DNA of 64,000 nucleotides from Naegleria gruberi (Eukaryota). The stretch is from the NCBI GenBank assembly GCA_000004985.1, contig GG738883.1; one strand, given 5' to 3'. The notes beneath the pieces are model-generated. The model had not been told where the DNA came from and made no database searches. It saw only the letters and a list, made by a program, of their open reading frames with translations. Every line of letters begins with the position of its first letter. Within the stretch, counting starts at the first letter, position 1. Positions 1 to 64,000 of this stretch are shown here, one piece after another. The translations under genes and the position numbers were made by a program.

Positions 1-632
1 CCAGCAACAATTGCAAAATTGATGGCAACTCGATTAACATTCGTCTTGATTTCGTCTGAAGTAGGATAAACTCCATTCTTTGCCTGGAATACATTCAACA
101 TATCTCCAAGAACGTATTGAAAAACCATTGGAATAACACCTCTACCAGCAGCTCCTATTAATCCAAAAAAGATTAGTATGAAATTCCAACCAATTATTCT
201 AAAGATGGTGAAATACGAAAGTACGCCAAGTTTAGGTTCTCGAGTGTCGACTATTTTTCGTTCAGTTTCGATTATTTCCTTCTTATTTGGCTTGGTTTCG
301 GTTGTTGTGGAGGAAGATGTTGCTGTTGCTGGAGTTTTCTTGAAAGGATTCAAGCTGAATCGTCTAGAATCGTTAGACGAAACACTTGTTGTAGGCGAAA
401 GTTCAGCATCAGATGATTGTACACTGAGAGAAGAACTTTTACGACCTACAACTGGTAATTCATTAGAAAGCTCTGGATTATTCTTGAATAAATGTTGTTG
501 GGCAGCATTAACATAATTAGGAGAAGTCGAAACTAAACTACTAGACGAATTTTGTTGTTGATAATCTACAGTTCCAAGATTGTTGGATTGAGTTGTTGCA
601 TCAGAGTTTCCTCTATTTCTGAAGGAAGGCAT
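1..632 (-). CDS. ABC transporter (ABCB-like) N-terminal region, partial; runs off the window start
   Basis: Minus-strand reading frame open from ATG at 632..630 to position 1. Translation is MPSFRNRGNSDAT..., then an S/T-rich linker, then a hydrophobic TM segment (FTIFRIIGWNFILIFFGLIGAAGRGVIPMVFQYVLGDML) typical of ABCB N-terminal transmembrane domains. Missing from the ORF track because there is no stop inside the window. Confidence 0.5.
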   Translation of the reverse strand, partial: MPSFRNRGNSDATTQSNNLGTVDYQQQNSSSSLVSTSPNYVNAAQQHLFKNNPELSNELPVVGRKSSSLSVQSSDAELSPTTSVSSNDSRRFSLNPFKKTPATATSSSTTTETKPNKKEIIETERKIVDTREPKLGVLSYFTIFRIIGWNFILIFFGLIGAAGRGVIPMVFQYVLGDMLNVFQAKNGVYPTSDEIKTNVNRVAINFAIVA

Positions 633-1490
633 TTTGTAATGTTACGGTTAATAATTGGGATGATACCAAATACAAACGAAACGTGTGAACTATTCGAAAT
701 CTGTTCACCACAGTGCTAAAACAAGCGGTTCACGGGAGAAATGGTAATATACTATAATACAATAATATCCTGTGATGAAATATTAGTACTATTCAATGAT
801 AAACAGTTATTGGAAACTATTAGAATCTTTCCTCTACTAGTACACCTTTGATGAGATCTGCAGGTATTTGTTTTTTATGCTTGATTGCTTGAATCGCAGA
901 CAAAAATCACAAACAACAACAGGGAAGTGCGATTTAAAGCATCATGCAAATCTTGTGCTGGAATGCAGACGAAATCAGCAGAAAGTCGATAAAGAAAGAC
1001 CATCGTCGTCTTTATTTTTATTGTAACAGGACGCTCACAACTTCTATCAAGGATTACGCAACCATTTTTGGATCTGGTACTGAGCGGCTTGAGGCCCATA
1101 GTTCGAAAGGAAAATTTGTAGTGGAAATCACATGAAATGGAAAATAGATGAATGATTTGTTTGAGGTACAAGTGGTGTTTATGGAAAGATAACAAATATC
1201 ATGGCATTGGTACAATTGGTTCTTTGGAAAGAATGTGAAAAAGTATTCTAATTGTAAGAAGAAACTATTCACTGTAAATTGATACAATATTAGATACAAG
1301 TATTAGATTGATGTGATTAATAGATGATTCAATGTTTTTGCATGTTAATTCCCAAATCGTTACAAAATGAATAATTTAAATAAGTCGAAAATTAAAAAAT
1401 TGATTATTGAAGAGTCCATTCGAACAATTAACCAAACCGTTAAACACTCTCATTTGGAAATTGGCAAAATATTGAAAAAGGTAAAGATAT

Positions 1491-2126
1491 TTAATTCTTG
1501 TAATCATATGGAGTGGTATTTGATTGAGTTTCCAACATTTGACTTGACATTGAACTGGCAGGCATGACAGCATCTTCCTTCTTTTCATAATTTCTCATCA
1601 TGATTAAAAGTGAATCAATAACTGAGAGAGCTCCAAAAACACAACAGACAATCATTGAAGAAAACCACAATGTAACAGTTTCACTCTGTAAACTCACACT
1701 TGCTTCTCCTCTTACAACAGCACCTGAGAGAATGCTACTCATTAGAGAAGTGCCAACCGTGGCCACACTTGAAACCACATAAGCCAAACATAAGGATTTG
1801 TGAGTGAGATTGAAAATCTTCAGACAACAGGATCTGCAACAAGCTTTGGACAGCACATTGTACGCCTTAAAGTTACGTTCACGAATAATTCTCATCAGAA
1901 TTTGATCATAGAAGAAGAGTGCAGAGAGGATGACTGTGAGAAGGGAGAAGAATAATGGAATTGCCATCAAGATGTAATATTCAATATTGGCGGAGGTTGA
2001 TTGAACCTTAACAGCATAGTAGGAAACTGAGGAGATTTGCAATAAGGAAGATAATAAGGAGAGAACAAAGGAGGTTCCCGAAATGATTCCCAATATAATT
2101 TTACCAGCTTTTGATGCTTTTCCCAT
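1491..2126 (-). CDS. small polytopic (about 4-TM) membrane protein, unknown function
   Basis: 211-aa ORF with four clear hydrophobic helices. No recognisable catalytic motif. Confidence 0.4.
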   Translation of the reverse strand: MGKASKAGKIILGIISGTSFVLSLLSSLLQISSVSYYAVKVQSTSANIEYYILMAIPLFFSLLTVILSALFFYDQILMRIIRERNFKAYNVLSKACCRSCCLKIFNLTHKSLCLAYVVSSVATVGTSLMSSILSGAVVRGEASVSLQSETVTLWFSSMIVCCVFGALSVIDSLLIMMRNYEKKEDAVMPASSMSSQMLETQSNTTPYDYKN

Positions 2127-2345
2127 GATGATGATGATGTTATAACTCTATGATGATGCTGAAGATGTTTTTCTTTAAATAACGCTTATTAAGCACAAAA
2201 TATCAAGCCAAATAAATTATTCAAGAGGAAGTGGGTTGGTTGTTATTGTATGAAAGAGATCACAAGCAATAACTCTTCGAGTGGTGCCCTTGAAAGAACA
2301 ATTAAGGTATTTTTTCTGGTAATTTAATTTTCACATGCTTGTGAA

Positions 2346-3482
2346 TCAATTGAAAATTAAAACCTGATTCTTCTCACAATCCACAAGATATAATTCTCCA
2401 GTCTTGTCATTGATGCACATTCCATCGGGCAGTTCAAAATTTTCCTCAACTTGTGAATCATTCTTAAAAGTTCGTACAGTTTTAACATTCTTTCCTTCAG
2501 AATCCATAATGGCAATGGTTGAGGTTCCTTCACTAACAAAGATATGTCTCTTAACTGGATCAAACATGACATAGGAAGGACACTGAGTGTGTAAGCTCTT
2601 CTTACTAACGAGAACATCACCAACTTTGTAAAGAAAGTGAAGATTAGGGGCAAAGGATGGGTTATGCTCTATCATAATAATGTCTTCGTTTTGGTCTAGG
2701 CAAATTCCAATAGGTTGTCTTAATGAACTGTGTAAATACTCATCTGCATAATCATTGTCCTCTTGCACTAAATGAGATGGGATAAATGTTGTGAAAGTTT
2801 CAATTAGAGAGCCATCACTCGATGCAAATGTTAGGATTTTGTTATTGCCTGTATCACACAAGAGAATGATTGCATTCTCATCCATTTTACACTTTTCATT
2901 CTTATACTTGTTCGAATACGAAACAGCAATACCACTAGGCAATTCAAGTTCATATTCCTCATCATTTGTCTCTCCAATTTTCCAGACATATCGCAATGCT
3001 TTACCTTCAAGAGCATCACCAATCATTTCAGCCAAATCAAACTTGTATAAAAATCCAGACTCTACACTCAAATATAAATATTCCTTCTCCCTTCTCTTAT
3101 CCATTTCAATGGCCAAATATCTCGTGACGTGACCAATCTTGATAGTACACTTTAATTCACAACTCTCCAAATCCAATATCTGCAATGATTCATTCTCCGA
3201 ATCACTCACAATAATACACCCACTCAAATGAGAAATCTTTACATCATACGGAAGGAGAAATCCAGATCGAATCAAACTCTTCTTCTCAAACAAGGTAGAA
3301 TACGGCAGAGGATGATACAATTTTCGGAACAAGAGTTTTGATTTTAGAAAATTAAAACTTGTTGTTTGCCGTAATGGTGCATCTCCGACCATGAGAGTAG
3401 TAGTTTTAGATGTATTTTCATTATTTAATAACTGTTCCGATTCTTGATAATGATGAGTAGTTAGTTGATCATGAGTAGACAT
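2346..3482 (-). CDS. NHL-repeat beta-propeller protein
   Basis: 378-aa ORF with repeated NHL-like motifs (LLCDTGNNKILTF, IFVSEGTSTIAIMDSEGK, LYLVDCEKNQVLIFN). Confidence 0.55.
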   Translation of the reverse strand: MSTHDQLTTHHYQESEQLLNNENTSKTTTLMVGDAPLRQTTSFNFLKSKLLFRKLYHPLPYSTLFEKKSLIRSGFLLPYDVKISHLSGCIIVSDSENESLQILDLESCELKCTIKIGHVTRYLAIEMDKRREKEYLYLSVESGFLYKFDLAEMIGDALEGKALRYVWKIGETNDEEYELELPSGIAVSYSNKYKNEKCKMDENAIILLCDTGNNKILTFASSDGSLIETFTTFIPSHLVQEDNDYADEYLHSSLRQPIGICLDQNEDIIMIEHNPSFAPNLHFLYKVGDVLVSKKSLHTQCPSYVMFDPVKRHIFVSEGTSTIAIMDSEGKNVKTVRTFKNDSQVEENFELPDGMCINDKTGELYLVDCEKNQVLIFN

Positions 3483-4055
3483 TTTTTAAAGTTTGTATTT
3501 GTATTTTAAAATTGATAGTTTAAACTGAATTGAAATGTTGTTGAGGTGAATTTGGAATGTGAAGTTTTGAACAGAGAACCAATAATAATTAACGATTCAT
3601 ATTCAAAGATGAACCAAAGACAATTTTAGGCATTTTTTATAAAATTATTTTAATTTATTAAAATTGAATTTAATCTATGAGAATTAAGATTCCTTTAAGA
3701 TTTTTTGAATATTGATTGGCCAAATTGATAAAAATATGAAAATATCAGAGAATGATTACTGACATTTCCAATGGTATGAAGGAAAAGTTTATTACAGTTT
3801 GGACGAACTTCAGAACGCCCCCGATTCTCCTTCACTATCACTGAAGCATTTGATTAGTGACATTTCTCTTCAAATTCACTTGACAGCTCTCCCACCCAAC
3901 AATTTCAATGTAAGGAAAAAAAACAAATTGACAATCAAATAAAAACATCAAGTCCTGCAAACTAATAACAAGCTCATCAATTAACTGAAACATTCCTTTA
4001 AAAACATAAAGAAGAATTTTCAAAAACAACAAATCTGTCAGCCTTCAGTTAGAGA

Positions 4056-6761
4056 ATGGCTTTTCATAAAAAAAAATTCAACATGCCAAATCCCATTAAA
4101 TTCCACTCACAAAGCGAAAGTTCTTCCACCTCAGAACAACACCATCACCACCACTTACCTCCTCAGCAGCAACAGCAACAACAACAAACTTTAGGCTCTT
4201 CAACACCAATTCCCCCGCCAAAACCAGCACATCTCTCTGCTAGTAGCACAACCAACAGTAATACAACAACGACGACGCAGCAGCTGTTGCAGGCCAATTT
4301 TACAGTGAATAGAACAACAACAACAGCAAATAATAATGGCGCCAAACAAAGTACTTCGCCAACTTCTTCTTCTTTGCAACATGTTGTAGGAAGTAATAAT
4401 ACAATTACAAATACAAATAATAATTCGAGTAGTAGTGGAACGAATGGATCGCCTTCTCCATTGTCTTCTTTCCAAGATAATGGTGAAAATACTCCAATAA
4501 TTCATACACCAACACCACAACCACAACAACATACCACAACATCACATTCCTTTGGATTTAGTATTATTGGAAATAGGAGAGGATCTACATCCCAATCTTC
4601 GGGTTCTAGAAATTCTGTAAAATCTCCTATTACCAATCAATTTATTCAACATGCTGATAATACTTTCCCAATAACAGAGGGAAATAATTCTCTATTATCT
4701 TCTTGGACTTGTAAACATAAAGGACCAGTATTGGTGGTGAGAGTTTCGAGAATTGAACATTTAAATGTTTATCCTTCATCAGCAGAGAAGGCAAATAATT
4801 CATCATCCACAACATCTTCCAATGCTTCGACACCAGCCACTCCTCAGAATAAGCAAACTCCAACAACATCCAATAATAATAATAATACTTCATCAACAAC
4901 ATCAGCTGTAACAACCAGTTCAACAACATCGAGTAGTAGTACCAGTGGTTTTGTTTCAACCAATGAAAAGTTTAGTAATTACAATCCTCATGTTGTTGTT
5001 GGTTATGGAAGATTAAAGACATTGAAGAATGATTCGGAAGATGCCATTCCAATCTTTGAACAAAGGACAAAAACCTTGCAGAGTGAAGTCTTTCCAATCT
5101 ATAATACTGTCTTTGAGTTTCCATTGCTCACTATGGACTTTTCAGCTAGGGGAAAGAAATTATCAGAGCTAGTAAAGAACTTCCCTGATCAACTGTTTTC
5201 CTCCGAGGCACACCAACATGCTGACAGTGATGCACACATTGAGGATACTACAGTATTATCTTTCAAGGTTTTATCTCACAATCGTTACAAGAAGAAACAG
5301 GAATCTGTAATTGCTGTCGCAGAATTAAATTTGGGAGATTTACCTCACGTTACCAATGATGAAAAGATTTTCCTAAGAATGAGAAAACCTGGTGAACCTT
5401 TGAGAAAATCAGACATGATTAATGGAGGAGAGGTATTACCAGAAAATCAACCAATTTTACATTTGGATGTCAAAGTTGTATGGAATAATGAAATATACAA
5501 ATCAATCGGAGACGATGAATCTTCAACTTCATATGATAAGTGGAATGACATTCTTACTCAATTCTACATTCAGGATATGGGAGATGATGAATTTGATAAT
5601 GATCCCATGCTAGCTAGGAGACAAGAAGACATGTTCAAATCAATGGACCGACTCATGAATCAATGTGAGTTGTTAAAACTTGTAACCTTCCCTCTTCCAC
5701 ACACATGGCACATGATTGGTAAGCAAGACAAACTCATTCTTGTCTCACCAACACAACTTACCAATGAGGAAATCTTTACCGATAACATTAATGTTTATTA
5801 TGTATACGAGAGCAATACTAAAAAAGTATTGGAAGAAATGCTTAAAAATAGTGAAAAAAGATCCTACTTTGGTTTGGCAATGCCACTTCACAATTTTAAA
5901 ATGCTGTCAAATTGGCAAGGATACAGATTTGCATGTTATTACTCACTTTATAACAAGATTTATCATCAAAATGTTATTGGAATTCAGACCAAGATTGGTG
6001 TCAGCTATATTCTTCAATATGTTTCCAATTGTGGCTCATTTAATCAACCTGTGTTTGATAAAATGTTGGAAAGACTTACCATCCTTCCGTCAGTCTACTC
6101 CAAAGATCTGGAAAGAGGAAAGATTTGGTGTGGTGCTGTTCCTTGTGCATGGAGAGGAGTTTCCAAAGATTCAATCATTCACTTGTACTCTCCTTATCAA
6201 TGTAATGGAAAATTGAATTGTACCGATCAAATCATGCTTCAACCATTTGTCAACAACATGTCCACTATGGAGAGAATAAGATTTATTTTGAAAAAGTATA
6301 TGGATGATGCTGACTTTGAAGGATTGGAAATTCTACATGGTCCACTAGCTACCGATTTGAATGATCACACAGATAGTGTCATGTATGAGGAGTATAATCA
6401 TTATTCGGATTTGGAACAATTGGAATCTTCAGAGAATGTTGATCATACATTTGAGCCACCATTCTGGATCAATAGAAGAAAAGCACTCCCTGATAATCTT
6501 AACATTTCCAAAGATAACCTTGAGGAGGCTTCTACCATTACTTTTGCTGTGAAAATGAAGGCCAAACCACCAACAAACACCTACGATGTACCTCCACCAT
6601 CTTCCTTCTGCAATTCTTACTACATCTACCAAAAGACTGTAGTAATGAAAATGAAAAATGTTGACTATCAACTTAACATTAGTTACAAAACAACACTCAA
6701 CAGCCATCTAGTTTCAGAAGGAGCTTTTAACAGACTAGTTCAATCCATCAGATTGACCTAA
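4056..6761 (+). CDS. large hypothetical protein with Q/N/T/S-rich low-complexity N-terminus
   Basis: 901-aa uninterrupted ORF. N-terminal His, Gln, Thr and Asn homopolymer tracts, then a roughly 600-aa non-repetitive region without a motif I can name. Confidence 0.55.
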   Translation: MAFHKKKFNMPNPIKFHSQSESSSTSEQHHHHHLPPQQQQQQQQTLGSSTPIPPPKPAHLSASSTTNSNTTTTTQQLLQANFTVNRTTTTANNNGAKQSTSPTSSSLQHVVGSNNTITNTNNNSSSSGTNGSPSPLSSFQDNGENTPIIHTPTPQPQQHTTTSHSFGFSIIGNRRGSTSQSSGSRNSVKSPITNQFIQHADNTFPITEGNNSLLSSWTCKHKGPVLVVRVSRIEHLNVYPSSAEKANNSSSTTSSNASTPATPQNKQTPTTSNNNNNTSSTTSAVTTSSTTSSSSTSGFVSTNEKFSNYNPHVVVGYGRLKTLKNDSEDAIPIFEQRTKTLQSEVFPIYNTVFEFPLLTMDFSARGKKLSELVKNFPDQLFSSEAHQHADSDAHIEDTTVLSFKVLSHNRYKKKQESVIAVAELNLGDLPHVTNDEKIFLRMRKPGEPLRKSDMINGGEVLPENQPILHLDVKVVWNNEIYKSIGDDESSTSYDKWNDILTQFYIQDMGDDEFDNDPMLARRQEDMFKSMDRLMNQCELLKLVTFPLPHTWHMIGKQDKLILVSPTQLTNEEIFTDNINVYYVYESNTKKVLEEMLKNSEKRSYFGLAMPLHNFKMLSNWQGYRFACYYSLYNKIYHQNVIGIQTKIGVSYILQYVSNCGSFNQPVFDKMLERLTILPSVYSKDLERGKIWCGAVPCAWRGVSKDSIIHLYSPYQCNGKLNCTDQIMLQPFVNNMSTMERIRFILKKYMDDADFEGLEILHGPLATDLNDHTDSVMYEEYNHYSDLEQLESSENVDHTFEPPFWINRRKALPDNLNISKDNLEEASTITFAVKMKAKPPTNTYDVPPPSSFCNSYYIYQKTVVMKMKNVDYQLNISYKTTLNSHLVSEGAFNRLVQSIRLT

Positions 6762-6799
6762 ATAAATTTAGAATCTTGCTAGGAATAACCTTTTATTTA

Positions 6800-7789
6800 T
6801 CAGCAAGAATAACATAAGGTATAACTCAAATCAAGAATATCCAATTCCATTTCATGAAGTTTCTTGGCTCCTTCATTATCAATCTGAGTGTGAGTAGCAA
6901 CAAGTTCCTTCAATTGTTTCATTCCACTAATTAGCTGGGCTTCTTCATTACTTATTCTATTTTGACTTATATTAAGCTTTGTCAATAGTGGAAGTTCAAT
7001 AATCGATTTAATTCCTTCATTTTGAATGCTATTTCGGGTAAGGTTTAGTTCTGTTAAATTCTCAAGTTGACTCACTGATTTAGCTCCTTTATCTTGAATA
7101 TAATTGGCAAGTAAGTTTAGTTTTTTTAATTGAGATAGTTCACCCAAATATTGAGCACCTTTGCATGCTATCCGATTGTCATTCAAATCAAGAATGGTCA
7201 ATTGTTTTAATTTACTTATTGATCTAGCTCCTTCTTCTGTTATAAAATTGCTAGCAATAGAAAGATTGGTCAATTTACTCAATTCACCAATGTACGCGGC
7301 TCCTAAATCTCCAATTCCATTGAAATTAATATTTAAAACAGTCAACTGAGTCAATTTACAGATTGATTCAGCTCCTTCGTGTGAGAGAAAATTCTCTGCC
7401 ACATTAAGTTCCGTTAATGTGGTCAATTGGCCAATAATCTCGGCTCCTGCATCATGAAGTCTGTTAAATCCAATAGAAAGTTTGGTCAACCTATTCATAG
7501 AGCAAAGAAAAACATTCCATTTATCTAACTTTTTCACAACTGATAATCCAAATTTAACATTTTCTAAACATTTCAGTAGTTGACTATTTGTTTGTTGGTG
7601 CAGCACATCTTCATCTTTTAATTGCTCATTGAAAAATATTGAAAGTTTAGAATGGTTTCGGATAACATTCATCCACTGTTTGTTTATCAGTGCACAGCTC
7701 TTGATAACAAATCGAGCATCATCAAAGAAAGACAATATTTCATAACAAACATCATCAGAAAATATATCGTCTAAACTTTGTTTCGTCAT
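6800..7789 (-). CDS. F-box / RNI-like leucine-rich-repeat protein
   Basis: N-terminal F-box-like DDVCYEILSFFDDARFVIKSCALINKQW. About 9 tandem 24-28-aa repeats of form L-x-x-L-x-L-x-x-N-x-I-x-x-E-G-A-x-x-I (ribonuclease-inhibitor type LRR). Confidence 0.75.
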   Translation of the reverse strand: MTKQSLDDIFSDDVCYEILSFFDDARFVIKSCALINKQWMNVIRNHSKLSIFFNEQLKDEDVLHQQTNSQLLKCLENVKFGLSVVKKLDKWNVFLCSMNRLTKLSIGFNRLHDAGAEIIGQLTTLTELNVAENFLSHEGAESICKLTQLTVLNINFNGIGDLGAAYIGELSKLTNLSIASNFITEEGARSISKLKQLTILDLNDNRIACKGAQYLGELSQLKKLNLLANYIQDKGAKSVSQLENLTELNLTRNSIQNEGIKSIIELPLLTKLNISQNRISNEEAQLISGMKQLKELVATHTQIDNEGAKKLHEMELDILDLSYTLCYSC

Positions 7790-7949
7790 TTTTTATTCTT
7801 AATTTAAAATCAATAAAGCACTATATCAAAAATTTGAAAATTCACAACATTTTGAACTTCTAATGAACAATTTCAGTTCTATGCAACTCCTTAAATGAGT
7901 CAACTTTCATTCCTCACTGATAGTTGCCCACATCAAGAAAGTGGAAAAT

Positions 7950-8750
7950 ATGATCACTGATAGTTGCCCACTGTATGGAAAGTATGATATTGACAAGGTA
8001 AAGGTTTTACAATGCAATTCAGAGACGTTTCGAATTTTCGATTTTTTGAATATTAAAAAAATGCAATTAAACAGTGATCAATGTTGCGTAACCTTTCCTC
8101 TCGATCTCACCATCTCTTCCGAACTTGTCATGAGCAAACTTCGAGATATTCCACCAAAAGAAAAATCCACCAAAATTACACAACCAATTTTTACCTTTAT
8201 TGAAAATAGAAAGTATTATCCATTGTCTTTTAAGCAAGTGGTGATAACGGAGAATTTAGATGTAATTCGTGATCGTAAATTTATTATTCACGAAATGGTT
8301 GAATATTACAACAAATGTAAAAGTCAGTTGATTGGTATTTGGCGTGAGGTTGTGAGCTATTTGAAATTGTGGAATGAAAGAGAATTTGTATTGGAAATGA
8401 TGAAGAAATTTGGTTACTTGTTGGATGAGTTTGTAAAGAAGGAGGAGTTTTTGGAGGATCGAGAGATTATTCTATATTCTATTAGATCATGTTATGGCAA
8501 TTATTCGATTGTGAAGGAAAAATTTAGAAATGATAAGGAAATTACAATGATTGCAGTTGGCCAATCACCAGATTTATTAAGATATGCATCTGAAGCAATG
8601 AAAGCTGATAGAGATGTTGTAAAAATTGCCTTATTGCAGAGTGGATACGCTTTCAAATATATTTCAGAAGAAGTGAAGAAGGATCGAGAGTTTATTTCAT
8701 CCATTTTCAATCACAATAAGGATATGATTGAATACATTTATTCCTTTTGA
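7950..8750 (+). CDS. DUF4116-like repeat protein
   Basis: ORF track 7941..8750 (GTG start); first ATG at 7950. C-terminal half has 3 repeats resembling DUF4116 (EIILYSIRSCYGNYSIV..., EITMIAVGQSPDLLRYASEAMKADRDVV, KIALLQSGYAFKYISEEVKKDREFI). Confidence 0.45.
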   Translation: MITDSCPLYGKYDIDKVKVLQCNSETFRIFDFLNIKKMQLNSDQCCVTFPLDLTISSELVMSKLRDIPPKEKSTKITQPIFTFIENRKYYPLSFKQVVITENLDVIRDRKFIIHEMVEYYNKCKSQLIGIWREVVSYLKLWNEREFVLEMMKKFGYLLDEFVKKEEFLEDREIILYSIRSCYGNYSIVKEKFRNDKEITMIAVGQSPDLLRYASEAMKADRDVVKIALLQSGYAFKYISEEVKKDREFISSIFNHNKDMIEYIYSF

Positions 8751-8877
8751 ATTAACTGAAAAGAAACCAGCAACTTTTCAACCTTTGGAATCAATTGGTT
8801 AGTTACGGAACCACATATTCCAATTAAAAGTGAAGAGCATTTTAGTGATAATTTCTAACACGCTTTCCATTCAGTAA

Positions 8878-10485
8878 TTATAAAACAACACATAAAGATG
8901 ATGATGGTTGTTTGAAAATTGTGGAATTCATCAAATGGTGATAAATTGTCTCATTTTCTTCCCTCAAACAAACATCAAGAGGCGTCTCATTCTTTTCATT
9001 CTTCAATGACAAATCGAAAAAGTAGATCCTTTCTTTGGGTGGTAAATCTTTCAAACTATTCTCAATTGAAACCAGTAAAGATTTTTTACCATAATTGCAG
9101 AGATAGTGTGCCAATGTTGATCCGTTCATCATTTTGTGGTTCATTGAAATCTTGTACTTGATTAGTAAATCCACCTTTCCAAATGTCTTGATAAATGGAA
9201 CAAGAGCATTCAATCCATCAACCTTATTAACAACCGAGAAGAGTTCATTCATTTCAGCTGTAACTGTTTTAGTATTTCCCATAGCCAAATAGTGTATAAT
9301 AAATTCTACAGTTGGTGGTTCTGATTGAGTAAGTGCATAATTAATGATGTTTCTTCCTCGCATGTCCAATGTTTTGGTATCCAAGCTCAAATAGGAATAA
9401 TGATGTAGAAAGAAATAGATATTCCTCAATTGTTGATGAAATGCGTGTGTCTTTTCTTTGTTTGTGAGGAATTTCAGTCTATACTGTTCCAGACGATTCC
9501 TTCTCAGATTATATTTGGAAATTAATTCTTCAAAGTGAAATTTCATGACCAATTCCAAGTCCTTTGTTTCGTCCAATAAAATACAAGCTCGAGTATATGA
9601 ATCAAACTCTAATTCAACATTTGGAAGTACCTCTCTATACATTTCCTTCTCCATTCTGAGTTTCTCTTCTTTATCCGAAACTCCATAATCAGATGAAGTA
9701 TCTGGAAATGATACTACCTTCTTCAATTGAGAAAAACACTTTAAAACACAAAGAGAACTGATTTTCGTTTCTCTTTCATAATTTCCAGACGAATTAATAT
9801 TGAACTGAGCTAGAGAAACTTGTTCAATTCCACATTTTTCAATTCCCTTCCTTAAATATTGTAAACTTTCAAAATCTTTCAATAAACAACTTTCTAACAC
9901 GAATCCACATTCAGAAAATGGTTCACTCCTTCTAGGAAACATATCAATAGATATTTTAAAGGTACAATTCACAAACGAAAGCTTTCGAACAGTTCCTCCC
10001 CATTCAGAAATCAATAAAAAGAATAATGGATCATTAAACTCCATATTCTTCAATATCAATTTATCCAATTTTCTAAAATTCTTCAACACTGTTCGAAAGA
10101 ATAAAAACCAATCAGCTGCTTTTTTCTGCTTGAAAGTTCTCTCAACCAACATGAATAGTATTTTGGTTCCATTTTGGGAAGTCTTTCCATTTCAATTTTC
10201 ATCACATCACGAAAATATTAATTTAAGATTTAATATTATTCAAAATATACCAACCTCCTTTCCATTATCATCATCTATACGATCAATCATCATATTATTA
10301 TACGAATATACAAAAGTATCATCCCAATGCAATTCCGAACACTCCTCTTGCATGCATTCCTTACACAATTCCAACCAACTCGATGAAACTCTTTGTAATT
10401 GGAAAAGATAAGGAATTGGTGGCAAAAACGACAAGATACTCTGAAATACATCAAAGCAAAGTTTGTTGAATGGATTTTCTGGCAT
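8878..10485 (-). CDS. F-box protein with ankyrin-like C-terminal region; proposed 2-exon model complement(join(8878..10182,10255..10485))
   Basis: Exon 1 (10485..10255) encodes an F-box (FNKLCFDVFQSILSFLPPIPYLFQLQRVSSSW). A GAG|GTTGGT donor and a 72-nt intron ending GGAAAG| give phase-0 continuity into the 424-aa ORF 8878..10152, which has ankyrin-like repeats. Unspliced, the F-box ORF stops after 5 more codons. Confidence 0.5.
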
Positions 10486-10635
10486 TTTTTTTTTTGTAAA
10501 CTTTACAAAAAATTCAAAAGTTCAATACATGAAAAATATTATTAACCTGTTATTTACTTAATAATTAGAATTTTCAAATTCTTAAAAAGATAACAAGTTT
10601 GCAATTTTATATTTCAAATTAATTTGAAAAAAAAA

Positions 10636-11553
10636 ATGCACGCATTATCAACATCATTTCTTCCCATTCACGAGATGATCAAGTGTAGAAGAGTAAATTC
10701 TCTATGGAAACATAGTGTGCATTCCGATCAACCATTTTGGAAGAGCATGTTTGTAAATTATTATGAAATTGATCAATATTTTCATTACGATGATGAAGAT
10801 GAAGATAATAGGGTTCATTCTTGTTGGTTATACAAATTATTAAGAATTTTGGCTAAAATTCCAAAAAAGCAAATTAATGATCATGATGAAGTGTTTAATC
10901 CAAATAGCTTGGAATGTGTGAAGAATTACGAATCACTATTTTCCAAAGTATATCCTTATGATTATTGTTCATCTGCTATGGTTGTGAATGATGAACAAAA
11001 GGTCTCTTTTAAATTTAATGAGGAAATTTCAAAAACGAGTGTTCTTGAAGTGTTGGATCACTTTTTGATTGTAATTATTTATGATGCATTGACACTCTCT
11101 GGATATACACCAAATTTACTAATCGACAAATTAATGGTTCAGCTCTATGATTTTGAGCTTACTAAGCATGTTGTAAAAACCATTCCATTATTGACATTTC
11201 TGACCTGCTTTTTTAAAGTGGAGAGTTATAGAAATAATTGCTTCAAGCTTGCTAAAAAACTATTCTCTGTCGAGTGTCTTGATAATGTTTGTGTTGGATT
11301 GAATATGGAAAACTTTGTGGGGCTGATAGAAATTGGAGAAATGACAAATCCAAATACAACTTTTATTGATGAGGAATTATTGGAAGACCCATGTTCTGAA
11401 TTTCGATTATCATTATGTGAAGGAAGCATCATTCCATCCTACTTTAATGCTGGTGGAGGATGGATTGACAGTGCAGATACCAGCTTGCGAGTCAATTCTC
11501 AAGATGGATCCATAGTAGATGTTGAAAGACTGTCAACAAGACAATTTTACTAA
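10636..11553 (+). CDS. F-box-like hypothetical protein
   Basis: ATG at 10636. N-terminus LSTSFLPIHEMIKCRRVNSLWKHSV is F-box-like. Rest unassigned. Confidence 0.45.
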   Translation: MHALSTSFLPIHEMIKCRRVNSLWKHSVHSDQPFWKSMFVNYYEIDQYFHYDDEDEDNRVHSCWLYKLLRILAKIPKKQINDHDEVFNPNSLECVKNYESLFSKVYPYDYCSSAMVVNDEQKVSFKFNEEISKTSVLEVLDHFLIVIIYDALTLSGYTPNLLIDKLMVQLYDFELTKHVVKTIPLLTFLTCFFKVESYRNNCFKLAKKLFSVECLDNVCVGLNMENFVGLIEIGEMTNPNTTFIDEELLEDPCSEFRLSLCEGSIIPSYFNAGGGWIDSADTSLRVNSQDGSIVDVERLSTRQFY

Positions 11554-12063
11554 TCCCTTAAACAATGTTATATTAGTGACCTTTCCACTCTCACCTGAGG
11601 TGCAGTCATTTAGGAGTGAAAATACAGTGGATACTTCTTTCGTTCCAACCTTTTACACAAAATTTCTCAATGAAACAAACAGCTCTTTGAATTCAAATGT
11701 ACCAATCTCCACATTCCTATCCAAATCATCGAATGTATTGAGAAAACCAAAGTACTATCCAGATAATGTTGAGATGATGTGAAATTCAGAGTTTCATCAA
11801 GTGAAATAGACACCAAAAATTTACTGATAACTACAAATTATTTAATATTTAACTGTAGTACGTATTGTTTTTGTAAACTTGCAATCACTCAATATGGAAA
11901 GGCTGGTCAATCGTACAATACATTAAATCTATGCTGGAATGTTTCTGTGAAAGTGATCTATTCCCTTCAGCTGTCACTTTATGAAGATGCTTGAGTATTA
12001 TTTTGAACAAGCAAGTCAACAAAGCGTTAGTCTCACAAACTATTGCGCTACTATCGTGAAAAA

Positions 12064-13789
12064 ATGCTCAAATTGACAATTGGCAGTTTGTTGTTGCTTG
12101 CCATCTTTGTTTGCACAGTATCTCTTTGTGAAGCAAAGACTGTATCGCTCAGACATTCTCATCATAAAGATGGAGCTTTAACTATCATTATTGATATGGG
12201 TGGAGAAGGTAAAAAGTCAAAGGAAACAAAAGAAACTAAAACCAAAGAAACTAAAGAAACTGAAGAAACTAAACCAAAGTTGGACGATACTACAAAGGAC
12301 ATTGTAGCACAAGTTTCAAAGGCCATCTCCAAGGAAGAAGAAAAGAAACTCGCCGAATCCTTGTTGACTCTTGGTAATGAGCTCACCCAAGTAAGTTATT
12401 TTCTATTTCACACCAATTATAATAATAACTATGGAAATTTAACCGCAATGTATAAATGTACATGTTATCCAACCACCACCAAACAACAACAACAACAACA
12501 ATAATTGGTCATCATGACGCGATTCTAATTTTCATGTGAACAAATAGATTGCCAAGTTAATTCCTGGAAAGGACAGTGAACAAAAATTATTGAGAGATCA
12601 ACTCTTGTCTGTTGCCAGTGAAATGGCAAAGGAAGCTGAAAAACCTTCCTTCATGATCTTGCAATCCTCCATGGCTATGGTCGTTCAAGATAAACAAAAT
12701 CAACAAAATGCTGCAGCTGACAGTAGTAGTAGTAGTAGTGGAGCCCAAACCATGTTTATTGGTGCTGCTATTGAAGGTCTCAGTCTTGGAATGAATGCCA
12801 TTGATGGTATTGGTACCTATTCTACATCTGTTAGTAAGATTGGTCAATGGGTTAAAGGAAAGGCTGCTGATAAGTTGGATAAGTGGGGTTTACAATCTGC
12901 TGCTAGCATTGCTAGAAATACTGGTAAATCAATCGATGGTTTTGCTCAAAAGGTTGCTCCATACGAAACTAAACTTGCTGCCAAGATTGCTCCAGTTGTC
13001 AAGTCAAAGACTTTCCAAGGAATTAAAAGAGTTGCCAACGTTGTTGGTGGAGCTCTTTCTATTCATGCTGGTGTCAAATTCTTGGGTATGAGTGCTGCCA
13101 CTAAATTGCCAAAGACTTTCAGTGCTATCAAGTCAAGCATTACTAAAGCTGCCAAGGTTGTTGCTAATAAGGGTGGAATTGTTAGAAAGATTGCTGCTAC
13201 TGGTCTTAAGGCAAAGAAGGCTGCCACTCAATCATTGAATCAATTCTCCACTTTCAGAAAAGTTAATGCTGCTGTCAAAGCTTCAAAGGCTGCTAAGGCT
13301 GCCAAGAATGTTGGACATGCTGCTCATGCTCACTCCAAGTTTAAGACTGCTGTCCATCATGCTCATGCAGGATATGAAATTTATTCTGGTTCTTCCCATG
13401 TTAAACACGGTCTTCTTGGTCATCATGGTGGTGGACACGGATCAAGTGGTCATGGTTCAAGCGGTCATGGTTCAAGTGGACATGGATCTTCATCTGGACA
13501 CGGAGCTTCCTCATCCAAACATGGAGCTTCTTCTGGACATGGATCTTCATCCTCAAGAAAATCATCTGGTCACAGTTCATCATCTTCAAGAAGTTCATCA
13601 TCCACCAGAAAATCAACTGGTAACTCTGGAAGTAGAACCTCAAGAACCTCATCAACAAGATCATCAAATTCTGGTAGATCATCCTCCACTTCTGGCAGAA
13701 GCAGTACTAGATCTTCATCATCATCTAGACAAACCAGAAGCAGCAACAGTTCAAGACAAACTACTACCAAAAGAAGAGGCGGCAAATAA
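12064..13789 (+). CDS. secreted low-complexity protein (KETKE repeats, Ala/Lys-rich core, GHGSS repeats, Ser/Arg-rich tail); join(12064..12390,12548..13789)
   Basis: Signal peptide MLKLTIGSLLLLAIFVCTVSLCEA. Exon 1 ends ...GNELTQ at a GTAAGT donor (12391). A 157-nt intron ends AAATAG (12547). Exon 2 is in phase and runs to the TAA at 13787-13789. Unspliced readthrough stops 38 codons downstream of the donor (TAA at 12502-12504). Confidence 0.65.
12220..12290 (+). repeat. tandem 9-nt repeat (AAAGAAACT-like) encoding KETKETKETEETK
   Basis: Direct inspection of 12221-12290. Confidence 0.7.
13420..13520 (+). repeat. tandem 15-nt repeat encoding (GHGSS)n
   Basis: ggtcatggttcaagc / ggtcatggttcaagt / ggacatggatcttca units. 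Confidence 0.7.
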
Positions 13790-14221
13790 TCAATCCTAAA
13801 GATTTAGGAGAACAATAAAGCCTTAGTGTATGTCATCAATATTTTGTAAAATTTTAAAAAAAATCGTAAATAATTCTCATGGTTAAAGGCGCGTAAAATA
13901 TTAAGCAACTCTTTTCAATATTGATGATGTATTATTGTGTGGATGAACGAAGAATAAAAAGATTCACTATTAGGAGTATTATTAAAAACACTTGTTGATG
14001 AATTATAATTTAAATATTAATTAATATTAAAATTGCTCATCATGTGAAGATAACAGTATTTTCGGAATCATACCAAAACTCTCACTTTGGATGGCAAATC
14101 TTTCTCATCACAAAACATCACAGTGTGTCGCATTGAATGAATATCGAAGAGGAAAATTCTTCAACAATTATTGAAAAGCTCTTGACAAGTTGAAAAAAAT
14201 TAGATTGACAAGTGAAACGAC

Positions 14222-17200
14222 ATGTCCTTCTCTTTCAAACGATCAAATTCACTACATTCCCAACATTCTCGGAACAACCTTGCTTTTGTTCCAACTGCAT
14301 CATCAAAACACTATCTTTCTCTCTCACCTAAAATACATTTGTGGAATAGCTCGATTGATCATCAAACCATTGATGTTTTCAATTTATTTTCTTTACAAAA
14401 TGTTCTGACAGATACAAATCTTGTTCATAAAACACTTTCCGAATTAAAAGTTGGAAAGAAAATCAAGTGTCTTCGATTGGGAAATTATGATATTACTCAA
14501 CTGAAAAATTCAGGAGAGAACATTTCACCAACAAGACAAATTCCACCTCCAATGACTTCAAATTCTAATATAATGTCGAGTCATTCTATTAATTCAATTC
14601 AACAAGGTCAAAATTCAACGACCACTTCTTTGGATTTATCATCAAAATTTGCAAATTTTCTAAAAAAGAAGAAATTTAAAGAATATTATTGGATTTTAAA
14701 TGATAATGAGAATGTGATAGAGATTAAAGATTCGAAAAGGAAGAAATTGAAACATTCCAGTATGTTTTTTTAAAATCAACAAATTTATTTATTATTATTT
14801 ATTTGTTATTATAATGAAAATTTAAATAATATTATTATTTATTTATTTATAATTTACAAAATATTTAATTGAACAGTTTTCATTGCGGATATTTTACGAA
14901 TTGAACATCCAGCACTCTTTTCATCAGCTTATTCATCTTCCGATCATGATAACTCTGATTTTACCATGACCATCATCTTTTCCTCTGGTAAATTGAGAAG
15001 TAAGAGTGTTGCCTTCATTCATGAGAGGATTGATTTGGTAATTGGAACACAAACCGATTTCTATGTCTTTTTAGCATTGATTAACTATTTAATGTGTCGA
15101 GCCGATATGAAATCATTGAAAGATCCAACAAGTTTACAAATTTTGAAATGTTGGATTGGAACAGAGGTTGATGGTGATGGTAATTTGGATATTAAGGAAT
15201 TGGCCAAGTTATTGAACAGGATTAATTTGGAATTTCCTGTTAAAACTTTGAGACAGTATGTGTTTTAATAGTATTAATTGATTTTTACTATTGTTTTAAT
15301 AATTTTGTAATTAATTTTTTTGTAATAGAATTTACAAACAAGCAGATACTGATGGAACTGGTTATTTAGAATATGATGAATTTAGAGAATTGTACTATTC
15401 ACTGATTAGAAATGAAGAAATCGAGGAATATATTTATAGGAATTATGCCAACAATCAACAATTAATATTCAAGGAGGATTTTATAGAGTTTTTACAAGAT
15501 CAATTAAATGGAACTATTCTAGTTGCACCAGAATGGGTCGATACCATATTCAACAGATATAATGCCAAAACATTGGACAATAATATTGGACTCTCGTGTC
15601 ATGATTTTACTCGTTTTCTACTTTCAGCACATGATAACAATATCATTGATGAAAGTTTCAAAGTTTTGCATTCCAATGATATGAATCAACCATTGACTCA
15701 ATATTGGATTTCTTCTTCTCATAATACCTATTTGACAGGTCTTCAATGGAAGGGTGAGAGCTCTGTCGAACAGTACAGAGATGTCTTGCTGACTGGATGC
15801 AGATGTGTTGAATTGGATTGTTGGGATGGTCCAGTGGAGCCAATTATCTATCATGGAAGAACACTCACTTCCAAGATTTTATTCAGAGATGTCATTATCA
15901 TGATTAATCAGTATGCATTTGTTGCTTCAGAGTATCCACTCATTCTCTCATTAGAGGTTCACTGTAGTGAACCACAGCAGGAAATGATGGCCAAAATTAT
16001 GAGTGACATATTCGGAGGTACCTTGTTGAAATCATTCTTTGGACCTCAACAAACTGAATTGGATAAATTACCTAGCCCAAACGATTTGAAATACAAGATT
16101 ATTCTGAAAGGAAAGAAACATTCGAATACAAACGAACCAGAAGAGGTCGGTGGTGAGGATTCAGATGATGAACAGGAAGATGATAGTCTGAGTGTTACAT
16201 TTGATGAAATGATTACTACTTCTGGACCACCTAAATCTCCTCGAATGCCTTCAATCATTTCCGATAAGAATGTCAAGGATTTGAAAAAGAAAATTCCACC
16301 TAAGGATGTGAAACGAAAAGTTGCACAAGGACTTTCAGATATCATTGCTTGGTGTGGTATTTCATTCAAAGGAAAATTGAGCTTCCAATGTTGGCACATG
16401 CACAGTTTTGCAGAGGATAAATTTAGCAAAGTTGTGAGGAAGGATTTTGCTGGATTAGTGGAATATAACAAGAATCAATCATCTAGAATTTATCCAAAAG
16501 CCATGAGAGTTGACTCGAGCAATTATTGTCCTAATTTGGCTTGGGTTACAGGATGTCAAATGGCAGCTCTCAATTTCCAAACTCGTGACGAACATATGAG
16601 ATTTAATGAAGTGAAATTTTTAGAGAATGGCAAATGTGGATACATTTTGAAACCAGACTTTTTAAGACTTGCACATGTTCCATATCCATCTGAGGAAACT
16701 CACAAACCTACCTATTTCACACTTGCTGCCATTTGTGCACAAAATTTACCAAAACCTTCGACATATATTTCATCGACATCATCCAATTTACCAAAAGAAG
16801 TTTCAAATCCATTTGTCAAGATTCAAATACTAGGTATCTCTAAAGATTTATACGAAGAAAAGAGTGAAACAGTAATAGGAAATGGACTCATGCCAGCATT
16901 CAACAAGGTCTTCCACTTTACTGTTCTCTGTCCAGAAGTGGCCTTCCTGAAAGTTTCCATCTATGACAATAGAAAATCAGAAGTGAAATGCATTTGTGAA
17001 AATTATTTACCAGTCAAACATTTACGTCAAGGATTCAGAGCCATCCAAATGTTGGATCTTCACGCCAAACCAATTGAAGGTTGTACATTATTATGTGAAT
17101 TGAGAATGGATGAAAAACATCATCCAATGATGGTTGTACCATCCTCATCTATGGAATATTTAGGAAATGATGCTTTGAGACTTCCATCCATGTCTCAAAC

Positions 17201-17429
17201 TTTACAAAGTTCAAACACAAATAGTCCAATCAATCTATTTGCTCAATTAATGAATAATCAAGAAAGAAACGAAAGAACTTCCCAAGGAAGTAGTCAATCA
17301 GGAGACATGACACCAATTACCTTGGAGATTAGTGAACCTTTAGAAGAGGATGCCAACTCACCAGTTCCTTCCTCCTTTACCATTGCAAAGAGATTATCTG
17401 ATTGTGATTTGGAAAGTTTGAATAAATAA
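14222..17429 (+). CDS. phosphoinositide-specific phospholipase C, delta-like (PH, EF-hands, X, Y, C2); join(14222..14759,14877..15255,15329..17429)
   Basis: Exon 3 has the PI-PLC X box ([58 protein letters not shown]...LILSLEVHC), the Y box ([32 protein letters not shown]) and a C2-like tail. Exon 2 encodes EF-hands ([15 protein letters not shown]; [13 protein letters not shown], which spans intron 2). Exon 1 is a PH-like N-terminus. Both introns have GTATGT donors (14760, 15256) and AG acceptors (14876, 15328). Phases close correctly (538+379+2101 nt). Confidence 0.85.
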
Positions 17430-17915
17430 CTTTTTTCCATAATAGAAGAACCATTTGTTATTCGTCTTCTTGATTCCCTGTTAACATCAAAAGACATTAC
17501 AATAACTTGAACAAAGTATTATACTTTGTATCTGATCATTGGTTTTGGAGAGCACAATAAAAAAGAGCCTTAATATCTTCTCTATCTTGTCTTCTTTCTT
17601 CTTTTCTTTTTTCTTCTTCAGCTCTTTTTTCCTCAACTTTTTTGCCATCTTTCACATTGCCAACCCAAACAAGTATCATCCCACCACAACTTGTTCACAA
17701 CCCCCATATCAACCACACATTAACTGTTGACTGAGTCTTAACTGGAATTAACACAACTGTGAGAACTGACAGCATTATTCACCAACATAATTATTATACT
17801 GATTGAGAATTTACAATTTTTGTAAAGTGCAAAGACTATTTTGGTCATTTCTAATCTGTTCAAGATTCGTCAAGCGTCTATTGAAAAAGATCCTTTTCGG
17901 ATCAAATTAAAAAAA

Positions 17916-18443
17916 ATGTCTACAGATCAACCAGCTGGATTTAAACTCAGTGATTTACTTTCCGTTTTGGACAAGGATCAACTCTTCAAATTATTCGAAA
18001 CTATCAAAAACGAATATCTGCCACCAATCAACAAATTTAAAGAATTACAAACAGAAAAGAAAGTTAATGCCCAATCAATTTATCAATTAATACTTGATCA
18101 TTTGAATTTATTATTGATCACTTGGATGATGATCTTTTCCATCTTGTCAATTGTCTTACCACAAGTCATTCAATTTTTCTTGACATTTACAACACATAGT
18201 TTTGTCAATGAATGGATCAGAATTTGTGGTGTGTTCACTTTCCCAATCACTTTGCTCTTTATTTTGTTTTACAAATCACAAAATGCTGAAATTCAAAGAG
18301 ATTTGGCAATTACAATGGCTGTTGTAAACTTTGTCATTGCACTTGTGTTGCTTATTTATTTAAAGGTTGGAATGTCGTTGATTGTAGGATTGTTGAGTGC
18401 TGGTTTTGGAGTTTTATTCCTCAAGAAGGCAAATATTTTTTAA
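17916..18443 (+). CDS. small 4-TM membrane protein, unknown function
   Basis: ATG at 17916 inside ORF 17841..18443. Hydrophobic helices in the C-terminal two thirds. Confidence 0.4.
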   Translation: MSTDQPAGFKLSDLLSVLDKDQLFKLFETIKNEYLPPINKFKELQTEKKVNAQSIYQLILDHLNLLLITWMMIFSILSIVLPQVIQFFLTFTTHSFVNEWIRICGVFTFPITLLFILFYKSQNAEIQRDLAITMAVVNFVIALVLLIYLKVGMSLIVGLLSAGFGVLFLKKANIF

Positions 18444-18608
18444 AAGTAAACTTTAAATTTATTCGAAACTGTTTATTATTTTATTAAACGATCTGACTAT
18501 TCCATGTTGTGAACTACATCTGATTTGCAAATAACAACTTTTTTGGAACTAAAATATGGAATCAATACAAAGATAGTGTTAATAATTATGAAATTTAAAT
18601 TCAAAATT

Positions 18609-20413
18609 TTACTCTTCCTTTTCTTCTTCAACTTCTTGTTCAACTTCTTCTTCCTTATTTTCAGAAGATTCATCAAGCTTAATTTCTTCTTCAGTGGATT
18701 CCTTCTTTTCAGTCTTCTTGACCTTCTTGGAAGTTTCATCGTCGCCACCTCTCATCAACAACCAAATTGGAACAGTTGAGACAATAACGAGAACAATTGT
18801 ACCAGCAATGACTGGAATTGGATAGTCATTGAAGAGTTGGTGAATTTGAACCAAAATTTGTTTGAAAAAATCAGAATCTGGCTTATTTTCCTCTTGAATC
18901 TTCTTCAACTTTTCAGTTTCAATAGCGTGCTTCTTAGCCCAAGTCTTTTCAGCATAATCAGCAGCAACTTCCTCATCGTGAGCAATGATAAAGTTATCAA
19001 AGAAGGTATTTTGTTGCATGGTCCAGATTTCAATAAAAACAGCACCAATCTTTCCAGAGAGATTTGATGGTTGCTTATCTTCAAAATAGTTTGGATTTGG
19101 AATTTGCTTTGGAGCCCAAACACCCTTATAAGCTGGATTCTTAATCTTTGGAGCAACCCATTTACCCTTGTAAGCTGGATTTTTAATCAATCTTGGTTGC
19201 CATTTTCCACAACCTTGAGTTTCACACTTCTTATTCTTAACAATTGGAGCTTCCCAAGTACCATCTTCGTCTTCATCCCATTCTTCTGGCATTTTAGCTT
19301 CTGGATCTGGAATCATGTCTGGTTCATTTTCTAACCAATCTTCTGGCATCTTATCTTCTGGATCTGGAATAAATTCTGGCAATGTTTCATCCCAATCTTC
19401 TGGCTTACTAGCTTCTGGATCATCCATTAATTCTTCATCAACCCAATCGAGTGGCTTCTTATCAGTTGGATCATCAATTTCCTTTGGTGGAATAACAGAT
19501 GGAGAGAATTCTTCAAACAAGCTTCCATTTCTAGCAGTTTGTTGATCAATCTTGATTTCAAAAGTATTGTCCTTTCTAATAATGAGAGTGTACAAGTGAG
19601 ACAATTCATCATTCTTAATAGTTGGAGCATTAGTCAAGTGTTTTTCTTCCCATGTTTGATTCTTTGGATTAAAGTGACGGAAGATAAAGTGAACCTTATT
19701 GGTTGTACCACACATATCTGGACCGAACATAATGACATACTATTTAATATTACAATAATAATAGATTATAACAATAATTATGTGATGATAAATAATTATA
19801 ATTAATAGTAATAGGAGGATGTTGATAAGATGATGTTATTGTTGTTAATCCATAAAGTGTTACGATCATGATGAATATTGTTAATATTGTTAATAATTAT
19901 TGTGATGATTAAATTTGAGATGAGATGAAAATAAAAACAAACCTCGGAATCATTATTCAAAGTAGCCATATCAAGTTCTTCTCCTTCCTTTTCCAACAAT
20001 AATTTCAAATAAGCACCTCCACATGATAATTTAGAATCAAATTTAACTTCATATTGAATAATCAAATCCTTGTTTTCATTATCAATGGATGGAGAAATCT
20101 TGGAAGCAACACCAAAATGTTGACCGGCGTTCTTCATCAAGATACCATGATCACCAGAGAAGGCCAAAACATTTCCAGTAGCTTCAGTCCATTCAACTTG
20201 TTGTGTAGCATATTTAGAGTCCTGGCTTTTAACCCATTTACCAGAAACGAATGGATTTTGATTAAAATTATCAAAGAAGAGAACTTTAGAGGAAGGTCTT
20301 GGAGCAGAATATTGTTTTTGATTCAAGCTCAAGTCATCATCCGATGATCCGAGAACAATACTAATCAGCAGACAAGACACAAGCAAGGCAACAAGTAATT
20401 TTGTGTTTTGCAT
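18609..20413 (-). CDS. calnexin (ER lectin chaperone); complement(join(18609..19739,19943..20413))
   Basis: Exon 1 has a signal peptide and the lectin-domain N-terminus. Donor GAG|GTTTGT, then a 203-nt intron with acceptor AAATAG. Exon 2 begins [20 protein letters not shown] (calnexin/calreticulin hallmark). It then has the proline-rich P-domain repeats (KPEDWDE..., two copies of IKNPAYKG.W), a C-terminal TM helix ([21 protein letters not shown]) and an acidic KEE-rich tail. Confidence 0.85.
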
Positions 20414-20565
20414 TCTTGCAATTTTTTTTTAAAATTAAAAAACTTTGTGATGATGAAAATTTCGGAATTGCAAAAATTTCCGATTCTTGCCAACAAGAAG
20501 GAAATTATGAAGAAGTGAATGAAACTCTGATGTTTGAATGAATGATGTACCAAAAGAATGATTTT

Positions 20566-22570
20566 TTATTCAGTCTTGAGCTTTTGATTTTGAATTTTGA
20601 CAGTATCAAACCAATCTCCAAACATATTTCTATGTAAAATAAGAGAGGAAGTCATGAGTGAGGTGATCATAGCAGAGGCAACTCCATTCGTCAACAAGTC
20701 TTGACCTACCATGTAGAAACCTTCAATTGGAGTGTTAGGTCTAGAGATTTGAATATTTTCGAGCTTGGATTTGTCTGGATTTTGTCCATAAGCTTCACCG
20801 AATTGAGCTCCCAAATAATGTTTGACTGTGAGTGGTGTGGAACCATCCAAAACATCACATGGAACATTCTTCAAATGAGGGAATGCAGAGTAGAATAATT
20901 GCATGGCTCTGTCAGTGTGCATCTTTTTCAAATCATTGTATCCTGAGCCACGTTTCTTAACTCTTTGATGTTCCCATTCTTTGAACCATTCATAATTGGT
21001 GGAGAAACAGAAGGTAATATAAGTACCACCACTCTTTGGATGTTCCTTAATGGAACAGTATAATAAATTAATATCAACTCCATCCTTTGGAGAAATGACG
21101 CCATCAGAGTTGTGGAATCTATCGTGTTGAGCATTGACATCGTCACTAGTTACAATCCAAGTGTTTTGATACTTTAAACCCAATTCCTTGAGGGACTTTT
21201 TGTAACCTAAAAAGACACAACTCAATTGAGCAGATGGCTTGTAATCTTTGAGGTAATCCTTCATGCCATACTTTTCCAAATCACTAGGTGTGATCATCTT
21301 GTTGAATGTATTGTAATTACCAGCATTGGAAATAATAATTGGAGCATTGATAGTGAGATCATTTTCCAATTTAACACCAACAGCCTTTCCTTTCTTGATG
21401 ATAATAGAATTGACCTTCGCCTTTGTCAAAACATCACCTCCACTCTTTCTGATAACCTTAATCATACTCTCCACAATATCCAAAGCTCCCTTAGTTGGGA
21501 AATAGCTACCTTCCATATAGTGTGACTTGATTTGCGAGTGAACAAAGAGTGGACAATCCTTTGGTTTCACACCATAATCCAAATAGAAATAACACAAACA
21601 AGTTTGCAAGAGTTTGTTTGATGTAACACTATCCAACACTGATTGTAAATTAGTATCCAATAAATTCATGAATTTTGGAGAAATGAAACGTTTAAACAAA
21701 TTGACAATCCACAATGGCATACTTCTCATTAAGGTTGATGAAGCTCTCGATGCCAAAATATCCTCAGCACTTTGATCATAAATCTTCAAATACTTTTCAA
21801 TGGCCTCCTTTTCAGTTGGGAATGCATCTTTCAATGCCTTCTCATAGGCCTTTCTTCCTTTCGGAACTGAAAATGTTTTCAAAATATTGTCATCTCCATT
21901 CTTTGTATCCAAAATCACAACCTTATCATATTCATTACTATCCAATTCAGTCATGGCAATATTCTTATCACACAATATATCCAGCAATACTTTCAGATCT
22001 TGTCCTTCTCCAACTCCACCAATGTAATGTAAACCAGCTTCATATGGGAATTTAACTTCTGATCCACCTCTTCCGAATGTGTGAATTGAACCTCCTGCTG
22101 CTTTGTGTTGTTCCAAAACGAGTACTTTCTTTCCAGCCTTTGCTAAAATTGATCCTATTAATTATTTAATTAAATATATTAAATATATTAATCATTATTC
22201 AATAATTATATAATTATCAAAATAACACAATGTGATGACAATGTTAATAATTAATAATCATTGATTAATACAAACCTGTTGATAATCCACCAATTCCAGA
22301 ACCAATAATAATAACATCCAATTCACCCAATTCTTTCAAAGCCTTCTCCGAGAATACATTCTTTGCAATCTTCTTCTTTTCTACACCTGATGATGATGAT
22401 GAGGCAGCAACATCACTTTCAACAGTTTTGTATTGTGGATTCTGGAAGATATTAATCTCCAATCTATTCTTGATAAATACTTGATAAAACCATTGAATAA
22501 GAGAAAAGAGGAGAGTAGCTAGAAAACCTCCCAAAATAATCAAAATTCCATACAAAATATATTCAATCAT
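20566..22570 (-). CDS. FAD-dependent oxidoreductase, all-trans-retinol 13,14-reductase / carotenoid isomerase-like; complement(join(20566..22154,22276..22570))
   Basis: Exon 1 carries a TM segment and the dinucleotide-binding motif DVIIIGSGIGGLSTG. Donor ACAG|GTTTGT, then a 121-nt intron with acceptor TTAATAG. Exon 2 continues GSILAKAGKKVLVLEQHKAAGGS..., the second half of the Rossmann motif. Overall similarity to RetSat/CrtISO-family amine-oxidase-like flavoproteins. Confidence 0.7.
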
Positions 22571-22897
22571 ATTAGATGATGCTATCTTTCAATAATATTA
22601 AATAAATATTAAATATATTAAATATTTTAACAATGAAGAAGTATTCAATTGTTTATATTTTTTTCTATTTGAATGTCATATAGCAAACGATCAGTATTGT
22701 TGATTTTTATATTGAATATTGAAGGTGAACCTTGTAAATTATTAAACTTGATGATAAAGGGGTCGCAGTAATTGATGGACTTTTTGCTTTTTGAAAAGTG
22801 CGCATTAATTGGATTGTAAAGTTGTTGATGAGGTCAATTAAGGAAAAAGAAATGGAGTCCATGAGGAGGAGTTTTTGTGGATTTATTGTTATTATGT

Positions 22898-24796
22898 CTA
22901 TAATTGTTTGTTAGAGTTTCGTCTTCTTGTTGTGAGGAAACAACAATATTGGAAAGTGATGGAAAGTATTGGAATTACAAGAGAAAGGATAAATGGGAGA
23001 GGAATATTGAGTTGAATGTACCATGGAAGTAGTGTGGAAATATCTCGAGTGTGTTGATCGAAATTATCAAAAGCTACCTCAATAACAATTTCTCCAGCTG
23101 TTAAAACATTATTCGAAAGCAATTCGCTTATATTCGAAAGTGAATCTCCCAAACTTTGAATGGTTGAAATACTCAACTTGGCTGCATTCAAATTATTCCT
23201 CTTAATCTCCCTCATCCTCTTCTTAATTTCCATTTTTGAGGAAATGACACTTTTCAAACTCTTGGAAAATGATTTTTCATTTCGTTCGAAAATATCTTCA
23301 GAAATTACAAATCCAAGTCCAAAATCTTCACATCTAATAGAATTGGCGAATTGATCTCCAAATATTGGGAATGTCAAGACCGGAACTTGGTTGTCAATTG
23401 CTTCGACGAGTGAATGACATCCGGCATGTGTTACAAAAGCAACAATTGATGGATGGGAAAGAATTAATCCCTGATTGACCCAGGTTTGGAAGAGAACTTT
23501 CTTGGCCATGGATTCTGGTAATTTCAAATCAGAATATCCTTCATGAACACAAATTACATGAATATTCTCATCTGTTCTAATTGTAAAATTCAAAATGGTT
23601 GTCATGTGTTCGTTTGAGAATTCCAATTTAGTTCCAAATGCAATATAGACAATAGAGATATTTCTTTCCAATTTTTCATCTAACCATCTAGTCATCTCCT
23701 GATCAGATAAATTATCATCCTTATTCTTCTCATAGAGTACAAAGTTTTCCTCTCCTAATTTATCACTAAATAAATTTGGTTTTCCAATGAGTTTGTGATT
23801 CTTCTTTGCTGTCGATTTATATCCAACAAATCTGTTATTATGAGAGATTGGATAGCTGTAATCTAAAACTCCAGGACTTGTAAAATGAATGAAAATCTTT
23901 TCAGAGCTAGTGAATAAAATTTCATACTTTTCACTCATGTTGTGAGCTCTTCTGATTGAGTTCAATTCTCCAACAGATTTAATTCCTTGTAAGAGTAATC
24001 TTCCTTGGATGTAAATTTCCTCATAGAGACGTGTCAATAAATACTTGGAAATTCCTTCTTCCTGATAAATTGAAGTGAGCTTTGTGAAACTTGTTGTGGT
24101 GAATGGAAATCTTGCAATAAATTGAGGAATATTTTGATTGAAAATGACAGATGGCAAGATATTGACAATTACAAAGTTCAATCCTTCTCTTTGTGCATAA
24201 TCAATTGCAGAATGAGCTGTCATGTCAATCACAAACAAAATGTCGTGTGGTCTCTTTTCTTTGATTAATCTCAATTCAGAATCTTGAGCAAGCATTCCAT
24301 CAATTGATTGAATAATAATCGAATAGGCAACTGACAATACATCAATTCCAATTACATATCTTTCCATCTTACTAGTTTCAGATTTTCTATACGAATCCAT
24401 TTTCTTCAATTTATCTTTCAACTCGGAATCTTTTACATTAATATAAATTGGAGTGAAATATTGTTCATGATCAAAGAATTCACTCTTACTATTATTTGCA
24501 ATTTCTTCAACCACACCATTCCATATTGGGAATGTCAACAATTTAATTTGTGAAACAGTAAAACCTTGACATTTGGCATTCATCAACAAACTTGTAGCTT
24601 TGGCAACATCTGCCAAACCTCTAATATGAGAACTATCCGGAAGTGGAATAAATACAAATTGTTTGTGCGTGCAATCTTGTTCAGAAATTAAATTTTCCTT
24701 CATGGCAAAAGTTTGCAACATGTTGAAGAAAATCGTTGTGATGATGACGAGGAGCAATCTAGATTGCATCCTTCCCGCGACGAGTTTCGTGTCCAT
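22898..24796 (-). CDS. UDP-glycosyltransferase (UGT family 1-like) with C-terminal TM anchor
   Basis: UGT signature FVTHAGCHSLVEAIDNQVPVLTFPIFGDQFANSIRCEDFGLG. N-terminal signal peptide (MQSRLLLVIITTIFF) and a C-terminal TM helix. The ORF track extends to 24904, but the ATG at 24796 or 24769 more likely starts the signal peptide. Confidence 0.8.
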   Translation of the reverse strand: MDTKLVAGRMQSRLLLVIITTIFFNMLQTFAMKENLISEQDCTHKQFVFIPLPDSSHIRGLADVAKATSLLMNAKCQGFTVSQIKLLTFPIWNGVVEEIANNSKSEFFDHEQYFTPIYINVKDSELKDKLKKMDSYRKSETSKMERYVIGIDVLSVAYSIIIQSIDGMLAQDSELRLIKEKRPHDILFVIDMTAHSAIDYAQREGLNFVIVNILPSVIFNQNIPQFIARFPFTTTSFTKLTSIYQEEGISKYLLTRLYEEIYIQGRLLLQGIKSVGELNSIRRAHNMSEKYEILFTSSEKIFIHFTSPGVLDYSYPISHNNRFVGYKSTAKKNHKLIGKPNLFSDKLGEENFVLYEKNKDDNLSDQEMTRWLDEKLERNISIVYIAFGTKLEFSNEHMTTILNFTIRTDENIHVICVHEGYSDLKLPESMAKKVLFQTWVNQGLILSHPSIVAFVTHAGCHSLVEAIDNQVPVLTFPIFGDQFANSIRCEDFGLGFVISEDIFERNEKSFSKSLKSVISSKMEIKKRMREIKRNNLNAAKLSISTIQSLGDSLSNISELLSNNVLTAGEIVIEVAFDNFDQHTRDISTLLPWYIQLNIPLPFILSLVIPILSITFQYCCFLTTRRRNSNKQL

Positions 24797-24937
24797 CTGT
24801 TGATGTGAAAATTGCTGCTGTTTTTTTTTTGGTAAATCAGAGTTGACTTTCCTAATGTGGAACGGCCCGATTTTCATGCTGTTTTTTACAATGAATTCAC
24901 CCATATAGATAAAAATAATTATCGATTATCAATTGTT

Positions 24938-25907
24938 TTACAAAATATTACAATACCATCGATTATTCAATCCATAATTGTTAAATACTATTTTGTAATC
25001 TTCCTTAATAACCGATTCCAATAACTTTACACTATCCACATGCTTATTTTTACATCTCTCTATTGCTTCATTAAATATCGCATCCACATTAATATCTAAT
25101 TCGGCACTACTTTCAATAATTACACAATTTGTCAATTGGAATTTCTTGACAAGTGAGGTGAGTTCCTTTTTGTGTTGTGAAATAATTTCATTCCTTTCTG
25201 AATCTTTCAATAAATCCATCATTGTTAGAGCAATTACAAATGACATCTCATTAATTGGTAAATCATGAAATCTATTGGAAAGTTTTTCAATTATATTCGA
25301 AACTATTTTCAAAGAGCTGAAAGAAGAGCTCAATGGACACGCAATGACAAACGAATCTTGACGATTAATATGAAAATCTGCAACAAGTGGATCATCTGAA
25401 AATTGCTTGAAATATTCGAAAGTTAGAGAAACCTACAATCATAAATGCGGACCTCCTCTCCAGTAATGCTAAGTATAAGCCTAACCTGTACAGCATCATC
25501 TCTAGCAGAATCAAACGAAACATAACGATTTACCAGAGATGTTTTACCTTAATTTCGAATAAGAATTTAACAATTGAATTAAACTAACCTAATCCACCCA
25601 TAAGCATTACGTTCACGCTGCGTTTCGTTTTAACTACTGTCTTATTTCGAATTTGAATAAATGTTAATACCATTCGTTTCAGTTCATAGCTATCCGAAAG
25701 TTCACATTTCAAGTTTCGTCTCTCAATCAAATCTTCCAATAAAACATCCGAACATTCCATTAATAAAACGTGCCACCAAAATTCACAACAAAATTCATTA
25801 AATTCTTTTGAAATATTCAAACTCTTGGAAATTGATTGAAAATTATGAATACACTCAATTTGTGATTTAATTTTCCAATCTCTCCGATAATTCTTAAAAT
25901 CCAACAA
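24938..25907 (-). CDS. divergent Ras-superfamily small GTPase with 100-aa N-terminal extension; complement(join(24938..25432,25486..25547,25589..25907))
   Basis: Two micro-introns of 41 and 53 nt (donors GTTAGT and GTTAGG; acceptors AAG| and TAG|). Removing them gives the P-loop MLMGGLGGKTSLVNRYV. Exon 3 aligns to the Ras G4/G5 region (FVIALTMMDL; ESSAELDINVDAIFNEAIE). No DxxGQ G3 motif is recognisable. Confidence 0.5.
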
Positions 25908-26019
25908 AATAATATACGAAAGAATTTGTTGGAGAATTTCTGATGGAAGCGAACAAAATGGTGATTGATCTTGTGGTATTTTTTTTAAAGTGTTTAGTTT
26001 AGTTTACAATAGAATAGTT

Positions 26020-29000
26020 TCAAAAGTTTGGTAAAGTCAATCCCCAAACCACTGGAACCAACACACTAATCAAAATCCAATAAATGATCGTTAAGGGAAG
26101 ACCTACTTTAAAAAAGTCCAAAAATTTGTAATTTCCAACTCCCATCACCAACATATTCCCCGAAAATCCCAAAGGAAATGCAAAAACTGATTGAGATGCA
26201 TAAATTACACACATTACAAAACATCGAGCATTTAATCCATAGGATTGAGCTATGGACACAGCAATCGGAATGCAAATTGCAACAACAGCACTTCCAGTAA
26301 TAATGTGTGCAATGATGAGAGTGATGAAAGTTATGAATGCTGGAAGTAAAATGATTGGAACATTTGCCATTTTCAAAACTTGTGTGATTCCTTGTCCTAT
26401 TCCACTTTGAGTGATGGCAGTTCCAATGCCAATGGATGATCCAACCAATATTACTAGTCCCCAATCAACACTTTCTAATGCATCTGTTGGAGAAATCAAT
26501 CCAAACAAAATGATAACACAAAAAGTGACTAAACTACACTGAACCATTGGATAACCATATATGGCGCAACCAATCATGGCTGCAAAGAATAGGAAAATCC
26601 AATTTTCCCACCACCATAATCGAAATACCTTCTTAGTGAATGGAATTCTGAATTGGAATGGTCTTTGAATAAATTGATTGTCCGTAGGAGAAACTTCTGA
26701 AAATCTGGAAATCATGTAAAATTCTCGAGTGGAATTATGATGATTGGTGTAGAATCTGGGTTTTCCAATGACCAAAATGGTGTCTCCTGTGTTGACTTGG
26801 AAAGTTCTCAGATCGTTTTCAGCAGTTTCAGATTCCTTTTCCTCATAAAACATGTTTCGAATAGCTAGTACTGTAACTTGATATCTTAATTCGAAAATTT
26901 GATAAGTTTCACCAACACAAGGATTGGAATTGCCAATCACAACTTCAAAATATTCTAATTGACTTGTTTCTTCTACTACTGTCTCTTTGGATGTTTCTGC
27001 TTTGGAGCTTTCATTCTTCTTTGGATGATTTCTCTTCAGATTCGAATATAATTTTGTAATGATATCATTCTGATCACTTCCTCCACCAGATGAGATTGTA
27101 CTATTCTCATTTGAATCTTGACTTATTAAGGAAAGTTGTGAACCTCTCATTTGGGTAAACTCTTGAATTGATGGATTGATTGTTGACAATCGATATTCAT
27201 ATGGTTTAAGACTAACCTCCTTATACTCCTCAATCTCAAATACCATTGATTGGAGTTTCAAGATGGATTTGGGATTTCCTTTGAACATTAGAATATCATC
27301 CTTTTCAATGACAAGATCTTTTGGAACTGGTTTGATTCGTATGGTTTCTTCGGATGTGTCAGTTTCGATTTTTGCCATGTCTATTTCTATGGAAATAGTT
27401 TCTGCATTTGCAGGAGAGGTATTTTGAATAGATTCCATTTTCTTTTGAGTTTTGGTTTCCTCTACTTTCTTTTCACATTTTCTAATAACTTCCACAATTT
27501 CAATATTATCCAATTCTAAAACTTTCAGAATTTTTTCTTCATTTCTCCCCAACATGTTCATAAACAACATATAAGGTTTCGTATGATGCTTCTGAGATGA
27601 TAATTGATTCATTCTCACCACTGCAATAAACTCTTCCATTCTCTCTTTCGTCTTGTTTCTTAGTTTCTTTATCTTTTTAGCAAAATTCACATTAATTCTC
27701 TTCAACTTTTTGGATTCTCCCCTAATCTCATCTGGAACAATCCACAAACCATAGGTAATGAGATAGACAATCGTCACAACACACAAAATTCCTCCAACAT
27801 AAACAAACTCGTAAAATTCTAAAGCTCTATAACCATAACTGGTATACAATTCATTGGCCACAATATTAGGAGAATTTCCAATCGATGTCAAAAATCCACT
27901 TCCAGAAATAATGAAAGAAAGTGTCATTAAAAACTTTGAAGGTGAGACCTTATGTTGTCTAGCCCATTCCATTACAATTGGTAAACCTAAAACAACCACT
28001 GGTGTGTTGATTACAAAAGCACTTATCAAGGAAAACACCAAACAAATCCTCAATGTTGGAACTAGTAAGGATAAGTGTTGTAAAACCTTACTCTTTTCCA
28101 TGTTTTTGAATTTGATTGGAGAACCAAATAAGAGTTTTGAAAATTTCAAAACGAGTGAATTCTGAGTGACAGCTTTCACAATGGGAAATAGTAATGCAAT
28201 CACGAGTGTTCCACTACTTGCAAATCCACTGAGTGTCTGATCGAGAGTGAGAATTCCTGACAGATTGAAAATGACAATGGTAAAGAGAATAACGACATAG
28301 GGACGCCAAACTGTCAAGACCAAAAGTGTGAGCATGAGTAGGAGGAAAGCAACGACAACCCATAATTTCCATGAATTCCAAGCGAATGGTATTATTGGAG
28401 AAGAGGAAGAGCAAATGTTTGTAATTGGCTCTGATGTTTTGACATCTGAAATTAAAAGGGAAGAATTCAATAGTTTCAATGTTGAATAGGTATAATTGGA
28501 TTGTTTGATTTGGTTGAGCAATTGATTTGTATAATAATCCAAAGTGAATGTCTGGTTTAATACCACCAAATATGGCAATTCCATTCTAAGATGAGTAATA
28601 TTCAGCTGCAATGTGAACCACTGCATGTAATACTTATTCTTGTACAATTCTGAGATTTCAATGCTATCACTGACAAGAGAAACTTGATTTCCATTCAAAT
28701 TAAAAAACATTTTCTCATAATTCAAATCCAATCCATCATCGTTTCTCTTAGCTCTGTAATCGAAGAAATCCGAAGAAGGTAACAACAATTGTTTGGAGGT
28801 ATTACTATTCAAAATATTATTGTGAATTAATCGGAAATGTGAAAAAGTGAGTGTGGTGTTCAGGTTGGAAGAATTCATCACTTGTGAATCGGCTACTTTT
28901 GGGTAAATAATTTCCCATGCCAAAGTATTCTTTGTAGATGAAAACGATAGTGTTACAAAGCCAACTTTCTGTGTACTGTTTACATATTGATGCCTATCAT

Positions 29001-29259
29001 CACTCCACACCAGTTGATTTTTGGTAAATTGAGTTGAGAATTGGAACGCATTTAACTGTTCATTGATGAGCAGCGTTAAAATCAGCACAATGAGAAGTGA
29101 TGATGAACTCTCGAAAGTGAAAGAATGCGATCCTATCGATTTCATTCCTTTGCAAATCTTGTTGTTTTTTTCATCAGATAAAAACCCTATTAACATGGAC
29201 AATATTCGAAAATATACATTGTGTGGGTTTCCAATAAGAGGTGCAATCACTGATTCCAC
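26020..29259 (-). CDS. SLC13/DASS (ArsB-NhaD superfamily) anion permease with two internal TrkA-C-like domains and a large N-terminal ectodomain
   Basis: 1079-aa ORF. An N-terminal 330 aa with N-glycosylation-like sites precedes the first TM block. The central cytosolic region has two TrkA-C/RCK-C-like segments (IKPVPKDLVIEKDDILMFKGNPKS; FQVNTGDTILVIGKPRF). The C-terminal TM block has the ArsB/DASS pattern (GIGTAITQSGIGQGITQVLK...). Confidence 0.65.
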   Translation of the reverse strand: MESVIAPLIGNPHNVYFRILSMLIGFLSDEKNNKICKGMKSIGSHSFTFESSSSLLIVLILTLLINEQLNAFQFSTQFTKNQLVWSDDRHQYVNSTQKVGFVTLSFSSTKNTLAWEIIYPKVADSQVMNSSNLNTTLTFSHFRLIHNNILNSNTSKQLLLPSSDFFDYRAKRNDDGLDLNYEKMFFNLNGNQVSLVSDSIEISELYKNKYYMQWFTLQLNITHLRMELPYLVVLNQTFTLDYYTNQLLNQIKQSNYTYSTLKLLNSSLLISDVKTSEPITNICSSSSPIIPFAWNSWKLWVVVAFLLLMLTLLVLTVWRPYVVILFTIVIFNLSGILTLDQTLSGFASSGTLVIALLFPIVKAVTQNSLVLKFSKLLFGSPIKFKNMEKSKVLQHLSLLVPTLRICLVFSLISAFVINTPVVVLGLPIVMEWARQHKVSPSKFLMTLSFIISGSGFLTSIGNSPNIVANELYTSYGYRALEFYEFVYVGGILCVVTIVYLITYGLWIVPDEIRGESKKLKRINVNFAKKIKKLRNKTKERMEEFIAVVRMNQLSSQKHHTKPYMLFMNMLGRNEEKILKVLELDNIEIVEVIRKCEKKVEETKTQKKMESIQNTSPANAETISIEIDMAKIETDTSEETIRIKPVPKDLVIEKDDILMFKGNPKSILKLQSMVFEIEEYKEVSLKPYEYRLSTINPSIQEFTQMRGSQLSLISQDSNENSTISSGGGSDQNDIITKLYSNLKRNHPKKNESSKAETSKETVVEETSQLEYFEVVIGNSNPCVGETYQIFELRYQVTVLAIRNMFYEEKESETAENDLRTFQVNTGDTILVIGKPRFYTNHHNSTREFYMISRFSEVSPTDNQFIQRPFQFRIPFTKKVFRLWWWENWIFLFFAAMIGCAIYGYPMVQCSLVTFCVIILFGLISPTDALESVDWGLVILVGSSIGIGTAITQSGIGQGITQVLKMANVPIILLPAFITFITLIIAHIITGSAVVAICIPIAVSIAQSYGLNARCFVMCVIYASQSVFAFPLGFSGNMLVMGVGNYKFLDFFKVGLPLTIIYWILISVLVPVVWGLTLPNF

Positions 29260-30242
29260 TGTCTACACAGACTGGAAAATATCATCATATTTGAGACAGT
29301 TTACGAAATGACCCCTTCAATATTGTGAATGATTTAAACGATACTTCCCGTTTAGGATGGTGTGAAAATATCTGACCCTTTTCCCCAACATTACTTGTCA
29401 CCACACGCTCGATTTTGTTTGTACTTGCCTTCAAAAGTGCACTACTGCAAGTATAGACATGCAACTACTGACCTCGTAACAAGGATTATTTTGTTGTGTT
29501 TGTTTCCAATAACCTGCTATGGAAGAATTGGCTGCCAATTCCAAATTCACAATAGTAGTAATCGTATCTATAAACCAAACATCCTCCTAACAGTCCTTAT
29601 CAATTAAGTCAACAAGGAATAATTCATTTATAATAATATAAAATTATTTTGTAAATTGTTGTAGTTGTGTATCATAAGAACGTTCAATTATAATTTTAAG
29701 GAAATCCTTTTTGAGGAAATATTATTAAAATAACAATTGAAGTACTAACGAGGGTGTATTGAAATTAAAGTATTTCTCATTCCGATAAGAACAACATAGT
29801 GTTCTTCAAAAGCCTTGTTGGTTCATAAGGAAACCAATCCGATTCCATAGACATACACTCTTATAATCTACATCATTAAATACATGTATGTAATTTTCCA
29901 ACAATTTTTAAAAGAACCTATGAGAATCTGAATAGATTCGTTATTGTCGTAATAAAAGAATTAAAAATTCATAAAAAATTAATTGTTATTAAATTATAAA
30001 TTGAATTGGATAAATGTTGCAAGAAGAAGTAGAAAGGGAAGAAATATCTCAATTCCTTCCTTTTGCAAAGAAATAAATGTTTTACATTTTTTTTATCGTC
30101 ATTGTAAAGTCGTGAATCTCAGATAATAATCCAATCAAAACAGAATTGATATATTAATGAAACTGTTCACCATTTATTGTTCAAATAGAGAAATTGAGGA
30201 TATGTCATACTTCAATGTTTTTATTATGACAGATTAAAAAAA

Positions 30243-30668
30243 ATGTCATTAAAATTCGAATTCAATGCTTCAGGAAGGAGACGTTTTGCTTACTACAATA
30301 GTGGTAAAGCCTGCTTCTACAAGGACAACATTCTTCTGTGGGAATTCAACTGGTATAATGATTATACTCATATGAATCTATTCGAAAGAAATGGAGAAAT
30401 ATTTCTCTTTTCTTATAGAGTTGGTCTTTTACAAGCTTTTGGAGTGATCGACAAATTGACTGATGCAAGCAATATCGAATTAAAAAGACATGGAAACTGG
30501 GCTAAAGATTGGTCACAATTCGAAATTCTCTCCAAATTCGAAACCTTTCATGGTCCAATATTGAAATCAACCAAATACGTCGGTGGCACCAAGATCACAG
30601 CCTACGACCTAATCGACACAACCACAGGTGAACTAACTTCCATCAAACGTATCGAAGAATACATGTAA
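30243..30668 (+). CDS. hypothetical 141-aa protein
   Basis: Isolated ORF with sensible codon usage. No motif assigned. Confidence 0.3.
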   Translation: MSLKFEFNASGRRRFAYYNSGKACFYKDNILLWEFNWYNDYTHMNLFERNGEIFLFSYRVGLLQAFGVIDKLTDASNIELKRHGNWAKDWSQFEILSKFETFHGPILKSTKYVGGTKITAYDLIDTTTGELTSIKRIEEYM

Positions 30669-30675
30669 AGTTTTT

Positions 30676-32445
30676 TTAATTCAATTCTTGTTTTTTAAAT
30701 TTCATTCTCAGCTTGGGAATGTTAACACAACTGGCAATATCTAGAATGAAGGCAATGAGTAAAATGACACCAGATATGGTCATACTGACAATTAAACCAG
30801 TTTCATCGTATTCTTTCAACTTGGGAGAAGAATCGAATATTTCACAATTGGATCCAACCCACGAACCGAAACATGAACATTTTTCTGGTCCAACACATTT
30901 ACCTCTTCCCAAACAAACTTGACTTGAATTTGATAGAAAACCATTACAAGTTGTCAATTGGCAAACTATTCCAAAATATCCTTCACTGCAATTACAAGAA
31001 TTTAAAGTTTGACATTTGCCATTTCCACTGCAGACGAAACTTGAATTGAGTGATGAGATATTTTCACATGTTGGAATGCTGCAGTCAATTCCAAGGTATC
31101 CAGTTTCGCATTGACATTGATTGGGACCTATACAGTTACCATATGAACTGCAATTGTGAACTAGCCCACAATCAGGTGTTTCGCATAGTTGACCTTTCCA
31201 ACCAGAGTTACATTGACAAGTTTCGGTTGCAATACACTTTCCATTTCCACTACAAACTGATGAATTCGTGTATAGTGTACCATTACAGAAAATTGAAAGT
31301 GAGAGCTTTCGAATTCGATTATTACTCGAATCTGCAAAGTAAATTTCATCATTTTTCTTATCGTAAACTATTCCAGTTGGAAAGCTCAATAACGCCTGGG
31401 TTGCAATCTTGAAATCTCCATTAAAATTTAAAGTTCCCCAATTGACATTAATGGCGCCCATTCCAGCAATTGTTGAAATTGTTCCATTCGCTTGAATTTT
31501 TCTAATTCTTCCATTATACGAATCTGAAATAAACAAATCGCCACTTGGTGAAGTTGCCATAAAGTGAGGATTATTCAACTTTGCATTGATAGCTAGCCCT
31601 CCATCTCCACTCAATCCTCCATTCTTAATTACCATTCCAACTGGACCAATTCCACCTAAAGTTGTCAAAGTTCCATTTTCTAAACTAATTGACCGAATCT
31701 TGTTTGTGTAAATTTCAGCAATTCCTAAACTACCATCAACGAGACGAATAACACTACCAGGGCCACAAACTCTTGAATTCAATGCGATTGATCCATCTGC
31801 AGCAGAACCTTCAAGTCCATTACCATATATAGTAGTGATGGTGCCATTGGTTAGAATTTTTCTAATTCTATGATTCCACATATCACTAATGATGAGCTCT
31901 CCATTGGAAAGAGGAAGAATTCCAAGTGGCCAAGCTAACAAACTGTCAACTGCCAAAATATTGTCAGAATTAAAATTTAAACCTGGTGCTGTATTTGTTG
32001 CTCCCGTTCCAGCAATGGTCGAAACATTACCACTCTCTTTCCACATTTTCCTAATTCTATTATTGAAAGTATCAGAAATTATTAAATTCCCATCCGTTGG
32101 ATCAATTTTCACATCTTCAGGTTGACGAAACATGACTTGCATCGCATCCATCGAAAAATCTCCATTAAATCCTCTCACACCACTTCCTGCAATTGTTCTA
32201 ATCTTGTGACTTGTTAAATTCATCACACGAATTCTATCATTATAAGTGTCGGCAATGTACAACAATTCTCCATGAATTTCAAGACCGTATGGTTTGTTGA
32301 GAAAAACTTGGGTTGCTGGGATATTGTCTCCAATAATGTCAGAGCCACCACCTGCCACTGTTGTGATTGCGTATTGTTGTGGGAGGGCGAATTGGATTAG
32401 TGACATGCCAAATAATGACAAAATAAAAAGAATGGTAATTCTCAT
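30676..32445 (-). CDS. type I membrane protein with NHL-repeat beta-propeller and EGF-like repeats
   Basis: Signal peptide, then at least 6 NHL repeats (YIADTYNDRIRVMNL..., ISDTFNNRIRKMW..., ISDSYNGRIRKIQ..., FADSSNNRIRKLSL). Then four Cys-rich EGF-like modules (CSGNGKCIATETCQCNSGWKGQLCE...), a TM helix (VILLIAFILDIASCV) and a short basic tail. Confidence 0.75.
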   Translation of the reverse strand: MRITILFILSLFGMSLIQFALPQQYAITTVAGGGSDIIGDNIPATQVFLNKPYGLEIHGELLYIADTYNDRIRVMNLTSHKIRTIAGSGVRGFNGDFSMDAMQVMFRQPEDVKIDPTDGNLIISDTFNNRIRKMWKESGNVSTIAGTGATNTAPGLNFNSDNILAVDSLLAWPLGILPLSNGELIISDMWNHRIRKILTNGTITTIYGNGLEGSAADGSIALNSRVCGPGSVIRLVDGSLGIAEIYTNKIRSISLENGTLTTLGGIGPVGMVIKNGGLSGDGGLAINAKLNNPHFMATSPSGDLFISDSYNGRIRKIQANGTISTIAGMGAINVNWGTLNFNGDFKIATQALLSFPTGIVYDKKNDEIYFADSSNNRIRKLSLSIFCNGTLYTNSSVCSGNGKCIATETCQCNSGWKGQLCETPDCGLVHNCSSYGNCIGPNQCQCETGYLGIDCSIPTCENISSLNSSFVCSGNGKCQTLNSCNCSEGYFGIVCQLTTCNGFLSNSSQVCLGRGKCVGPEKCSCFGSWVGSNCEIFDSSPKLKEYDETGLIVSMTISGVILLIAFILDIASCVNIPKLRMKFKKQELN

Positions 32446-32521
32446 TATTTTTTTGAGGAAGTTGGCATGAGAATGATGGTTGTCGAATGTTTTGATCTCT
32501 TACTTTAATTTTTGAGTTAAT

Positions 32522-35500
32522 TTGAAATTAACTTCTCATTTAGAAATCAACGTGATTTCAATCAATTCCCAATGGCTTGGATCAACTTGTCAACAGTTAC
32601 TTGTCAAAAAAATGGAACGTGATGAGAATGCGATTTTGTTGCATGATGTTAAACCAAAAGATGATTCTTCCTCAGTTGAAATCACACCTGAAAACACCTC
32701 CTCCAACCAACCATTACCAAATGATGAAAAGAAACCTAGACGAAACTTGGGAGTTTCTTTCAGTGGTGGTGGAATTCGCTCAGCAAGTTTTATGGTTGGC
32801 GTGATTGAAGCTTTAGTTTTTAGCGAAGGTGAATTAATGACAAATGTAAAAGAATTCTCAAGTGTGAGTGGAGGTGGCTATGCTTCGTCTAGTTTCTACT
32901 CTTATTTGATCGCTCAATTAACTCAACCAGAGCAACCTAACAATCCATTCGAAACAGCATTCAAGCAAATGAAAGAAACCTTTGAAAGAAATTCCAATTA
33001 TTTAGTTTCTGGAATAGCTGCCTTGCGAACTGCTTGTTTCTTTCTTGTTGGTGCTTTACATAATTTTTTATTGTGGTTTTGTTTGTGCATCTTGCTTGGA
33101 AATTTCTTATTTGCAGGTGTTGTTTATAATGTCAATGACAATGCCACTGGTCAGATGACAAGTTATTTGAGCCACGTTCCTTTAATTAGTAATGGGACTA
33201 TTTCTGTGAGTGAAAAGACAGATAAGGCACAGTATTTCATATTATCATTCTTGCAATTTACGAGTATTGCTAATGATATAGTTCAGGGAAAGTATACTTC
33301 TTTTGGATGGTCAGTTTTTCCAAGAGAGTTAGTCATTACTGTATTTTCCATTCTAATGGTATTGGTTTTGGTTCTTATTACTTGGGTTGTTAAAGTGAGA
33401 TATGTCAATCATTACAATAATGGTTTCTTTGATTGTTTGATGGATGGTTTTAACTCTTTCTTGCAATGTTTTAATTTCATTTTGAAATATGAATCAGTTA
33501 AAAGGATATGGGGAGGTTTTAAAATTGTGTTCATATATTTTCCAGCTGCAATTATAGGAGTAGGCGGATTATTGATTTTACCTTTGTTAGCATTGAGTTT
33601 CTTGCTTTCCATTTTTGTAGAATGTTTAAAGTTTACAATGTTTGTAGAAGGATTGATTTTAGTATCTTGGGGAGAATCCTCCTTCTTAGCTTCGCACCAC
33701 ATCTTTAATTCTTTGTATTTGGTGGGATGGATAGTTATGGCTATTATCTTTGGTTTCATCTTTGCTACAGGAAAGAATATTTTCAAATTGGGCGAAACTG
33801 TTGCAATGGGTTTATCTGGCTTCTTTCTAATCGTTTGTACTCCAATTATGTTGTTGTGGATTGCAAGTCACTTTTGTCTGTGGCAAATATTTGGTGATTA
33901 CGGAGAGTTTACAATGATACCAACAATCAACAATTCAGAAGCTGAGCTAGTATGTTTGAAAACTTTTGCATCGATTTGGGTTGCCATTGAGCTATTCATG
34001 TCCGAGTATTTGAATTCTGCATTCAGAGAGCTCTACAATTCTGGTTTGAAAAACTTTCTTCATTCGAATATTTGTGTAAGCAAAGCAGGAGAAAGACAAG
34101 ACCTACCAATTTTCACATTTAATTGTTGTGTTAATAATTTGGCTGAGAAAGAAGGTAGCTGTGGTCACTATAGCTTCTCTTCTACAGGAAAATGCCGTTC
34201 CATTACTCATAATTTACCCAAGCTTGACACTTCTAATCTTTCCCTGTCAACTGTTGTTTCCATTTCAGGAGCTGCTGTTTCCTTAATGCTTGGTGAGGCT
34301 CTTAATATTCCTCTTGTTTCTCAATTCGTTGCATTTGTTCTATATATTTTAGGTATAAATATTGGAGAGTGGGTTGATTTGGGAAATTACAAAACGAAAA
34401 CAATTGACAAATTTTTCAAATGGTTTTTGTTAGTTTGTGTCTTTTTGACTAATTTGAACGTTTTTGAAGGAATTTATAGTAGTGGTTTAATTTACGGTTC
34501 ATGGTTGTATAGAATAATTGTTATTGGTGTAATTATGTATTCTTTTGGATTGCAAATTATTATAGGGCTAGTTTTGAGATTGGTGAATATTGGACGAAAT
34601 CCTGAATACTCTTTATATCAAATATTCTTCAACATTTTTAGCCTGCATTACATCCCACTCTTTAGAGCATTATTGATGATAGTGGGATATCCAGATAATG
34701 TCACATCAAAGACTTATTTCCTCTCAGATGGAGGACATTACGAAAATCTAGGATTACTGAACTTGCTCTACAATATGAGAAGTGAAATATTCGCATTCGA
34801 TGCAACTGAAGATAGTAAATTGTCTCTTTCAGAATTGAGTAGTTGCTTGGAGAAGGCCATTAGATTCAATATCATTAAGGAGGATTCTATTAAATGTTAT
34901 CCGAGCAAGAGTCGTGCAAATAATAATGATTACAAGTATTCAGTGGATGATCTTATGAGGATTGACTTATGGGAAACTAGAGCTCATCAAGATGAGGGTG
35001 CCCTTATCAAATTATCCAGAAGTAACTTTCTGTACATTGAATTTGAATACACTGAAACACATGTGAAAAATTCGAATCCACAACCAAAACAACAACCAAA
35101 ACAAGAAAAACAAACATCCACCAATACTACACAACAAGCACAACAGCCAACACCTTCCTCTGCTTCAAATACTAATAATACCAATTGCACATCATCAATA
35201 GAGAATGCTTCTCCAACCACAGATATTACTTCCAAATCATCACCAAAAGAACAAACACAACCTGAATCAACCAATAATATATCCGAATCCACAGCAGCCA
35301 ATGACCCACCACAACAAGAAACTGAATCAAGAAAAGGCTGTCTTTGGTATGGAAAAGCAACCTTAACAGGAGAAGAAGATGACCGAATTAAATTCTATCA
35401 ATCCAACAATAATGTCTTTCCTCATCACAGCACCCTATTCCAATTATTTTCCAAAGAGGACTTTTCAGCTTATAGATTATTAGGAAAGCATGTTGCCTCA

Positions 35501-35536
35501 TGTATTACCAATGATTATTTAGCTAATCAAAATTAG
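32522..35536 (+). CDS. cPLA2/PLB-type phospholipase (PLA2_B fold) interrupted by a large polytopic membrane region; Q/T/N-rich C-terminal tail
   Basis: Oxyanion/Arg motif VSFSGGGIRSASFMVGVIEAL (compare cPLA2 SGGGFRAM). Nucleophile motif SSVSGGGYASS (compare GLSGS / fungal PLB LSGGSW). Catalytic Asp motif FLSDGGHYENLGLLNL near residue 750. Between the Ser and Asp motifs lie about 600 aa with at least 10 hydrophobic helices. The true start may be the internal Met MERDENAILL. Confidence 0.65.
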   Translation: MKLTSHLEINVISINSQWLGSTCQQLLVKKMERDENAILLHDVKPKDDSSSVEITPENTSSNQPLPNDEKKPRRNLGVSFSGGGIRSASFMVGVIEALVFSEGELMTNVKEFSSVSGGGYASSSFYSYLIAQLTQPEQPNNPFETAFKQMKETFERNSNYLVSGIAALRTACFFLVGALHNFLLWFCLCILLGNFLFAGVVYNVNDNATGQMTSYLSHVPLISNGTISVSEKTDKAQYFILSFLQFTSIANDIVQGKYTSFGWSVFPRELVITVFSILMVLVLVLITWVVKVRYVNHYNNGFFDCLMDGFNSFLQCFNFILKYESVKRIWGGFKIVFIYFPAAIIGVGGLLILPLLALSFLLSIFVECLKFTMFVEGLILVSWGESSFLASHHIFNSLYLVGWIVMAIIFGFIFATGKNIFKLGETVAMGLSGFFLIVCTPIMLLWIASHFCLWQIFGDYGEFTMIPTINNSEAELVCLKTFASIWVAIELFMSEYLNSAFRELYNSGLKNFLHSNICVSKAGERQDLPIFTFNCCVNNLAEKEGSCGHYSFSSTGKCRSITHNLPKLDTSNLSLSTVVSISGAAVSLMLGEALNIPLVSQFVAFVLYILGINIGEWVDLGNYKTKTIDKFFKWFLLVCVFLTNLNVFEGIYSSGLIYGSWLYRIIVIGVIMYSFGLQIIIGLVLRLVNIGRNPEYSLYQIFFNIFSLHYIPLFRALLMIVGYPDNVTSKTYFLSDGGHYENLGLLNLLYNMRSEIFAFDATEDSKLSLSELSSCLEKAIRFNIIKEDSIKCYPSKSRANNNDYKYSVDDLMRIDLWETRAHQDEGALIKLSRSNFLYIEFEYTETHVKNSNPQPKQQPKQEKQTSTNTTQQAQQPTPSSASNTNNTNCTSSIENASPTTDITSKSSPKEQTQPESTNNISESTAANDPPQQETESRKGCLWYGKATLTGEEDDRIKFYQSNNNVFPHHSTLFQLFSKEDFSAYRLLGKHVASCITNDYLANQN

Positions 35537-35666
35537 TTCTCAATAGTTTTTCTTCAAATAATAATAAAAAGATAATAATCAAATTTTTCTAACTAATTGA
35601 TTGGTTCCATCAAGATCTTCTTTTCTATTTCAATGATAAATATCAGATGAAATGCAAAATTTGATA

Positions 35667-36007
35667 TCACCTCACTTGGTTACCATCAAAAAGAACCATT
35701 ATTTGAATTTCATCAATAATGGAAGGCCAATTAATTAGACCCTCAATTGGAACCTTATCAAATAGTAAGGCAACAGGATAATTGTTCTCATCCTCAACAA
35801 ATAGGAATGCTTCGCATGAAAATTCATTTTCCACTTCACTAATCTCTGGACACAAGTGATCATATCGCTCCTTTGTAAATTTCACATATCTTAAGCGATC
35901 TTGGACTACAGCAAAGTATTTTCTGCCTTTCCAGTGGAATTTTCCAACCAGAGGAAAATCAGATTCATCTCTATTGAATGTAGTAACTGCAACTGAGGTA
36001 TTCGAAT
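35667..36007 (-). CDS. probable additional 3' exon of the Sel1-repeat gene (alternative model), 113 codons
   Basis: The Sel1 ORF ends at GGTAAGTAA, where the stop overlaps a perfect GTAAGT donor. Splicing G|GTAAGT...AAAAAG| (44-nt intron 36008..36051) continues in phase 1 into a stop-free 113-codon frame ending at the TGA at 35667-35669 (DSNTSVAVTTFNRDESDFPLVGKFHWKGRKYFAVVQDRLRY...LFDGNQVR). Confidence 0.4.
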
Positions 36008-36043
36008 CTTTTTAATTGTTGATTTGATAAATTAGCAAATAAA

Positions 36044-38263
36044 TTACTTACCATTTTGAGAGATTTCATTCTTGCCTTCTTGTGGAAGTAAATCGTGCAG
36101 TTTCTTCTTACAATCGAATGGCAATAATTTTGAGGAGAAGAGTGTCTCTATCACATGTTTAGGAATTAATGTTGAAAGTTTGGAATCTAGATTCTTGAGG
36201 ATATAGCTCGATACAATTCCACATACAAATTTCTCATGTTCCTTCCTTTCGAACTTTTCCATTAAATAGTAAATATAAATTGGGTTCAATATTTCTAATA
36301 TTTCAGAAATTGTTAAATCATCCACTAAATAAATACACAATTCGTGTAATAATTCCAATTCAAAAAAGGTCTTTTTTCTTAAAAAGGCAACCTTTCCCTC
36401 TTTTAAAAAATTGAAATATAAATCAAATATTTCAACAACGCCCTCATTCTTAATAGATGGAATAATTTCATTCGAAACTCCACTCAAATCAACTATCATC
36501 AGCCCATTCTGATTTCTTTCCACACTATTAATCCAATCTGAGCTTAACAAAGTTATGAAATAGTTTGATCTTTTCAGTAACTTTCCCTCACATTCAATTG
36601 AATCACTTTTAGATAATTTAATGAGGATTGTATCCTCAATTTGAATGTTTTCATGAGATTCACCTTCCTTAATATTATACGAATGTATCAATTTCATTAA
36701 ATTATCAAATGGAAATGGCATTAATTTGACATTTGGCTTTTCGATAATTGGTGATTTGACATGCTTTAACTTTTCTTGAAATAGTTCCAAGAAACTAGCT
36801 ATGGATTTTCTTTTGGAAAGGTTCATATTCTTTCCCATCCATTTCAATCCTTCAGAATAATTTAGTTCGGTTCCTCTTCCTTGCCAATACATTGATGAAA
36901 TTTTCAATTGAGCATTTAAGTTTCCTTGCTTGGCTGCTTTCAAATAGTATTCGAAAGCTTTAGAATCACTCTGTTCGATTCCTTTTCCTTTCAGATACAT
37001 TAGTCCAAGCTCAAAATGTGCTGTTGAATTTCCTTCCTCAGCTGCTTTTGAATACCATTTAAAAGCTTGTGAATAATCCTTATTGCACCCCTCTCCAGAG
37101 AAATACATATTCCCTAAGAGGACCATTGCCTCAGTCTCATTTTGGTTTGCAGATTTCAAAACCAATTCGAAAGCTTTCGAATAATCTTTTTCTACACCTT
37201 TTCCAAGAACAATCATTGATCCAGCAGCAAGTTGAGACTTTGCATCCCCTTGCTCAGCTGCTCTCAAATACCATTTCAAAGCTTTCGAATAGTCACCATT
37301 CGAATGATAAATCTTTCCACATACATTTTGAGAGGTCACGTCACCTAGCTCTGCAGCTTTCAGATACCATTCCATAGCTTTAGAAACATCTTTTTCAACT
37401 CCATGTCCAAAATAATATATACTTCCAATATCATATTGAATTGACAAAAGTTTTGGAACTCTTCCATGAGATTCAGCTTTTAAAAGCCATTCTAAAGTTT
37501 TGGAATAATCTTGTGGTACAGATTGTCCATAAAAATGCATGTAACCAATTTGAGCTTGTGATTCAAAACAACCCTTCTCTGCAGCTTTCGTATACCATTC
37601 AAAAGCTTTCGTATAATCTGGTTCAACCCCTATTATTCCTTCATAATAAATATGCCCAATAGTACGTTGAGCTGCACAATGCCCTTTCTCAGCTGCTTGC
37701 AAAAAGAATTCCATAGCTTTCGAATAGTCTTGTTCTATTCCAACCCCTTTCAAATACATTGACCCAATCTGGAATAGACCTGCCTGTGCAGTTTTCATAT
37801 ACCATTCGAAAGCTTTCGAATAATCAATCTCTGTATTAGCTCGATTATGATAAAACTCTCCAATCTTTTTCATTGCCAACAAGTGATTATCCCTAATCGA
37901 TGCAATACAAAAATCCAAATTACTAAATTCTTCCGCCAATAAGTAAACATAAAATTTCCAAATATTTTCTTCACACTTTTCATTTTCTGCATTTTTTAAA
38001 ATTTCTTCCAAATATTTTGCATAATCAATAAATTCACAATCTTCATTTTCTATTGTTGATCTATCTTCTTGATAATTATTGTTACGAATTAATTTAATTG
38101 TTTTTAAATTTTCCAAAACTTGATGAAATTTAGAATTGTTCCATCCGATTAAAAGTGAAATGTCATCGGTGGGTTCTTCTTCTTTTTGGTGGTGATTAAT
38201 GGTCTTCTTCTTCTTCTTGTTTGATTTCTGGCCAGATTTTTGATCATGAGAACGTTTTTTCAT
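36044..38263 (-). CDS. Sel1-repeat (TPR-like) protein
   Basis: 739-aa ORF. Basic KKKKK N-terminus, then about 10 Sel1 repeats (DYSKAFEWYMKTAQAG...GIEQDYSKAMEFFLQAAEKGH...), then a roughly 250-aa C-terminal region. Confidence 0.75.
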   Translation of the reverse strand: MKKRSHDQKSGQKSNKKKKKTINHHQKEEEPTDDISLLIGWNNSKFHQVLENLKTIKLIRNNNYQEDRSTIENEDCEFIDYAKYLEEILKNAENEKCEENIWKFYVYLLAEEFSNLDFCIASIRDNHLLAMKKIGEFYHNRANTEIDYSKAFEWYMKTAQAGLFQIGSMYLKGVGIEQDYSKAMEFFLQAAEKGHCAAQRTIGHIYYEGIIGVEPDYTKAFEWYTKAAEKGCFESQAQIGYMHFYGQSVPQDYSKTLEWLLKAESHGRVPKLLSIQYDIGSIYYFGHGVEKDVSKAMEWYLKAAELGDVTSQNVCGKIYHSNGDYSKALKWYLRAAEQGDAKSQLAAGSMIVLGKGVEKDYSKAFELVLKSANQNETEAMVLLGNMYFSGEGCNKDYSQAFKWYSKAAEEGNSTAHFELGLMYLKGKGIEQSDSKAFEYYLKAAKQGNLNAQLKISSMYWQGRGTELNYSEGLKWMGKNMNLSKRKSIASFLELFQEKLKHVKSPIIEKPNVKLMPFPFDNLMKLIHSYNIKEGESHENIQIEDTILIKLSKSDSIECEGKLLKRSNYFITLLSSDWINSVERNQNGLMIVDLSGVSNEIIPSIKNEGVVEIFDLYFNFLKEGKVAFLRKKTFFELELLHELCIYLVDDLTISEILEILNPIYIYYLMEKFERKEHEKFVCGIVSSYILKNLDSKLSTLIPKHVIETLFSSKLLPFDCKKKLHDLLPQEGKNEISQNGK

Positions 38264-38645
38264 TTTTTTTAAATTAAATACAAATATTCAAATATTGGGT
38301 CAAACCTTAAATTGAAACTCTGTCGGGTATTTAAGCGACCTAATAAATTAAAATCAAAATTTCCTTAGACTTTGAATCTTCCGTAAATTTTGCAAATTTG
38401 TTCTTCAACCAATTATAAAAAAATTCAACTCCGAAAAAAATTACAAGCAGATCCTTCTTCTCCTAAAAGCTGCCGAACAACAACAAAACAAAAAGGGGAG
38501 GAAGGTATTATTTATAATACAACAACAATAAGAATATAAGAATAATTTTATATTTATATATAATACAACAAGAGAGAGAGGATCAAATTTCTCTTTTTTC
38601 CTCATCAAATCTAATTTTACTTTTTAAATATATTATACAAATAGT

Positions 38646-39506
38646 ATGCTCTCTGCTTCTCATAATACGGAGGAAGATGTTACTCAACTACCTCAGGAAA
38701 GACACGGAAGGAAGACTAGACACTTTGGAAAGAGTACGAGGATTAAAGCCTTGATTATGCAATATTGGAATATGATCATGTCGGTGCTGGGGATGATATC
38801 GATTGGATTGATATGTTTTGGAGCCTTGTTGGTAGTTTTCGGATGGATTTGGAAGTATCCGAGTGAATTTAATTTAAAAACAAGTTGCAAAGTTGTTAAA
38901 TTTGTGGATTGTGTTCTGTTGGTCGATAAATTTCATGATTCATCTTCGGAATTTGCAAATCCATTCAGTAGTAAACATTTCAAGAGATCGGCGATTCATC
39001 AACATTGTGCTGTTGAAGTAATTGTTGAGAATGAGAATGCAACAAGAACAAGTATTGATAAAATAGTGTATGATCCAAATAGTACGGAGAATAAGTATGC
39101 GATTGGTTCAATTGTTGACTGCTACTTATCACAAACCAATAATCAATTTGTATCATTCAGGTCAACCATAACGAGTGGAAAAATTGCTTTTAGAACCATT
39201 GGATTTTTAATCATTTTACTTGGATTGGTATCTGGACTTTTTTGTATCCTTGCCGTAACCTCGATTAGGAAACAATGTTTTGAATTAATTGGATCAATAT
39301 CAAAGAAGATTACATTCCGTCGAACCAAACGATTGGAAGATGAAGAACCTTTGAGAAATGCCTCAAGATCGAGTGCTGGTTCTTCTCATCTCTATGAAGA
39401 TGGTGAACGAGAATATTTCGATTATATTGAAAAGGATAGAAAAGTTCCACAAAAGAATCATTCTGATGAATTTGATGAGGATGAAGAAGAATTAGTAGTT
39501 GTGTAA
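38646..39506 (+). CDS. membrane protein (2 TM), unknown function, acidic C-terminus
   Basis: 286-aa ORF with two strong hydrophobic helices. Confidence 0.4.
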   Translation: MLSASHNTEEDVTQLPQERHGRKTRHFGKSTRIKALIMQYWNMIMSVLGMISIGLICFGALLVVFGWIWKYPSEFNLKTSCKVVKFVDCVLLVDKFHDSSSEFANPFSSKHFKRSAIHQHCAVEVIVENENATRTSIDKIVYDPNSTENKYAIGSIVDCYLSQTNNQFVSFRSTITSGKIAFRTIGFLIILLGLVSGLFCILAVTSIRKQCFELIGSISKKITFRRTKRLEDEEPLRNASRSSAGSSHLYEDGEREYFDYIEKDRKVPQKNHSDEFDEDEEELVVV

Positions 39507-39903
39507 AATACTGTACAAATTGTAAATAAGATATTGAGAGAAATGAGACATTGCCAAATTTTGAAAATCCCATACTAGCTAACTATCTTTACTTTTTATT
39601 GTTTAATACCTTTATTAAACAATATATTCTGAAATATTATTAAGGTGATCCTTCTTTTTCATTGTGTATGAAAATCCTTGTTCAGACTTCCTTAGTTCAA
39701 ACACGTGTTTTTTGGAGGGTTGGAACTTTAAAAATCTTTTATTACAATTATTTACTACGGTGCTATGCAAAATGCATTGTCAGACTTCCTTAGTTCAATT
39801 ACGTCCTAAGGAGAGGACAACAGCATTCAACTCTAAAAATCTTTGAAATTACAAAATATTTACTGGGTGGATTCAGGATCAATTCATTCAAACACAAAAA
39901 AAA

Positions 39904-40566
39904 ATGCCAATAGAAATTAAATATTCACACACCAAGGAAATTGCACTCACTAAAGAGCATGATGACTGGCAATGGTCAACAGGTGAAGGTAAAAAGTTGG
40001 ACATTAATTATGGCCAAGATCAAAAATTACAAACTATTCAAATGACAACAAAATCGGAAGGAGATTATTGGAGAATTACACATTATGATTTTATTCATGA
40101 TGATGGAGATTTTCTTTATTTGAAGAGTTTGAATGCACAAACAAATCAAAACTTTGAAATTCAAGTTTCTTTCAAGGCAAATTATCAAAATCTCTATGAT
40201 CAAGCCGGAATCATGTTGAGATCTGGTGAGAAACATTGGATGAAAACTGGAATTGAGTATGTTCATGGTACTTCATATGCCAGTGCTGTTGTCACAAGAG
40301 AATACAGTGATTGGTCAACTAATCCTTTGGAAAAACACAATACCGATGATTATTTCACAATCAAGGTACAACTTTTTAAGGGAGATGTCAGAGTTGACTA
40401 TAGCTTAGATGAAGGAAAGACATTCCACTTGTTGAGAATCGCTCACTTATTTGATCAGAATGAGAGTCATCCTCTCCAATTGGGAATCTTTGCTGCCTCA
40501 CCAACACGTAAGGAAGGTTGTCAAGTAGAATTTAAGAATTTATCCATTACTGAACTCATTGTTTAA
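39904..40566 (+). CDS. DUF1349-like (concanavalin-like beta-sandwich) protein
   Basis: 220-aa ORF whose size and W/G/Y-rich beta-strand pattern resemble the DUF1349 family. Assignment from memory; no catalytic motif. Confidence 0.45.
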   Translation: MPIEIKYSHTKEIALTKEHDDWQWSTGEGKKLDINYGQDQKLQTIQMTTKSEGDYWRITHYDFIHDDGDFLYLKSLNAQTNQNFEIQVSFKANYQNLYDQAGIMLRSGEKHWMKTGIEYVHGTSYASAVVTREYSDWSTNPLEKHNTDDYFTIKVQLFKGDVRVDYSLDEGKTFHLLRIAHLFDQNESHPLQLGIFAASPTRKEGCQVEFKNLSITELIV

Positions 40567-40732
40567 ATTCTGAATTATTTGTTAATTAAAAGAATATTTT
40601 GATAAAATTGAATTAACACCGAAAAGTTGGCCTCTGTTTAATATCGCTCCAATTATTTCATTGCTCTTTCCCTTAATTTCGTCACTCATATTACACTACT
40701 TTGTCTTCTTTCCAATAACTTAAATTTTTTAT

Positions 40733-41113
40733 TTAAAGATCATCAACAGAATTAACATCAAACGACAATCCACTCTCCTTCAATTCACTCTTCTTCACTC
40801 TATCATTTACCTGCACTGTCTTATCAGGCACATTATTACTCATATGATAAGACCCTAAATGTCCACAATGACATTCTATTCCTCTGACTGCTTGATAATT
40901 AGTGCAATTACAACCAGAAGAACAACACTTTGAAATATTTTTATATGAAAGTACTTGGGTATGAGCCGGAATGTAAACGTCAGTTGTACAACTGCAAGAT
41001 TGACAGATTCTGTAAATTCTGCCATCCGATTTGACAGTTCTGATATCTTGTGTAGCATTGGTGACACCACAGCTGCATGTCCATTGATCTTTGAAATCTG
41101 TTGTTTGAACCAT
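40733..41113 (-). CDS. small Cys/His-rich protein (putative metal-binding)
   Basis: 126 aa with 16 Cys in CxC/CxxC/CC arrangements (WTCSCGV, CQSCSCT, KCCSSGCNCT, ECHCGH). Confidence 0.35.
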   Translation of the reverse strand: MVQTTDFKDQWTCSCGVTNATQDIRTVKSDGRIYRICQSCSCTTDVYIPAHTQVLSYKNISKCCSSGCNCTNYQAVRGIECHCGHLGSYHMSNNVPDKTVQVNDRVKKSELKESGLSFDVNSVDDL

Positions 41114-41478
41114 TTTAGTTTATTTTTTTGTTGATTAGTTTTCACAGAGTGGAAAGTCAATTTTTTAAGATAGATTGAGAGGTTACATCAGGTCCGTGGA
41201 GGAAAGAATGTAATTTTGAGACAATTTTTTGACGCTCCTTGTTTGGATGAATGGTTAATTAATTGTTGATTATTCAAATTATTGAGATTCAATAAGGAAT
41301 TATTGTTGGGAAGAATAGTGTAATTCAAATCTGATAATCTTTTCATAGTTTGTGTTTATGGACAAAGGACTAATATCTTGTTTGAATGAAATCTTCATAT
41401 GAAGACTTGATTCGTTTCTACGAATTGTAATTGAAATAAGTGGCATATTTGAATAAGAATAGTTTGATAAAATTGAAT

Positions 41479-42354
41479 TTATTCTCCAGTTTCAATCTTT
41501 CTCAAAACTTCGACCATTTCAGCAGCCAAAGATTTTGTGCAAGTGGCAAGACATCTGTGCTTTTGTAATAATACTTCTTCCTTGACATCCAAATCAATTG
41601 GATCACAAACTGTACCACCAGCTTCTTCGACAATAATTTTACCAGCAGCCATATCCCAGATTTGAATTCCATTTTCAAAGTAAGCATCAAGTGAACCATT
41701 TGCAACATAACACAAATTAATGACAGCACTTCCACTTCCTCTAATTCCATGACATCCTCTTCTCAAGAAGGCACCATATTTCTTTTCGACCATTCCTAAA
41801 ATTTCTTCAGTTCTTCCGTATGGGAAATTACTTGAGAGTAAAGATCCTTCAATTGATTCGCATTGTGAAATGACATTCTTTTCAAAAACTTGATTTGTGA
41901 ATGGAGTCTTTTGGAAAGATCCCTTTCCTTTAATTGCATAAAATGTTTCATTCATGATTGGATTGTGAACAACACCCATAACAACTTGTCCACAACAAGC
42001 TAATGCAATACTTGTACAAACTCCTGGATTACGATGGACAAAATTAGTAGTTCCATCAATAGGATCAATAATCCAACTATATCCATTCAATATAAGAGTT
42101 GTATCATGATTATTATATTCTTCACCAATAATTTGATGATCGGGATAATTTGTAAGTAAATGTTGAGACACAATCTCCTCAACACGTTTATCTGTCTGTG
42201 TGACCATATCAATTACAGTCGATTTGGTCAAGAAGGCTTTTTGCTGACTAGCAAAATGTTGTTTAATTTCAATAGCAGCCAATTCACAAGCCTTCAAAGC
42301 AACTTGCAAGGCTTGATCCAAATCAATAACTTTATATGTTCCTTCTGATGCCAT
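41479..42354 (-). CDS. inositol monophosphatase (IMPase family)
   Basis: Hallmark motifs WIIDPIDGTTNFVH, the metal-binding ...DMVTQTDKRVEE..., and WDMAAGKIIVEEAGG. 291 aa. Confidence 0.9.
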   Translation of the reverse strand: MASEGTYKVIDLDQALQVALKACELAAIEIKQHFASQQKAFLTKSTVIDMVTQTDKRVEEIVSQHLLTNYPDHQIIGEEYNNHDTTLILNGYSWIIDPIDGTTNFVHRNPGVCTSIALACCGQVVMGVVHNPIMNETFYAIKGKGSFQKTPFTNQVFEKNVISQCESIEGSLLSSNFPYGRTEEILGMVEKKYGAFLRRGCHGIRGSGSAVINLCYVANGSLDAYFENGIQIWDMAAGKIIVEEAGGTVCDPIDLDVKEEVLLQKHRCLATCTKSLAAEMVEVLRKIETGE

Positions 42355-42634
42355 TTTGAAAAATTCCTAGTGGGTGAGTGGTAGGTGGATAATAAATTAA
42401 AAAGGAGGGAGAGAACGGGAGTGTTTAGAGTGTTGAGGTATTTTTTTTTGAAATGTTATTAAATGCTTGAATAATCAAATTTTTCAAATGGAGTGAAAAA
42501 CACGGGCGGAAATTGGCGGCCGAGAATTTAAACATTTTTGGATGATTTTCCTTAATAATGATGTTACAATTTCGTGGCGCTTTTGAACAACATTACAAAA
42601 TGTCAGCAACATGTTGATTTAAGTAAATCAAAAT

Positions 42635-45028
42635 TTATTGATCCAAAACTTGAATGAGGACAGAGTTTGGTTTTTTCACAATTTCACCAATTTTCCACAA
42701 ATTCAAATTCTTTTCCTTGAACGAATTGACCAGCTTTTCTTCCTCATCAGGAGAAATGGTAAACAGCAAGCCACCACTTGTTTGAGCATCTGCCAAAATT
42801 AATTGTTCTTCCTTTGATAGAGTTGAGGCGAATTCAACGAATTGTTGAACATTTTCCAAATTAGTTTTGGTTCCTCCAGGAATAACAATTCTCATTAAGG
42901 ATAGACAAGAAGAATCCAAAAGAGGAATTTGCTTTGCATTCAATTGAGCTACCAAATCCTTATTTTCCTCACAGATTTCTCTACTTCCTTTCATAATTTC
43001 CTTCAAATGTCCTAGTAATCCAAAACCTGTCACATCAGTGCAAGAAGAGACAGATTTCATTTCTCTCAACACATACGAAGTATCTCTATTCAAAGTCTTC
43101 ATAGAATTGATTGCAGATTGAGCTGTTTCAGATTCATATGGAACATTACCCAATTTCATTGCAGATGTAATGACACCTGTTCCAATTCTCTTGGTGAGGA
43201 ATAATAAATCTCCTTCTTCACATCCAACATTTCTGAAAATCTTGTCAGGATGAATAATGCCATTTACACTCATGCCGAATTTAGGTTCCTCATCATCGAT
43301 GGAATGACCACCAACAATGGCAACTCCAGCTTCATTGGCTTTATCGATGGAACCTCTCAAGATTTCTTGGAGAATTTCGATTGGGAGAGTTCTGGATGGG
43401 AAGGCAACAACACTGAGAGCTGTTTGTGGTTTACCACCCATTGCATAGACATCACTTAAGGCATTAGCACAAGCAATAGCTCCAAAATCGTAAGGGTTGT
43501 CCACAATTGGAGCGAAAAAGTCAATGGTGCTTACAATAGCAACGTGATCATTGATTTTGTAAACTGCTGCATCGTCACAGGTTGAATTTCCAACCAGAAC
43601 TGAATTATTTTCTGGTTGTTTTGGCAATTTCTGTAAAATACTGTCTAGTAATCGAGAATTAATCTTACATCCACATCCCAATCCAGAAGCTAATTGAGTC
43701 AACTTGACATTATCTGCATTAACGTTCAATGAAACTTTCTTTGAGAAACAAACTCCGCTTGAAGATATTGAACTAGAACAAGATGAAGCAACTCCTGTAG
43801 CTCCTCCACCACATGGACCACAGGATGATGAGCCACTTCCGCCTCCAGAAGTTGCCATTGATGGAGCAGCTCCTTTTGATTTTAGCCCAAAGTGAATCGA
43901 ACGGTTTCCAACGACATTAAAGTGATTTCCCAACCAAGTATCTGAAAGAACTGAGGCAGTATTTCCACAAACTAGAACTGGTTTGTGGGCTTCAAATTTG
44001 TGAGTACCATCCAATTGGTAACTTTGTGGATAGCCCTTAATACTTCCCTTATAATAAGCAACTTGTCCATAATCTTCACATAATGGTTCAAAATCGAATA
44101 ACTTGAATAATCTGTATGTGGAAGTGAATGACGAGAGCTCTGAAAATAAATCTTGCATATCCTCCTCACCTTTTGGTGGTACCATCGATATGGAAATCAT
44201 TGAGGAACGACTCAATTCTCTTGGATCTTCAAATCCAGACTTTTTCACAAATCTAATAAAGTCATTAATGTACATGGCATGTGAAAACAAATTGATGAGA
44301 CTCTTTTGTGAAGGCGCAATCAAGGATCTGTGGACAGAGTTTTGCAAGACGGAAATTTGCAAATTGTCCAATCTTCTATCGGTATAAATATCCTGATAGT
44401 AAAATTCACCTCCCTTTTTAAGTAATCCAAATGAAAGCTCAAACATTTTTCTCTTCTCTCTCAATTGGAATCCAGGGAAATTACCAATCATTACATCAAA
44501 GGATTCTTTCTTCTCCAATTCCACTTTCAGCTCATGCTGTTTTCCTAAATAAGTAAAGTCAATTGGACTAAATGACAAGTCCTTCAACAATTCATCCATT
44601 ACCTTAATCAACTCTTCCTCGCTCTCCAAACCTCCCATTCTATACAACTTTTCTCTATTTTCACTCAGTACCAACAATGAAACTCTTCCATTTCTTCCAA
44701 CCATTTTCGAAGCCACCAAAACATCTCTCATTGCACTTGATAATAACAACTCATCATCACCATTCGCACACAACACACCAACATTAAGGTGATGATGATT
44801 ATCGAGAGTGGATGATCCCAATCCCAGTGGAATATTCATTCCGATCATTCCCTGTGAAGAAAATGCTGAGGATTGATCTAAAAGTTTGCTGAGGAATTTT
44901 CTTAAAGTTTCCGAATGTAGGGTTGATGATGAGGCAATTTGGGAAAGTTGATTGAGTAGTTGGACATGATCTCTGTGATGAGAGTTACTGGAAATGAAAT
45001 TAAGATTTAAGAATTCTATCATTTTCAT
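42635..45028 (-). CDS. bifunctional protein: N-terminal arsenite-methyltransferase (AS3MT/ArsM)-like domain fused to C-terminal selenophosphate synthetase (SelD/SPS, Cys form)
   Basis: The C-terminal 400 aa are unmistakably SPS (active site GLGCGCKIN; DDAAV; GGHSIDD; the AIR-synthase-like fold). The first Cys codon is TGT, not TGA-Sec. The N-terminal 380 aa align to the AS3MT core (SFDVMIGNFPGFQLREKRKMFELSFGLLKKGGEFYYQDIYTD versus FDVVISNCVINLV...VLKHGGELYFSDVYTS) and the AS3MT C-terminal region (YRLFKLFDFEPLCEDYGQVAYYKGS...). The SAM motif I appears degenerate. A Gly/Ser/Cys-rich linker joins the two domains. Confidence 0.85.
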   Translation of the reverse strand: MKMIEFLNLNFISSNSHHRDHVQLLNQLSQIASSSTLHSETLRKFLSKLLDQSSAFSSQGMIGMNIPLGLGSSTLDNHHHLNVGVLCANGDDELLLSSAMRDVLVASKMVGRNGRVSLLVLSENREKLYRMGGLESEEELIKVMDELLKDLSFSPIDFTYLGKQHELKVELEKKESFDVMIGNFPGFQLREKRKMFELSFGLLKKGGEFYYQDIYTDRRLDNLQISVLQNSVHRSLIAPSQKSLINLFSHAMYINDFIRFVKKSGFEDPRELSRSSMISISMVPPKGEEDMQDLFSELSSFTSTYRLFKLFDFEPLCEDYGQVAYYKGSIKGYPQSYQLDGTHKFEAHKPVLVCGNTASVLSDTWLGNHFNVVGNRSIHFGLKSKGAAPSMATSGGGSGSSSCGPCGGGATGVASSCSSSISSSGVCFSKKVSLNVNADNVKLTQLASGLGCGCKINSRLLDSILQKLPKQPENNSVLVGNSTCDDAAVYKINDHVAIVSTIDFFAPIVDNPYDFGAIACANALSDVYAMGGKPQTALSVVAFPSRTLPIEILQEILRGSIDKANEAGVAIVGGHSIDDEEPKFGMSVNGIIHPDKIFRNVGCEEGDLLFLTKRIGTGVITSAMKLGNVPYESETAQSAINSMKTLNRDTSYVLREMKSVSSCTDVTGFGLLGHLKEIMKGSREICEENKDLVAQLNAKQIPLLDSSCLSLMRIVIPGGTKTNLENVQQFVEFASTLSKEEQLILADAQTSGGLLFTISPDEEEKLVNSFKEKNLNLWKIGEIVKKPNSVLIQVLDQ

Positions 45029-45900
45029 ATAGTTAATAATAATATGTATTTAAATGTGGTATTTAATTTTATATTGAAAAGGATGGAAGTTATTGTTTCA
45101 ATTTTTTTGAATTGAAAAACGGAGGATCAATATGCTTAGAGTATTATTTAAAATATTATGAAATTCGGCACTTTACAAATTCGCCGTAATTGAATAATAA
45201 TAATTATTAACAAATAATTAAATACAGTTTACAAAAAAACCATCTACTTGGGAACTTAAGAAGGCTGGACCACCAACTCTTCAAACATGATCAACTCCCT
45301 CTTTCCACTCTTTTCCATTCCTCTCCACAATCCATTTTCATCCAACTTCCTCACTCTCATACCTTCCCAAAATGTTCTCCTTACTAAACCATCACATCAC
45401 AAAGATAATAATAATAAATTGATAACAATTTTCTCTCAAAATCGAGTTACTGACCAACCCCCTTAAAGAATATTCTCAAATCTGGCAATTCTCGGATTCT
45501 TTTTCTCTCTCCATTGTCATCCACACAACACTGTTCTTCTTCGTCCTCTTATCTTTGTTTCTCTCTACTCCATCTCCACCTTACAAAAACTATAAAAAGA
45601 CTTGTGAATGGGCAAATATTTCTGCCATCAAGAAAAAAAATACAAAACGTGATTTGGTTACCGAGAATCACACTCACTCACACACGAAATTGATTGTTTT
45701 TTACTCTACTTGTGCTAACGAAGTTATAGTATCATCTACGACTATTTCAACATTCTCCTCATAATCATCATCATCATCATATTGAAGATTTTTTTACATA
45801 CAAAATGAAAATTGGTTCGGGTCGTTCTTGTAGAACTCCATCATCATCAGGTTCAATAGGATTTCATAGCAATTCATTGTATCGTAGAAATATTGGAAAG

Positions 45901-46569
45901 ATGAATTTGCTCATGTTTTTTGTTACACTGGTGATCAGTTTATCAATACTTCATACATCATCTTCAACATCGCCATCATTTGGAGTGATGGCCATTTATA
46001 CGGAAATATATGCTGGAAAATCTGTCTGCTTTGCCGAAGATATCACTCCTAATACACCAGTCATAGTAACATATACAGCACCAAGTACAGTTGTGTTATC
46101 TACCTTGACAATAAGAGATCCATTTGGAGGTGTAGTTTCGGAAGAGAAGAATTTCCCATCAAATGGACCTCACAAGGTTCAATTCAAAACACGTTTTGAT
46201 GTTTCTGGAATGTATGAAATTTGTATCATGCCAACACAATTTGCTTCGATTCACGTTTATGGAGAGCCAACCTATGCTGCTATTAATATTGAAGTGGATA
46301 GAGAACATACGACTATGGATCATCCGGAAAGCAAGGACAGAGTAGAGAAATTATCAAATTTATTAACATCAGTGCAAGGGAAAATTAACGAAATCAATGC
46401 TCACCAGAACTACTTGAAAGAAAGAGAGGCCCGATTTCGATTCACAACTGATAGTACTTATGAAAGATGTTTTTGGATGGGTGCTGGAAAGTTTGGATTG
46501 TTATTTGTTCTAGCTGCTTGGCAATTGTACAATCTTCGTTCCTTCTTCAAGAAGAGGAAATTAATTTAA
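45901..46569 (+). CDS. p24/TMED (emp24/gp25L) cargo receptor
   Basis: Signal peptide, GOLD domain, coiled coil, a TM helix (FGLLFVLAAWQLYNL) and a cytosolic tail RSFFKKRKLI with a dibasic sorting signal. Confidence 0.8.
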   Translation: MNLLMFFVTLVISLSILHTSSSTSPSFGVMAIYTEIYAGKSVCFAEDITPNTPVIVTYTAPSTVVLSTLTIRDPFGGVVSEEKNFPSNGPHKVQFKTRFDVSGMYEICIMPTQFASIHVYGEPTYAAINIEVDREHTTMDHPESKDRVEKLSNLLTSVQGKINEINAHQNYLKEREARFRFTTDSTYERCFWMGAGKFGLLFVLAAWQLYNLRSFFKKRKLI

Positions 46570-46835
46570 TTATTTTGATTTATTTGAGTATATATAATAA
46601 TTTAACATATGTGAACAACAAGACACTAATGATTGTAAATTAAAAACATTGCGATAAATATTTTACTGCAACAATTAATCATTGTTGCAATTTTCAATAA
46701 TAATTTGAATCTGCTGCCACTATGATATTCTTTTCTGAACTTATTAGAATTGAGTGTTGGGAGGAATTCCCATCTCCCAAGTTGAGTGATAAATCTATTA
46801 GAGGTTGATAGTGATGATGCCCTTCAAAGAAAACA

Positions 46836-48446
46836 ATGAAACCACACCACCATCAAAAAAGAAATAACCAATCTTTAACTGCATCATCACCAATTCTATT
46901 CGGTAAAATTCCTCATGTAGTAGAATTGTCATCATCACAACAAACGAATTATCACAATAATGAAGAAGTGAAATCGTTAACTGTTTCGGAAGAACAATCT
47001 TGTGGAAACATGACAAGGAAGGAACATAAACCGAGGAAATCCAGAGATTTTGCAAATAGGAATGTGAAAAAGCATGCTGACTCTAAAAACAAACGAAAAT
47101 TGACCAATAATTTTGTGCATTTACCTTGTGAATTAGTATTGCATATTGTAGAATATTTGGAGTTTTCACAATTTATTCACATCTTTCTATTGTGTAAAAA
47201 TTTAACAAACAAATTGAATGAAAATTCCTCTCAATTCTACAAACTGCTATTGATTAGAATTATGAAAAGTGATATTTCCAGCTATAGGAGATATTTAGAG
47301 GAGAGAACCAAGTATAATTCCTGTCCATTCTCATTCGATATTAAGAGCACTTGCTTTAAGGCAAGAGGAATTGTACAGTGGAAAAGGTTGATTGAAAAGA
47401 GAGAGCACGAATTGGATAATCATTTGAATAAGAAACGAAAAGAACTCAAGGATTGGAAACAAGTTTATGACGGCTATTCGAGGAGAAGATCCATTGAGCA
47501 TGTCATGTTTAGAGTGAAAACTGTTTCGAAAGCTTGTTGGAAGAATGATAAGTCCTTGATTCTTGTTTTGAAAATGATAACTCAATTGAGGGAGAAATTG
47601 TTGAAATTGGACCCTGAATTGAGAAAGTACATTGTACAGAGAAATTATGGAAAGAGAATCAAAAGAGGACATACACTCTTCCATCAAATAGTTTATCTGA
47701 TTGGAAATTATTCAGAAATTCGATATGATTATGAATCTATTCAACCTTTCGTACCCCATCTCAAGTTTCTAATTGGATGTTGTGGAGAAGAAAATCCTCT
47801 CTTTACCAGAAATTCATACAATTACTCTGGAATGGATTATATTGTGAGAATTGGGAGTTATGCACTCATATCAGAGATGGTCTATTCGTACTCTCATCTA
47901 TTGAAAGGATCAGATTTATCAACATTTGAAAGGAAACCATTCTTGTTTTCCATGATTAAGAACAAGATTGCTAGCACAGTTATTAAGAATTGGATTCAAA
48001 AGTTTGAATTTCCAAAATCCTCTTTGACTATTCGAAATCATCTCAATATGAATATTCTTCACTATCTGATGCACTTTGTATTTAAATATGGTACCCAAGA
48101 CTTTTCACAATTCGTTTACCTTCTGAAAAGTGAATTATCTGAAGAGCAAGTACTAGCAATGCTAAAGGGAAAAGATGATTTAGACGAAACACCAATGTCT
48201 AAACTCCTTTCTATGTGTGAAAATAATCAAAGGAATTCCAGAGTAGGAATAATCAATTGGAAGAATCTTAAAAGACTGTATGGTCTGGTCAATATGATGG
48301 CTATTCGCTTGGGATATGATATGAGTAGTGAGGAATTGGATCGTTGGAATAATTTATTGAGAAATAATGATGAAATATTTGGAGATTCTTGTTCGAAATT
48401 TCATCTTTCTGAGGGAGTTATTGAAATGATGAGAAAAGGAATGTGA
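46836..48446 (+). CDS. F-box-like hypothetical protein
   Basis: Basic N-terminus, then LPCELVLHIVEYLEFSQFIHIFLLCKNL (F-box-like). 536 aa. Confidence 0.45.
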   Translation: MKPHHHQKRNNQSLTASSPILFGKIPHVVELSSSQQTNYHNNEEVKSLTVSEEQSCGNMTRKEHKPRKSRDFANRNVKKHADSKNKRKLTNNFVHLPCELVLHIVEYLEFSQFIHIFLLCKNLTNKLNENSSQFYKLLLIRIMKSDISSYRRYLEERTKYNSCPFSFDIKSTCFKARGIVQWKRLIEKREHELDNHLNKKRKELKDWKQVYDGYSRRRSIEHVMFRVKTVSKACWKNDKSLILVLKMITQLREKLLKLDPELRKYIVQRNYGKRIKRGHTLFHQIVYLIGNYSEIRYDYESIQPFVPHLKFLIGCCGEENPLFTRNSYNYSGMDYIVRIGSYALISEMVYSYSHLLKGSDLSTFERKPFLFSMIKNKIASTVIKNWIQKFEFPKSSLTIRNHLNMNILHYLMHFVFKYGTQDFSQFVYLLKSELSEEQVLAMLKGKDDLDETPMSKLLSMCENNQRNSRVGIINWKNLKRLYGLVNMMAIRLGYDMSSEELDRWNNLLRNNDEIFGDSCSKFHLSEGVIEMMRKGM

Positions 48447-48762
48447 TCTATTAGCAGTTAGAGAATCTGTTTATTGATTTGTAGTGGTAATGAAGATTTT
48501 ACACAGCAGAGTTGAGGAGTAAAGAAAGTAAATTCAGCTATTGAAGTGTTACCACTTTTTAAACAATATCAACAACGTTCACTTTGTGTGCTGTTTGGAC
48601 ATTGAACATGCACAGTAATTGGGCGATTTAAGTATGAATGATTAAGCGCTTCTTCAACAATAAATAATTCTTGCAACATTTTTGTGAAATAATGGAAATT
48701 GTTTGAAAAAAAAGTGATTATTCCAGTTGGCTAAAAGCACATATCTAAATCTTTATTCAGAT

Positions 48763-50071
48763 TTATCTTCTTCTTCTGTATGAGGAGGAGGAAGAGGATC
48801 TTGAAGATGATCTAGATGGAGATCTGGAGTAAGATCTAGATGGGGATCTAGATGATGATCTTGAAGAGGATCTAGATGAGGATCTAGATGAGGATCTTGA
48901 AGATGATCTAGATGGGGATCTAGAATAAGATCTTGAGGTAGATCTAGATGGGGATCTGGATGATGATCTGGATGATGATCTTGATGATTGTCTACCAGAT
49001 GATCTAGAAGATTGTCTTGGTCTGTATTCTCTGGTTTGTCTTCTTCCAGTATTTTGTCTTCTACCAGTGGATTGTCTTCCAGTATTTTGTCTTCTAGTTG
49101 GTCTAGTAGATGGTCTGGTTGGTCTGGTTGTTGGTCTGGTTGATGGTCTAGATGGTCTAGATGGTCTAGTTGGTCTGGTTGATGGTCTAGATGGTCTGGT
49201 TGATGGTCTAGTTGGTCTAGATGGTCTTTGAGTGGATGGTCTAGATGGTCTAGTTGGTCTTTCAGTTGGTCTAGTTTGTTGAGTTGGTCTTTGGGCTGGT
49301 TGAGCAGGTTGTTGAGATGGAGCTCTTCCATTATCAAGAACATTCAAAGCAGCTCTATACTTTTGATCTCTGTCAGCCTTACCATTGTAACCACCGTTAA
49401 TTCTCTTGGTGATTCTATCGAAAGCATCTTGATTCTTTTGATCAGCATATTGATTCAAATTTCTAGAATTCCAGAACCAAGCAGCAGTCTTGAAACCAAT
49501 ATCTGGTCTTTCAGCAAGGGTTGGATTATTTTCCAAATCAACACCCAAAGCTTTACCAGCAGCACGATAATTGGAACGTCCAGTAATTTGAATAGGACCT
49601 CTTCCCTTATACTATAATTATATGAATGTAAATTATCATTAGATCAACATGTTAAAAAGCAAGACACAAAATTTGATGATAGAACAAAGATATTAGAAAT
49701 ACAACAATAATAACAAAAAAACATACTCTAACACCATCACCAGAATGAGTATTACCCAAATCCTTTCTACCTTCATAAGCCTTTCCAGAAGCAAATTCTC
49801 TAAACCACTTCAAGTTACCAGATTCATGACCCAATTGAGCCAAGAAAGCAGCTTGTCTAGCAGGAGTATTAATACCAGCAGAATTCATAGCTTCATTCAA
49901 GTGTCCAACATATTCATTAGCCTTTGATGAGGACAATCCAGGCATTAATTGACTCAATTCAGAGGCAGTCAAATCACGCAAGATATCGAAAGAGTCTTCA
50001 GTTGCTGATGCAGCGGCAGCGGCGAACATCAAACAAGCGAACAAAACGGCAACGATGGCGAAGAGTTTCAT
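48763..50071 (-). CDS. secreted glycoside hydrolase family 19 (chitinase/lysozyme-like) with Pro/Thr/Ser/Arg-rich repeat tail; complement(join(48763..49611,49727..50071))
   Basis: Signal peptide MKLFAIVAVLFACLMFAAAAASA. GH19 motifs AAFLAQLGHESGNLKWFRE, ...GDGVR|YKGRGPIQITGRSNY (intron between R and Y; GTATGT donor; 115-nt intron; TATAG acceptor), and TAAWFW. The tail holds (RPTRPS)n then (SRSSSRSPS)n. Confidence 0.8.
48770..49290 (-). repeat. tandem 9-18-nt coding repeats (ggtct[a/g]g[a/t]t units; gatctagatg[a/g]ggatct units) encoding RPTRPS and SRSSSRS modules
   Basis: Visible periodicity across 48775-49270. It also creates a spurious out-of-frame ORF (48753..49343) on the same strand. Confidence 0.7.
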
Positions 50072-50521
50072 TTTTTGATTTTTTTTTAGATGATGATTTT
50101 TGCTGTGCGTATGAATTGCGAGATTGAAAAAGGCAGCAGAGGTGAACAATTCGATTATAATGTGAGAGCGTGGGATTATGATTATTGAAATCGAAGTGTA
50201 TGTTTGGCAGGTGACAGATGTCAGATTGGCTGTAGTTAGTGGCATAGGTTTGGATTGTGCTAGTATCATTATCTTGTTATATTGATACAATGATGGGTAG
50301 ATTGATTATTTCAATGTTGAATTTTTAACAAACTGACAATGTGATCATGGACCGTTTTCCATCAACATCTCTAGTAGCACCCATCTTCATCAGTCTTTCC
50401 ACAATTATTAATATCACAGTAATGTATTAATAACTTGTTCTGTCCAAATTCAAAAAGTGACATCTGTCATAAATTCATGACACTCTGTGTATGTAATTTT
50501 TAAATTTTAATAATAAAAAAA

Positions 50522-51427
50522 ATGTTAACCACTCCAAATATCATTCCATCCAGCATTATCGTTCGGCTTTTTATTTTACTGTTTTTCCAATTTATTTTGA
50601 GTAATTTTATTGAAAGATTGTGGAATTTAATTTACACAAACGAAATGATGAGATCCACACTTTTCTACACCACAACAAATAATTTACTCATGGTTATCTT
50701 GTATGGATTATTTTGTGTGGTAGATAAAATGTCAAATCCTGATTGGCGTCTGAAGGGTCCTATAAAATCAAGTGTTGCTGACAGTAGCTTATATGGAGAT
50801 GCATGGTTATATTTTTGGAGAAATACTGGTTGTTCATGGACCATTGCCTCACTTTTAACATATTTGGAACATGGTGATTTGCATGGAGGTTTTACCATAC
50901 AAGGAATTGAATTTTCAAAATTTCCAAAACAAGCACCTGGATTTCCCAGATTTATTATGGAAATTTTGTTCATGTTGTTGTGTATTGACTTTTTCATGTA
51001 TTGGATGCATCGAGCTTATCATTGGGGATTTCTTTACAAGTACATTCACAGTGTTCACCATGAATATCATGAACCAATTTCGGTAAATGCTACTTCTGTG
51101 CATGTTGTCGAGATTATCAGCATGACCGTAGTAGTATTCATAGTCCCCAAGGTGCTCTATGAAATGATCGAGTTGCATCCATTATCTATTTATTGTATTT
51201 CCTTCATTACAACGGTGCATGTTGTTTTGGAACATTGTGGATATGATGATTATTTTGAGTGGTTGACGTTTGGAGTTATTCCAGTAAGCAAGATGCATTT
51301 TGTTCATCATCAATTATCGAGAGTTAATTATGGATTTTATTTTTATTTTTGGGATTGGTTGTTTGGGACTAAAATGTCATATGAGGAGATGGATAAATTA
51401 AGGCAAAAAGGAAAGAAGGAAAATTAA
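50522..51427 (+). CDS. fatty-acid hydroxylase superfamily enzyme, sterol C4-methyl oxidase (ERG25/SC4MOL)-like
   Basis: Histidine boxes HRAYHW, HSVHHEYHEP and HFVHHQLSRVNYG. Four TM helices. The spacing pattern fits ERG25. Confidence 0.75.
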   Translation: MLTTPNIIPSSIIVRLFILLFFQFILSNFIERLWNLIYTNEMMRSTLFYTTTNNLLMVILYGLFCVVDKMSNPDWRLKGPIKSSVADSSLYGDAWLYFWRNTGCSWTIASLLTYLEHGDLHGGFTIQGIEFSKFPKQAPGFPRFIMEILFMLLCIDFFMYWMHRAYHWGFLYKYIHSVHHEYHEPISVNATSVHVVEIISMTVVVFIVPKVLYEMIELHPLSIYCISFITTVHVVLEHCGYDDYFEWLTFGVIPVSKMHFVHHQLSRVNYGFYFYFWDWLFGTKMSYEEMDKLRQKGKKEN

Positions 51428-51965
51428 GAAGTTTTGATATGTTTTTTTATGGTGGAAAGTGATAATTCAGCAGAATTATTGGTAATTATTTGAAACATTT
51501 CATAATTAAATTGGAATATTATGACAATGTTACCAATTCGAAGGAATTATTGTCAGTCTTTGAGGCTGTTATTCAATAAGTATGACTTTATTTAATTATA
51601 AATGTATTTATTTAATTTGGGGAAATCATCTTGTGCATATCACTTTTCCATCACCCTCAAAATCTCTTTTCCTCATAAAAACCACACAACCACATCCACT
51701 CATTCACACGCTTTCCATCTCCACAAAAACCAAAATAGCAAGAGCTCAAATCTCCAAATTTACACATCAATTCCTTATTTTCCTTAGCAATTTGATTTTA
51801 AAAAATATTCTTCGAAAAAAATTAGCAATAAGGTGAGTAGAGACCCAATACGAGATTTTTACGCTTAATATTTTGTTTGCTTAAATATTTGTCATCATCA
51901 TCACAATGATCATTATAAATATATTTGATGGATGAAATATATATCGGATTAATGTGTTGGTTAGG

Positions 51966-52787
51966 ATGGACACTCAACAACAACAAATCACTGAAATGAT
52001 CAATGATCTAAATGATAAAAAGGCAGAAATTTCTGCCAAGGTTGAAAAGGTGCAAGAAAACATTCAAAAGGTTAACAATTTTATTGAGGATAATCAAGAA
52101 AATATTCAAAAGGGAATTGAAACAGCCAATAAGGTTGTTGATACTGTTAATACAGTTCTTGAAAAGAAGGAAGAAATTGAAAAGAAGTTAAATGATATGC
52201 AAGAAGATCTCAAGATTAAGGCAACCAATACTTTGAATGCAATCGGATTGAATATTGCTGGAAAGGTTGCAGAAAAGTACAAGTTGAAATCACTCCCAGA
52301 AATGATGAACAGCATTCAAAATATCATTCCACCTGCTGTCTTGTATGGTTCAGTGATGAGAAAGCCAATGTTGACTCAATTCGGAACAATGATTCCAGGT
52401 TTTTCAGTTCCTTTCGAAACTATTGAGCTCATCGCTAGTTATGCATTCCTTGGTTTGCTTCCATTTGCCTTGTTCGTCAGCTTTATGGCAACCCAACAAA
52501 AAGCTAAAGTTGATGATGAATTGGCAAAGAGCAATGGCTCAATCAGAAGACACAAAAAGATTGCCATGTTGATGAGTATTTTGAGAGCTTCTTTGTGTGG
52601 ATTGGCTTATACTTGTTATGAATTGTTTGTTGGTCAAGTTCCTACTGAAATGGTGTTTGTCAAGTCTTATTTGCCTTACATGGCTTTTGCTACATTCACT
52701 TCAATTACTGGATACGAATGGTTAGATGCAAAGATTGATGATCTTGCTTACAAGTATTTGCCATCCCTCGTCAAGAAGGAAGAATAA
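51966..52787 (+). CDS. coiled-coil protein with C-terminal TM segments, unknown function
   Basis: ATG at 51966. N-terminal heptad-rich region (QENIQKVNNFIEDNQENIQKGIE) and hydrophobic segments after residue 150. Confidence 0.4.
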   Translation: MDTQQQQITEMINDLNDKKAEISAKVEKVQENIQKVNNFIEDNQENIQKGIETANKVVDTVNTVLEKKEEIEKKLNDMQEDLKIKATNTLNAIGLNIAGKVAEKYKLKSLPEMMNSIQNIIPPAVLYGSVMRKPMLTQFGTMIPGFSVPFETIELIASYAFLGLLPFALFVSFMATQQKAKVDDELAKSNGSIRRHKKIAMLMSILRASLCGLAYTCYELFVGQVPTEMVFVKSYLPYMAFATFTSITGYEWLDAKIDDLAYKYLPSLVKKEE

Positions 52788-52874
52788 ACTAATTAATATT
52801 CATTTTTTGTTATTCTTAATAATCCTATAAATAAATATTTGAAATAATTTAATAAATTAATCTAGAGTATTATC

Positions 52875-54729
52875 CTAATTTTGTAAACGTAAATGGTCAA
52901 TAATTCTGACCAATCTCAGTCTCACTCCAACCTTAGCAATTCCCATTTCCAGCAGAATTTGATTATGTAAACCCAAAAATGCTAAACCATCAATATCGTG
53001 ATGTTTGAATAATTCACCAACATTATGAGAAGGGAATGAAGAATCCAAAGTATCAATCCATTGAGCAACCCTAAAGGTATCCCAACTTTCAAAATCTCCT
53101 CTTCTGATATACAATTGCTCCTTAAGTTTATCCTTTTCAATTGGAACAAATCGAGCATATGGTGGTAAATTGGCATCATTAGAAGAATCAGGTGAGGAGG
53201 AAGTTGTCATTACTCTGTTTGGTTGTTGCATATATTGATTGTTGTTCATTATTGGAGTAGTGACATTATTGGTCTTGATATTTGGAAATCCATTATTATT
53301 CTGAATTGGTGATGGTTGAGAATTCATTCCATTGAAATAAGGTGATGAGGAAAAATAATTAGAGGATGAAGCGGAGGAGACTGCACGTTCTCTTTGAGGT
53401 GTCACAGTATTAGAGATAGATGGATTCATACCACCATTATTATTGTACATTTGGATATCACTACGATTTACATTAGGATATGGCTCAGATCTGTACTTTT
53501 GATAACTTGCTGATCTCTCTCGTGTTTGTAATGAGGCAGGTGAATTTTCTGGATTGGAAGTAGTACCTTGTTGATTGAAAGATGGTGTTACTGGTTGTTG
53601 TTGCTGTTGTTGTTGGAAAGTATAGTTTGTTGTAGGAGTTTGAGGAGTGGAATATTGCTCGCTTTGAGTATTATTCGTTGGGGAGGAAGGTTGTGGAGAG
53701 CCTGGTGCGTCATCTTTCTTTTTTCTTCCTTTTTGCTTTGGTTCATAATATTGACAATCAATTCCTCTCTTTCCACACTCGGAACATTTTGGTAATAATC
53801 TGTCACACTATATATTAATTAATAAGGGAATGAAATTGAAAACAAACCTTCTTGTGTCTCTTTCTACATGGAATACAAGCGATTGGATGATATTCACCAG
53901 AGTTGTTATCATTAATTGGTGAACTACTCTTCTTATGAGTTTGATATTCATGGAAGATGGTATGTGCAACTGTTTGTTGCTGTGAGGTTGTGGAAGATGT
54001 ACTTTGGACAGCTGATTGAGCAGTGTTGTTAACAACACTTGATGGCATGCCATTATTCATGACAGTATTTTGAGATGTTGGTGGTATTTGTTGATACAAT
54101 TGTTGTTGCTGATGGACATTACCTTGTTGTTGAACATTCTCCATGTTATTATATTGAGGTGGAGGATTTTGCATAACCTGTTGTTGTGGATTGTTATTTG
54201 TTTGTTGTGGATTTGGGGCATAACCTTCAATGGTATTATTGTTACCAGGCATGCCATACGAAGGGCCACTAGTCGAATTCAAAGAAGGTAAAGCATTATT
54301 CATTGGTTGTTGACTTGGATATTGATGGTGAGCATAGGAACCATAGTATGGTGGTGGTTGTTGATGGTGATGAATTGGAGGATAATATCCACCATGTTGA
54401 CCATCTTGGTGAGGAGGTGGAATTCCATTACTAGATTGTTGATAATTTGGTGGAATTACATTAGGAGTTGGCATTGAATGATTCATCATATTATTAGATG
54501 ATGAAGTAGTGGTACTACTACTTGGTGTATTGTTATTATTATTGGTAGAGGACATTTGAACTTCTTCCTTATTCATCATCATTGGTGGGATGACACCACT
54601 TGTCGGTTGTTGCTGTTGCTGTCCATTATTATTATTATTATTCAAATATTGATGATGATGGTTCGGATGATGATTCGATGTTGTCGTTGTAGGAGGCGAT
54701 AAATGCTCTTCTTTCACGTTCGCTAACAT
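52875..54729 (-). CDS. Zn2Cys6 (GAL4-type) zinc-cluster protein with C-terminal SAM domain; complement(join(52875..53807,53848..54729))
   Basis: Exon 1 ends ...ACIPCRKRHKK at an AAG|GTTTGT donor. A 40-nt intron (53808..53847) ends TATATAG. Exon 2 begins CDRLLPKCSECGKRGIDCQYYEP, completing a canonical C-x2-C-x6-C-x5-C-x2-C-x6-C cluster. Unspliced, the protein would end after VCFQFHSLIN. The C-terminus has a SAM domain (WDTFRVAQWIDTLD...IDGLAFLGLHNQILLEMGIAKVGVRLRLV). Long Q/N/P-rich linkers. Confidence 0.7.
53808..53847 (-). other. 40-nt spliceosomal micro-intron (GTTTGT...TAG) splitting the Zn2Cys6 motif
   Basis: Length is not a multiple of 3 and it contains an in-frame TAA. Removing it restores the zinc-cluster spacing. 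Confidence 0.65.
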
Positions 54730-55612
54730 CGCTTCTCAGTGATTTGTGTGGATAAAAATTTCTCAAAGCCTTTTTTTCTTTTAAGTTTTGGTTGCTCCTT
54801 TGCGGGTTATTCGCTGCAATTTTTTAGAGTGTTGACGATGAGCAGATTGACCTTTTTAGAGTATGGTGGAGAGGTTTTTGTGCGGTGAATATTAGAGTTC
54901 TGGAAAGTTGTAATTTTTTCAACACTCCTAGCTGGGCTGCCGCAGATTTCAACACAAGTTTTGGTGAATGGGTGAAACTGCAAATGAATGGAAAAGGTGA
55001 TGGGTGGTTTGCAGAATAAGGTCTTTTTTTTTCAACTTGTCCTCTCTCCCGTGAATCAATGTAAGAGGGGAAAATGGAGGAAGTTTGGTTGTTTTTCAAT
55101 TCGGATAGTTGCGCACAATAAACTTCATGTTTCTAATTGTGATGAATGGCAAGAGTTCGGGTGTTAATTGACCAATGCTGTTGTAATACTAAGCTCGATT
55201 GAGCGTTAAACTCCGTCTCAATAAAAGAAGTGTTTTGTTTCCATCATTTGATTTTTTATCTGAATCCAAGGACAATTTTTTACTGATGCAATAATGGGGA
55301 GAGATAAAAAACTTGTCCGCAGTAGTAGTTGCTTTTCCTCCAAGTCCTCAGGTTGCAGGAGAAAGTACATTGAGGATAAGATAAGGTCAGATAATATTCA
55401 ACTATGAAAAACATTGAGTTTTACCCAAGCATTTTCTCTTTTGCACTGTAGAAATATTGTGTTACAAGCGGAAGAAGTGTTCGCACATGTTTGCCATCAA
55501 GAACAAACAAGGAAGTCCCATCAAGTTCCTATTGATATTATTCCGTTTATACGAACTTAAAAAAGTGGCAGATATTCAATTTTTATTTATGTTTTATAAA
55601 TGATAGTGTGAA

Positions 55613-55683
55613 TCGGGTGTGGTATAGTGGTAGCATTCCAGACTGTCACTCTGGCGACCCGGGTTCAATTCCAGGCACTCGAG
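55613..55683 (+). tRNA. tRNA-Asp (anticodon GUC)
   Basis: Cloverleaf built by hand. Acceptor TCGGGTG/CACTCGA (one G-U). D-arm GTATAGTGGTAG. Anticodon stem CCAGA/TCTGG with loop CTGTCAC. T-arm CCGGG-TTCAATT-CCAGG with one G-A mismatch. Discriminator G. T5 run 6 nt downstream (55689-55693) as a Pol III terminator. Confidence 0.65.
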
Positions 55684-55688
55684 ATCAA

Positions 55689-55693
55689 TTTTT
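55689..55693 (+). terminator. oligo-T Pol III terminator downstream of tRNA-Asp
   Basis: TTTTT immediately 3' of the tRNA. Confidence 0.4.
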
Positions 55694-56552
55694 AACACTA
55701 TCCCTAACCTTTGAGTTTTACCTTCTTCATCGTAGGAGGAATGGTATGTAGCCAAGAATTATCAATTTTCAAAGTTTCATCTCTTAAAACCACCGAGAAA
55801 ATAATCAAAGATTTGACATTCATTTCCATTAAAATATTCCAAGTTCCATTACGCACAACTGGCAAAATCAAGACCCAGTTAATCCTTGATGGTTATTGTT
55901 CCATTCAGATACATTTTCTTCAACATTTAACTCCAGATAATCAATTTTTCAAACACCTAGATGTTGGTATTTTAATTTCTGCCCAATTTGAACGTGCACA
56001 CTACCAACTTTATTCGCAAAGAACCATAGCTATGATCGATGGTATTATACTTTAAAACCAAAGCATCCTTCCAAACTATTCGAAACATGTTTCTTATCAA
56101 CATGAAATTACAGGAAGGTTGTAACTCGTTCAGTATTGAGGATTCTTGTTAGGTATGCAGTTCATTTCATGTCTTTCGAATAATGGGCAATCATTCTCCA
56201 ATAGAAAAAATGTCACCATGTCGTTGATGACTTTAAAAATTAATTTTGGAAACTGCTAGTAAATTATGGACGATGAAGGGAACTGGCTTGCCGAAATAAC
56301 TGCACTTTATCATAACATTAAAAAAAAGCTCAGAATACGAAAGTACTTTCACGTTTCTAATACTTTTTATACGAAAGAACTTGCCGTTAAAATCATCATC
56401 AAGGTGATAACAAATTTCTTTGAACATTACACGAAACCAGACTTTTTAAAAAATCTAAGGTTGTCATCTTTTGTTGAGGATTCTTTTAGCCTTTCACATA
56501 ATATTATTCGAAATCAACTCTCTGCCGAAAAGCCGTTCAGAATTAGAGAAAA

Positions 56553-59131
56553 ATGTCGTCGTTCAATAACAACACTACCACACCACTTTCTCAACATGTA
56601 GTGGACGAAACTCAACTAAACACTGCTTCAATGATGTTAACAGTAACACAAGCATCATCAAATAATCTCGCAAAACTCGACACCAATGATAATTCCCCTT
56701 CTCCTGTAAATAATAACAATAGCCATTCGAATAACAATACGAATCATCAATTATTAGACGAAAGACAAAGTAATCATCACCATGCTAGACACGGTTCAAA
56801 TATTTCTGGATTTTCCAATCAATCTAATCAACACCACAATCATTCCCAACAAAATTCTCAGAATGTTAATCCTAAACACTCTCCAGCACTTTCGCATAAT
56901 GCTATTCACATAGACGAAACTTCAACTTTTACTAATTCACCACTGGCAGACCTTCTTTCACAAATGGATATTTATAATTGGGAAGATTTCGTGAAGAATA
57001 TGACACATTACCATCACGGTTCAAGAACTAATAGTTTTCTGACAAATGCCAGTTCGGCAACCCCAAGAGATTTGACACCTAATCAAATGAATGGACATTT
57101 GGCACCTCCAGGAAGTACTGAAAATCAAAATTCAAATACTCCAAGACCTGAAATTCATCTACCAACTGCCACGACAGGTTCAATGTCAGATGCTCCTAAA
57201 ATGACAATTTCCAAACTGTCAAGATATTATTCTATTGTCTTGGTTGTCAGAAGATATGTCAGACATGGTGGATGTGGTTTCTGTAACAGACGTATTGTTG
57301 AACTAGTCAATTGGTTCAAGAGTTTATTACAAATTGGAATTATTCCAGTTGTTTTGCATTCAGAAAGTGAAGAGGAAGGAAACGATTTCTTCCATCATTT
57401 TAAAAATCCAAATATTGCTCACATTCCAAGAGTTTCAGATCCAAAATATGAAATTTCGTCTACTTTATTGAAAATGTCTGGATCAACTCCGTTGGTTTTC
57501 AAGGATTTGACATTTATGGAAGGAATGAAAGTTTTTCCACATTACAAATCAGCTCTCAAGGAAGGATATTCTTTCCAAACTGACAAGACGAAGGAATTTG
57601 AGGAAACTTCAAAATTATTAGTTCCAAAAATGTTGCTTATTAGAAATAATCAAGTTGTTCATGTGGTAAGTAGTAATTGAAATTCTTATTGAAATTGGAT
57701 GCATTGAATTATTTGTGAATTTATATTCATAGTGGGATCATGGTTTTGGTGAGGGAGCTCCAGATATTCTCAGTACTGTTGTTTTGAAATTGCCATGGCT
57801 TGTCATGACGACAAATGACATGATGTCTGGAAGAACTGGAGGAGATTTGACTGATCTTCACACAAGAGGTTCGATATCTTCCAACATTACTGATATGGAA
57901 ATGAGAAATAATTACCTAGGAATTCCAACTAATGTAACTCGTAAGATTTCAAGTGGAGGTAATTCTCCAGGAAGAAAGATTTCGAATACTTCAAGTAATG
58001 GAGGACTTCATGTTCCTCATGGAAGCACCACCTCTCAGAATCATCATTATTTGGGAACAAGTGTGGAAAGTGTATCAAAGAGAGCCATTTCTGGTTCTCC
58101 AGCAGCTAATGGAGGACATTCACCAAAAGTTCAACAAGGAGGACATTCAATTCAATATTATTTGGATCAACTCTCTCACAATCAACCTAAGAATCCAGTG
58201 GTGGATTCTACTGATCAGGAACAAGATGCATTCGATGTCATTTCACCAACTGAGAATGCTCCAGGAGGAGATACCAAGCTCCTTCTCTCTCCATCAAAGA
58301 AGGTTCAATCAGCTGAGGAATTGCAAATTGAGGATATCAAGCCAGAATTAGTGGATATTCCAGATTTACCAATTGGTAGACATACACCTAGGTCTGTGGA
58401 CTCATCATCTGATGCTAATAACATGTTTGATTTATCAAAATTGAAATTCAAACTCACATACTTTAGAAAAATGGAGGGAACCCTCGATTTTGAAAAAGTT
58501 GACCAAGAACAATTGAGAGAAGAAGAAAAGACCAAAACACAACAAGCTAGGGAACTTCTCAAAAAGAAACAAAAGAGGAGTTTTTCATGTTTTGCAAAAC
58601 AGGCAGAACCAATTGAGGATTATTCAAGTGATGTGGCAGCAATTAAAGTGAATCTCCAATCCATTCTAGTTGACGAAGAAAAGAGAAAGTACTTCAAAAT
58701 ATTTGCCATGAAGGAATTCAATGCTGAAGTAAGTATTTGTTACAACAATTTGGAATTTCTAACACTATTAGAATATCTTCTTTTGGGAGGATGTCAATTT
58801 GATTTACAAGAAACTCTTCTTGGATCTTCATAACGTCTCAACTTCCAATGAGGAACTCAGAGAAAAAATTCAGTCAACTGCCAAATATCTCACTGGAAAA
58901 TATTTCTTGGACGAACTGAGTCTTTTCATTTTGAATACTTCCAATAATCTCAAACATAATGTTATCAATTCCACAAAATCTAACGATTTCTTCTCAACCG
59001 ACGATTGTAAATTCCTCTACGATGATGTTCTCTTGGAAGTTATGACAACTGTCTTACCTGACATGTATTATAGATTTATTGCTTCACCTCAATATCAAAT
59101 CATGTTGAAAGATTTGAGAAGAAGTAGATAA
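56553..59131 (+). CDS. RGS-domain protein with long S/N/H-rich N-terminal region; join(56553..57665,57733..58728,58772..59131)
   Basis: Intron 1 is 67 nt (GTAAGT...TCATAG). Intron 2 is 43 nt (GTAAGT...TATTAG). The RGS domain spans intron 2: ...KRKYFKIFAMKEFNAE|NIFFWEDVNLIYKKLFLDLHN...YYRFIASPQYQIMLKDL. The three ORF-track pieces (56553.., 57784.., 58799..) are joined in phase. Confidence 0.65.
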
Positions 59132-59187
59132 ATTGATTAGATCATTATCAAATAAACACTTTATTTTAAAAATTGGATCTTTGATAT

Positions 59188-59919
59188 CTACAGATTAGTT
59201 TGTGTTTGTTCATTCGAATCTCCAGTGAGTAAATAAAGAAGCGCCAAAAGAATACTAATATTATCATTGGGCACGTTTTCGTTATTGGGAGGACTTTCTA
59301 CTACATTCGAATGACCATTATCACTAGCATGTGTCGAAGCATCTCCGTTTGATTTAGTTTCTGAAAGAGGCGACGAATGAGTTTCAAATTGCATGGACGA
59401 ATTAGTTGCATGTTCATTCGAATTTTCAATTATTTCAGATGTTACAATATTACTCTGAGAACATTCAATGAGTTTGAATTTCTTCAACTGATTAGTTCCA
59501 TTGCTATTGTCGTACTCAAAGTAATTATCGAGGAATGGTTTGGTACTTAATGATTTTCTCAGTTTTGATATTTTAAAACTACTTTCGTCCTGTTTCTTCC
59601 TAATTTTCTTTTTTACATTCCATGTTTCATCGACAAATGTCATTTCCTTCTTTCCATTCACCTTCCTATAATCCACACCCACATGTACTACTTTACAGTT
59701 AGCAGTAGCATGTGATGTTCCAACATTACCACTTGACTCACATTCATGCATGTGAGCATTATCATGTTGAGCATGTGTGTCATCTGCATGTTTCTCTTTC
59801 TCATCTACATGTTGCATGCCATCCATTATTACTTGCATGCCACTAACAACAACCACATTCACATGTTCAACCTGTTGTTGTTGTTGACCATCATCAACAA
59901 TGACATGCATTCTTTCCAA
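59188..59919 (-). CDS. hypothetical His/Asn-rich protein with C-terminal hydrophobic segment
   Basis: 243-aa ORF. Low complexity. Possible tail anchor ISILLALLYLLTG. Confidence 0.3.
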   Translation of the reverse strand: MERMHVIVDDGQQQQQVEHVNVVVVSGMQVIMDGMQHVDEKEKHADDTHAQHDNAHMHECESSGNVGTSHATANCKVVHVGVDYRKVNGKKEMTFVDETWNVKKKIRKKQDESSFKISKLRKSLSTKPFLDNYFEYDNSNGTNQLKKFKLIECSQSNIVTSEIIENSNEHATNSSMQFETHSSPLSETKSNGDASTHASDNGHSNVVESPPNNENVPNDNISILLALLYLLTGDSNEQTQTNL

Positions 59920-61305
59920 TTAGAAGCAACTTTTCAAAGATGTCAAGTAAAGTGATCAGTACAATACTATATTGAATATTGATTATGGAATATAGATAGT
60001 CTAGATGTATCTCTTTTTTTTCTCTGTTTTGCTGTACAACACACTCTACACAACTCTATTCTGACACATTGTGCGGACTATTTGAGTACAGTGCTATTGG
60101 ATATTTGATATTAACTGATCGAAACTACTGCTCTCACTTACTTGAACGAAATATTTTAATATTTCAAGAGAAAAGATTATTTGGCTTTAATTGATTTGTT
60201 TTTTTTAAAGTTGTTTTATTGAGCACTCAACATGCCTCCACCTCAGCGAGTTCTATTCTCAACAAATACTCAATCACATTGAGTTGGTATAGTAATTAGA
60301 GTTGCAGTTGCGAAAATATTGAAATGCTTTATTGTTACCTTATTCATTCAAAATTTCTGGATTTGGGGTTAGGGACCTTAAAAGGATTTCCCTAAAAACA
60401 ATGAACTTCTCAATGGTTAATTCTTATGGTAATGTAATTGCACTAAATAGCATGAAAAGGGAATACTCGATTTGACTTGGAGAAATTCTATTCTAAACTG
60501 GCAAGTCTTTCGAATAGAGCTCTATAATCCGTTCTATTTGATAGGCCACTTGTTTGTGTCTCCAATACACTCAAATTTTCGAAATGGTTTTGTTTAACTG
60601 CACACCACTGAAACAAAATTTGGAAAAAGTTCAAAACAACATTATAAACAAGATTAAACACGTTTGAGAAATTATCTTTGTTATTGGTTTCTAATATTTA
60701 GTAGTCCGCAAGTGGTATGGTTTCGACACTTTTTTTTGGTTATTCTATTGTTTCCAGAGTGTAAGTCTTATGGCTGGAGAATTACAGTAATCTAAGCTAT
60801 TGGAGCAAAACTTGGACGAAAATGAATTCTCTTAATTTATCAGTTTCGAATAATTAAGGATTACTCAAAGATTCATTGTTATCTGATAGAGTTAATAATT
60901 TCAATTAACACAATCTGTTTCCAATAAGACAATAACGAATCGCTTCATGGAAATTCTTCATATTGACAACATAAATTGATTTGCTGAAGAACGAATCTCT
61001 ACGAATCTCATTCAACATGGACTGTATCTCACTTCATTAGAGGCCATTCAACATGCCAAACATCAAAAATTTCACATTTTAAAGTTAACATCACACTGTT
61101 AATTCAACCTCACTACTTTATCAACTATTGCAATATCTTATCCATGATAATGAATTCTCTCAATAAAAAAAACTTCTTTCGAGTTCATCATGCACTGAAG
61201 CTGTCACCTGTTTAGTCAGTCATTAATCGTGTCACTGCAAAAATTGTGAAGACCAAAATACAAAATTAAACTAACTCAAAGTGTGCTCGCTACTACATCA
61301 AAAAA

Positions 61306-62376
61306 ATGTCACACAAGTCACTTATCATTTTATTACTTGTCTCCATTGTGTTATCAGTTCTATTCATCACCAACGTCCAAGCAGCTGGTAAATCATCTGG
61401 TTCTCGTTCTTCAGGTGGTTCCAGATCATCATCTTCAAGATCATCTTCCAGATCTTCAGGAGCTTCTCGTTCTCGTAGTTCTGCTTCTTCTTCAAGAGGT
61501 GGTAGATCATCATCTTCAGGAGGAGCTGCCAAGAGAGGTGGTTCTACAGCTTCAAAGAGAGGCGCTTCAGGTGCTGCTAGAGGTGCTAGAGGAGGTGCTG
61601 CTGGCAAGAGAGGAGGTAAAGCAGGTGCTTCTGCAGGTAGAAAATCAGCAGGTGCTGCAGGTGGTAAAAAAGGAAAGAAGGGTGGAAAGGCAGCAGGTGC
61701 TGCTGGAGCTGCTGCTGGAGGTAAAAAAGGAAAGAAGGGTTTGAAAGGTGGTTTGGGAAAGAAATTGTTGGATAAGGCTAAGGGAGCTGCTCAAGATGCT
61801 TTGAATGGAGGTGCTGGTGGTGAAGGTGGTGGTGATCAACAAGGAGGTGGAGATGCTTCACAAGGTCAACCAGAACAAGCTCAACAACAAGAACAAGGTC
61901 AACAAGCTGGAGGTGAACAACCACAACAAGGAGGTGAACAAGCTGTTCAACAACCAACTCAAGAAGGTTCTGCTGCTCCACAACAAGAGCAACAACAATC
62001 TGCTGGAGGTCAACCACAAGAACAATCTCAAGTTCCACAAGCTCAACAACAACAACAATCTGGTCCAACTGGTGGTCAACCACAAGAACAACAACAACAA
62101 CAATCTGCTGTTGGTGGAGGAGAAACTACTCAACAACAACAACAACAATCTGGTCCAACTGGTGGTCAACCACAACAAGAACAACAACAACAAGGAGGTG
62201 TTCAACAAAATGGAGGTTATCAACAAGGAGGTGCTCAACAAAATGGCGGAAATTCATATGTTCGTGGTGGAGGAAATAGACCAAATGGAAATTATATTAG
62301 ATCTTATTCAAGAGGAGGTAGAAGTGGTGTCTACATGAAGGTCAATATTAACATTAATGGTGCTCCAGCTCAATAA
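61306..62376 (+). CDS. secreted low-complexity protein (Ser/Arg-rich, Gly/Ala/Lys-rich, Gln/Glu-rich modules)
   Basis: Signal peptide MSHKSLIILLLVSIVLSVLFITNVQA. (SRSS)n block, (GGKKGKKG)n block and a Q-rich block containing a duplicated 20-aa unit QQQQQSGPTGGQPQEQQQQQ. Five overlapping out-of-frame ORFs in the track are artefacts of the low complexity. Confidence 0.6.
   Translation: MSHKSLIILLLVSIVLSVLFITNVQAAGKSSGSRSSGGSRSSSSRSSSRSSGASRSRSSASSSRGGRSSSSGGAAKRGGSTASKRGASGAARGARGGAAGKRGGKAGASAGRKSAGAAGGKKGKKGGKAAGAAGAAAGGKKGKKGLKGGLGKKLLDKAKGAAQDALNGGAGGEGGGDQQGGGDASQGQPEQAQQQEQGQQAGGEQPQQGGEQAVQQPTQEGSAAPQQEQQQSAGGQPQEQSQVPQAQQQQQSGPTGGQPQEQQQQQSAVGGGETTQQQQQQSGPTGGQPQQEQQQQGGVQQNGGYQQGGAQQNGGNSYVRGGGNRPNGNYIRSYSRGGRSGVYMKVNININGAPAQ
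62041..62200 (+). repeat. tandem duplication (period about 87 nt) of CAA-rich unit inside CDS
   Basis: The motif caacaacaacaacaatctggtccaactggtggtcaaccaca occurs at about 62044 and about 62131. Confidence 0.65.
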
Positions 62377-62726
62377 ATTTAGTGTAAAGGGTTCGAACAA
62401 AGAAGTTTGTGATGTTTTTTTGTGTTTTGAAATAGTGGAATGCATGGTTATTGGTTGGGATGTTTGTGTTGTGAAATTTTGACAAATTTGTCTTGTCCTT
62501 CCATGTGAACTTTGCCCTTTCAATAGTTGATTTAAATAGTTAAACCATTAACAATATTACAATAATCGAAAAAATTATTAAAAATTTGCATAATTCACTC
62601 CACGTCATTGCAAAACATTTCTGATTCCTTCCTCTCCAATCTACTCAGTATTTCTTTCAATATTTAATAAATAATATATTAAAACAAAAGCTGTAAATCA
62701 TCATCACAATAATTAATTAAAAAAAA

Positions 62727-64000
62727 ATGAATACAACAACGGAAGACATCTTTTCCGAAGCTACAAATTCCATTCCGATTAATAATAATAATACTGATGA
62801 AGATGAAACCATGATGCAAGCTGCGATCGGAACGTTTTCTGATTTATCACATCAAACCGAATTGATGATTTCAATCTTTGAATATTTACCTTTAAATAAT
62901 ATTGCCTTGTCTTGTGCTTTGACTTGTAAGGCTTGGAATTCAATGATTCGTGAAACTCAAACTCTGTGGAGAAGTGTTTGTTTAAATGAGTTGGGATGGC
63001 CTGTTAGTCTATCAACGGATGATGTTTTATTTCAAGAGGAATTGAAGGCAAAGATTGAGAAGGGAGAAATGGATGCATTGTCGTCACCTCTTCCTTCCAA
63101 TTCAAAGGATGATTTAACTAAATCGAATGGAAAACGTGCCATTTCAATTTGTGGAAAGAGTTTCATGTGGAAGGATTTGTGTTTCATGTTGAATCAACCT
63201 GCTACTTTGTACATGTTTAGTAATACTTTGGCTTCAAAGAGGGATTGCACTGAATTGTATAATGAAATTATGAATGAGAGTTATACGATTTTGGACGATA
63301 CATTCCCAGATGATAAGTTTATTGTCTTGAAGAATGCCAAACTGATTGATTGTATTTGTACAGAATTGTTAATTTTACAAAAGCAAAAAGTGTTAACTCA
63401 GATTATGAGCGACAAATTGTACGATATTTTCATTCCAGTTCTTGAGAAGATGAGAAAGGAACCATTGTCTACAGATTCAATTCAATTATTGAGATATAGA
63501 CAAATTGTTTTGGGAAAGAACAAGTTTAGTTTCTTATTCACAAAAAAGAATTTTGAAGATATGCAACAAGTCGTTCAAGAAAATATCAAAGGAAAATACT
63601 CATTATTTGGAGTTTATTTATTGAATGATGATGGTCATAATTTCCAAGAAGTTACCGATCAAGTGAAACGAGCTTTTAATAATGATATTGACTTTGATTA
63701 TTGTGATTCATTGGTATATAAGGCCCATTTTAATGATGAAACTTTGCTATTTGAGACTCGTGACTTTGATGTTGCTATGGAGGCAGTTAAAACCCTCTCT
63801 GCCATTGATTTACATTGCATTCTTACACTTCCAGAATATGATGCCTTGCAAACCATTAGAAGAAGATTTGCAATTAACAGTGAAATGTTGGAATTTTATA
63901 ATGAATTTGCTCCTGAGAATGCCAAATCAAACTTTGATAAGATATTGAAAAATTCAAGTAAGGATGAAAAGTTTGTTGTGGTTCTCTATCGTTCCATGCA
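62727..64000 (+). CDS. F-box-like protein, partial (runs off window end)
   Basis: ATG at 62727. 424 stop-free codons to the window end. F-box-like ELMISIFEYLPLNNIALSCALTCKAWNSMI near the N-terminus. Not in the ORF track because there is no stop. Confidence 0.5.
   Translation, partial: MNTTTEDIFSEATNSIPINNNNTDEDETMMQAAIGTFSDLSHQTELMISIFEYLPLNNIALSCALTCKAWNSMIRETQTLWRSVCLNELGWPVSLSTDDVLFQEELKAKIEKGEMDALSSPLPSNSKDDLTKSNGKRAISICGKSFMWKDLCFMLNQPATLYMFSNTLASKRDCTELYNEIMNESYTILDDTFPDDKFIVLKNAKLIDCICTELLILQKQKVLTQIMSDKLYDIFIPVLEKMRKEPLSTDSIQLLRYRQIVLGKNKFSFLFTKKNFEDMQQVVQENIKGKYSLFGVYLLNDDGHNFQEVTDQVKRAFNNDIDFDYCDSLVYKAHFNDETLLFETRDFDVAMEAVKTLSAIDLHCILTLPEYDALQTIRRRFAINSEMLEFYNEFAPENAKSNFDKILKNSSKDEKFVVVLYRSM

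Follow-up and report, generated by a model that had tools for sequence, protein, structure and literature searches.

NAEGRDRAFT_80567 of Naegleria gruberi appears to encode an integral-membrane lipid acyl hydrolase of the patatin/cPLA2 superfamily that was probably acquired from bacteria, an explanation to which, taken as a whole, we assign a probability of roughly three in four. The complete single-exon coding sequence (974 codons plus the stop codon) occupies positions 32612..35536 of the window, i.e., the whole stretch of 64,000 nucleotides of contig GG738883.1 that was analyzed, and all coordinates given below refer to its plus strand. Three separate parts of the sequence (residues 45-130, 466-590, and 696-974) seem to make up the catalytic domain, and they would be parted by two membrane-embedded insertions (residues 131-465 and 591-695).

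Catalytic Motifs and Core Segments

The first-pass annotation had pointed to a GGGxR motif and a serine elbow near the N-terminus and to a DGG aspartate motif further on, and all three are found and are invariant in 104 homologs. In the numbering of the 974-residue protein they correspond to GGGIR at 52-56, Ser86, and Asp706, whereas in the numbering of the longer 1004-codon ORF they are located at 82-86 (GGGIR), 114-118 (SVSGG, with Ser116), and 736-738 (DGG). In the AF2 model, each of them occupies the expected strand-to-helix turn.

The N-terminal catalytic segment (residues 45-130; 32744..33001), modeled at pLDDT values of 79-97 and rich in invariant columns, comprises, in this order, strand 1, the oxyanion loop, a helix, strand 2, the nucleophile elbow, and two further helices. 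Its GGGIR oxyanion/phosphate-binding motif (32765..32779) is situated between strand 46-51 and helix 54-69 and has the glycine-rich G-G-x-R/K form of PNPLA proteins; judged by this motif, Arg56 is the counterpart of Arg200 of cPLA2-alpha. The nucleophile elbow SSVSGGGY (residues 83-90; 32858..32881), of which S83, V85, S86, G87-89, and Y90 are invariant, places the predicted nucleophile Ser86 (32867-32869) at the turn between strand 79-84 and helix 87-104. Whereas patatin/PNPLA lipases carry a G-x-S-x-G elbow, the Naegleria elbow reads S-V-S-G-G ([ST]-V-S-G-G family-wide), the first glycine of the canonical motif being replaced.

The middle core segment (residues 466-590; 34007..34381; pLDDT 70-90) contains a juxtamembrane helix (FRELYNSGL, similar to LYRDRL of the bacterial proteins), three strands, and an ISGAA block (551-555). 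In the Asp-bearing segment (residues 696-760; 34697..34891; pLDDT 76-93), D706, G707, G708, and H709 are invariant; the DGGH sequence (34727-34738) directly follows strand 701-705 and agrees with the D-G-[AG] motif of PNPLA proteins, and its aspartate, Asp706 (34727-34729), is predicted to pair with Ser86 in the dyad. The C-terminal catalytic segment (residues 906-974; 35327..35533; pLDDT 83-97) harbors the family signature FPHHSTLFQLFSKEDFSAYRLLG (35417-35485), and P937, T941, Q944, Y954, R955, and G958 are invariant in the 104 sequences. Between the latter two segments lies a Naegleria-specific insertion (residues 761-905; 34892..35326), which is gapped in all bacterial homologs and largely predicted to be disordered, including a low-complexity stretch rich in Q, N, T, S, and P; most of it is modeled at pLDDT values below 50 (765-804 and 815-903), with a predicted strand (807-813) in between. 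The codon-position composition of the Naegleria insertions is only weakly informative.

Relationship to Patatins and cPLA2s

Assignment of the protein to PLA2_B (PF01735), as initially made, is not supported, for this model gives no match with NAEGRDRAFT_80567 even at E ≤ 10, and what is found instead is a sub-threshold match to Patatin (PF01734; 24.3 bits, gathering threshold 27.7) over 80 N-terminal residues only (49-128). Beyond this match, no other Pfam or NCBIfam domain was detected in the protein, nor did PADLOC return a match. When four bacterial relatives were searched with PF01734, three passed the threshold (34-40 bits) and the fourth scored 19.3 bits, the matches spanning just the N-terminal ~50-100 residues, and NCBIfam gave no match for four bacterial members. 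PF01735 produces weak matches in 5 of 11 family members, and in the four members scanned singly (three of these five and P0106) they are restricted to profile positions 1-59 of 491. The missing first glycine of G-x-S-x-G, the sub-threshold Patatin score, and the lack of a PLA2_B match count against our explanation.

At the level of structure, the three-layer alpha/beta/alpha fold of patatins is found, the closest similarity is to the catalytic domain of cPLA2, and the catalytic domain of NAEGRDRAFT_80567 is cPLA2-like in fold and belongs to the patatin/cPLA2 superfamily. Foldseek aligns just the N-terminal ~95 residues with PDB structures, since its local alignment is interrupted at the insertion. 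Searching the PDB sequences with a full-length family profile yields weak N-terminal matches to VipD, ExoU, and cPLA2-delta together with GPCR noise due to transmembrane (TM) composition, and the profile of the family C-terminal half retrieves no lipase, and no cPLA2 sequence, among PDB sequences at E ≤ 10.

GIVA cPLA2 alpha (1CJY) and GIVD cPLA2 delta (5IXC) are soluble and recruited to membranes by their C2 domain, whereas Pfam detects no C2 domain in NAEGRDRAFT_80567, and where the Ser-to-Asp interval of cPLA2 consists of a soluble cap and lid, the Naegleria protein has hydrophobic helices. The patatin/PNPLA lipases used for comparison were patatin (1OXW), PlpD (5FQU), CapV (8ZR9), CapE (9IOM), iPLA2-beta (6AUN), ExoU, and VipD (PF01734). 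The known members of this group either are soluble or peripheral proteins or owe their anchoring to a separate domain at one terminus, and none is known to have TM helices inside its catalytic domain; PlpD is anchored by a beta-barrel and PNPLA6 by a single N-terminal TM helix. The word "transmembrane" is absent from a 2026 review of PNPLA-domain proteins.

A Bacterial Family With an Internal Transmembrane Bundle

The arrangement was not one that the first-pass annotation recognized. In sequence space it is not unusual, for it characterizes a very large family of bacterial proteins that comprises 11,418 clusters at 50% identity (E ≤ 1e-30) and is present at no fewer than 597 genome loci of many phyla. 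Since this layout is common to thousands of uncharacterized bacterial proteins, the Naegleria protein is not a one-off. A search with NAEGRDRAFT_80567 identifies 2393 homologs at E ≤ 1e-3; the 119 matches listed besides the query all score 80-100 bits, none of them carries a eukaryote-database source tag, and, among the matches listed, most are ~800 residues long and the 10 for which an organism is named are all bacterial. Family members occur as standalone genes and are already labeled "patatin-like phospholipase family protein" in databases. We found neither a curated Pfam or NCBIfam model nor a solved structure for the TM-inserted family, and literature searches retrieved no published description of the architecture or of NAEGRDRAFT_80567.

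Bacterial members such as those from Labrys monachus (P0081), Bradyrhizobium macuxiense (AS156_29235, P0107), and Shimia sp. R9_3 (P0072) possess the same catalytic motifs. The Naegleria protein is 23-27% identical to its bacterial homologs and colinear with them from end to end, including the C-terminal FPHxST..Q.F....F..YR.LG signature. Homology of the C-terminal half is clear, as it scores 115 bits in three blocks with a profile built from bacterial C-halves only (shuffled controls reach 3.8 at most); domain 1 of this match covers approximately residues 539-589 with the ISGAA part of the middle segment, domain 2 lies in the Asp-bearing segment, and the strongest block (61 bits) falls into the C-terminal segment. 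In the bacterial proteins, the median Ser-to-Asp distance is 534 residues and 5-6 hydrophobic peaks follow the serine in 93 of 101 members; the insertion begins directly after the post-nucleophile helices, at the same point as the first hydrophobic block of the Naegleria protein. In the 69 members with six peaks, the density of K+R is 0.19 in the catalytic-side loops versus 0.08 on the opposite side; according to the positive-inside rule, this places the catalytic domain of the bacterial members probably in the cytoplasm. Their TM bundle resembles no solved structure.

Tentatively, and at odds that we regard as clearly below even, the family, with the Naegleria gene as its eukaryotic offshoot, might constitute a distinct, undescribed class of phospholipases, in which a dedicated helical membrane bundle without likeness among solved structures resides inside a cPLA2-like domain and serves as a lateral substrate gate or as a sensor of the membrane state, Naegleria having independently added a second membrane hairpin ahead of the Asp strand, where the cap is located in cPLA2.

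It is rather unlikely that family members are regulated membrane-disrupting effectors, i.e., latent, suicide-type, or toxin-like phospholipases such as CapV and CapE in CBASS, in which the lipase would be activated once the TM bundle detects a signal from the membrane or from an infection; in that case, Naegleria would have co-opted its copy as a defense or stress effector. CapV and CapE are structurally related patatin-type lipases with such a role in defense, and the Shimia member P0072, which has an N-terminal extension of ~190 residues, is encoded amid TIR, ThsB_TIR, WD40, Nmad2, and MazG_C genes, a neighborhood that, for this one member, looks like a defense island. However, PADLOC models match none of five family members, the four other contexts inspected are ordinary metabolic neighborhoods, and a conserved operon partner was found neither in 80 diverse loci nor in the five individually inspected contexts, the most recurrent neighbor family being present at no more than 18 of the 80 loci, apparently through synteny among close relatives. 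No close relatives were detected in viral and metagenome contigs, and a single viral contig gave a distant match with the family profile.

Hydrophobic Blocks Between Ser86 and Asp706

A polytopic insertion of some 600 residues between the catalytic serine and aspartate had been described in the first-pass annotation. Its extent and its hydrophobicity are borne out, with 620 residues separating Ser86 from Asp706 and nine to eleven hydrophobic helices in between according to hydropathy and the AF2 model, but it is not one insertion, because the interval is composed of a first hydrophobic block (residues 131-465; 33002..34006), 125 residues of conserved core (466-590), and a second hydrophobic block (residues 591-695; 34382..34696).

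Block 1 consists of ~7-8 strongly hydrophobic helices and two amphipathic ones, as seen by hydropathy and in the AF2 model, and is located at the insertion site that in bacterial homologs holds about six TM helices; the Naegleria TM block has ~340 residues and ~8 helices, compared with the bacterial bundle of ~6. This positional equivalence is apparent from the alignment, whereas homology of the two TM blocks is unproven, because the Naegleria block displays no detectable similarity to the bacterial TM-block profile (score -3.8, equalled in 509 of 2000 shuffles), which also counts against our explanation. When the Naegleria TM block was used as the sole query of a homology search, there were no matches, and since the parent protein itself was missing as well, this outcome is uninformative. 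Block 2, with two or more hydrophobic helices in the AF2 model, immediately precedes the Asp strand and, like the largely disordered insert 761-905, is a Naegleria extra without bacterial counterpart: in 94 bacterial sequences, the interval between ISGAA and DGG contains no hydrophobic peak and spans 70-100 residues, versus 155 in Naegleria.

An integral-membrane lipase, as proposed from the outset, is the natural reading of hydrophobic blocks within a catalytic domain. There is only a slim chance that the blocks do not span the membrane and instead serve as an anchor of the monotopic, lipid-droplet, or re-entrant type, or cover the active site as a large hydrophobic cap. Such an arrangement would be in line with the low confidence at which the Naegleria TM regions are modeled (pLDDT 45-70), which counts against the integral-membrane reading, with the moderate hydrophobicity of helices 205-224, 272-292, and 596-614 (best 19-residue Kyte-Doolittle score ~0.9-1.0), and with the location of block 2, which precedes the Asp strand at the place that the cap takes in cPLA2-alpha. 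However, at least seven helices of the Naegleria protein have best 19-residue Kyte-Doolittle scores of 1.7-2.9 and lengths of 27-53 residues, and in bacterial members, six long helices follow one another at regular intervals and their positive-inside asymmetry is clear. Coupling of the lipase to lipid scrambling or transport, which had also been suggested and in which a TM block resembling a scramblase or transporter would feed the hydrolase, is very improbable and finds no support, since the bacterial TM bundle has no likeness among solved structures.

Gene Model and Origin

Positions 32522-35536 form one uninterrupted ORF of 1004 codons, and the other two forward frames contain 66 and 90 stop codons over the same interval; at the given composition, 974 stop-free codons would occur by chance with P ~4e-32. 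Translation almost certainly begins at 32612, with the first ATG, and the ORF from there yields a product of 974 residues that matches exactly the N. gruberi protein annotated as XP_002674514.1 / D2VMP7, for which UniProt already uses the label "PNPLA domain-containing". The start at 32522 chosen earlier is an upstream in-frame TTG and not a likely one. At the sequence level, 32612-35536 is confirmed as one gene with a single exon, and not a lipase fragment followed by a separate membrane protein, because all conserved blocks are colinear with single-ORF bacterial homologs; this colinearity therefore also speaks against a splice or stop between the motifs, which the first-pass annotation had named as a finding that would refute its proposal.

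The gene has a GC content of 0.346 and a GC3 of 0.29, its composition and codon use are like those of its neighbors (codon-count correlation with the two neighboring genes, 0.88), and the flanking genes encode exact N. gruberi proteins, a teneurin-like NHL/EGF protein and a Sel1-repeat protein. An artifact, be it a mis-joined model of a lipase fragment and a membrane protein, an intron left unspliced, or contaminating bacterial DNA in the assembly, might account for the insertions 591-695 and 761-905 being missing from every homolog, but is largely refuted, as GGGIR through the C-terminal FPHxST are encoded in one frame and in the order of the single-ORF bacterial genes, each insertion would be stop-free by chance only at P ~3e-5 to 7e-5 (~3e-5 for 761-905), and GC and GC3 are like those of the flanking genes on the 371-kb N. 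gruberi scaffold.

Most likely, the gene goes back to an old transfer from bacteria and has since acquired Naegleria composition and inserts; we infer the direction of this transfer, and in a search for the donor clade the scores were flat across Alpha- and Gammaproteobacteria. Unlike the bacterial family, its Naegleria member is eukaryotic and has a host-like composition. Because of this eukaryotic context, the host-like composition, and an extra membrane insertion of its own, the Naegleria copy is likely to be a bacterial membrane enzyme that was acquired and remodeled by a eukaryote.

Possible Mechanism and Biological Significance

If NAEGRDRAFT_80567 is an integral-membrane lipase, Ser86 and Asp706 would form a catalytic dyad on a face of the membrane that is presumably cytosolic, and Gly52-54 together with Arg56 would provide the oxyanion hole and the phosphate contact. 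Block 1, inserted after the post-nucleophile helices at the site of the bacterial bundle, and block 2, inserted before the Asp strand, would each need an even number of membrane passages, or a re-entrant course, in order to keep all catalytic pieces on one face. With its catalytic pieces carried by membrane-embedded blocks, the enzyme would be held permanently at the bilayer surface, where it might act as a phospholipase A/lysophospholipase on a glycerolipid substrate probably taken laterally from the cytosolic leaflet.

Patatins and cPLA2s are textbook interfacial enzymes, which are soluble and need to be recruited to membranes. The TM-inserted family, which counts over 11,000 clusters from many bacterial phyla and has a polytopic bundle in its catalytic domain, would be always membrane-resident and, if it does represent a distinct class, its members would be true intramembrane-coupled lipases. 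Membrane-associated, Ca-independent PLA2 activities have been reported in Naegleria, as far as the reference list of PMC10513453 indicates, and NAEGRDRAFT_80567 is a candidate for their source. Soil and rhizobial bacteria contain many members of the TM-inserted family, which may therefore constitute a pathway of phospholipid turnover or remodeling that has been overlooked.

Gene Model and Catalytic Motifs

NAEGRDRAFT_80567 lies in a single unbroken frame on the plus strand (32522-35536; 1004 codons in the ORF scan when counted from an upstream TTG), whose earliest ATG at 32612 yields the annotated 974-aa product (XP_002674514.1/D2VMP7) used here for residue numbering, which runs 30 lower than that of the first-pass annotation. 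On a 371-kb contig, this ORF and its neighbour on either side correspond exactly to annotated N. gruberi proteins (NAEGRDRAFT_80567, _80566, and _70215). Stops number 66 and 90 in the remaining two forward frames, and at the gene's composition a run of 974 codons without a stop would arise with a probability of about 4e-32. This stop-free run, together with values for GC (0.346), GC3 (0.29), and codon usage (correlation of counts, r = 0.88) that resemble those of neighbouring genes, shows that the frame is real coding sequence adapted to its host rather than contamination.

Three motifs are conserved without exception across 104 aligned homologues, i.e., GGGIR (residues 52-56), the nucleophile elbow SSVSGGGY with Ser86 (residues 83-90; 32858-32881 on the plus strand), and DGGH with Asp706 (residues 706-709). 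Ser86 and Asp706 are 620 residues apart, and nine to eleven hydrophobic helices lie between them according to hydropathy and AF2 secondary structure. The GGGxR, SGGG, and DGG motifs and the intervening helices described in the first-pass annotation are thus borne out by sequence, hydropathy, and AF2 secondary structure. The Naegleria elbow reads S-V-S-G-G, in contrast to the canonical G-x-S-x-G; [ST]-V-S-G-G-G-Y occurs in 104 of 104 aligned members, the first glycine of the canonical motif always being Ser or Thr, and this version of the elbow might be a diagnostic signature of the bacterial/Naegleria family.

Membrane Blocks and Fold

An insertion of about 600 residues had been proposed between Ser and Asp. 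Although the two residues are indeed far apart with hydrophobic helices between them, there are two hydrophobic blocks (residues 131-465 and 591-695) divided by a conserved 125-residue segment of the catalytic core (residues 466-590) that comprises three strands and the ISGAA block. Block 1 is inserted at the same point as the bundle of about six transmembrane (TM) helices in bacterial homologues, but is longer (about eight helices) and has no detectable sequence similarity to that bundle (score -3.8, equalled by 509 of 2000 shuffles). When block 1 alone (33002-34021, plus strand) was used as query in a large database, no match was obtained at E<=0.01; as even its parent protein, which contains it exactly, was missed, this result is uninformative and seems to be an artefact of how hydrophobic queries are filtered or their candidates selected. 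Block 2 is specific to Naegleria, since the stretch between ISGAA and DGG in bacterial homologues comprises 70-100 residues with zero hydrophobic peaks. It directly precedes the Asp strand, a position that may correspond to the end of the cap in cPLA2-alpha. Alignment and AF2 reveal a further insert (residues 761-905), mostly predicted to be disordered and including a low-complexity stretch.

The AF2 model, built with a 104-sequence alignment (mean pLDDT 62.5, pTM 0.67), is of high confidence in the catalytic pieces (residues 45-130, 480-560, 700-760, and 905-974) and of low confidence in the TM helices and Naegleria-specific inserts. All three motifs are placed at strand-to-helix turns, as this fold predicts. 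A fold comparison aligns more than 300 residues, whereas the N-terminal piece comprises about 85, so that in the model the C-terminal segments must complete the fold. The earlier assignment as cPLA2-type therefore holds at the level of the fold. The sequence-level evidence is different: in Pfam searches PF01735 does not match the Naegleria protein, Patatin is the sole match and stays below threshold (24.3 bits versus a cut-off of 27.7), and the profile of the family's C-terminal half matches no solved lipase.

A Widespread Bacterial Family

Homology searches retrieve 2393 homologues at E<=1e-3 and no closer relative of the Naegleria protein. Among the 120 matches listed, all 119 other than the query score just 80-100 bits, none of the 119 carries a eukaryote-database source tag, the ten with an organism named in their source come from bacteria without exception, and most are about 800 aa long and labelled 'patatin-like phospholipase family protein'. 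The alignment is colinear end to end, with a shared order of GGGIR, VSGGGY, hydrophobic region, LYRDRL, PYHLIN, ISGAA, DGGH.ENLG, D..D, and a C-terminal FPHxST..Q.F....F..YR.LG signature. Bacterial genes carry this identical block order within one ORF, and the alternative of two genes or a hidden intron in Naegleria is therefore rejected. Against a profile built from bacterial C-terminal halves alone, the Naegleria C-terminal half scores 115 bits (shuffled controls <=3.8) in three blocks, ISGAA, DGG, and FPHxST, and by this profile match the Asp region and the N-terminal motifs are parts of one protein family.

Ser and Asp are separated by a median of 534 aa (range 429-693) in 101 bacterial homologues, 93 of which display 5-6 hydrophobic peaks between Ser and LYRDRL. 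A catalytic domain split by hydrophobic helices is a hallmark of the bacterial family. With the family profile, 11,418 representatives of 50%-identity clusters are found at E<=1e-30, the best matches being full-length in one stretch. At least 597 genome loci are confirmed, among them loci from Alpha- and Gammaproteobacteria, Acidobacteriota, Verrucomicrobiota, Planctomycetota, Gemmatimonadota, Desulfobacterales, Nitrospinia, Ignavibacteriales, and Acidimicrobiia. Scans of family members against Pfam, NCBIfam, and PADLOC yield no model that describes the family, and in bacterial members the Pfam Patatin and PLA2_B models cover just the first 60 or so residues. The Naegleria protein is already in databases under a generic label (D2VMP7 is a 'PNPLA domain-containing protein' in UniRef), and its family is abundant. 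Our literature search found no account of TM helices inside a patatin/cPLA2 catalytic domain and no mention of NAEGRDRAFT_80567; the word 'transmembrane' is absent from a 2026 PNPLA review. In the viral collection, a single contig (IMGVR_UViG_3300038300_000076) encodes a protein related to the C-terminal half of the family (3001-3798; 31% identity over 232 residues); this gene lies at the end of the 62-kb contig and may represent host-derived cargo or the edge of a prophage.

Genomic Context and Origin

The bacterial gene stands alone: among 80 loci, no neighbour family recurs in more than 18. Of the contexts inspected one by one, four are metabolic, and that of Shimia is a TIR/ThsB/WD40/Nmad2 island. 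In Shimia sp. R9_3 (JAGHRP010000002.1), the family member (6001-8493) has an N-terminal extension of about 190 aa, and flanking genes match ThsB_TIR, TIR_2, LD_cluster2, WD40 beta-propellers, Nmad2, and MazG_C, surroundings that look like a defence or conflict island.

The Naegleria neighbours, both on the opposite strand, are unrelated to the lipase. NAEGRDRAFT_80566 (30676-32445, minus strand) is a teneurin-like membrane protein in which NHL repeats and several EGF-like domains are combined with a signal-like N-terminus and a C-terminal TM helix, an adhesion architecture of the animal type, here in an amoeboflagellate, and the other is a 739-aa Sel1-repeat protein (36044-38263, minus strand; 260 bits to PF08238). 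Also on the minus strand are a CitMHS-type transporter ORF of 1079 aa (26020-29259) with a weak TrkA_C match mid-protein, and a 797-aa ORF (42635-45028) with a sub-threshold N-terminal Methyltransf_31-like region and AIRS and AIRS_C domains, a layout like that of a methyltransferase fusion with a selenophosphate-synthetase or PurM-type protein. The only tRNA found within the window is tRNA-Asp (GTC; 55613-55683, plus strand). From the overwhelmingly bacterial distribution of the family, the absence of closer relatives, and the single exon, we infer that the Naegleria gene derives by transfer from bacteria.

Topology and Proposed Function

Among 69 six-helix bacterial members, loops 2 and 4, on the same side as the catalytic domain, have a K+R density of 0.19 per residue, against 0.08 for loops 1, 3, and 5. 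The positive-inside rule would thus place the catalytic domain of bacterial members in the cytoplasm, and the absence of a signal peptide fits this location. The Naegleria protein is most likely a membrane-resident acyl hydrolase, an activity predicted for the putative catalytic pair Ser86 and Asp706, with Gly52-54 and Arg56 probably supplying the oxyanion and phosphate site. The TM insertions may keep the catalytic domain at the cytosolic face of the membrane, where its substrate would be drawn from the cytosolic leaflet.

What the first reader, a model, noticed from the sequence alone, without database searches (positions are those of the whole stretch)
48763..50071. Intron-containing GH19 chitinase gene with an extended Pro/Thr/Ser/Arg repeat tail in an amoeboid eukaryote
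GH19 chitinases or lysozymes are characteristic of plants, bacteria and phages. They are unusual in heterotrophic protists. This copy has a eukaryotic signal peptide. It also has a 115-nt GTATGT...AG intron placed inside the conserved GDGVR|YKGRGPIQITGRSNY block. So it is a resident gene that has gained an intron, not bacterial contamination. A 280-aa tail of (RPTRPS)n and (SRSSSRS)n follows the catalytic domain. The tail is encoded by obvious tandem 9-18-nt DNA repeats. It may be mucin-like, a cell-surface retention module, or an RS-like module. Possible roles are a bacterivory effector (lysozyme activity on prey peptidoglycan) or a cyst-wall remodelling enzyme.
Basis: partly seen in the sequence, partly recalled or inferred. 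Interest (0 to 1): 0.6.

Follow-up and report, generated by a model that had tools for sequence, protein, structure and literature searches.

The report
Amoeba lysozyme gene with polycationic tail
The soil amoeba Naegleria gruberi carries an intact, intron-containing gene, missing from its reference protein set, for a secreted enzyme of bacterial or phage origin that most likely digests the cell walls of its bacterial prey rather than chitin, and its long arginine-rich tail is kept in related amoebae.

Summary
The gene is real and sits at the stated coordinates on the minus strand. Exon 1 is 50071..49727, a 115-nt phase-0 GTATGT..TAG intron is 49726..49612, and exon 2 is 49611..48763. The product is 397 aa. 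The tail is 186 aa, not 280.

The window is Naegleria gruberi NEG-M, and this gene is absent from the public protein sets. The catalytic domain belongs to the endolysin (muramidase) branch of GH19, not the chitinase branch:
- the catalytic Glu residues (E83, E92) are 9 residues apart
- the water-coordinating residue is T125
- the chitinase-specific cysteines are missing
- the best sequence and fold matches are phage endolysins
- named bacterial relatives at 57-71% identity include a family whose Corallococcus member is a characterised lysozyme

The intron position is shared with three N. lovaniensis paralogs, so this is an old resident gene. A second allele shows strong purifying selection on the catalytic part and in-frame length changes in the tail.

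Three about 77%-identical orthologs all carry 141-186-aa tails that are disordered and Arg-rich, with no Lys and almost no acidic residues (net charge +29 to +48). Composition is conserved and sequence is not.

GH19 in Naegleria and bacteria-derived GH19 muramidases in protists are already published. The conserved polycationic tail and the missing annotation are the new parts.

The parts
49727..50071 (-). Exon 1 (345 nt, codons 1-115). ATG at 50071..50069. It encodes the signal peptide and the first half of the GH19 domain.
   Evidence: The start codon is supported by orthologs that begin at the same Met. A 1-nt indel just upstream of the ATG in allele L007 puts the upstream in-frame ATGs out of frame.
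50003..50071 (-). Predicted signal peptide, residues 1-23 (MKLFAIVAVLFACLMFAAAAASA, cleavage after A-S-A).
   Evidence: Mean hydropathy of residues 3-21 is 2.71. AlphaFold2 models helix 2-21. All paralogs and orthologs have equivalent N-termini. No SignalP run was possible.
49823..49825 (-). Codon for E83 (GAA), the predicted catalytic proton donor in the motif AQLGHES.
   Evidence: It aligns with E79 of C25GH19B-type proteins and E49 of SPN1S (PMC9098779, PMC8547705). It is invariant in the 40-sequence alignment.
49796..49798 (-). Codon for E92 (GAA), the predicted catalytic base, 9 residues after E83.
   Evidence: The 9-residue spacing is the endolysin-subfamily spacing (E49/E58), against 22 in chitinases (PMC8547705).
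49612..49726 (-). Intron: 115 nt, GTATGT...TTATAG, phase 0, between R115 and Y116.
   Evidence: GC is 21%. It is 117 nt in allele L007 through a 2-nt indel, which would not be tolerated in coding sequence. The position and phase are the same in N. lovaniensis P0021, P0008 and P0111.
49324..49611 (-). Exon 2, catalytic part (residues 116-211). It includes the YKGRGPIQITGRSNY block and T125 (49582..49584), the predicted water-coordinating residue.
   Evidence: AlphaFold2 pLDDT is mostly above 90 for residues 31-210. Only one synonymous difference from allele L007.
48766..49323 (-). Exon 2, tail (residues 212-397, 186 aa): (RP[ST])n, then (RRQNTG)n, then (SRS[SP])n, ending SSYRRRR. Net charge about +48, pI 12, predicted disordered.
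   Evidence: Codon adaptation index in frame 0 is 0.73-0.88, against 0.32-0.55 in the other open frame. Five in-frame indels separate it from allele L007. Compositionally equivalent tails occur in orthologs L161 and L163.
48763..48765 (-). Stop codon TAA.
   Evidence: It is conserved in allele L007. The last 18 nt, TAC AGA (A/G)GA AGA AGA TAA, are nearly identical in ortholog L161.
48752..48757 (-). AATAAA hexamer 6 nt after the stop codon, a possible polyadenylation signal.
   Evidence: Read directly. This is inference only and was not tested.

Best explanation
This is an intact, expressed-type gene of Naegleria gruberi that is not in the reference annotation. It encodes a secreted enzyme of the endolysin branch of glycoside hydrolase family 19.

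Shown here:
- The gene structure, the signal-peptide-like N-terminus and the GH19 fold.
- All core catalytic and substrate-binding residues: E83 as acid, E92 as base, T125 positioning the water.
- Membership of the endolysin rather than the chitinase subfamily.
- Purifying selection on the catalytic part.
- An intron position shared with Naegleria paralogs.
- Conservation of an Arg-rich disordered tail in three orthologs.

Inferred:
- The enzyme is an inverting muramidase that cuts the MurNAc-GlcNAc backbone of peptidoglycan. It is delivered through the secretory pathway to phagosomes or the medium to break down bacterial prey.
- The family descends from a bacterial or phage-type gene acquired by an ancestor of heterolobosean amoebae. 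It later gained introns and duplicated.
- In this ortholog group the bacterial wall-binding modules seen in relatives (SH3b in paralogs; LysM and PG_binding_1 in bacterial homologs) are replaced by a 141-186-aa polycationic tail. The tail has no Lys and almost no acidic residues.
- The tail most likely holds the enzyme on anionic bacterial envelopes (LPS, teichoic acids). It may help it cross the Gram-negative outer membrane, as cationic C-termini do in some natural and engineered endolysins.
For: Identity and annotation:
- The flanking ORFs are exact N. gruberi NEG-M proteins with consecutive accessions, EFC41774.1 and EFC41775.1.
- The spliced protein is not in the 15-billion-protein collection.
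- An exon-1 query finds only a truncated metagenome ORF at 100% identity and no N. gruberi protein.

Endolysin type:
- The best PDB sequence hits are phage endolysins: 9ms7 at 6e-34, then 9eoi, 9hnv and 4ok7. Plant chitinases score 1e-8 to 1e-16.
- The best fold match is 9ms7 (target-normalised TM-score 0.90, rmsd 1.7 A), followed by three more endolysins.
- The Glu spacing is 9, with S84 and T125. The subfamily pattern I67, R102 and G113 is present. There is no Cys in the mature domain.
- The closest named bacterial relatives (57-71% identity) are myxobacterial and acidobacterial proteins with LysM or PG_binding_1 modules. That family includes C25GH19B, a characterised lysozyme with a pH optimum of 4.5-5 (PMC9098779).
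- Trichomonas GH19s of bacterial origin are muramidases, not chitinases (PMC12612818).

Resident, old and functional:
- The intron is shared in position and phase with three N. lovaniensis paralogs.
- Both introns of ortholog L161 lie at positions used by N. lovaniensis paralogs.
- A 2-3-aa loop insertion is present in all 11 heterolobosean sequences. It is absent from 31 named bacterial sequences, one phage sequence and 7 further bacterial loci.
- GC3 is 28%.
- Catalytic CDS divergence between alleles is 0.3% (2 synonymous, 0 non-synonymous). It is 1.0-1.2% in the neighbouring CDS and 4-5% in intergenic DNA.

Tail:
- Frame-0 codon adaptation is as high as in the catalytic domain.
- Orthologs L161 (354 aa) and L163 (at least 340 aa) are about 77% identical in the catalytic part. 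They carry tails of 145 and at least 141 aa with R 21-29%, K 0%, D+E at most 1%, and charge +39 and +29.
- The L161 tail uses four Arg codons, three Pro codons and four Thr codons.
- The tail start (PSQQP..ERPTRP) and end (SYR[RG]RR*) align between the window and L161.
- The Acrasis kona GH19 has a +67 Arg-rich region on the other side of the domain.
- Natural endolysins active from outside are typically highly cationic at the C-terminus. Fused polycationic peptides confer outer-membrane passage (PMC11003714).
Against: - No transcript, protein or activity data exist for this gene. Splicing and the 3' end are inferred.
- Substrate specificity is inferred from homology, and some GH19 enzymes act on both chitin and peptidoglycan.
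- My neighbour-joining tree does not resolve where the gene sits. Bootstrap is 6% for joining the other Naegleria/Willaertia copies and 47% for that clade itself. Single versus repeated acquisition and the donor therefore remain open.
- 64 unnamed metagenome sequences also carry the loop insertion, and some could be bacterial.
- Tail indels are multiples of 3, but so are the repeat periods, so this alone does not prove translation.
- The known outer-membrane-active C-termini are short and amphipathic-helical, not 186-aa disordered Ser/Pro-rich chains.
- Heavy O-glycosylation or phosphorylation of the Ser/Thr residues could cancel the charge.
- S/R-rich low-complexity stretches occur in at least two other ORFs in this window, so a genome-wide mutational tendency contributes.
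Confidence: 0.65

Rival explanations
1. It is a true GH19 chitinase. It would be used to remodel a chitin-containing cyst wall or to digest fungal prey.
For: The Pfam family name is 'Chitinase class I'. A 2026 survey lists the N. gruberi GH19 genes as chitinases (PMC13231604). Some GH19 enzymes have both activities (PMC8547705).
Against: - The chitinase-specific pattern, including the two loop-3 cysteines, is absent. There is no Cys at all in the mature catalytic domain.
- The Glu spacing is 9 rather than 22, and the water-coordinating residue is Thr rather than Ser.
- The sequence and fold neighbours are endolysins.
- The characterised close relative is a lysozyme (PMC9098779).
- Protist GH19s of this kind had no chitinase activity (PMC12612818).
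- There is no chitin-binding module.
- Relatives carry peptidoglycan-binding modules.
Confidence: 0.1
2. The catalytic part works as described, but the tail has no function of its own. It would be a by-product of stop-codon loss and microsatellite expansion in an AGA/TCT/CCA-rich 3' region. It would be tolerated because it is disordered, or removed by proteolysis after secretion.
For: - The tail is built from tandem DNA repeats.
- It varies in length between two near-identical alleles, 186 against 173 aa.
- It has no detectable homolog in 5.8 billion proteins.
- Its sequence is not conserved between orthologs except at the two ends.
- Paralogs end at VLGC* exactly where the tail begins.
- S/R-rich low complexity is seen in other ORFs of the window.
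Against: - Three orthologs at about 77% catalytic identity all keep a tail of at least 141 aa with the same extreme composition: Arg only, no Lys, at most 1% acidic. The genome is AT-rich, where Lys codons would be expected to be favoured.
- Synonymous codon diversity within the L161 repeats indicates conservation at the amino-acid level.
- Both ends of the tail are conserved.
- A distantly related Acrasis GH19 carries a similar cationic region at the other terminus.
- This is the only segment in the 64-kb window with R at least 25% and R+S+T+P at least 80% over 40 aa.
Confidence: 0.25
3. The locus is a decaying relic or pseudogene, or a piece of bacterial contamination, which would explain why the reference annotation skipped it.
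For: There is no gene model in the public protein sets. The only database entry is a truncated ORF that reads into the intron.
Against: - After splicing the reading frame is intact for 397 codons.
- All catalytic and core residues are conserved.
- It has the lowest divergence of any segment compared between the two alleles, and both differences are synonymous.
- Codon usage and GC3 are host-like.
- It is flanked on both sides by N. gruberi genes.
- It has a spliceosomal intron shared with N. lovaniensis paralogs.
- The truncated database ORF comes from a prokaryote-style gene call on a metagenome contig.
Confidence: 0.03

Closest known systems
C25GH19B of Corallococcus silvisoli (myxobacterial 'clade II' GH19 lysozyme; PMC9098779, PMC10875029)
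   Same: The layout is signal peptide plus a single endolysin-like GH19 domain of about 180 aa. The catalytic pair E79/E88 corresponds to E83/E92 here, with the same 9-residue spacing. Corallococcus proteins of about 202-212 aa that share this layout and numbering are 59-60% identical. Its lysozyme activity has an acidic optimum, which would suit a phagosome.
   Different: It is bacterial, has no intron and has no tail. Related bacterial homologs carry LysM or PG_binding_1 modules instead. It lacks the 2-3-aa loop insertion found in the heterolobosean sequences.
Phage and prophage GH19 endolysins: PWe2 (9ms7), PaGH19Lys (9eoi; PMC12329726), SPN1S (4ok7)
   Same: Same fold (target-normalised TM-score up to 0.90, 41% identity to PWe2), same catalytic residues and the same subfamily-specific positions.
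   Different: Those act from inside the host cell at the end of a phage cycle, have no signal peptide of this kind, and sit in lysis cassettes. This gene is chromosomal in a eukaryote, is secreted and is spliced. SPN1S also has an extra three-helix peptidoglycan-binding insert that is absent here.
Trichomonas GH19 classes A and B (laterally acquired muramidases; PMC12612818)
   Same: A protist GH19 of bacterial origin with a signal peptide and both catalytic Glu residues. The tested class B enzymes were shown to be muramidases, not chitinases. Some carry SH3b modules, as the Naegleria and Willaertia paralogs do.
   Different: A different eukaryotic supergroup and probably an independent acquisition, which was not tested here. 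No polycationic low-complexity tail is described for them.
Naegleria lovaniensis and Willaertia magna GH19 paralogs (P0004, P0008, P0021, P0111; P0002, P0006, P0068)
   Same: 59-62% identical. They share the loop insertion. The N. lovaniensis copies share intron positions with this gene.
   Different: They have a Cys pair (NTCC...) and end in VLGC* with no tail. Several have an N-terminal SH3b domain. The Willaertia copies have no introns.
Endolysins with cationic C-termini and engineered 'Artilysins' (PMC11003714; Acinetobacter-phage GH19 endolysins noted in PMC8547705)
   Same: A peptidoglycan hydrolase joined to a strongly positive C-terminal segment. In those enzymes the segment binds LPS and lets the enzyme act from outside.
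   Different: Those segments are 5-40 aa, often amphipathic helices rich in Lys. Here the tail is 186 aa, disordered, uses Arg only, and is 58% Ser/Thr/Pro. No activity is known.
Acrasis kona 'chitinase domain-containing protein' KAL0487029.1 (P0268)
   Same: A heterolobosean GH19 with the same LKWF.EF and NPTLAERPD.GF motifs, the same loop insertion, and a long Arg-rich (21% R, +67) low-complexity region.
   Different: The cationic region is N-terminal to the catalytic domain. A C-terminal Peptidase_C39_2-like domain is also present, but only weakly (E=9.5e-4, below the Pfam cut-off).

Membership tests
Glycoside hydrolase family 19 (Pfam PF00182) | Profile match above the curated threshold | tested here: met
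   E=2.8e-14, 53.9 bits against a cut-off of 25.5.
Glycoside hydrolase family 19 (Pfam PF00182) | Two catalytic Glu residues plus a Ser/Thr that positions the nucleophilic water | tested here: met
   E83, E92 and T125. Both Glu residues are invariant and T125 is at least 90% conserved in the 40-sequence alignment. They align to E79/E88 of the C25GH19B type and to E49/E58/T130 of SPN1S.
Glycoside hydrolase family 19 (Pfam PF00182) | Bilobal alpha-helical lysozyme-like fold | tested here: met
   AlphaFold2 model with pLDDT mostly above 90 for residues 31-210. 48 PDB matches at E<=0.001, all 50 listed at probability 1.00, nearly all GH19 or related lytic enzymes.
Glycoside hydrolase family 19 (Pfam PF00182) | Inverting hydrolysis of beta-1,4 bonds in chitin or peptidoglycan | not testable with these tools
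   Needs recombinant enzyme.
GH19 endolysin (ELYS) subfamily as defined by Orlando et al. 2021 (PMC8547705) | Catalytic Glu residues 9 apart (E49/E58), Ser after the first Glu, Thr as water coordinator | tested here: met
   H82-E83-S84 ... E92, and T125.
GH19 endolysin (ELYS) subfamily as defined by Orlando et al. 2021 (PMC8547705) | Subfamily pattern I33, R109, G118, L173. Three of the four were found in 10 of 12 characterised endolysins. | tested here: met
   I67, R102 (Y99-x-x-R, as in Y106-x-x-R109) and G113 correspond. R102 rests on motif spacing, because HMMER placed the 2-residue gap differently. Position 173 is ambiguous: the alignment to 4ok7 puts N168 there, next to the invariant L167.
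GH19 endolysin (ELYS) subfamily as defined by Orlando et al. 2021 (PMC8547705) | Nearest characterised or solved relatives are endolysins or lysozymes | tested here: met
   PMC9098779.
GH19 chitinase (CHIT) subfamily, plant classes I/II/IV and bacterial chitinases | Subfamily pattern C97, C105 (loop-3 disulfide), F151, G190, G192, F/Y222; Glu spacing of about 22 | tested here: not met
   There is no Cys in the mature catalytic domain and the Glu spacing is 9. Chitinases rank below endolysins in both sequence and fold searches.
GH19 chitinase (CHIT) subfamily, plant classes I/II/IV and bacterial chitinases | Chitin-binding accessory module (hevein/CBM18, CBM5/12 and similar), common but not obligatory | tested here: not met
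   Pfam finds only PF00182 in the 397-aa protein.
Phage endolysin in the functional sense | Encoded in a phage or prophage lysis cassette and acting from within the host | tested here: not met
   The gene lies on a eukaryotic chromosome between an F-box gene and a sterol methyl oxidase gene. It has a spliceosomal intron and a signal peptide. It works like an endolysin enzyme but is not one in this sense.
Horizontally acquired gene of bacterial or phage origin | Nested within bacterial or phage diversity in a supported phylogeny, with patchy eukaryotic distribution | tested here: inconclusive
   There are 15,982 representatives at E<=0.001. The named ones outside Heterolobosea are bacterial, at up to 71% identity. 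My neighbour-joining tree has no support at the relevant nodes. No maximum-likelihood program was available.
SR/RS-domain splicing proteins | RNA-recognition motif plus an RS dipeptide domain; nuclear location | tested here: not met
   No RRM or other domain. There is an N-terminal signal peptide. The tail alone finds no relative.
Mucin-like Pro/Thr/Ser domains | Long disordered stretch dominated by Ser/Thr/Pro and densely O-glycosylated | tested here: inconclusive
   S+T+P is 58% and the region is predicted disordered. However, it is 27% Arg, and glycosylation cannot be tested here.
Peptidoglycan hydrolases with a polycationic envelope-targeting extension (natural cationic-C-terminus endolysins, Artilysins) | Strongly positive terminal segment attached to the catalytic domain | tested here: met
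   Tail charge is +48 and pI is 12.0. It is conserved as +39 and at least +29 in the orthologs.
Peptidoglycan hydrolases with a polycationic envelope-targeting extension (natural cationic-C-terminus endolysins, Artilysins) | The segment permeabilises the outer membrane or increases killing from outside | not testable with these tools
   Needs assays with and without the tail.

The most novel reading that the evidence does not exclude
The tail is a naturally evolved counterpart of engineered 'Artilysins'. After an amoeba lineage took up a bacterial or phage-type muramidase, one paralog lost its stop codon and read into a repeat-prone 3' region. Selection then held the product as an Arg-only, acid-free, disordered polycation. 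The repeats keep turning over while the charge is conserved. The tail glues the enzyme to anionic bacterial envelopes and helps it breach the outer membrane. It may also be cut in the phagosome into Pro/Arg-rich antimicrobial peptides of the RPxRPx type.
Probability: 0.25. Interest if true: 0.65.

Novelty: new variant of a known kind. Interest (0 to 1): 0.45.

Why it matters
Bacteria-derived cell-wall hydrolases in eukaryotes show how predators and hosts borrow weapons from microbes. Here one such enzyme appears to have swapped the usual bacterial wall-binding modules for a very long polycationic disordered tail. The tail is conserved by composition across species. If it improves access to Gram-negative prey, it is a ready-made natural design for enzyme antibacterials. 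It would also be a clear case of a functional domain born from a microsatellite.

There are two practical points:
- The gene is missing from the N. gruberi reference proteome, so family counts in recent surveys are incomplete.
- Metagenome protein catalogues hold only truncated 'exon 1 plus intron read-through' versions of such genes.

The pattern of intron positions, shared among paralogs and lost differentially, gives a small dated example of intron gain and loss after gene transfer.

Tried and rejected
- **N. gruberi contig through a flanking gene:** nothing was on record, so the absence of a gene model was tested indirectly.
- **Phylogeny:** I built a neighbour-joining tree with 100 bootstraps on 270 domain sequences over 172 columns. 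The nodes of interest are unsupported (6%, 47%), so it does not settle the number of transfers or the donor. No maximum-likelihood software was installed.
- **Scan of bacterial and archaeal genomes:** it returned only homologs at 65% identity or less without the loop insertion. The patterns were query-specific and missed the myxobacteria, so no donor was identified.
- **Tail-only search:** 8000 candidates and none significant.
- **Metagenome scan:** mostly distant bacterial or phage hits. One eukaryote-like contig (L097) has an intron 5 nt upstream of the window's position and no tail.
- **Upstream in-frame ATGs as the start:** rejected, because a 1-nt indel in the second allele breaks that frame and the orthologs start at the same Met.
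- **Tail translated in the other open frame, or not at all:** rejected on codon adaptation and ortholog conservation.
- **A further intron removing the tail:** reading the sequence, I saw no GTAAGT or GTATGT donor after the catalytic domain. This was not searched formally.
- **RS splicing domain, GPI anchor, conserved dibasic processing sites or N-glycosylation sequons in the tail:** no support by reading the sequences. None of these motifs is shared by the three orthologs, and the C-terminus is not hydrophobic.
- **Bacterial contamination and pseudogene:** rejected (see the rival explanations).
Full report
**1. What is in the sequence**

The finding's coordinates are the exact span of a minus-strand gene.
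- Translation from the ATG at 50071 runs 115 codons to ...GNTHSGDGVR.
- The next bases are GTATGT. Read-through gives 24 unrelated, hydrophobic codons and then a stop.
- 115 nt downstream, after TTATAG, the frame resumes as YKGRGPIQITGRSNY.
- Splicing 49726..49612 out gives a 1194-nt coding sequence and a 397-aa protein.
- The intron has 21% GC against 38-42% in the exons.
- Pfam finds one domain, Glyco_hydro_19, at E=2.8e-14.
- The N-terminus is MK followed by 19 hydrophobic residues and A-S-A (mean hydropathy 2.71). AlphaFold2 models it as a helix. This fits a cleavable signal peptide, though no dedicated predictor was available.
The composition is S62, R50, P26, T20, Q13, with only two acidic residues.
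- The tail is organised as (RP[ST])n, (RRQNTG)n and (SRS[SP])n and ends in SSYRRRR*. It is encoded by tandem DNA repeats with periods from 9 to 51 nt.

**2. Where the window comes from, and whether the gene is annotated**

- The two flanking ORFs are exact matches to N. gruberi NEG-M proteins. They are EFC41774.1 (an F-box protein) and EFC41775.1 (C-4 sterol methyl oxidase), which are consecutive accessions.
- The spliced GH19 protein is not in the 15-billion-sequence collection.
- In an exhaustive HMMER search, the only near-identical entry is P0130 (144 aa). It is exon 1 plus intron read-through, called on a 4.8-kb metagenome contig.
- A search with exon 1 alone again found only P0130 at 100% identity and no N. 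gruberi-named protein.
- The gene therefore seems to be missing from the reference proteome. A 2026 survey counts four GH19 sequences in N. gruberi (PMC13231604). This copy would be an additional one.

**3. Which kind of GH19**

Orlando et al. [quoted passage not shown] They give diagnostic positions for each. The window protein fits the endolysin criteria:
- It has A74-A75-F76-x-A78-Q79-x-x-H82-E83-S84, with the second catalytic Glu nine residues later at E92. Chitinases have a spacing of about 22.
- It has Y99-x-x-R102, G113, G118-R119-G120, Q123, T125 (Thr is the endolysin state), and N129-Y130.
- Three of the four endolysin-specific positions are met (I67, R102, G113). The fourth is ambiguous in alignment.
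- The chitinase-specific cysteines are absent. The mature catalytic domain contains no cysteine at all.

The neighbours agree:
- The best PDB sequence hits are phage endolysins: PWe2 at 6e-34, the P. aeruginosa GH19 endolysin, a 9hnv chain deposited as N-acetylmuramoyl-L-alanine amidase, and SPN1S. Plant chitinases score far lower.
- An AlphaFold2 model (pLDDT mostly above 90 for residues 31-210) matches PWe2 with target-normalised TM-score 0.90 and rmsd 1.7 A. Three more endolysins follow before any chitinase.
- E83 and E92 correspond to E79 and E88 of the Corallococcus lysozyme C25GH19B. [quoted passage not shown]
- Trichomonas GH19s of bacterial origin are muramidases with no chitinase activity (PMC12612818).

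The best reading is therefore a peptidoglycan muramidase. Chitinase activity is not excluded but is disfavoured.

**4. Relatives and origin**

- Apart from an 83%-identical metagenome ortholog, the closest relatives are at about 56-71% identity. They are GH19 proteins of Willaertia magna and Naegleria lovaniensis. Alongside them are hundreds of myxobacterial and acidobacterial proteins fused to LysM, PG_binding_1 or SH3b modules.
- The heterolobosean paralogs have signal peptides, sometimes an SH3b domain, a Cys pair and a ...VLGC* end.
- My neighbour-joining tree places the window gene with them, but bootstrap support is 6%. The Naegleria+Willaertia clade itself gets 47%. The tree does not settle how many transfers occurred or who the donor was.

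Two rarer characters help:
- **Loop insertion.** A 2-3-residue insertion (AD-xxxQ-xxFD) is present in all 11 heterolobosean sequences, including this one and Acrasis kona. It is absent from 31 named bacterial sequences, a phage endolysin and seven further bacterial loci. Sixty-four unnamed metagenome sequences also have it. Two related metagenome genes whose contigs I inspected lie on eukaryote-like contigs, and only one of them (P0042) has the insertion.
- **Intron positions.** The window's phase-0 intron at GDGVR|YKGRG is at the same position and phase in three of four N. lovaniensis paralogs.

Intron positions across the family:

| Gene | Intron positions |
|---|---|
| Window gene (N. gruberi) | GDGVR\|YKGRG (phase 0) |
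| N. lovaniensis P0021 | SAFL\|AQLA (phase 1), GDGVR\|YKGRG (phase 0), GID\|LEN (phase 2) |
| N. lovaniensis P0008 | SAFL\|AQLA (phase 1), GDGVR\|YKGRG (phase 0) |
| N. lovaniensis P0111 | EGRK\|DLGN (phase 0), GDGPK\|YKGRG (phase 0), GVD\|LEN (phase 2) |
| N. lovaniensis P0004 | SAFL\|AQLA (phase 1), EGRR\|DLGN (phase 1) |
| Ortholog L161 | EGRR\|DLGN (phase 1), GVD\|LENN (phase 2) |
| Ortholog L163 | SGK\|AYEG (phase 2) |
| Willaertia magna copies | none |

The simplest reading is a single family in Naegleria that acquired several introns after transfer and then lost them differentially. GC3 of 28% and host-like codon usage also point to long residence.

**5. A second allele**

Contig L007 is collinear with window 47737..52797. 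Divergence by segment:

| Segment | Divergence from L007 |
|---|---|
| Catalytic coding sequence | 0.3% (two differences, both synonymous) |
| Neighbouring genes | 1.0-1.2% |
| Intergenic DNA | 4-5% |
| Intron | a 2-nt indel |
| Tail | 1.4% substitutions plus five in-frame indels (9, 12, 6, 12 and 12 nt) |

- The allele's protein is 384 aa instead of 397, with the stop codon conserved.
- The catalytic domain is therefore under strong constraint.
- One caveat applies. The repeat periods are themselves multiples of three, so in-frame indels alone do not prove translation.

**6. The tail is conserved as a feature**

Two truncated exon-1-like ORFs from the exon-1 search led to three more loci.

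| Protein | Length | Tail | Tail repeats | Arg | Net charge |
|---|---|---|---|---|---|
| Window gene | 397 aa | 186 aa | RP[ST], RRQNTG, SRS[SP] | 27% | +48 |
| L161 (L162 is the same gene with small differences) | 354 aa | 145 aa | RPT/RPY/SYRP | 29% (Pro 28%, Tyr 12%) | +39 |
| L163 (cut by the contig end) | at least 340 aa | at least 141 aa | SRNT/SRSS | 21% | +29 |

- The three proteins are about 77% identical to each other in the signal peptide and catalytic domain.
- All three tails have no lysine and at most 1% acidic residues.
- The first 40 or so tail residues (PSQQP..RP..TRP.ERPTRP) align between the window gene and L161. So do the last codons (TAC AGA (A/G)GA AGA AGA TAA).
- The L161 tail uses four Arg codons, three Pro codons and four Thr codons. 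The amino-acid pattern is thus kept while the DNA drifts.
- In the window gene the tail's codon adaptation in frame 0 is 0.73-0.88. That equals or exceeds the value for the catalytic domain. The other open frame gives 0.32-0.55.
- A SAM-domain gene next to L161's GH19 matches window 52875..53210, which indicates a related genome.
- The Acrasis kona GH19 has a +67 Arg/Ser/Gln-rich region, but on the N-terminal side.
- AlphaFold2 predicts no structure in the tail. The tail alone finds nothing in 5.8 billion proteins.
- In the whole 64-kb window no other open frame reaches this Arg+Ser/Thr/Pro density. Milder S/R-rich stretches do occur in two other ORFs.

**7. How it most likely works**

Shown:
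- an intact spliced gene
- a secretory-type N-terminus
- an endolysin-type GH19 domain with a complete active site
- purifying selection
- a conserved polycationic disordered tail

Inferred:
- The enzyme enters the secretory and phagosomal route and hydrolyses the glycan backbone of prey peptidoglycan.
- The tail takes the place of SH3b, LysM or PG_binding modules. It would bind polyanionic envelopes and perhaps displace the divalent cations that stabilise LPS.
- Natural endolysins that act from outside typically have highly cationic C-termini, and fused polycationic peptides give outer-membrane passage (PMC11003714).
- The tail differs from those precedents in length, in disorder and in using only Arg. 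Glycosylation or phosphorylation could change its charge.
- I put the catalytic assignment at about 0.8-0.85, the prey-digestion role at about 0.6, and the specific tail role at about 0.35.

**8. Novelty**

Already published:
- GH19 genes in N. gruberi (PMC13231604)
- lysozyme arsenals in Naegleria (PMC9928731)
- endolysin-like GH19 lysozymes in predatory myxobacteria (PMC9098779, PMC10875029)
- laterally acquired GH19 muramidases in Trichomonas (PMC12612818)

I found no paper describing any of the following:
- GH19 lysozymes in amoebae as such
- this ortholog group
- its absence from the reference annotation
- the shared and differentially lost introns
- the conserved Arg-only tail

It is best filed as a new variant of a known kind.

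Noticed in passing
window 61306..62376 (+): A 356-aa ORF has a signal-peptide-like start (MSHKSLIILLLVSIVLSVLFITNVQA). It is followed by (SRSS)n, then Lys/Gly/Ala-rich, then Gln-rich low complexity. This is another apparently secreted, basic, low-complexity protein, so S/R-rich secreted tails may be a wider N. gruberi theme.
   Followed up: partly
window 12590..13789 (+): An ORF whose C-terminus is a (GHGSS)n and S/R/T-rich tail ending ...TTKRRGGK*. It resembles the GH19 tail in having a basic end but is much poorer in Arg.
   Followed up: no
window 51441..51649: About 210 nt just downstream of the sterol methyl oxidase gene are present in NEG-M but absent from allele L007. The L007 junction reads ...ttttgatat|caccctcaaaatc. 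I saw no obvious terminal inverted repeats. It is an insertion or deletion polymorphism of unknown nature.
   Followed up: partly
L007 2546..2980; also L161 206..508 and 610..747; L163 744..1058: Prokaryote-style gene callers applied to metagenome or Logan contigs split these amoeba genes into fragments. Examples are 'exon 1 plus intron read-through' proteins such as P0130, P0275 and P0276. Such 100-144-aa fragments in the big catalogues are useful beacons for unannotated eukaryotic genes.
   Followed up: yes
L002 3426..4509 and 5001..6102 (N. lovaniensis PYSW02000023.1): Two SH3b-GH19 genes (C9374_005244 and C9374_005243) lie in tandem about 500 nt apart. They share the SAFL|AQLAHES intron but differ in their second intron (GDGVR|YKGRG against EGRR|DLGN).
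   Followed up: partly
P0268 (Acrasis kona KAL0487029.1, 667 aa): This GH19 is combined with an N-terminal 275-aa Arg-rich region (+67). It also has a C-terminal domain weakly matching Peptidase_C39_2 (E=9.5e-4, below the Pfam cut-off). It may be a two-enzyme cell-wall-lytic protein.
   Followed up: partly
P0124 (JGI metagenome, 550 aa): A signal-peptide protein with two GH19 endolysin-type domains. They are separated by Cys-rich repeats (CxxxxxCxxxxxxxxC...) and a (PQPPK)n linker. Its source is unknown.
   Followed up: no
L097 about 190..245 (metagenome contig VFQM010039490.1, GC 38%): A eukaryote-like GH19 gene (75% identical, ending VLGC*, no tail). It seems to have an intron 5 nt upstream of the window's position, phase 1 inside the last Gly codon of GDG. 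The splice sites were read by eye only. This could be intron sliding or an independent insertion in the same hotspot.
   Followed up: partly
window 48766..48783 and L161 about 1540..1557: The last six codons including the stop (S-Y-R-[R/G]-R-R-stop) are almost identical at the DNA level between the window gene and ortholog L161. This holds despite about 23% protein divergence in the signal peptide and catalytic domain. It could be a conserved C-terminal motif or a 3'-end signal.
   Followed up: partly

What the first reader, a model, noticed from the sequence alone, without database searches (positions are those of the whole stretch)
52875..54729. GAL4-type Zn2Cys6 cluster split by a 40-nt intron and fused to a SAM domain
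A canonical six-Cys binuclear cluster (CIPCRKRHKK|CDRLLPKCSECGKRGIDCQY) appears only after a 40-nt intron is removed. Any ORF-based annotation would truncate the protein and miss both the DNA-binding domain and the C-terminal SAM domain. Zn2Cys6 factors are overwhelmingly fungal. A copy in this protist joined to a SAM oligomerisation module through long Q/N/P-rich linkers is an unusual architecture. It may represent a lineage-specific transcription-factor family.
Basis: seen in the sequence. Interest (0 to 1): 0.55.

Follow-up and report, generated by a model that had tools for sequence, protein, structure and literature searches.

The report
Annotated Naegleria zinc-cluster–SAM transcription factor gene
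This is a real two-exon gene of the amoeba Naegleria gruberi for a fungal-style zinc-cluster DNA-binding protein with a C-terminal SAM domain, but the exact spliced protein is already in public databases and zinc-cluster factors are already known to be Naegleria's largest transcription-factor family, so it is a correct but ordinary finding.

Summary
On the minus strand, exon 1 (54729..53848), a 40-nt GT..AG phase-0 intron (53847..53808) and exon 2 (53807..52875) give a 604-aa protein. It has a complete Zn2Cys6 cluster (Pfam Zn_clus, E 1.9e-9) and a C-terminal SAM domain (SAM_1 and SAM_2, both above their gathering scores).

I could not check RNA. Comparison supports the splice strongly:
- N. 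lovaniensis has a 79-nt intron at the same KK|CD junction.
- An 88%-identical metagenome relative has a 38-nt intron there.
- Another relative has one uninterrupted ORF encoding the contiguous cluster.

The window is Naegleria gruberi NEG-M. The spliced product is exactly XP_002674618.1 / D2VMQ9 (NAEGRDRAFT_70226, "predicted protein"), so the reference annotation already has this model. Only prokaryote-style ORF callers on metagenome contigs split the gene.

Published catalogues list 71-78 Zn-cluster proteins in N. gruberi and include the N. fowleri orthologue. The Zn_clus+SAM combination itself is rare. An exhaustive search found it only in this small heterolobosean family.

Likely mechanism (inferred): a nuclear DNA-binding factor that lacks a Gal4-type coiled coil and fungal middle-homology domain and self-associates through a SAM closest to polymerising SAMs.

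Novelty: already known. Interest: low.

The parts
53848..54729 (-). Exon 1 (codons 1-294). The start ATG is at 54729..54727. The exon encodes the N/Q/P/S-rich N-terminal region and the first half of the Zn2Cys6 cluster (Cys285, Cys288), ending ...CRKRHKK.
   Evidence: An in-frame stop lies 3 codons upstream of the ATG. The N-terminal VKEE motif is conserved in all orthologues. The product is an exact match to XP_002674618.1.
53808..53847 (-). Spliceosomal intron of 40 nt, GT..AG, phase 0, between Lys294 and Cys295. If retained it places an in-frame TAA at 53817..53815.
   Evidence: One search gives the sequence. The same junction carries a 79-nt intron in N. lovaniensis (L001 5111-5189) and a 38-nt intron in relative L003 (1865-1902). 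There is no intron in L002. The three lengths (40, 38, 79) are all non-multiples of 3.
52875..53807 (-). Exon 2 (codons 295-604 plus the stop TAA at 52877..52875). It encodes the second half of the Zn cluster, the basic patch, the S/N/P/Q-rich linker with two conserved motifs, and the SAM domain.
   Evidence: Nucleotide identity to L003 by codon position is 0.83/0.85/0.64, which shows coding constraint in this frame. This includes the 119 codons upstream of the first internal ATG.
53899..54729 (-). N-terminal low-complexity region (aa 1-277): N 16%, Q 14%, P 12%, S 12%; only 5% charged residues. Presumed activation or low-complexity region (inferred).
   Evidence: composition. It is poorly conserved apart from the VKEE and IFHEY motifs.
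53730..53880 (-). Zn2Cys6 binuclear cluster domain (aa 284-320, interrupted by the intron): CIPCRKRHKKCDRLLPKCSECGKRGIDC.
   Evidence: Pfam PF00172, 37.9 bits, E 1.9e-9. The closest solved chains are HAP1/CYP1, LAC9, PUT3 and GAL4. It is almost invariant in 5 orthologues.
53712..53741 (-). Invariant basic patch PKQKGRKKKD (aa 317-326) directly after Cys6. Presumed nuclear localisation signal or DNA-backbone contact (inferred).
   Evidence: Invariant columns E316-D326. It is also present in the distant member P0005 (EPKQKGRKKQK) and, in similar form, in heterolobosean paralogues.
53475..53522 (-). Conserved linker motif RERSAS-YQK-YRSEPYP (aa 390-405). [YF]R.EPYP is invariant in all six family members. 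RERSAS fits the basophilic-kinase pattern RxRxx[ST].
53364..53393 (-). Conserved linker motif RERAVSSASS (aa 433-442). It fits RxRxx[ST] and is a candidate phosphorylation site (inferred).
   Evidence: Invariant R433, R435, A436, S438-S441; pattern match.
52878..53150 (-). Conserved pre-SAM segment FVPIEK..L (from aa 514) plus the SAM domain (Pfam aa 535-601 = 52887..53087), running to the C-terminus.
   Evidence: Pfam SAM_1 25.3 bits and SAM_2 23.8 bits in the full protein; 30.1 and 28.6 bits when scanned alone. The closest solved chains are Scm SAM (1pk3, E 1.4e-6), Shank3 and DGK-delta SAMs. The AF2 model is all-helical but of low confidence.

Best explanation
This is the two-exon Naegleria gruberi gene NAEGRDRAFT_70226. 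A 40-nt spliceosomal intron sits inside the coding sequence of a Zn2Cys6 binuclear cluster. Splicing yields a 604-aa protein laid out as follows: an N/Q/P-rich N-terminal region, a Gal4-type Zn2Cys6 DNA-binding domain, an invariant basic patch, a disordered S/N/P/Q-rich linker with two conserved short motifs, and a C-terminal SAM domain.

Shown here:
- the gene structure
- both domains
- conservation of the architecture in N. fowleri, N. lovaniensis and three metagenomic relatives
- absence of the fungal middle-homology domain
- a proline-rich sequence immediately after the cluster where a coiled coil would be expected

Inferred:
- The protein is a nuclear, sequence-specific transcription factor.
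- Its Zn cluster reads short DNA half-sites. Specificity may differ from CGG, because His replaces the base-contacting Lys of Gal4.
- It is brought into dimers or higher oligomers by head-to-tail self-association of the SAM domain, not by the coiled coil that fungal Zn-cluster factors use. This would give cooperative binding to repeated sites.
- The low-complexity N-terminus serves as the effector region, and the conserved RxRxxS motifs are regulatory phosphorylation sites.
For: Gene structure:
- Searches give the sequence, the frame and the GT..AG ends.
- The intron sits at the identical KK|CD junction in N. lovaniensis (79 nt) and in L003 (38 nt). Flanking exon sequence is 51/60 and 56/60 identical, while the introns differ in length and match in only 26 of 42 aligned columns.
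- Orthologue P0001 is intronless and is one uninterrupted ORF on L002.
- The annotated N. lovaniensis model equals my splice.
- The spliced window product is identical to XP_002674618.1 / D2VMQ9.
- Third-codon-position divergence is enriched in both exons.

Domains:
- Pfam Zn_clus, SAM_1 and SAM_2 all score above their curated cut-offs.
- PDB relatives of the cluster are HAP1, LAC9, PUT3 and GAL4.
- PDB relatives of the SAM are Scm, Shank3, DGK-delta, L3MBTL3, BicC1 and SARM1. To my knowledge these are mostly self-associating SAMs.

Architecture:
- It is conserved across five orthologues and a shorter sixth member, P0005.
- No Fungal_trans or other Pfam domain appears at E<=1.
- After Cys6, no Pro/Gly-free stretch is longer than 18 residues, which argues against a coiled coil.

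Transcription-factor context: the N. fowleri orthologue is listed in the published Naegleria TF catalogue.
Against: - No RNA evidence for splicing or expression was available.
- No DNA-binding, zinc-binding, localisation or oligomerisation data exist for this protein or any orthologue. No paper names the gene.
- The SAM scores in the full-length protein are only just above the Pfam cut-offs.
- The AlphaFold model of the SAM region was poor (pLDDT 62.7) and found no structural neighbour.
- SAM domains also act as heterotypic docking modules or stay monomeric (p63/p73), so polymerisation is not implied by sequence similarity alone.
- His at the Gal4 Lys18 position means canonical CGG recognition cannot be assumed.
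Confidence: 0.6

Rival explanations
1. Same gene and domains, but the SAM domain is a heterotypic docking module and not a self-association module. It would recruit a SAM-only partner (as Mae caps Yan, or Scm binds Ph) or a signalling kinase (as the Ets-1 PNT domain docks ERK, or Ste11 pairs with Ste50). The factor would then be regulated by, or tethered to, another protein.
For: - Heteroloboseans encode proteins with a closely related C-terminal SAM and no Zn cluster. One is Willaertia magna KAL9645989.1 (P0017), with SAM HMM E 8e-21.
- CNK SAMs, which form heterodimers, are also among the PDB hits.
- Two invariant RxRxxS motifs in the linker suggest kinase input.
Against: The best PDB matches are homopolymerising SAMs. 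No partner has been identified in N. gruberi itself. The two modes are not mutually exclusive.
Confidence: 0.25
2. The protein is not a gene-specific transcription factor. Its Zn cluster would serve as a DNA or chromatin anchor inside a larger complex, as in the Zn-cluster subunits RSC3/RSC30 of the RSC remodeller or Cep3 of the CBF3 kinetochore complex. The SAM would mediate assembly of the complex, in the manner of a Polycomb-group protein.
For: RSC3, RSC30 and Cep3 appear among the PDB sequence matches of the cluster. The closest SAM is that of the Polycomb-group protein Scm.
Against: - Those matches are weaker than the matches to HAP1, LAC9 and PUT3.
- There is no similarity outside the 40-residue cluster.
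- The protein belongs to a 56-78-member expanded family, which is typical of gene-specific regulators.
Confidence: 0.07
3. Retention of the intron is a regulated outcome. The unspliced mRNA would give a 304-aa protein consisting of the Q/N-rich region plus a broken half-cluster, or would be degraded. The tiny intron inside the DNA-binding domain would then work as an on/off switch.
For: In all three intron-bearing species, retention truncates or frame-shifts the protein inside the Zn cluster. The intron position is conserved across deep Naegleria lineages.
Against: One lineage has dispensed with the intron entirely. The intron sequence is not conserved, so no regulatory element is evident. There are no RNA data.
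Confidence: 0.05
4. There is no splicing. The locus is two separate ORFs or a decaying pseudogene, and the complete cluster is a coincidence of juxtaposition.
Against: - Both halves, and everything downstream, are conserved in frame across five relatives with excess third-position change.
- Introns of different lengths sit at the identical junction, and there is an intronless orthologue.
- The N. lovaniensis and N. gruberi annotations and the published N. fowleri TF table all give a contiguous cluster.
Confidence: 0.02

Closest known systems
The gene's own database record: N. gruberi NAEGRDRAFT_70226 (EFC41874.1 / XP_002674618.1 / UniProt D2VMQ9), annotated as 'predicted protein'
   Same: It is identical over all 604 residues to the product obtained by removing the 40-nt intron.
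   Different: Nothing in sequence. The record carries no functional name, and no paper in the searchable library mentions it.
Orthologues: N. lovaniensis C9374_005614 (P0003, 761 aa) and N. fowleri (P0002, 766 aa; Nfowleri986_g5488 / Nfowleri30863_g1534 in the TF table of Herman et al. 2021)
   Same: They share the architecture (Zn_clus, basic patch, YR.EPYP and RERA.SSAS motifs, FVPIEK plus SAM). N. lovaniensis has an intron at the same KK|CD junction.
   Different: They are only about 39% identical overall. They have longer low-complexity regions and a 79-nt intron where N. gruberi has 40 nt.
Fungal Gal4-type Zn2Cys6 transcription factors (Gal4, Hap1, Put3, Lac9, Ppr1)
   Same: The six-Cys spacing C-x2-C-x6-C-x6-C-x2-C-x6-C is the Gal4 spacing, and the Pro before Cys4 is kept; both come from my hand alignment to the recalled GAL4 sequence. 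The basic residues between Cys2 and Cys3 are shared. Pfam PF00172 scores well above its cut-off, and the best PDB hits are these proteins.
   Different: - No coiled-coil dimerisation element follows the cluster; the sequence there is proline-rich.
- There is no Fungal_trans middle-homology region.
- His replaces the base-contacting Lys (Gal4 Lys18). This is shared by 84 of 151 clusters among the nearest relatives.
- The cluster is internal (residue 285) and not N-terminal.
- There is a C-terminal SAM domain.
The expanded heterolobosean Zn_clus family: 78 in N. gruberi, 56-58 in N. fowleri, and Willaertia magna paralogues such as KAL9656770.1
   Same: They share the cluster signature (F/Y)HPIAC..CR..H(K/R)(K/R)CD..LP.CS.C...G..C.Y..PK.KGR. 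None has a Fungal_trans domain. Scazzocchio 2014 noted that the Naegleria proteins have a variety of architectures.
   Different: None of the paralogues examined carries a SAM domain. The SAM fusion defines a small subfamily.
Transcription regulators that oligomerise through SAM domains: ETS factors Yan/TEL (PNT-SAM), plant LEAFY, and Polycomb Scm/Ph
   Same: A DNA- or chromatin-binding module is combined with a SAM domain. The SAM here is closest in sequence to Scm SAM (E 1.4e-6). The proposed working principle, SAM-driven self-association enabling cooperative DNA occupancy, is the same. That principle comes from my own knowledge of those systems.
   Different: The DNA-binding domain is different (Zn2Cys6, not ETS, LEAFY or none). 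There is no homology outside the SAM. Polymerisation is untested here.

Membership tests
Zn2Cys6 binuclear cluster (Pfam PF00172, Gal4 type) | Six cysteines with spacing C-x2-C-x6-C-x5-12-C-x2-C-x6-9-C | tested here: met
   Cys285, 288, 295, 302, 305 and 312 give spacing 2-6-6-2-6. This exists only after intron removal. By my hand alignment to the recalled GAL4 sequence it is the Gal4 spacing.
Zn2Cys6 binuclear cluster (Pfam PF00172, Gal4 type) | Profile score above the curated Pfam gathering threshold | tested here: met
   37.9 bits against a cut-off of 21, E 1.9e-9. The domain scanned alone scores 41.7 bits.
Zn2Cys6 binuclear cluster (Pfam PF00172, Gal4 type) | Base-contacting Lys at the fourth residue after Cys2 (Gal4 Lys18) | tested here: not met
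   The residue is His292 (CRKRHKKC). It is invariant in the family and common among heterolobosean relatives (H in 84, K in 44 of 151 clusters). This residue is not a defining criterion in Pfam. It bears on DNA specificity, not on fold membership.
Zn2Cys6 binuclear cluster (Pfam PF00172, Gal4 type) | Binding of two zinc ions and of DNA | not testable with these tools
   This needs biochemistry.
Canonical fungal Zn-cluster transcription factor (Gal4/Ppr1/Put3 architecture) | Coiled-coil dimerisation element shortly after the cluster and linker | tested here: not met
   The sequence after Cys6 is YYEPKQKGRKKKDDAPGSPQPSSPT.... The longest Pro/Gly-free stretch in residues 313-510 is 18 aa. No dedicated coiled-coil predictor was run.
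Canonical fungal Zn-cluster transcription factor (Gal4/Ppr1/Put3 architecture) | Fungal-specific transcription factor / middle homology domain (PF04082 or PF11951) | tested here: not met
   There was no such Pfam hit at E<=1 in this protein, and none at E<=0.001 in ten nearest relatives.
SAM domain (Pfam PF00536 / PF07647) | Profile score above the curated gathering threshold | tested here: met
   SAM_1 scores 25.3 (cut-off 23) and SAM_2 scores 23.8 (cut-off 20.5) in the full protein. Scanned alone they score 30.1 and 28.6. phmmer against Scm SAM 1pk3 gives E 1.4e-6.
SAM domain (Pfam PF00536 / PF07647) | Compact five-helix bundle | tested here: inconclusive
   The AF2 model from a 5-sequence alignment is all-helical (H35-45, H54-60, H63-78, H85-100, plus a pre-SAM helix at 16-31). 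Its pLDDT is only 62.7, and Foldseek found no PDB match.
Polymerising SAM domains (Scm/Ph, TEL/Yan, Shank3, DGK-delta) | Head-to-tail self-association through mid-loop and end-helix surfaces | not testable with these tools
   There is only sequence proximity to such SAMs. This needs SEC-MALS, AUC, EM or multimer modelling.
Spliceosomal intron | GT..AG ends, with removal restoring one open frame | tested here: met
Spliceosomal intron | Positional conservation with divergent sequence and length in orthologues, plus an intronless orthologue with a contiguous coding sequence | tested here: met
   Introns of 40, 38 and 79 nt sit at the same phase-0 junction. L002 is intronless.
Spliceosomal intron | Spliced junction observed in RNA | not testable with these tools
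   No transcriptome data were accessible. The JGI, N. lovaniensis and N. fowleri gene models all imply splicing.

The most novel reading that the evidence does not exclude
In this small Naegleria-clade subfamily, which includes the orthologue in the pathogen N. fowleri, a polymerising SAM domain has replaced the coiled coil as the assembly device of a Zn2Cys6 factor. The cluster also carries His in place of the canonical base-contacting Lys. Together these would give a mode of Zn-cluster DNA recognition not described in fungi: SAM-driven oligomers reading arrays of non-CGG half-sites. SAM-only paralogues might cap or modulate the polymer, in the manner of Mae and Yan.
Probability: 0.3. Interest if true: 0.4.

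Novelty: already known. Interest (0 to 1): 0.15.

Why it matters
The practical value is small.

- The result confirms that the reference N. gruberi model is right.
- It shows concretely that prokaryote-style ORF calling on environmental contigs breaks such genes. On L003 the DNA-binding domain was lost from the called proteins.

Biologically, Zn-cluster proteins are the largest transcription-factor family of Naegleria, yet none has been characterised (PMC5611559 asks what they are used for). This subfamily is conserved from N. gruberi to N. fowleri and is absent from animals. It offers an easily testable case: two small folded domains, a clear hypothesis of SAM-mediated assembly, and an altered base-contact residue. 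None of this is surprising to a specialist, and the gene and its family are already catalogued.

Tried and rejected
N. gruberi DNA and gene tables could therefore not be read. Identity was established through cluster look-ups instead.
- The word-indexed homologue search with the Zn-cluster segment found no candidate. With the SAM segment it found only one. The index is clearly not exhaustive for these low-complexity proteins, so I relied on the exhaustive HMMER search.
- The AlphaFold2 model of the SAM region from a 5-sequence alignment had low confidence (pLDDT 62.7). Foldseek against the PDB gave no meaningful hit. I did not use it as evidence.
- The JGI metagenome scan with the family alignment gave 79 pattern matches but no relative.
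- A scan of the window for further Zn2Cys6 patterns found no paralogue in the window.
- Literature searches for the gene identifiers and for a Zn2Cys6-SAM fusion found nothing specific.
- I considered that Willaertia magna P0007, which has an HRYQPYP motif, might be a mis-modelled orthologue hiding a SAM exon. I rejected this: no SAM-like sequence exists in any frame of its locus L005.
- I considered a Smaug/Vts1-type RNA-binding SAM and an ETS PNT domain. There was no such Pfam hit at E<=1.
Full report
**Observation**

The gene lies on the minus strand.
- Exon 1 runs 54729..53848 (882 nt). It opens with ATG three codons after an in-frame stop and ends ...HPIACIPCRKRHKK.
- The next 40 nt (53847..53808) read GTTTGTTTTCAATTTCATTCCCTTATTAATTAATATATAG. 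They have GT..AG ends, sit in phase 0 and are 1 mod 3 in length. Read through, they give the in-frame TAA at 53817..53815 that closes the 304-aa ORF.
- Exon 2 (53807..52875, 933 nt with the stop) begins CDRLLPKCSECGKRGIDCQYYEPKQKGRKKKDD.
- Splicing gives a 604-aa protein with no internal stop.

Pfam finds Zn_clus at 284-320 (37.9 bits, cut-off 21, E 1.9e-9), SAM_1 at 535-601 (25.3 bits, cut-off 23) and SAM_2 (23.8 bits, cut-off 20.5). Nothing else appears at E<=1.

**Is the intron real?**

I had no RNA data, so I used comparison.

The first homologue search returned three full-length relatives: N. fowleri (766 aa), N. lovaniensis C9374_005614 (761 aa) and a metagenomic protein, P0001 (613 aa). 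All have a contiguous cluster CIPCRKRHKKCDR.LP.CSEC. A SAM-region search found P0004, an 88%-identical ORF fragment.

Reading the DNA of these loci showed the following.
- N. lovaniensis has one 79-nt GT..AG intron at exactly the same KK|CD junction. Splicing it reproduces the annotated protein exactly.
- Contig L003, the close relative, has a 38-nt GT..AG intron at the same junction.
- Contig L002 encodes P0001 as one uninterrupted ORF.

The three intron lengths (40, 38, 79) are all non-multiples of three, so each must be removed to keep the frame.

Between the window and L003:
- The 60 nt on either side of the junction are 51/60 and 56/60 identical. The introns differ in length and match in only 26 of 42 aligned columns.
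- Identity by codon position is 0.83/0.85/0.64 in exon 2 and 0.71/0.75/0.50 in exon 1. This is the signature of coding constraint in the proposed frame.
- The constraint includes the 119 codons of exon 2 that lie upstream of the first internal ATG, which an ORF finder would drop.

I built a neighbour-joining tree on 262 gap-free columns with the distant member P0005 as outgroup.
- It places the intronless P0001 with the N. gruberi clade in 77% of bootstraps.
- P0001 falls outside all intron-bearing sequences in only 3.4% of bootstraps.
- The intron is therefore probably ancestral to Naegleria and was precisely lost once. This is a weak inference from a single gene.

N. gruberi introns average 203 bp. 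A 30-bp minimum was judged appropriate for N. fowleri (PMC8296547). A 40-nt intron is short but not anomalous.

**Whose genome, and is it annotated?**

Four window ORFs are exact matches to N. gruberi NEG-M proteins on a 371,401-nt scaffold. One of them is the C-4 sterol methyl oxidase XP_002674519.1 at 50522..51427.

The spliced 604-aa product is itself an exact match to EFC41874.1 / XP_002674618.1 / UniProt D2VMQ9 (NAEGRDRAFT_70226, "predicted protein"). The reference annotation therefore already uses precisely this intron.

On L003 the caller produced a 391-aa ORF that runs through the intron into the wrong frame, plus a separate 169-aa SAM ORF. A 191-aa ENA fragment clusters with the N. 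gruberi protein.

**What is already known**

- Scazzocchio (2014, PMC5611559) reported 71 Zn binuclear cluster proteins in N. gruberi. [quoted passage not shown]
- Herman et al. (2021, PMC8296547, Table S3) list Zn_clus as the largest Naegleria TF family: 78 in N. gruberi and 56-58 in N. fowleri.
- The N. fowleri orthologues of this gene (Nfowleri986_g5488, Nfowleri30863_g1534) are in that table with the contiguous cluster.
- Shelest (2017, PMC5415576) also notes the patchy non-fungal distribution.
- No paper in the library names this gene or describes a Zn2Cys6-SAM fusion.

**How unusual is the architecture?**

I searched a profile of the three full-length relatives exhaustively against 1.84 billion representative proteins. 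It gave 364 hits at E<=1e-3 but only four at E<=1e-30.

Re-scoring the top 150 with separate Zn and SAM HMMs showed both domains only in P0001, P0002, P0003 and P0005. Pfam confirmed P0005. P0005 is a 317-aa intronless short form from the same metagenome as P0001. It keeps the cluster, the EPKQKGRKK patch, an FRVEPYP motif and the SAM.

The next-best Zn hits are SAM-less paralogues. They come from N. gruberi (for example NAEGRDRAFT_80888) and Willaertia magna, and one is from the oxymonad Streblomastix. None has a Fungal_trans domain.

These relatives share a signature, (F/Y)HPIAC..CR..H(K/R)(K/R)CD..LP.CS.C. His sits at the position of Gal4's base-contacting Lys18 in 84 of 151 clusters.

The fusion is thus a genuine, rare, lineage-restricted subfamily inside a well-known expansion. 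No further Zn2Cys6 pattern lies in the window.

**Anatomy and likely mechanism**

Conserved blocks across the five orthologues:
- N-terminal VKEE
- IFHEY
- the near-invariant G(D/E)(Y/F)HPIA-cluster-YEPKQKGRKKKD block
- (S)xS..Y.QKYR.EPYP
- R(E/D)RA.SSAS
- RF(V/I)PIEK..L followed by the SAM

The remainder is N/Q/P/S/T-rich: 73% QNPSTHG in residues 1-277 and 69% in residues 327-510.

Comparison with solved structures and with the fungal architecture:
- The cluster is closest to HAP1, LAC9, PUT3 and GAL4.
- The SAM is closest to Scm (E 1.4e-6), then Shank3, DGK-delta, L3MBTL3, BicC1 and SARM1. From my own knowledge, most of these self-associate head to tail.
- Unlike fungal factors, there is no plausible coiled coil after the cluster. 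The sequence there is proline-rich, and the longest Pro/Gly-free stretch is 18 aa.
- There is no middle-homology domain.

My best explanation is a nuclear DNA-binding factor with these features:
- Zn clusters are brought together by SAM self-association and not by a coiled coil.
- The basic patch acts as a nuclear localisation signal or a DNA-backbone contact.
- The low-complexity N-terminus is the effector region.
- The two invariant RxRxxS motifs are kinase inputs.

Only the anatomy is shown. DNA binding, oligomerisation and regulation are inferred.

The main rival is that the SAM docks a partner, such as a SAM-only protein like W. magna P0017 or a kinase. I also considered a role in a chromatin complex, regulated intron retention, and the absence of splicing. 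I rate each of these as unlikely.

**Dead ends**

- The AF2 model of the SAM region was poor, and Foldseek found nothing.
- A JGI metagenome scan found no further relatives.
- Several index look-ups failed.
- The W. magna paralogue P0007 is not a hidden orthologue.

**Verdict**

The gene model, its orthologues and the Naegleria Zn-cluster expansion are already public, so this is an already known feature of low interest. The one modestly new angle is mechanistic and untested: SAM in place of the coiled coil, and His in place of the base-contacting Lys.

Noticed in passing
window 55613..55683 (+): A tRNA-Asp (anticodon GTC) gene lies in the 1.8-kb stretch without long ORFs between the start of the Zn2Cys6-SAM gene (54729) and the next long ORF (56553). 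Rfam scores it at 49.4 bits, and ARAGORN agrees.
   Followed up: partly
window 51954..52787 (+) versus 52875 (-): The convergent neighbouring ORF ends only 87 nt from the stop codon of the Zn2Cys6-SAM gene. The two 3' UTRs must therefore be very short or overlap. The ORF starts at a GTG after a stop, so its true start is probably in an upstream exon. The same neighbour sits in the same relative position on the related contig L003 (2903..3658, minus strand).
   Followed up: no
L003 1067..2817 (ENA ERZ27245887 k141_1163587): In an 88%-identical Naegleria-like metagenome contig, the prokaryote-type gene caller split the orthologue into two ORFs. One is 391 aa and reads through the 38-nt intron into the wrong frame. 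The other is a 169-aa SAM fragment. This is a concrete case of eukaryotic genes being broken in metagenome protein catalogues.
   Followed up: yes
L002 2555..4396 and L004 2755..3708 (both ENA ERZ27315067): Two intronless family members come from one metagenome. One is a 613-aa orthologue. The other is a 317-aa short form with no N-terminal low-complexity region in the called ORF. The source organisms are unknown; the contigs have 41% and 38% GC. A tree suggests that the 613-aa lineage lost the intron.
   Followed up: partly
L005 1748..2725 (Willaertia magna JBEGDK010000001.1, gene for KAL9658689.1): The annotated 309-aa model removes a 978-nt 'intron'. That segment is a multiple of three and is fully open in the same frame, because the frame is open from 941 to 2905. 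The intron may be an annotation artefact, and the real product may be about 635 aa.
   Followed up: partly
P0017 = W. magna KAL9645989.1, L006 3001..4170: This is a 389-aa single-exon protein with no Zn cluster. Its C-terminal SAM is the closest SAM outside the family (family SAM HMM E 8e-21). It is a candidate SAM partner or capper. I did not search for an N. gruberi counterpart.
   Followed up: no
Zn clusters of the top 150 relatives (proteins P0001-P0151): 84 of 151 clusters have His, not Lys, at the fourth residue after Cys2, which is the Gal4 Lys18 base contact. Most share an (F/Y)HPIA prefix and a PK.KGR suffix. One hit, Streblomastix strix KAA6398214.1, carries two identical clusters.
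   Followed up: partly
window 15390..17429 (+), 22898..24904 (-), 26020..29259 (-), 30676..32445 (-), 36044..38263 (-), 42635..45028 (-), 50522..51427 (+): Other long ORFs give ordinary eukaryotic Pfam hits. In coordinate order they are PI-PLC X/Y plus C2, UDP-glycosyltransferase, CitMHS transporter, NHL/EGF teneurin-like protein (XP_002674612.1), Sel1-repeat protein, AIR-synthase-related protein, and C-4 sterol methyl oxidase (XP_002674519.1).
   Followed up: no
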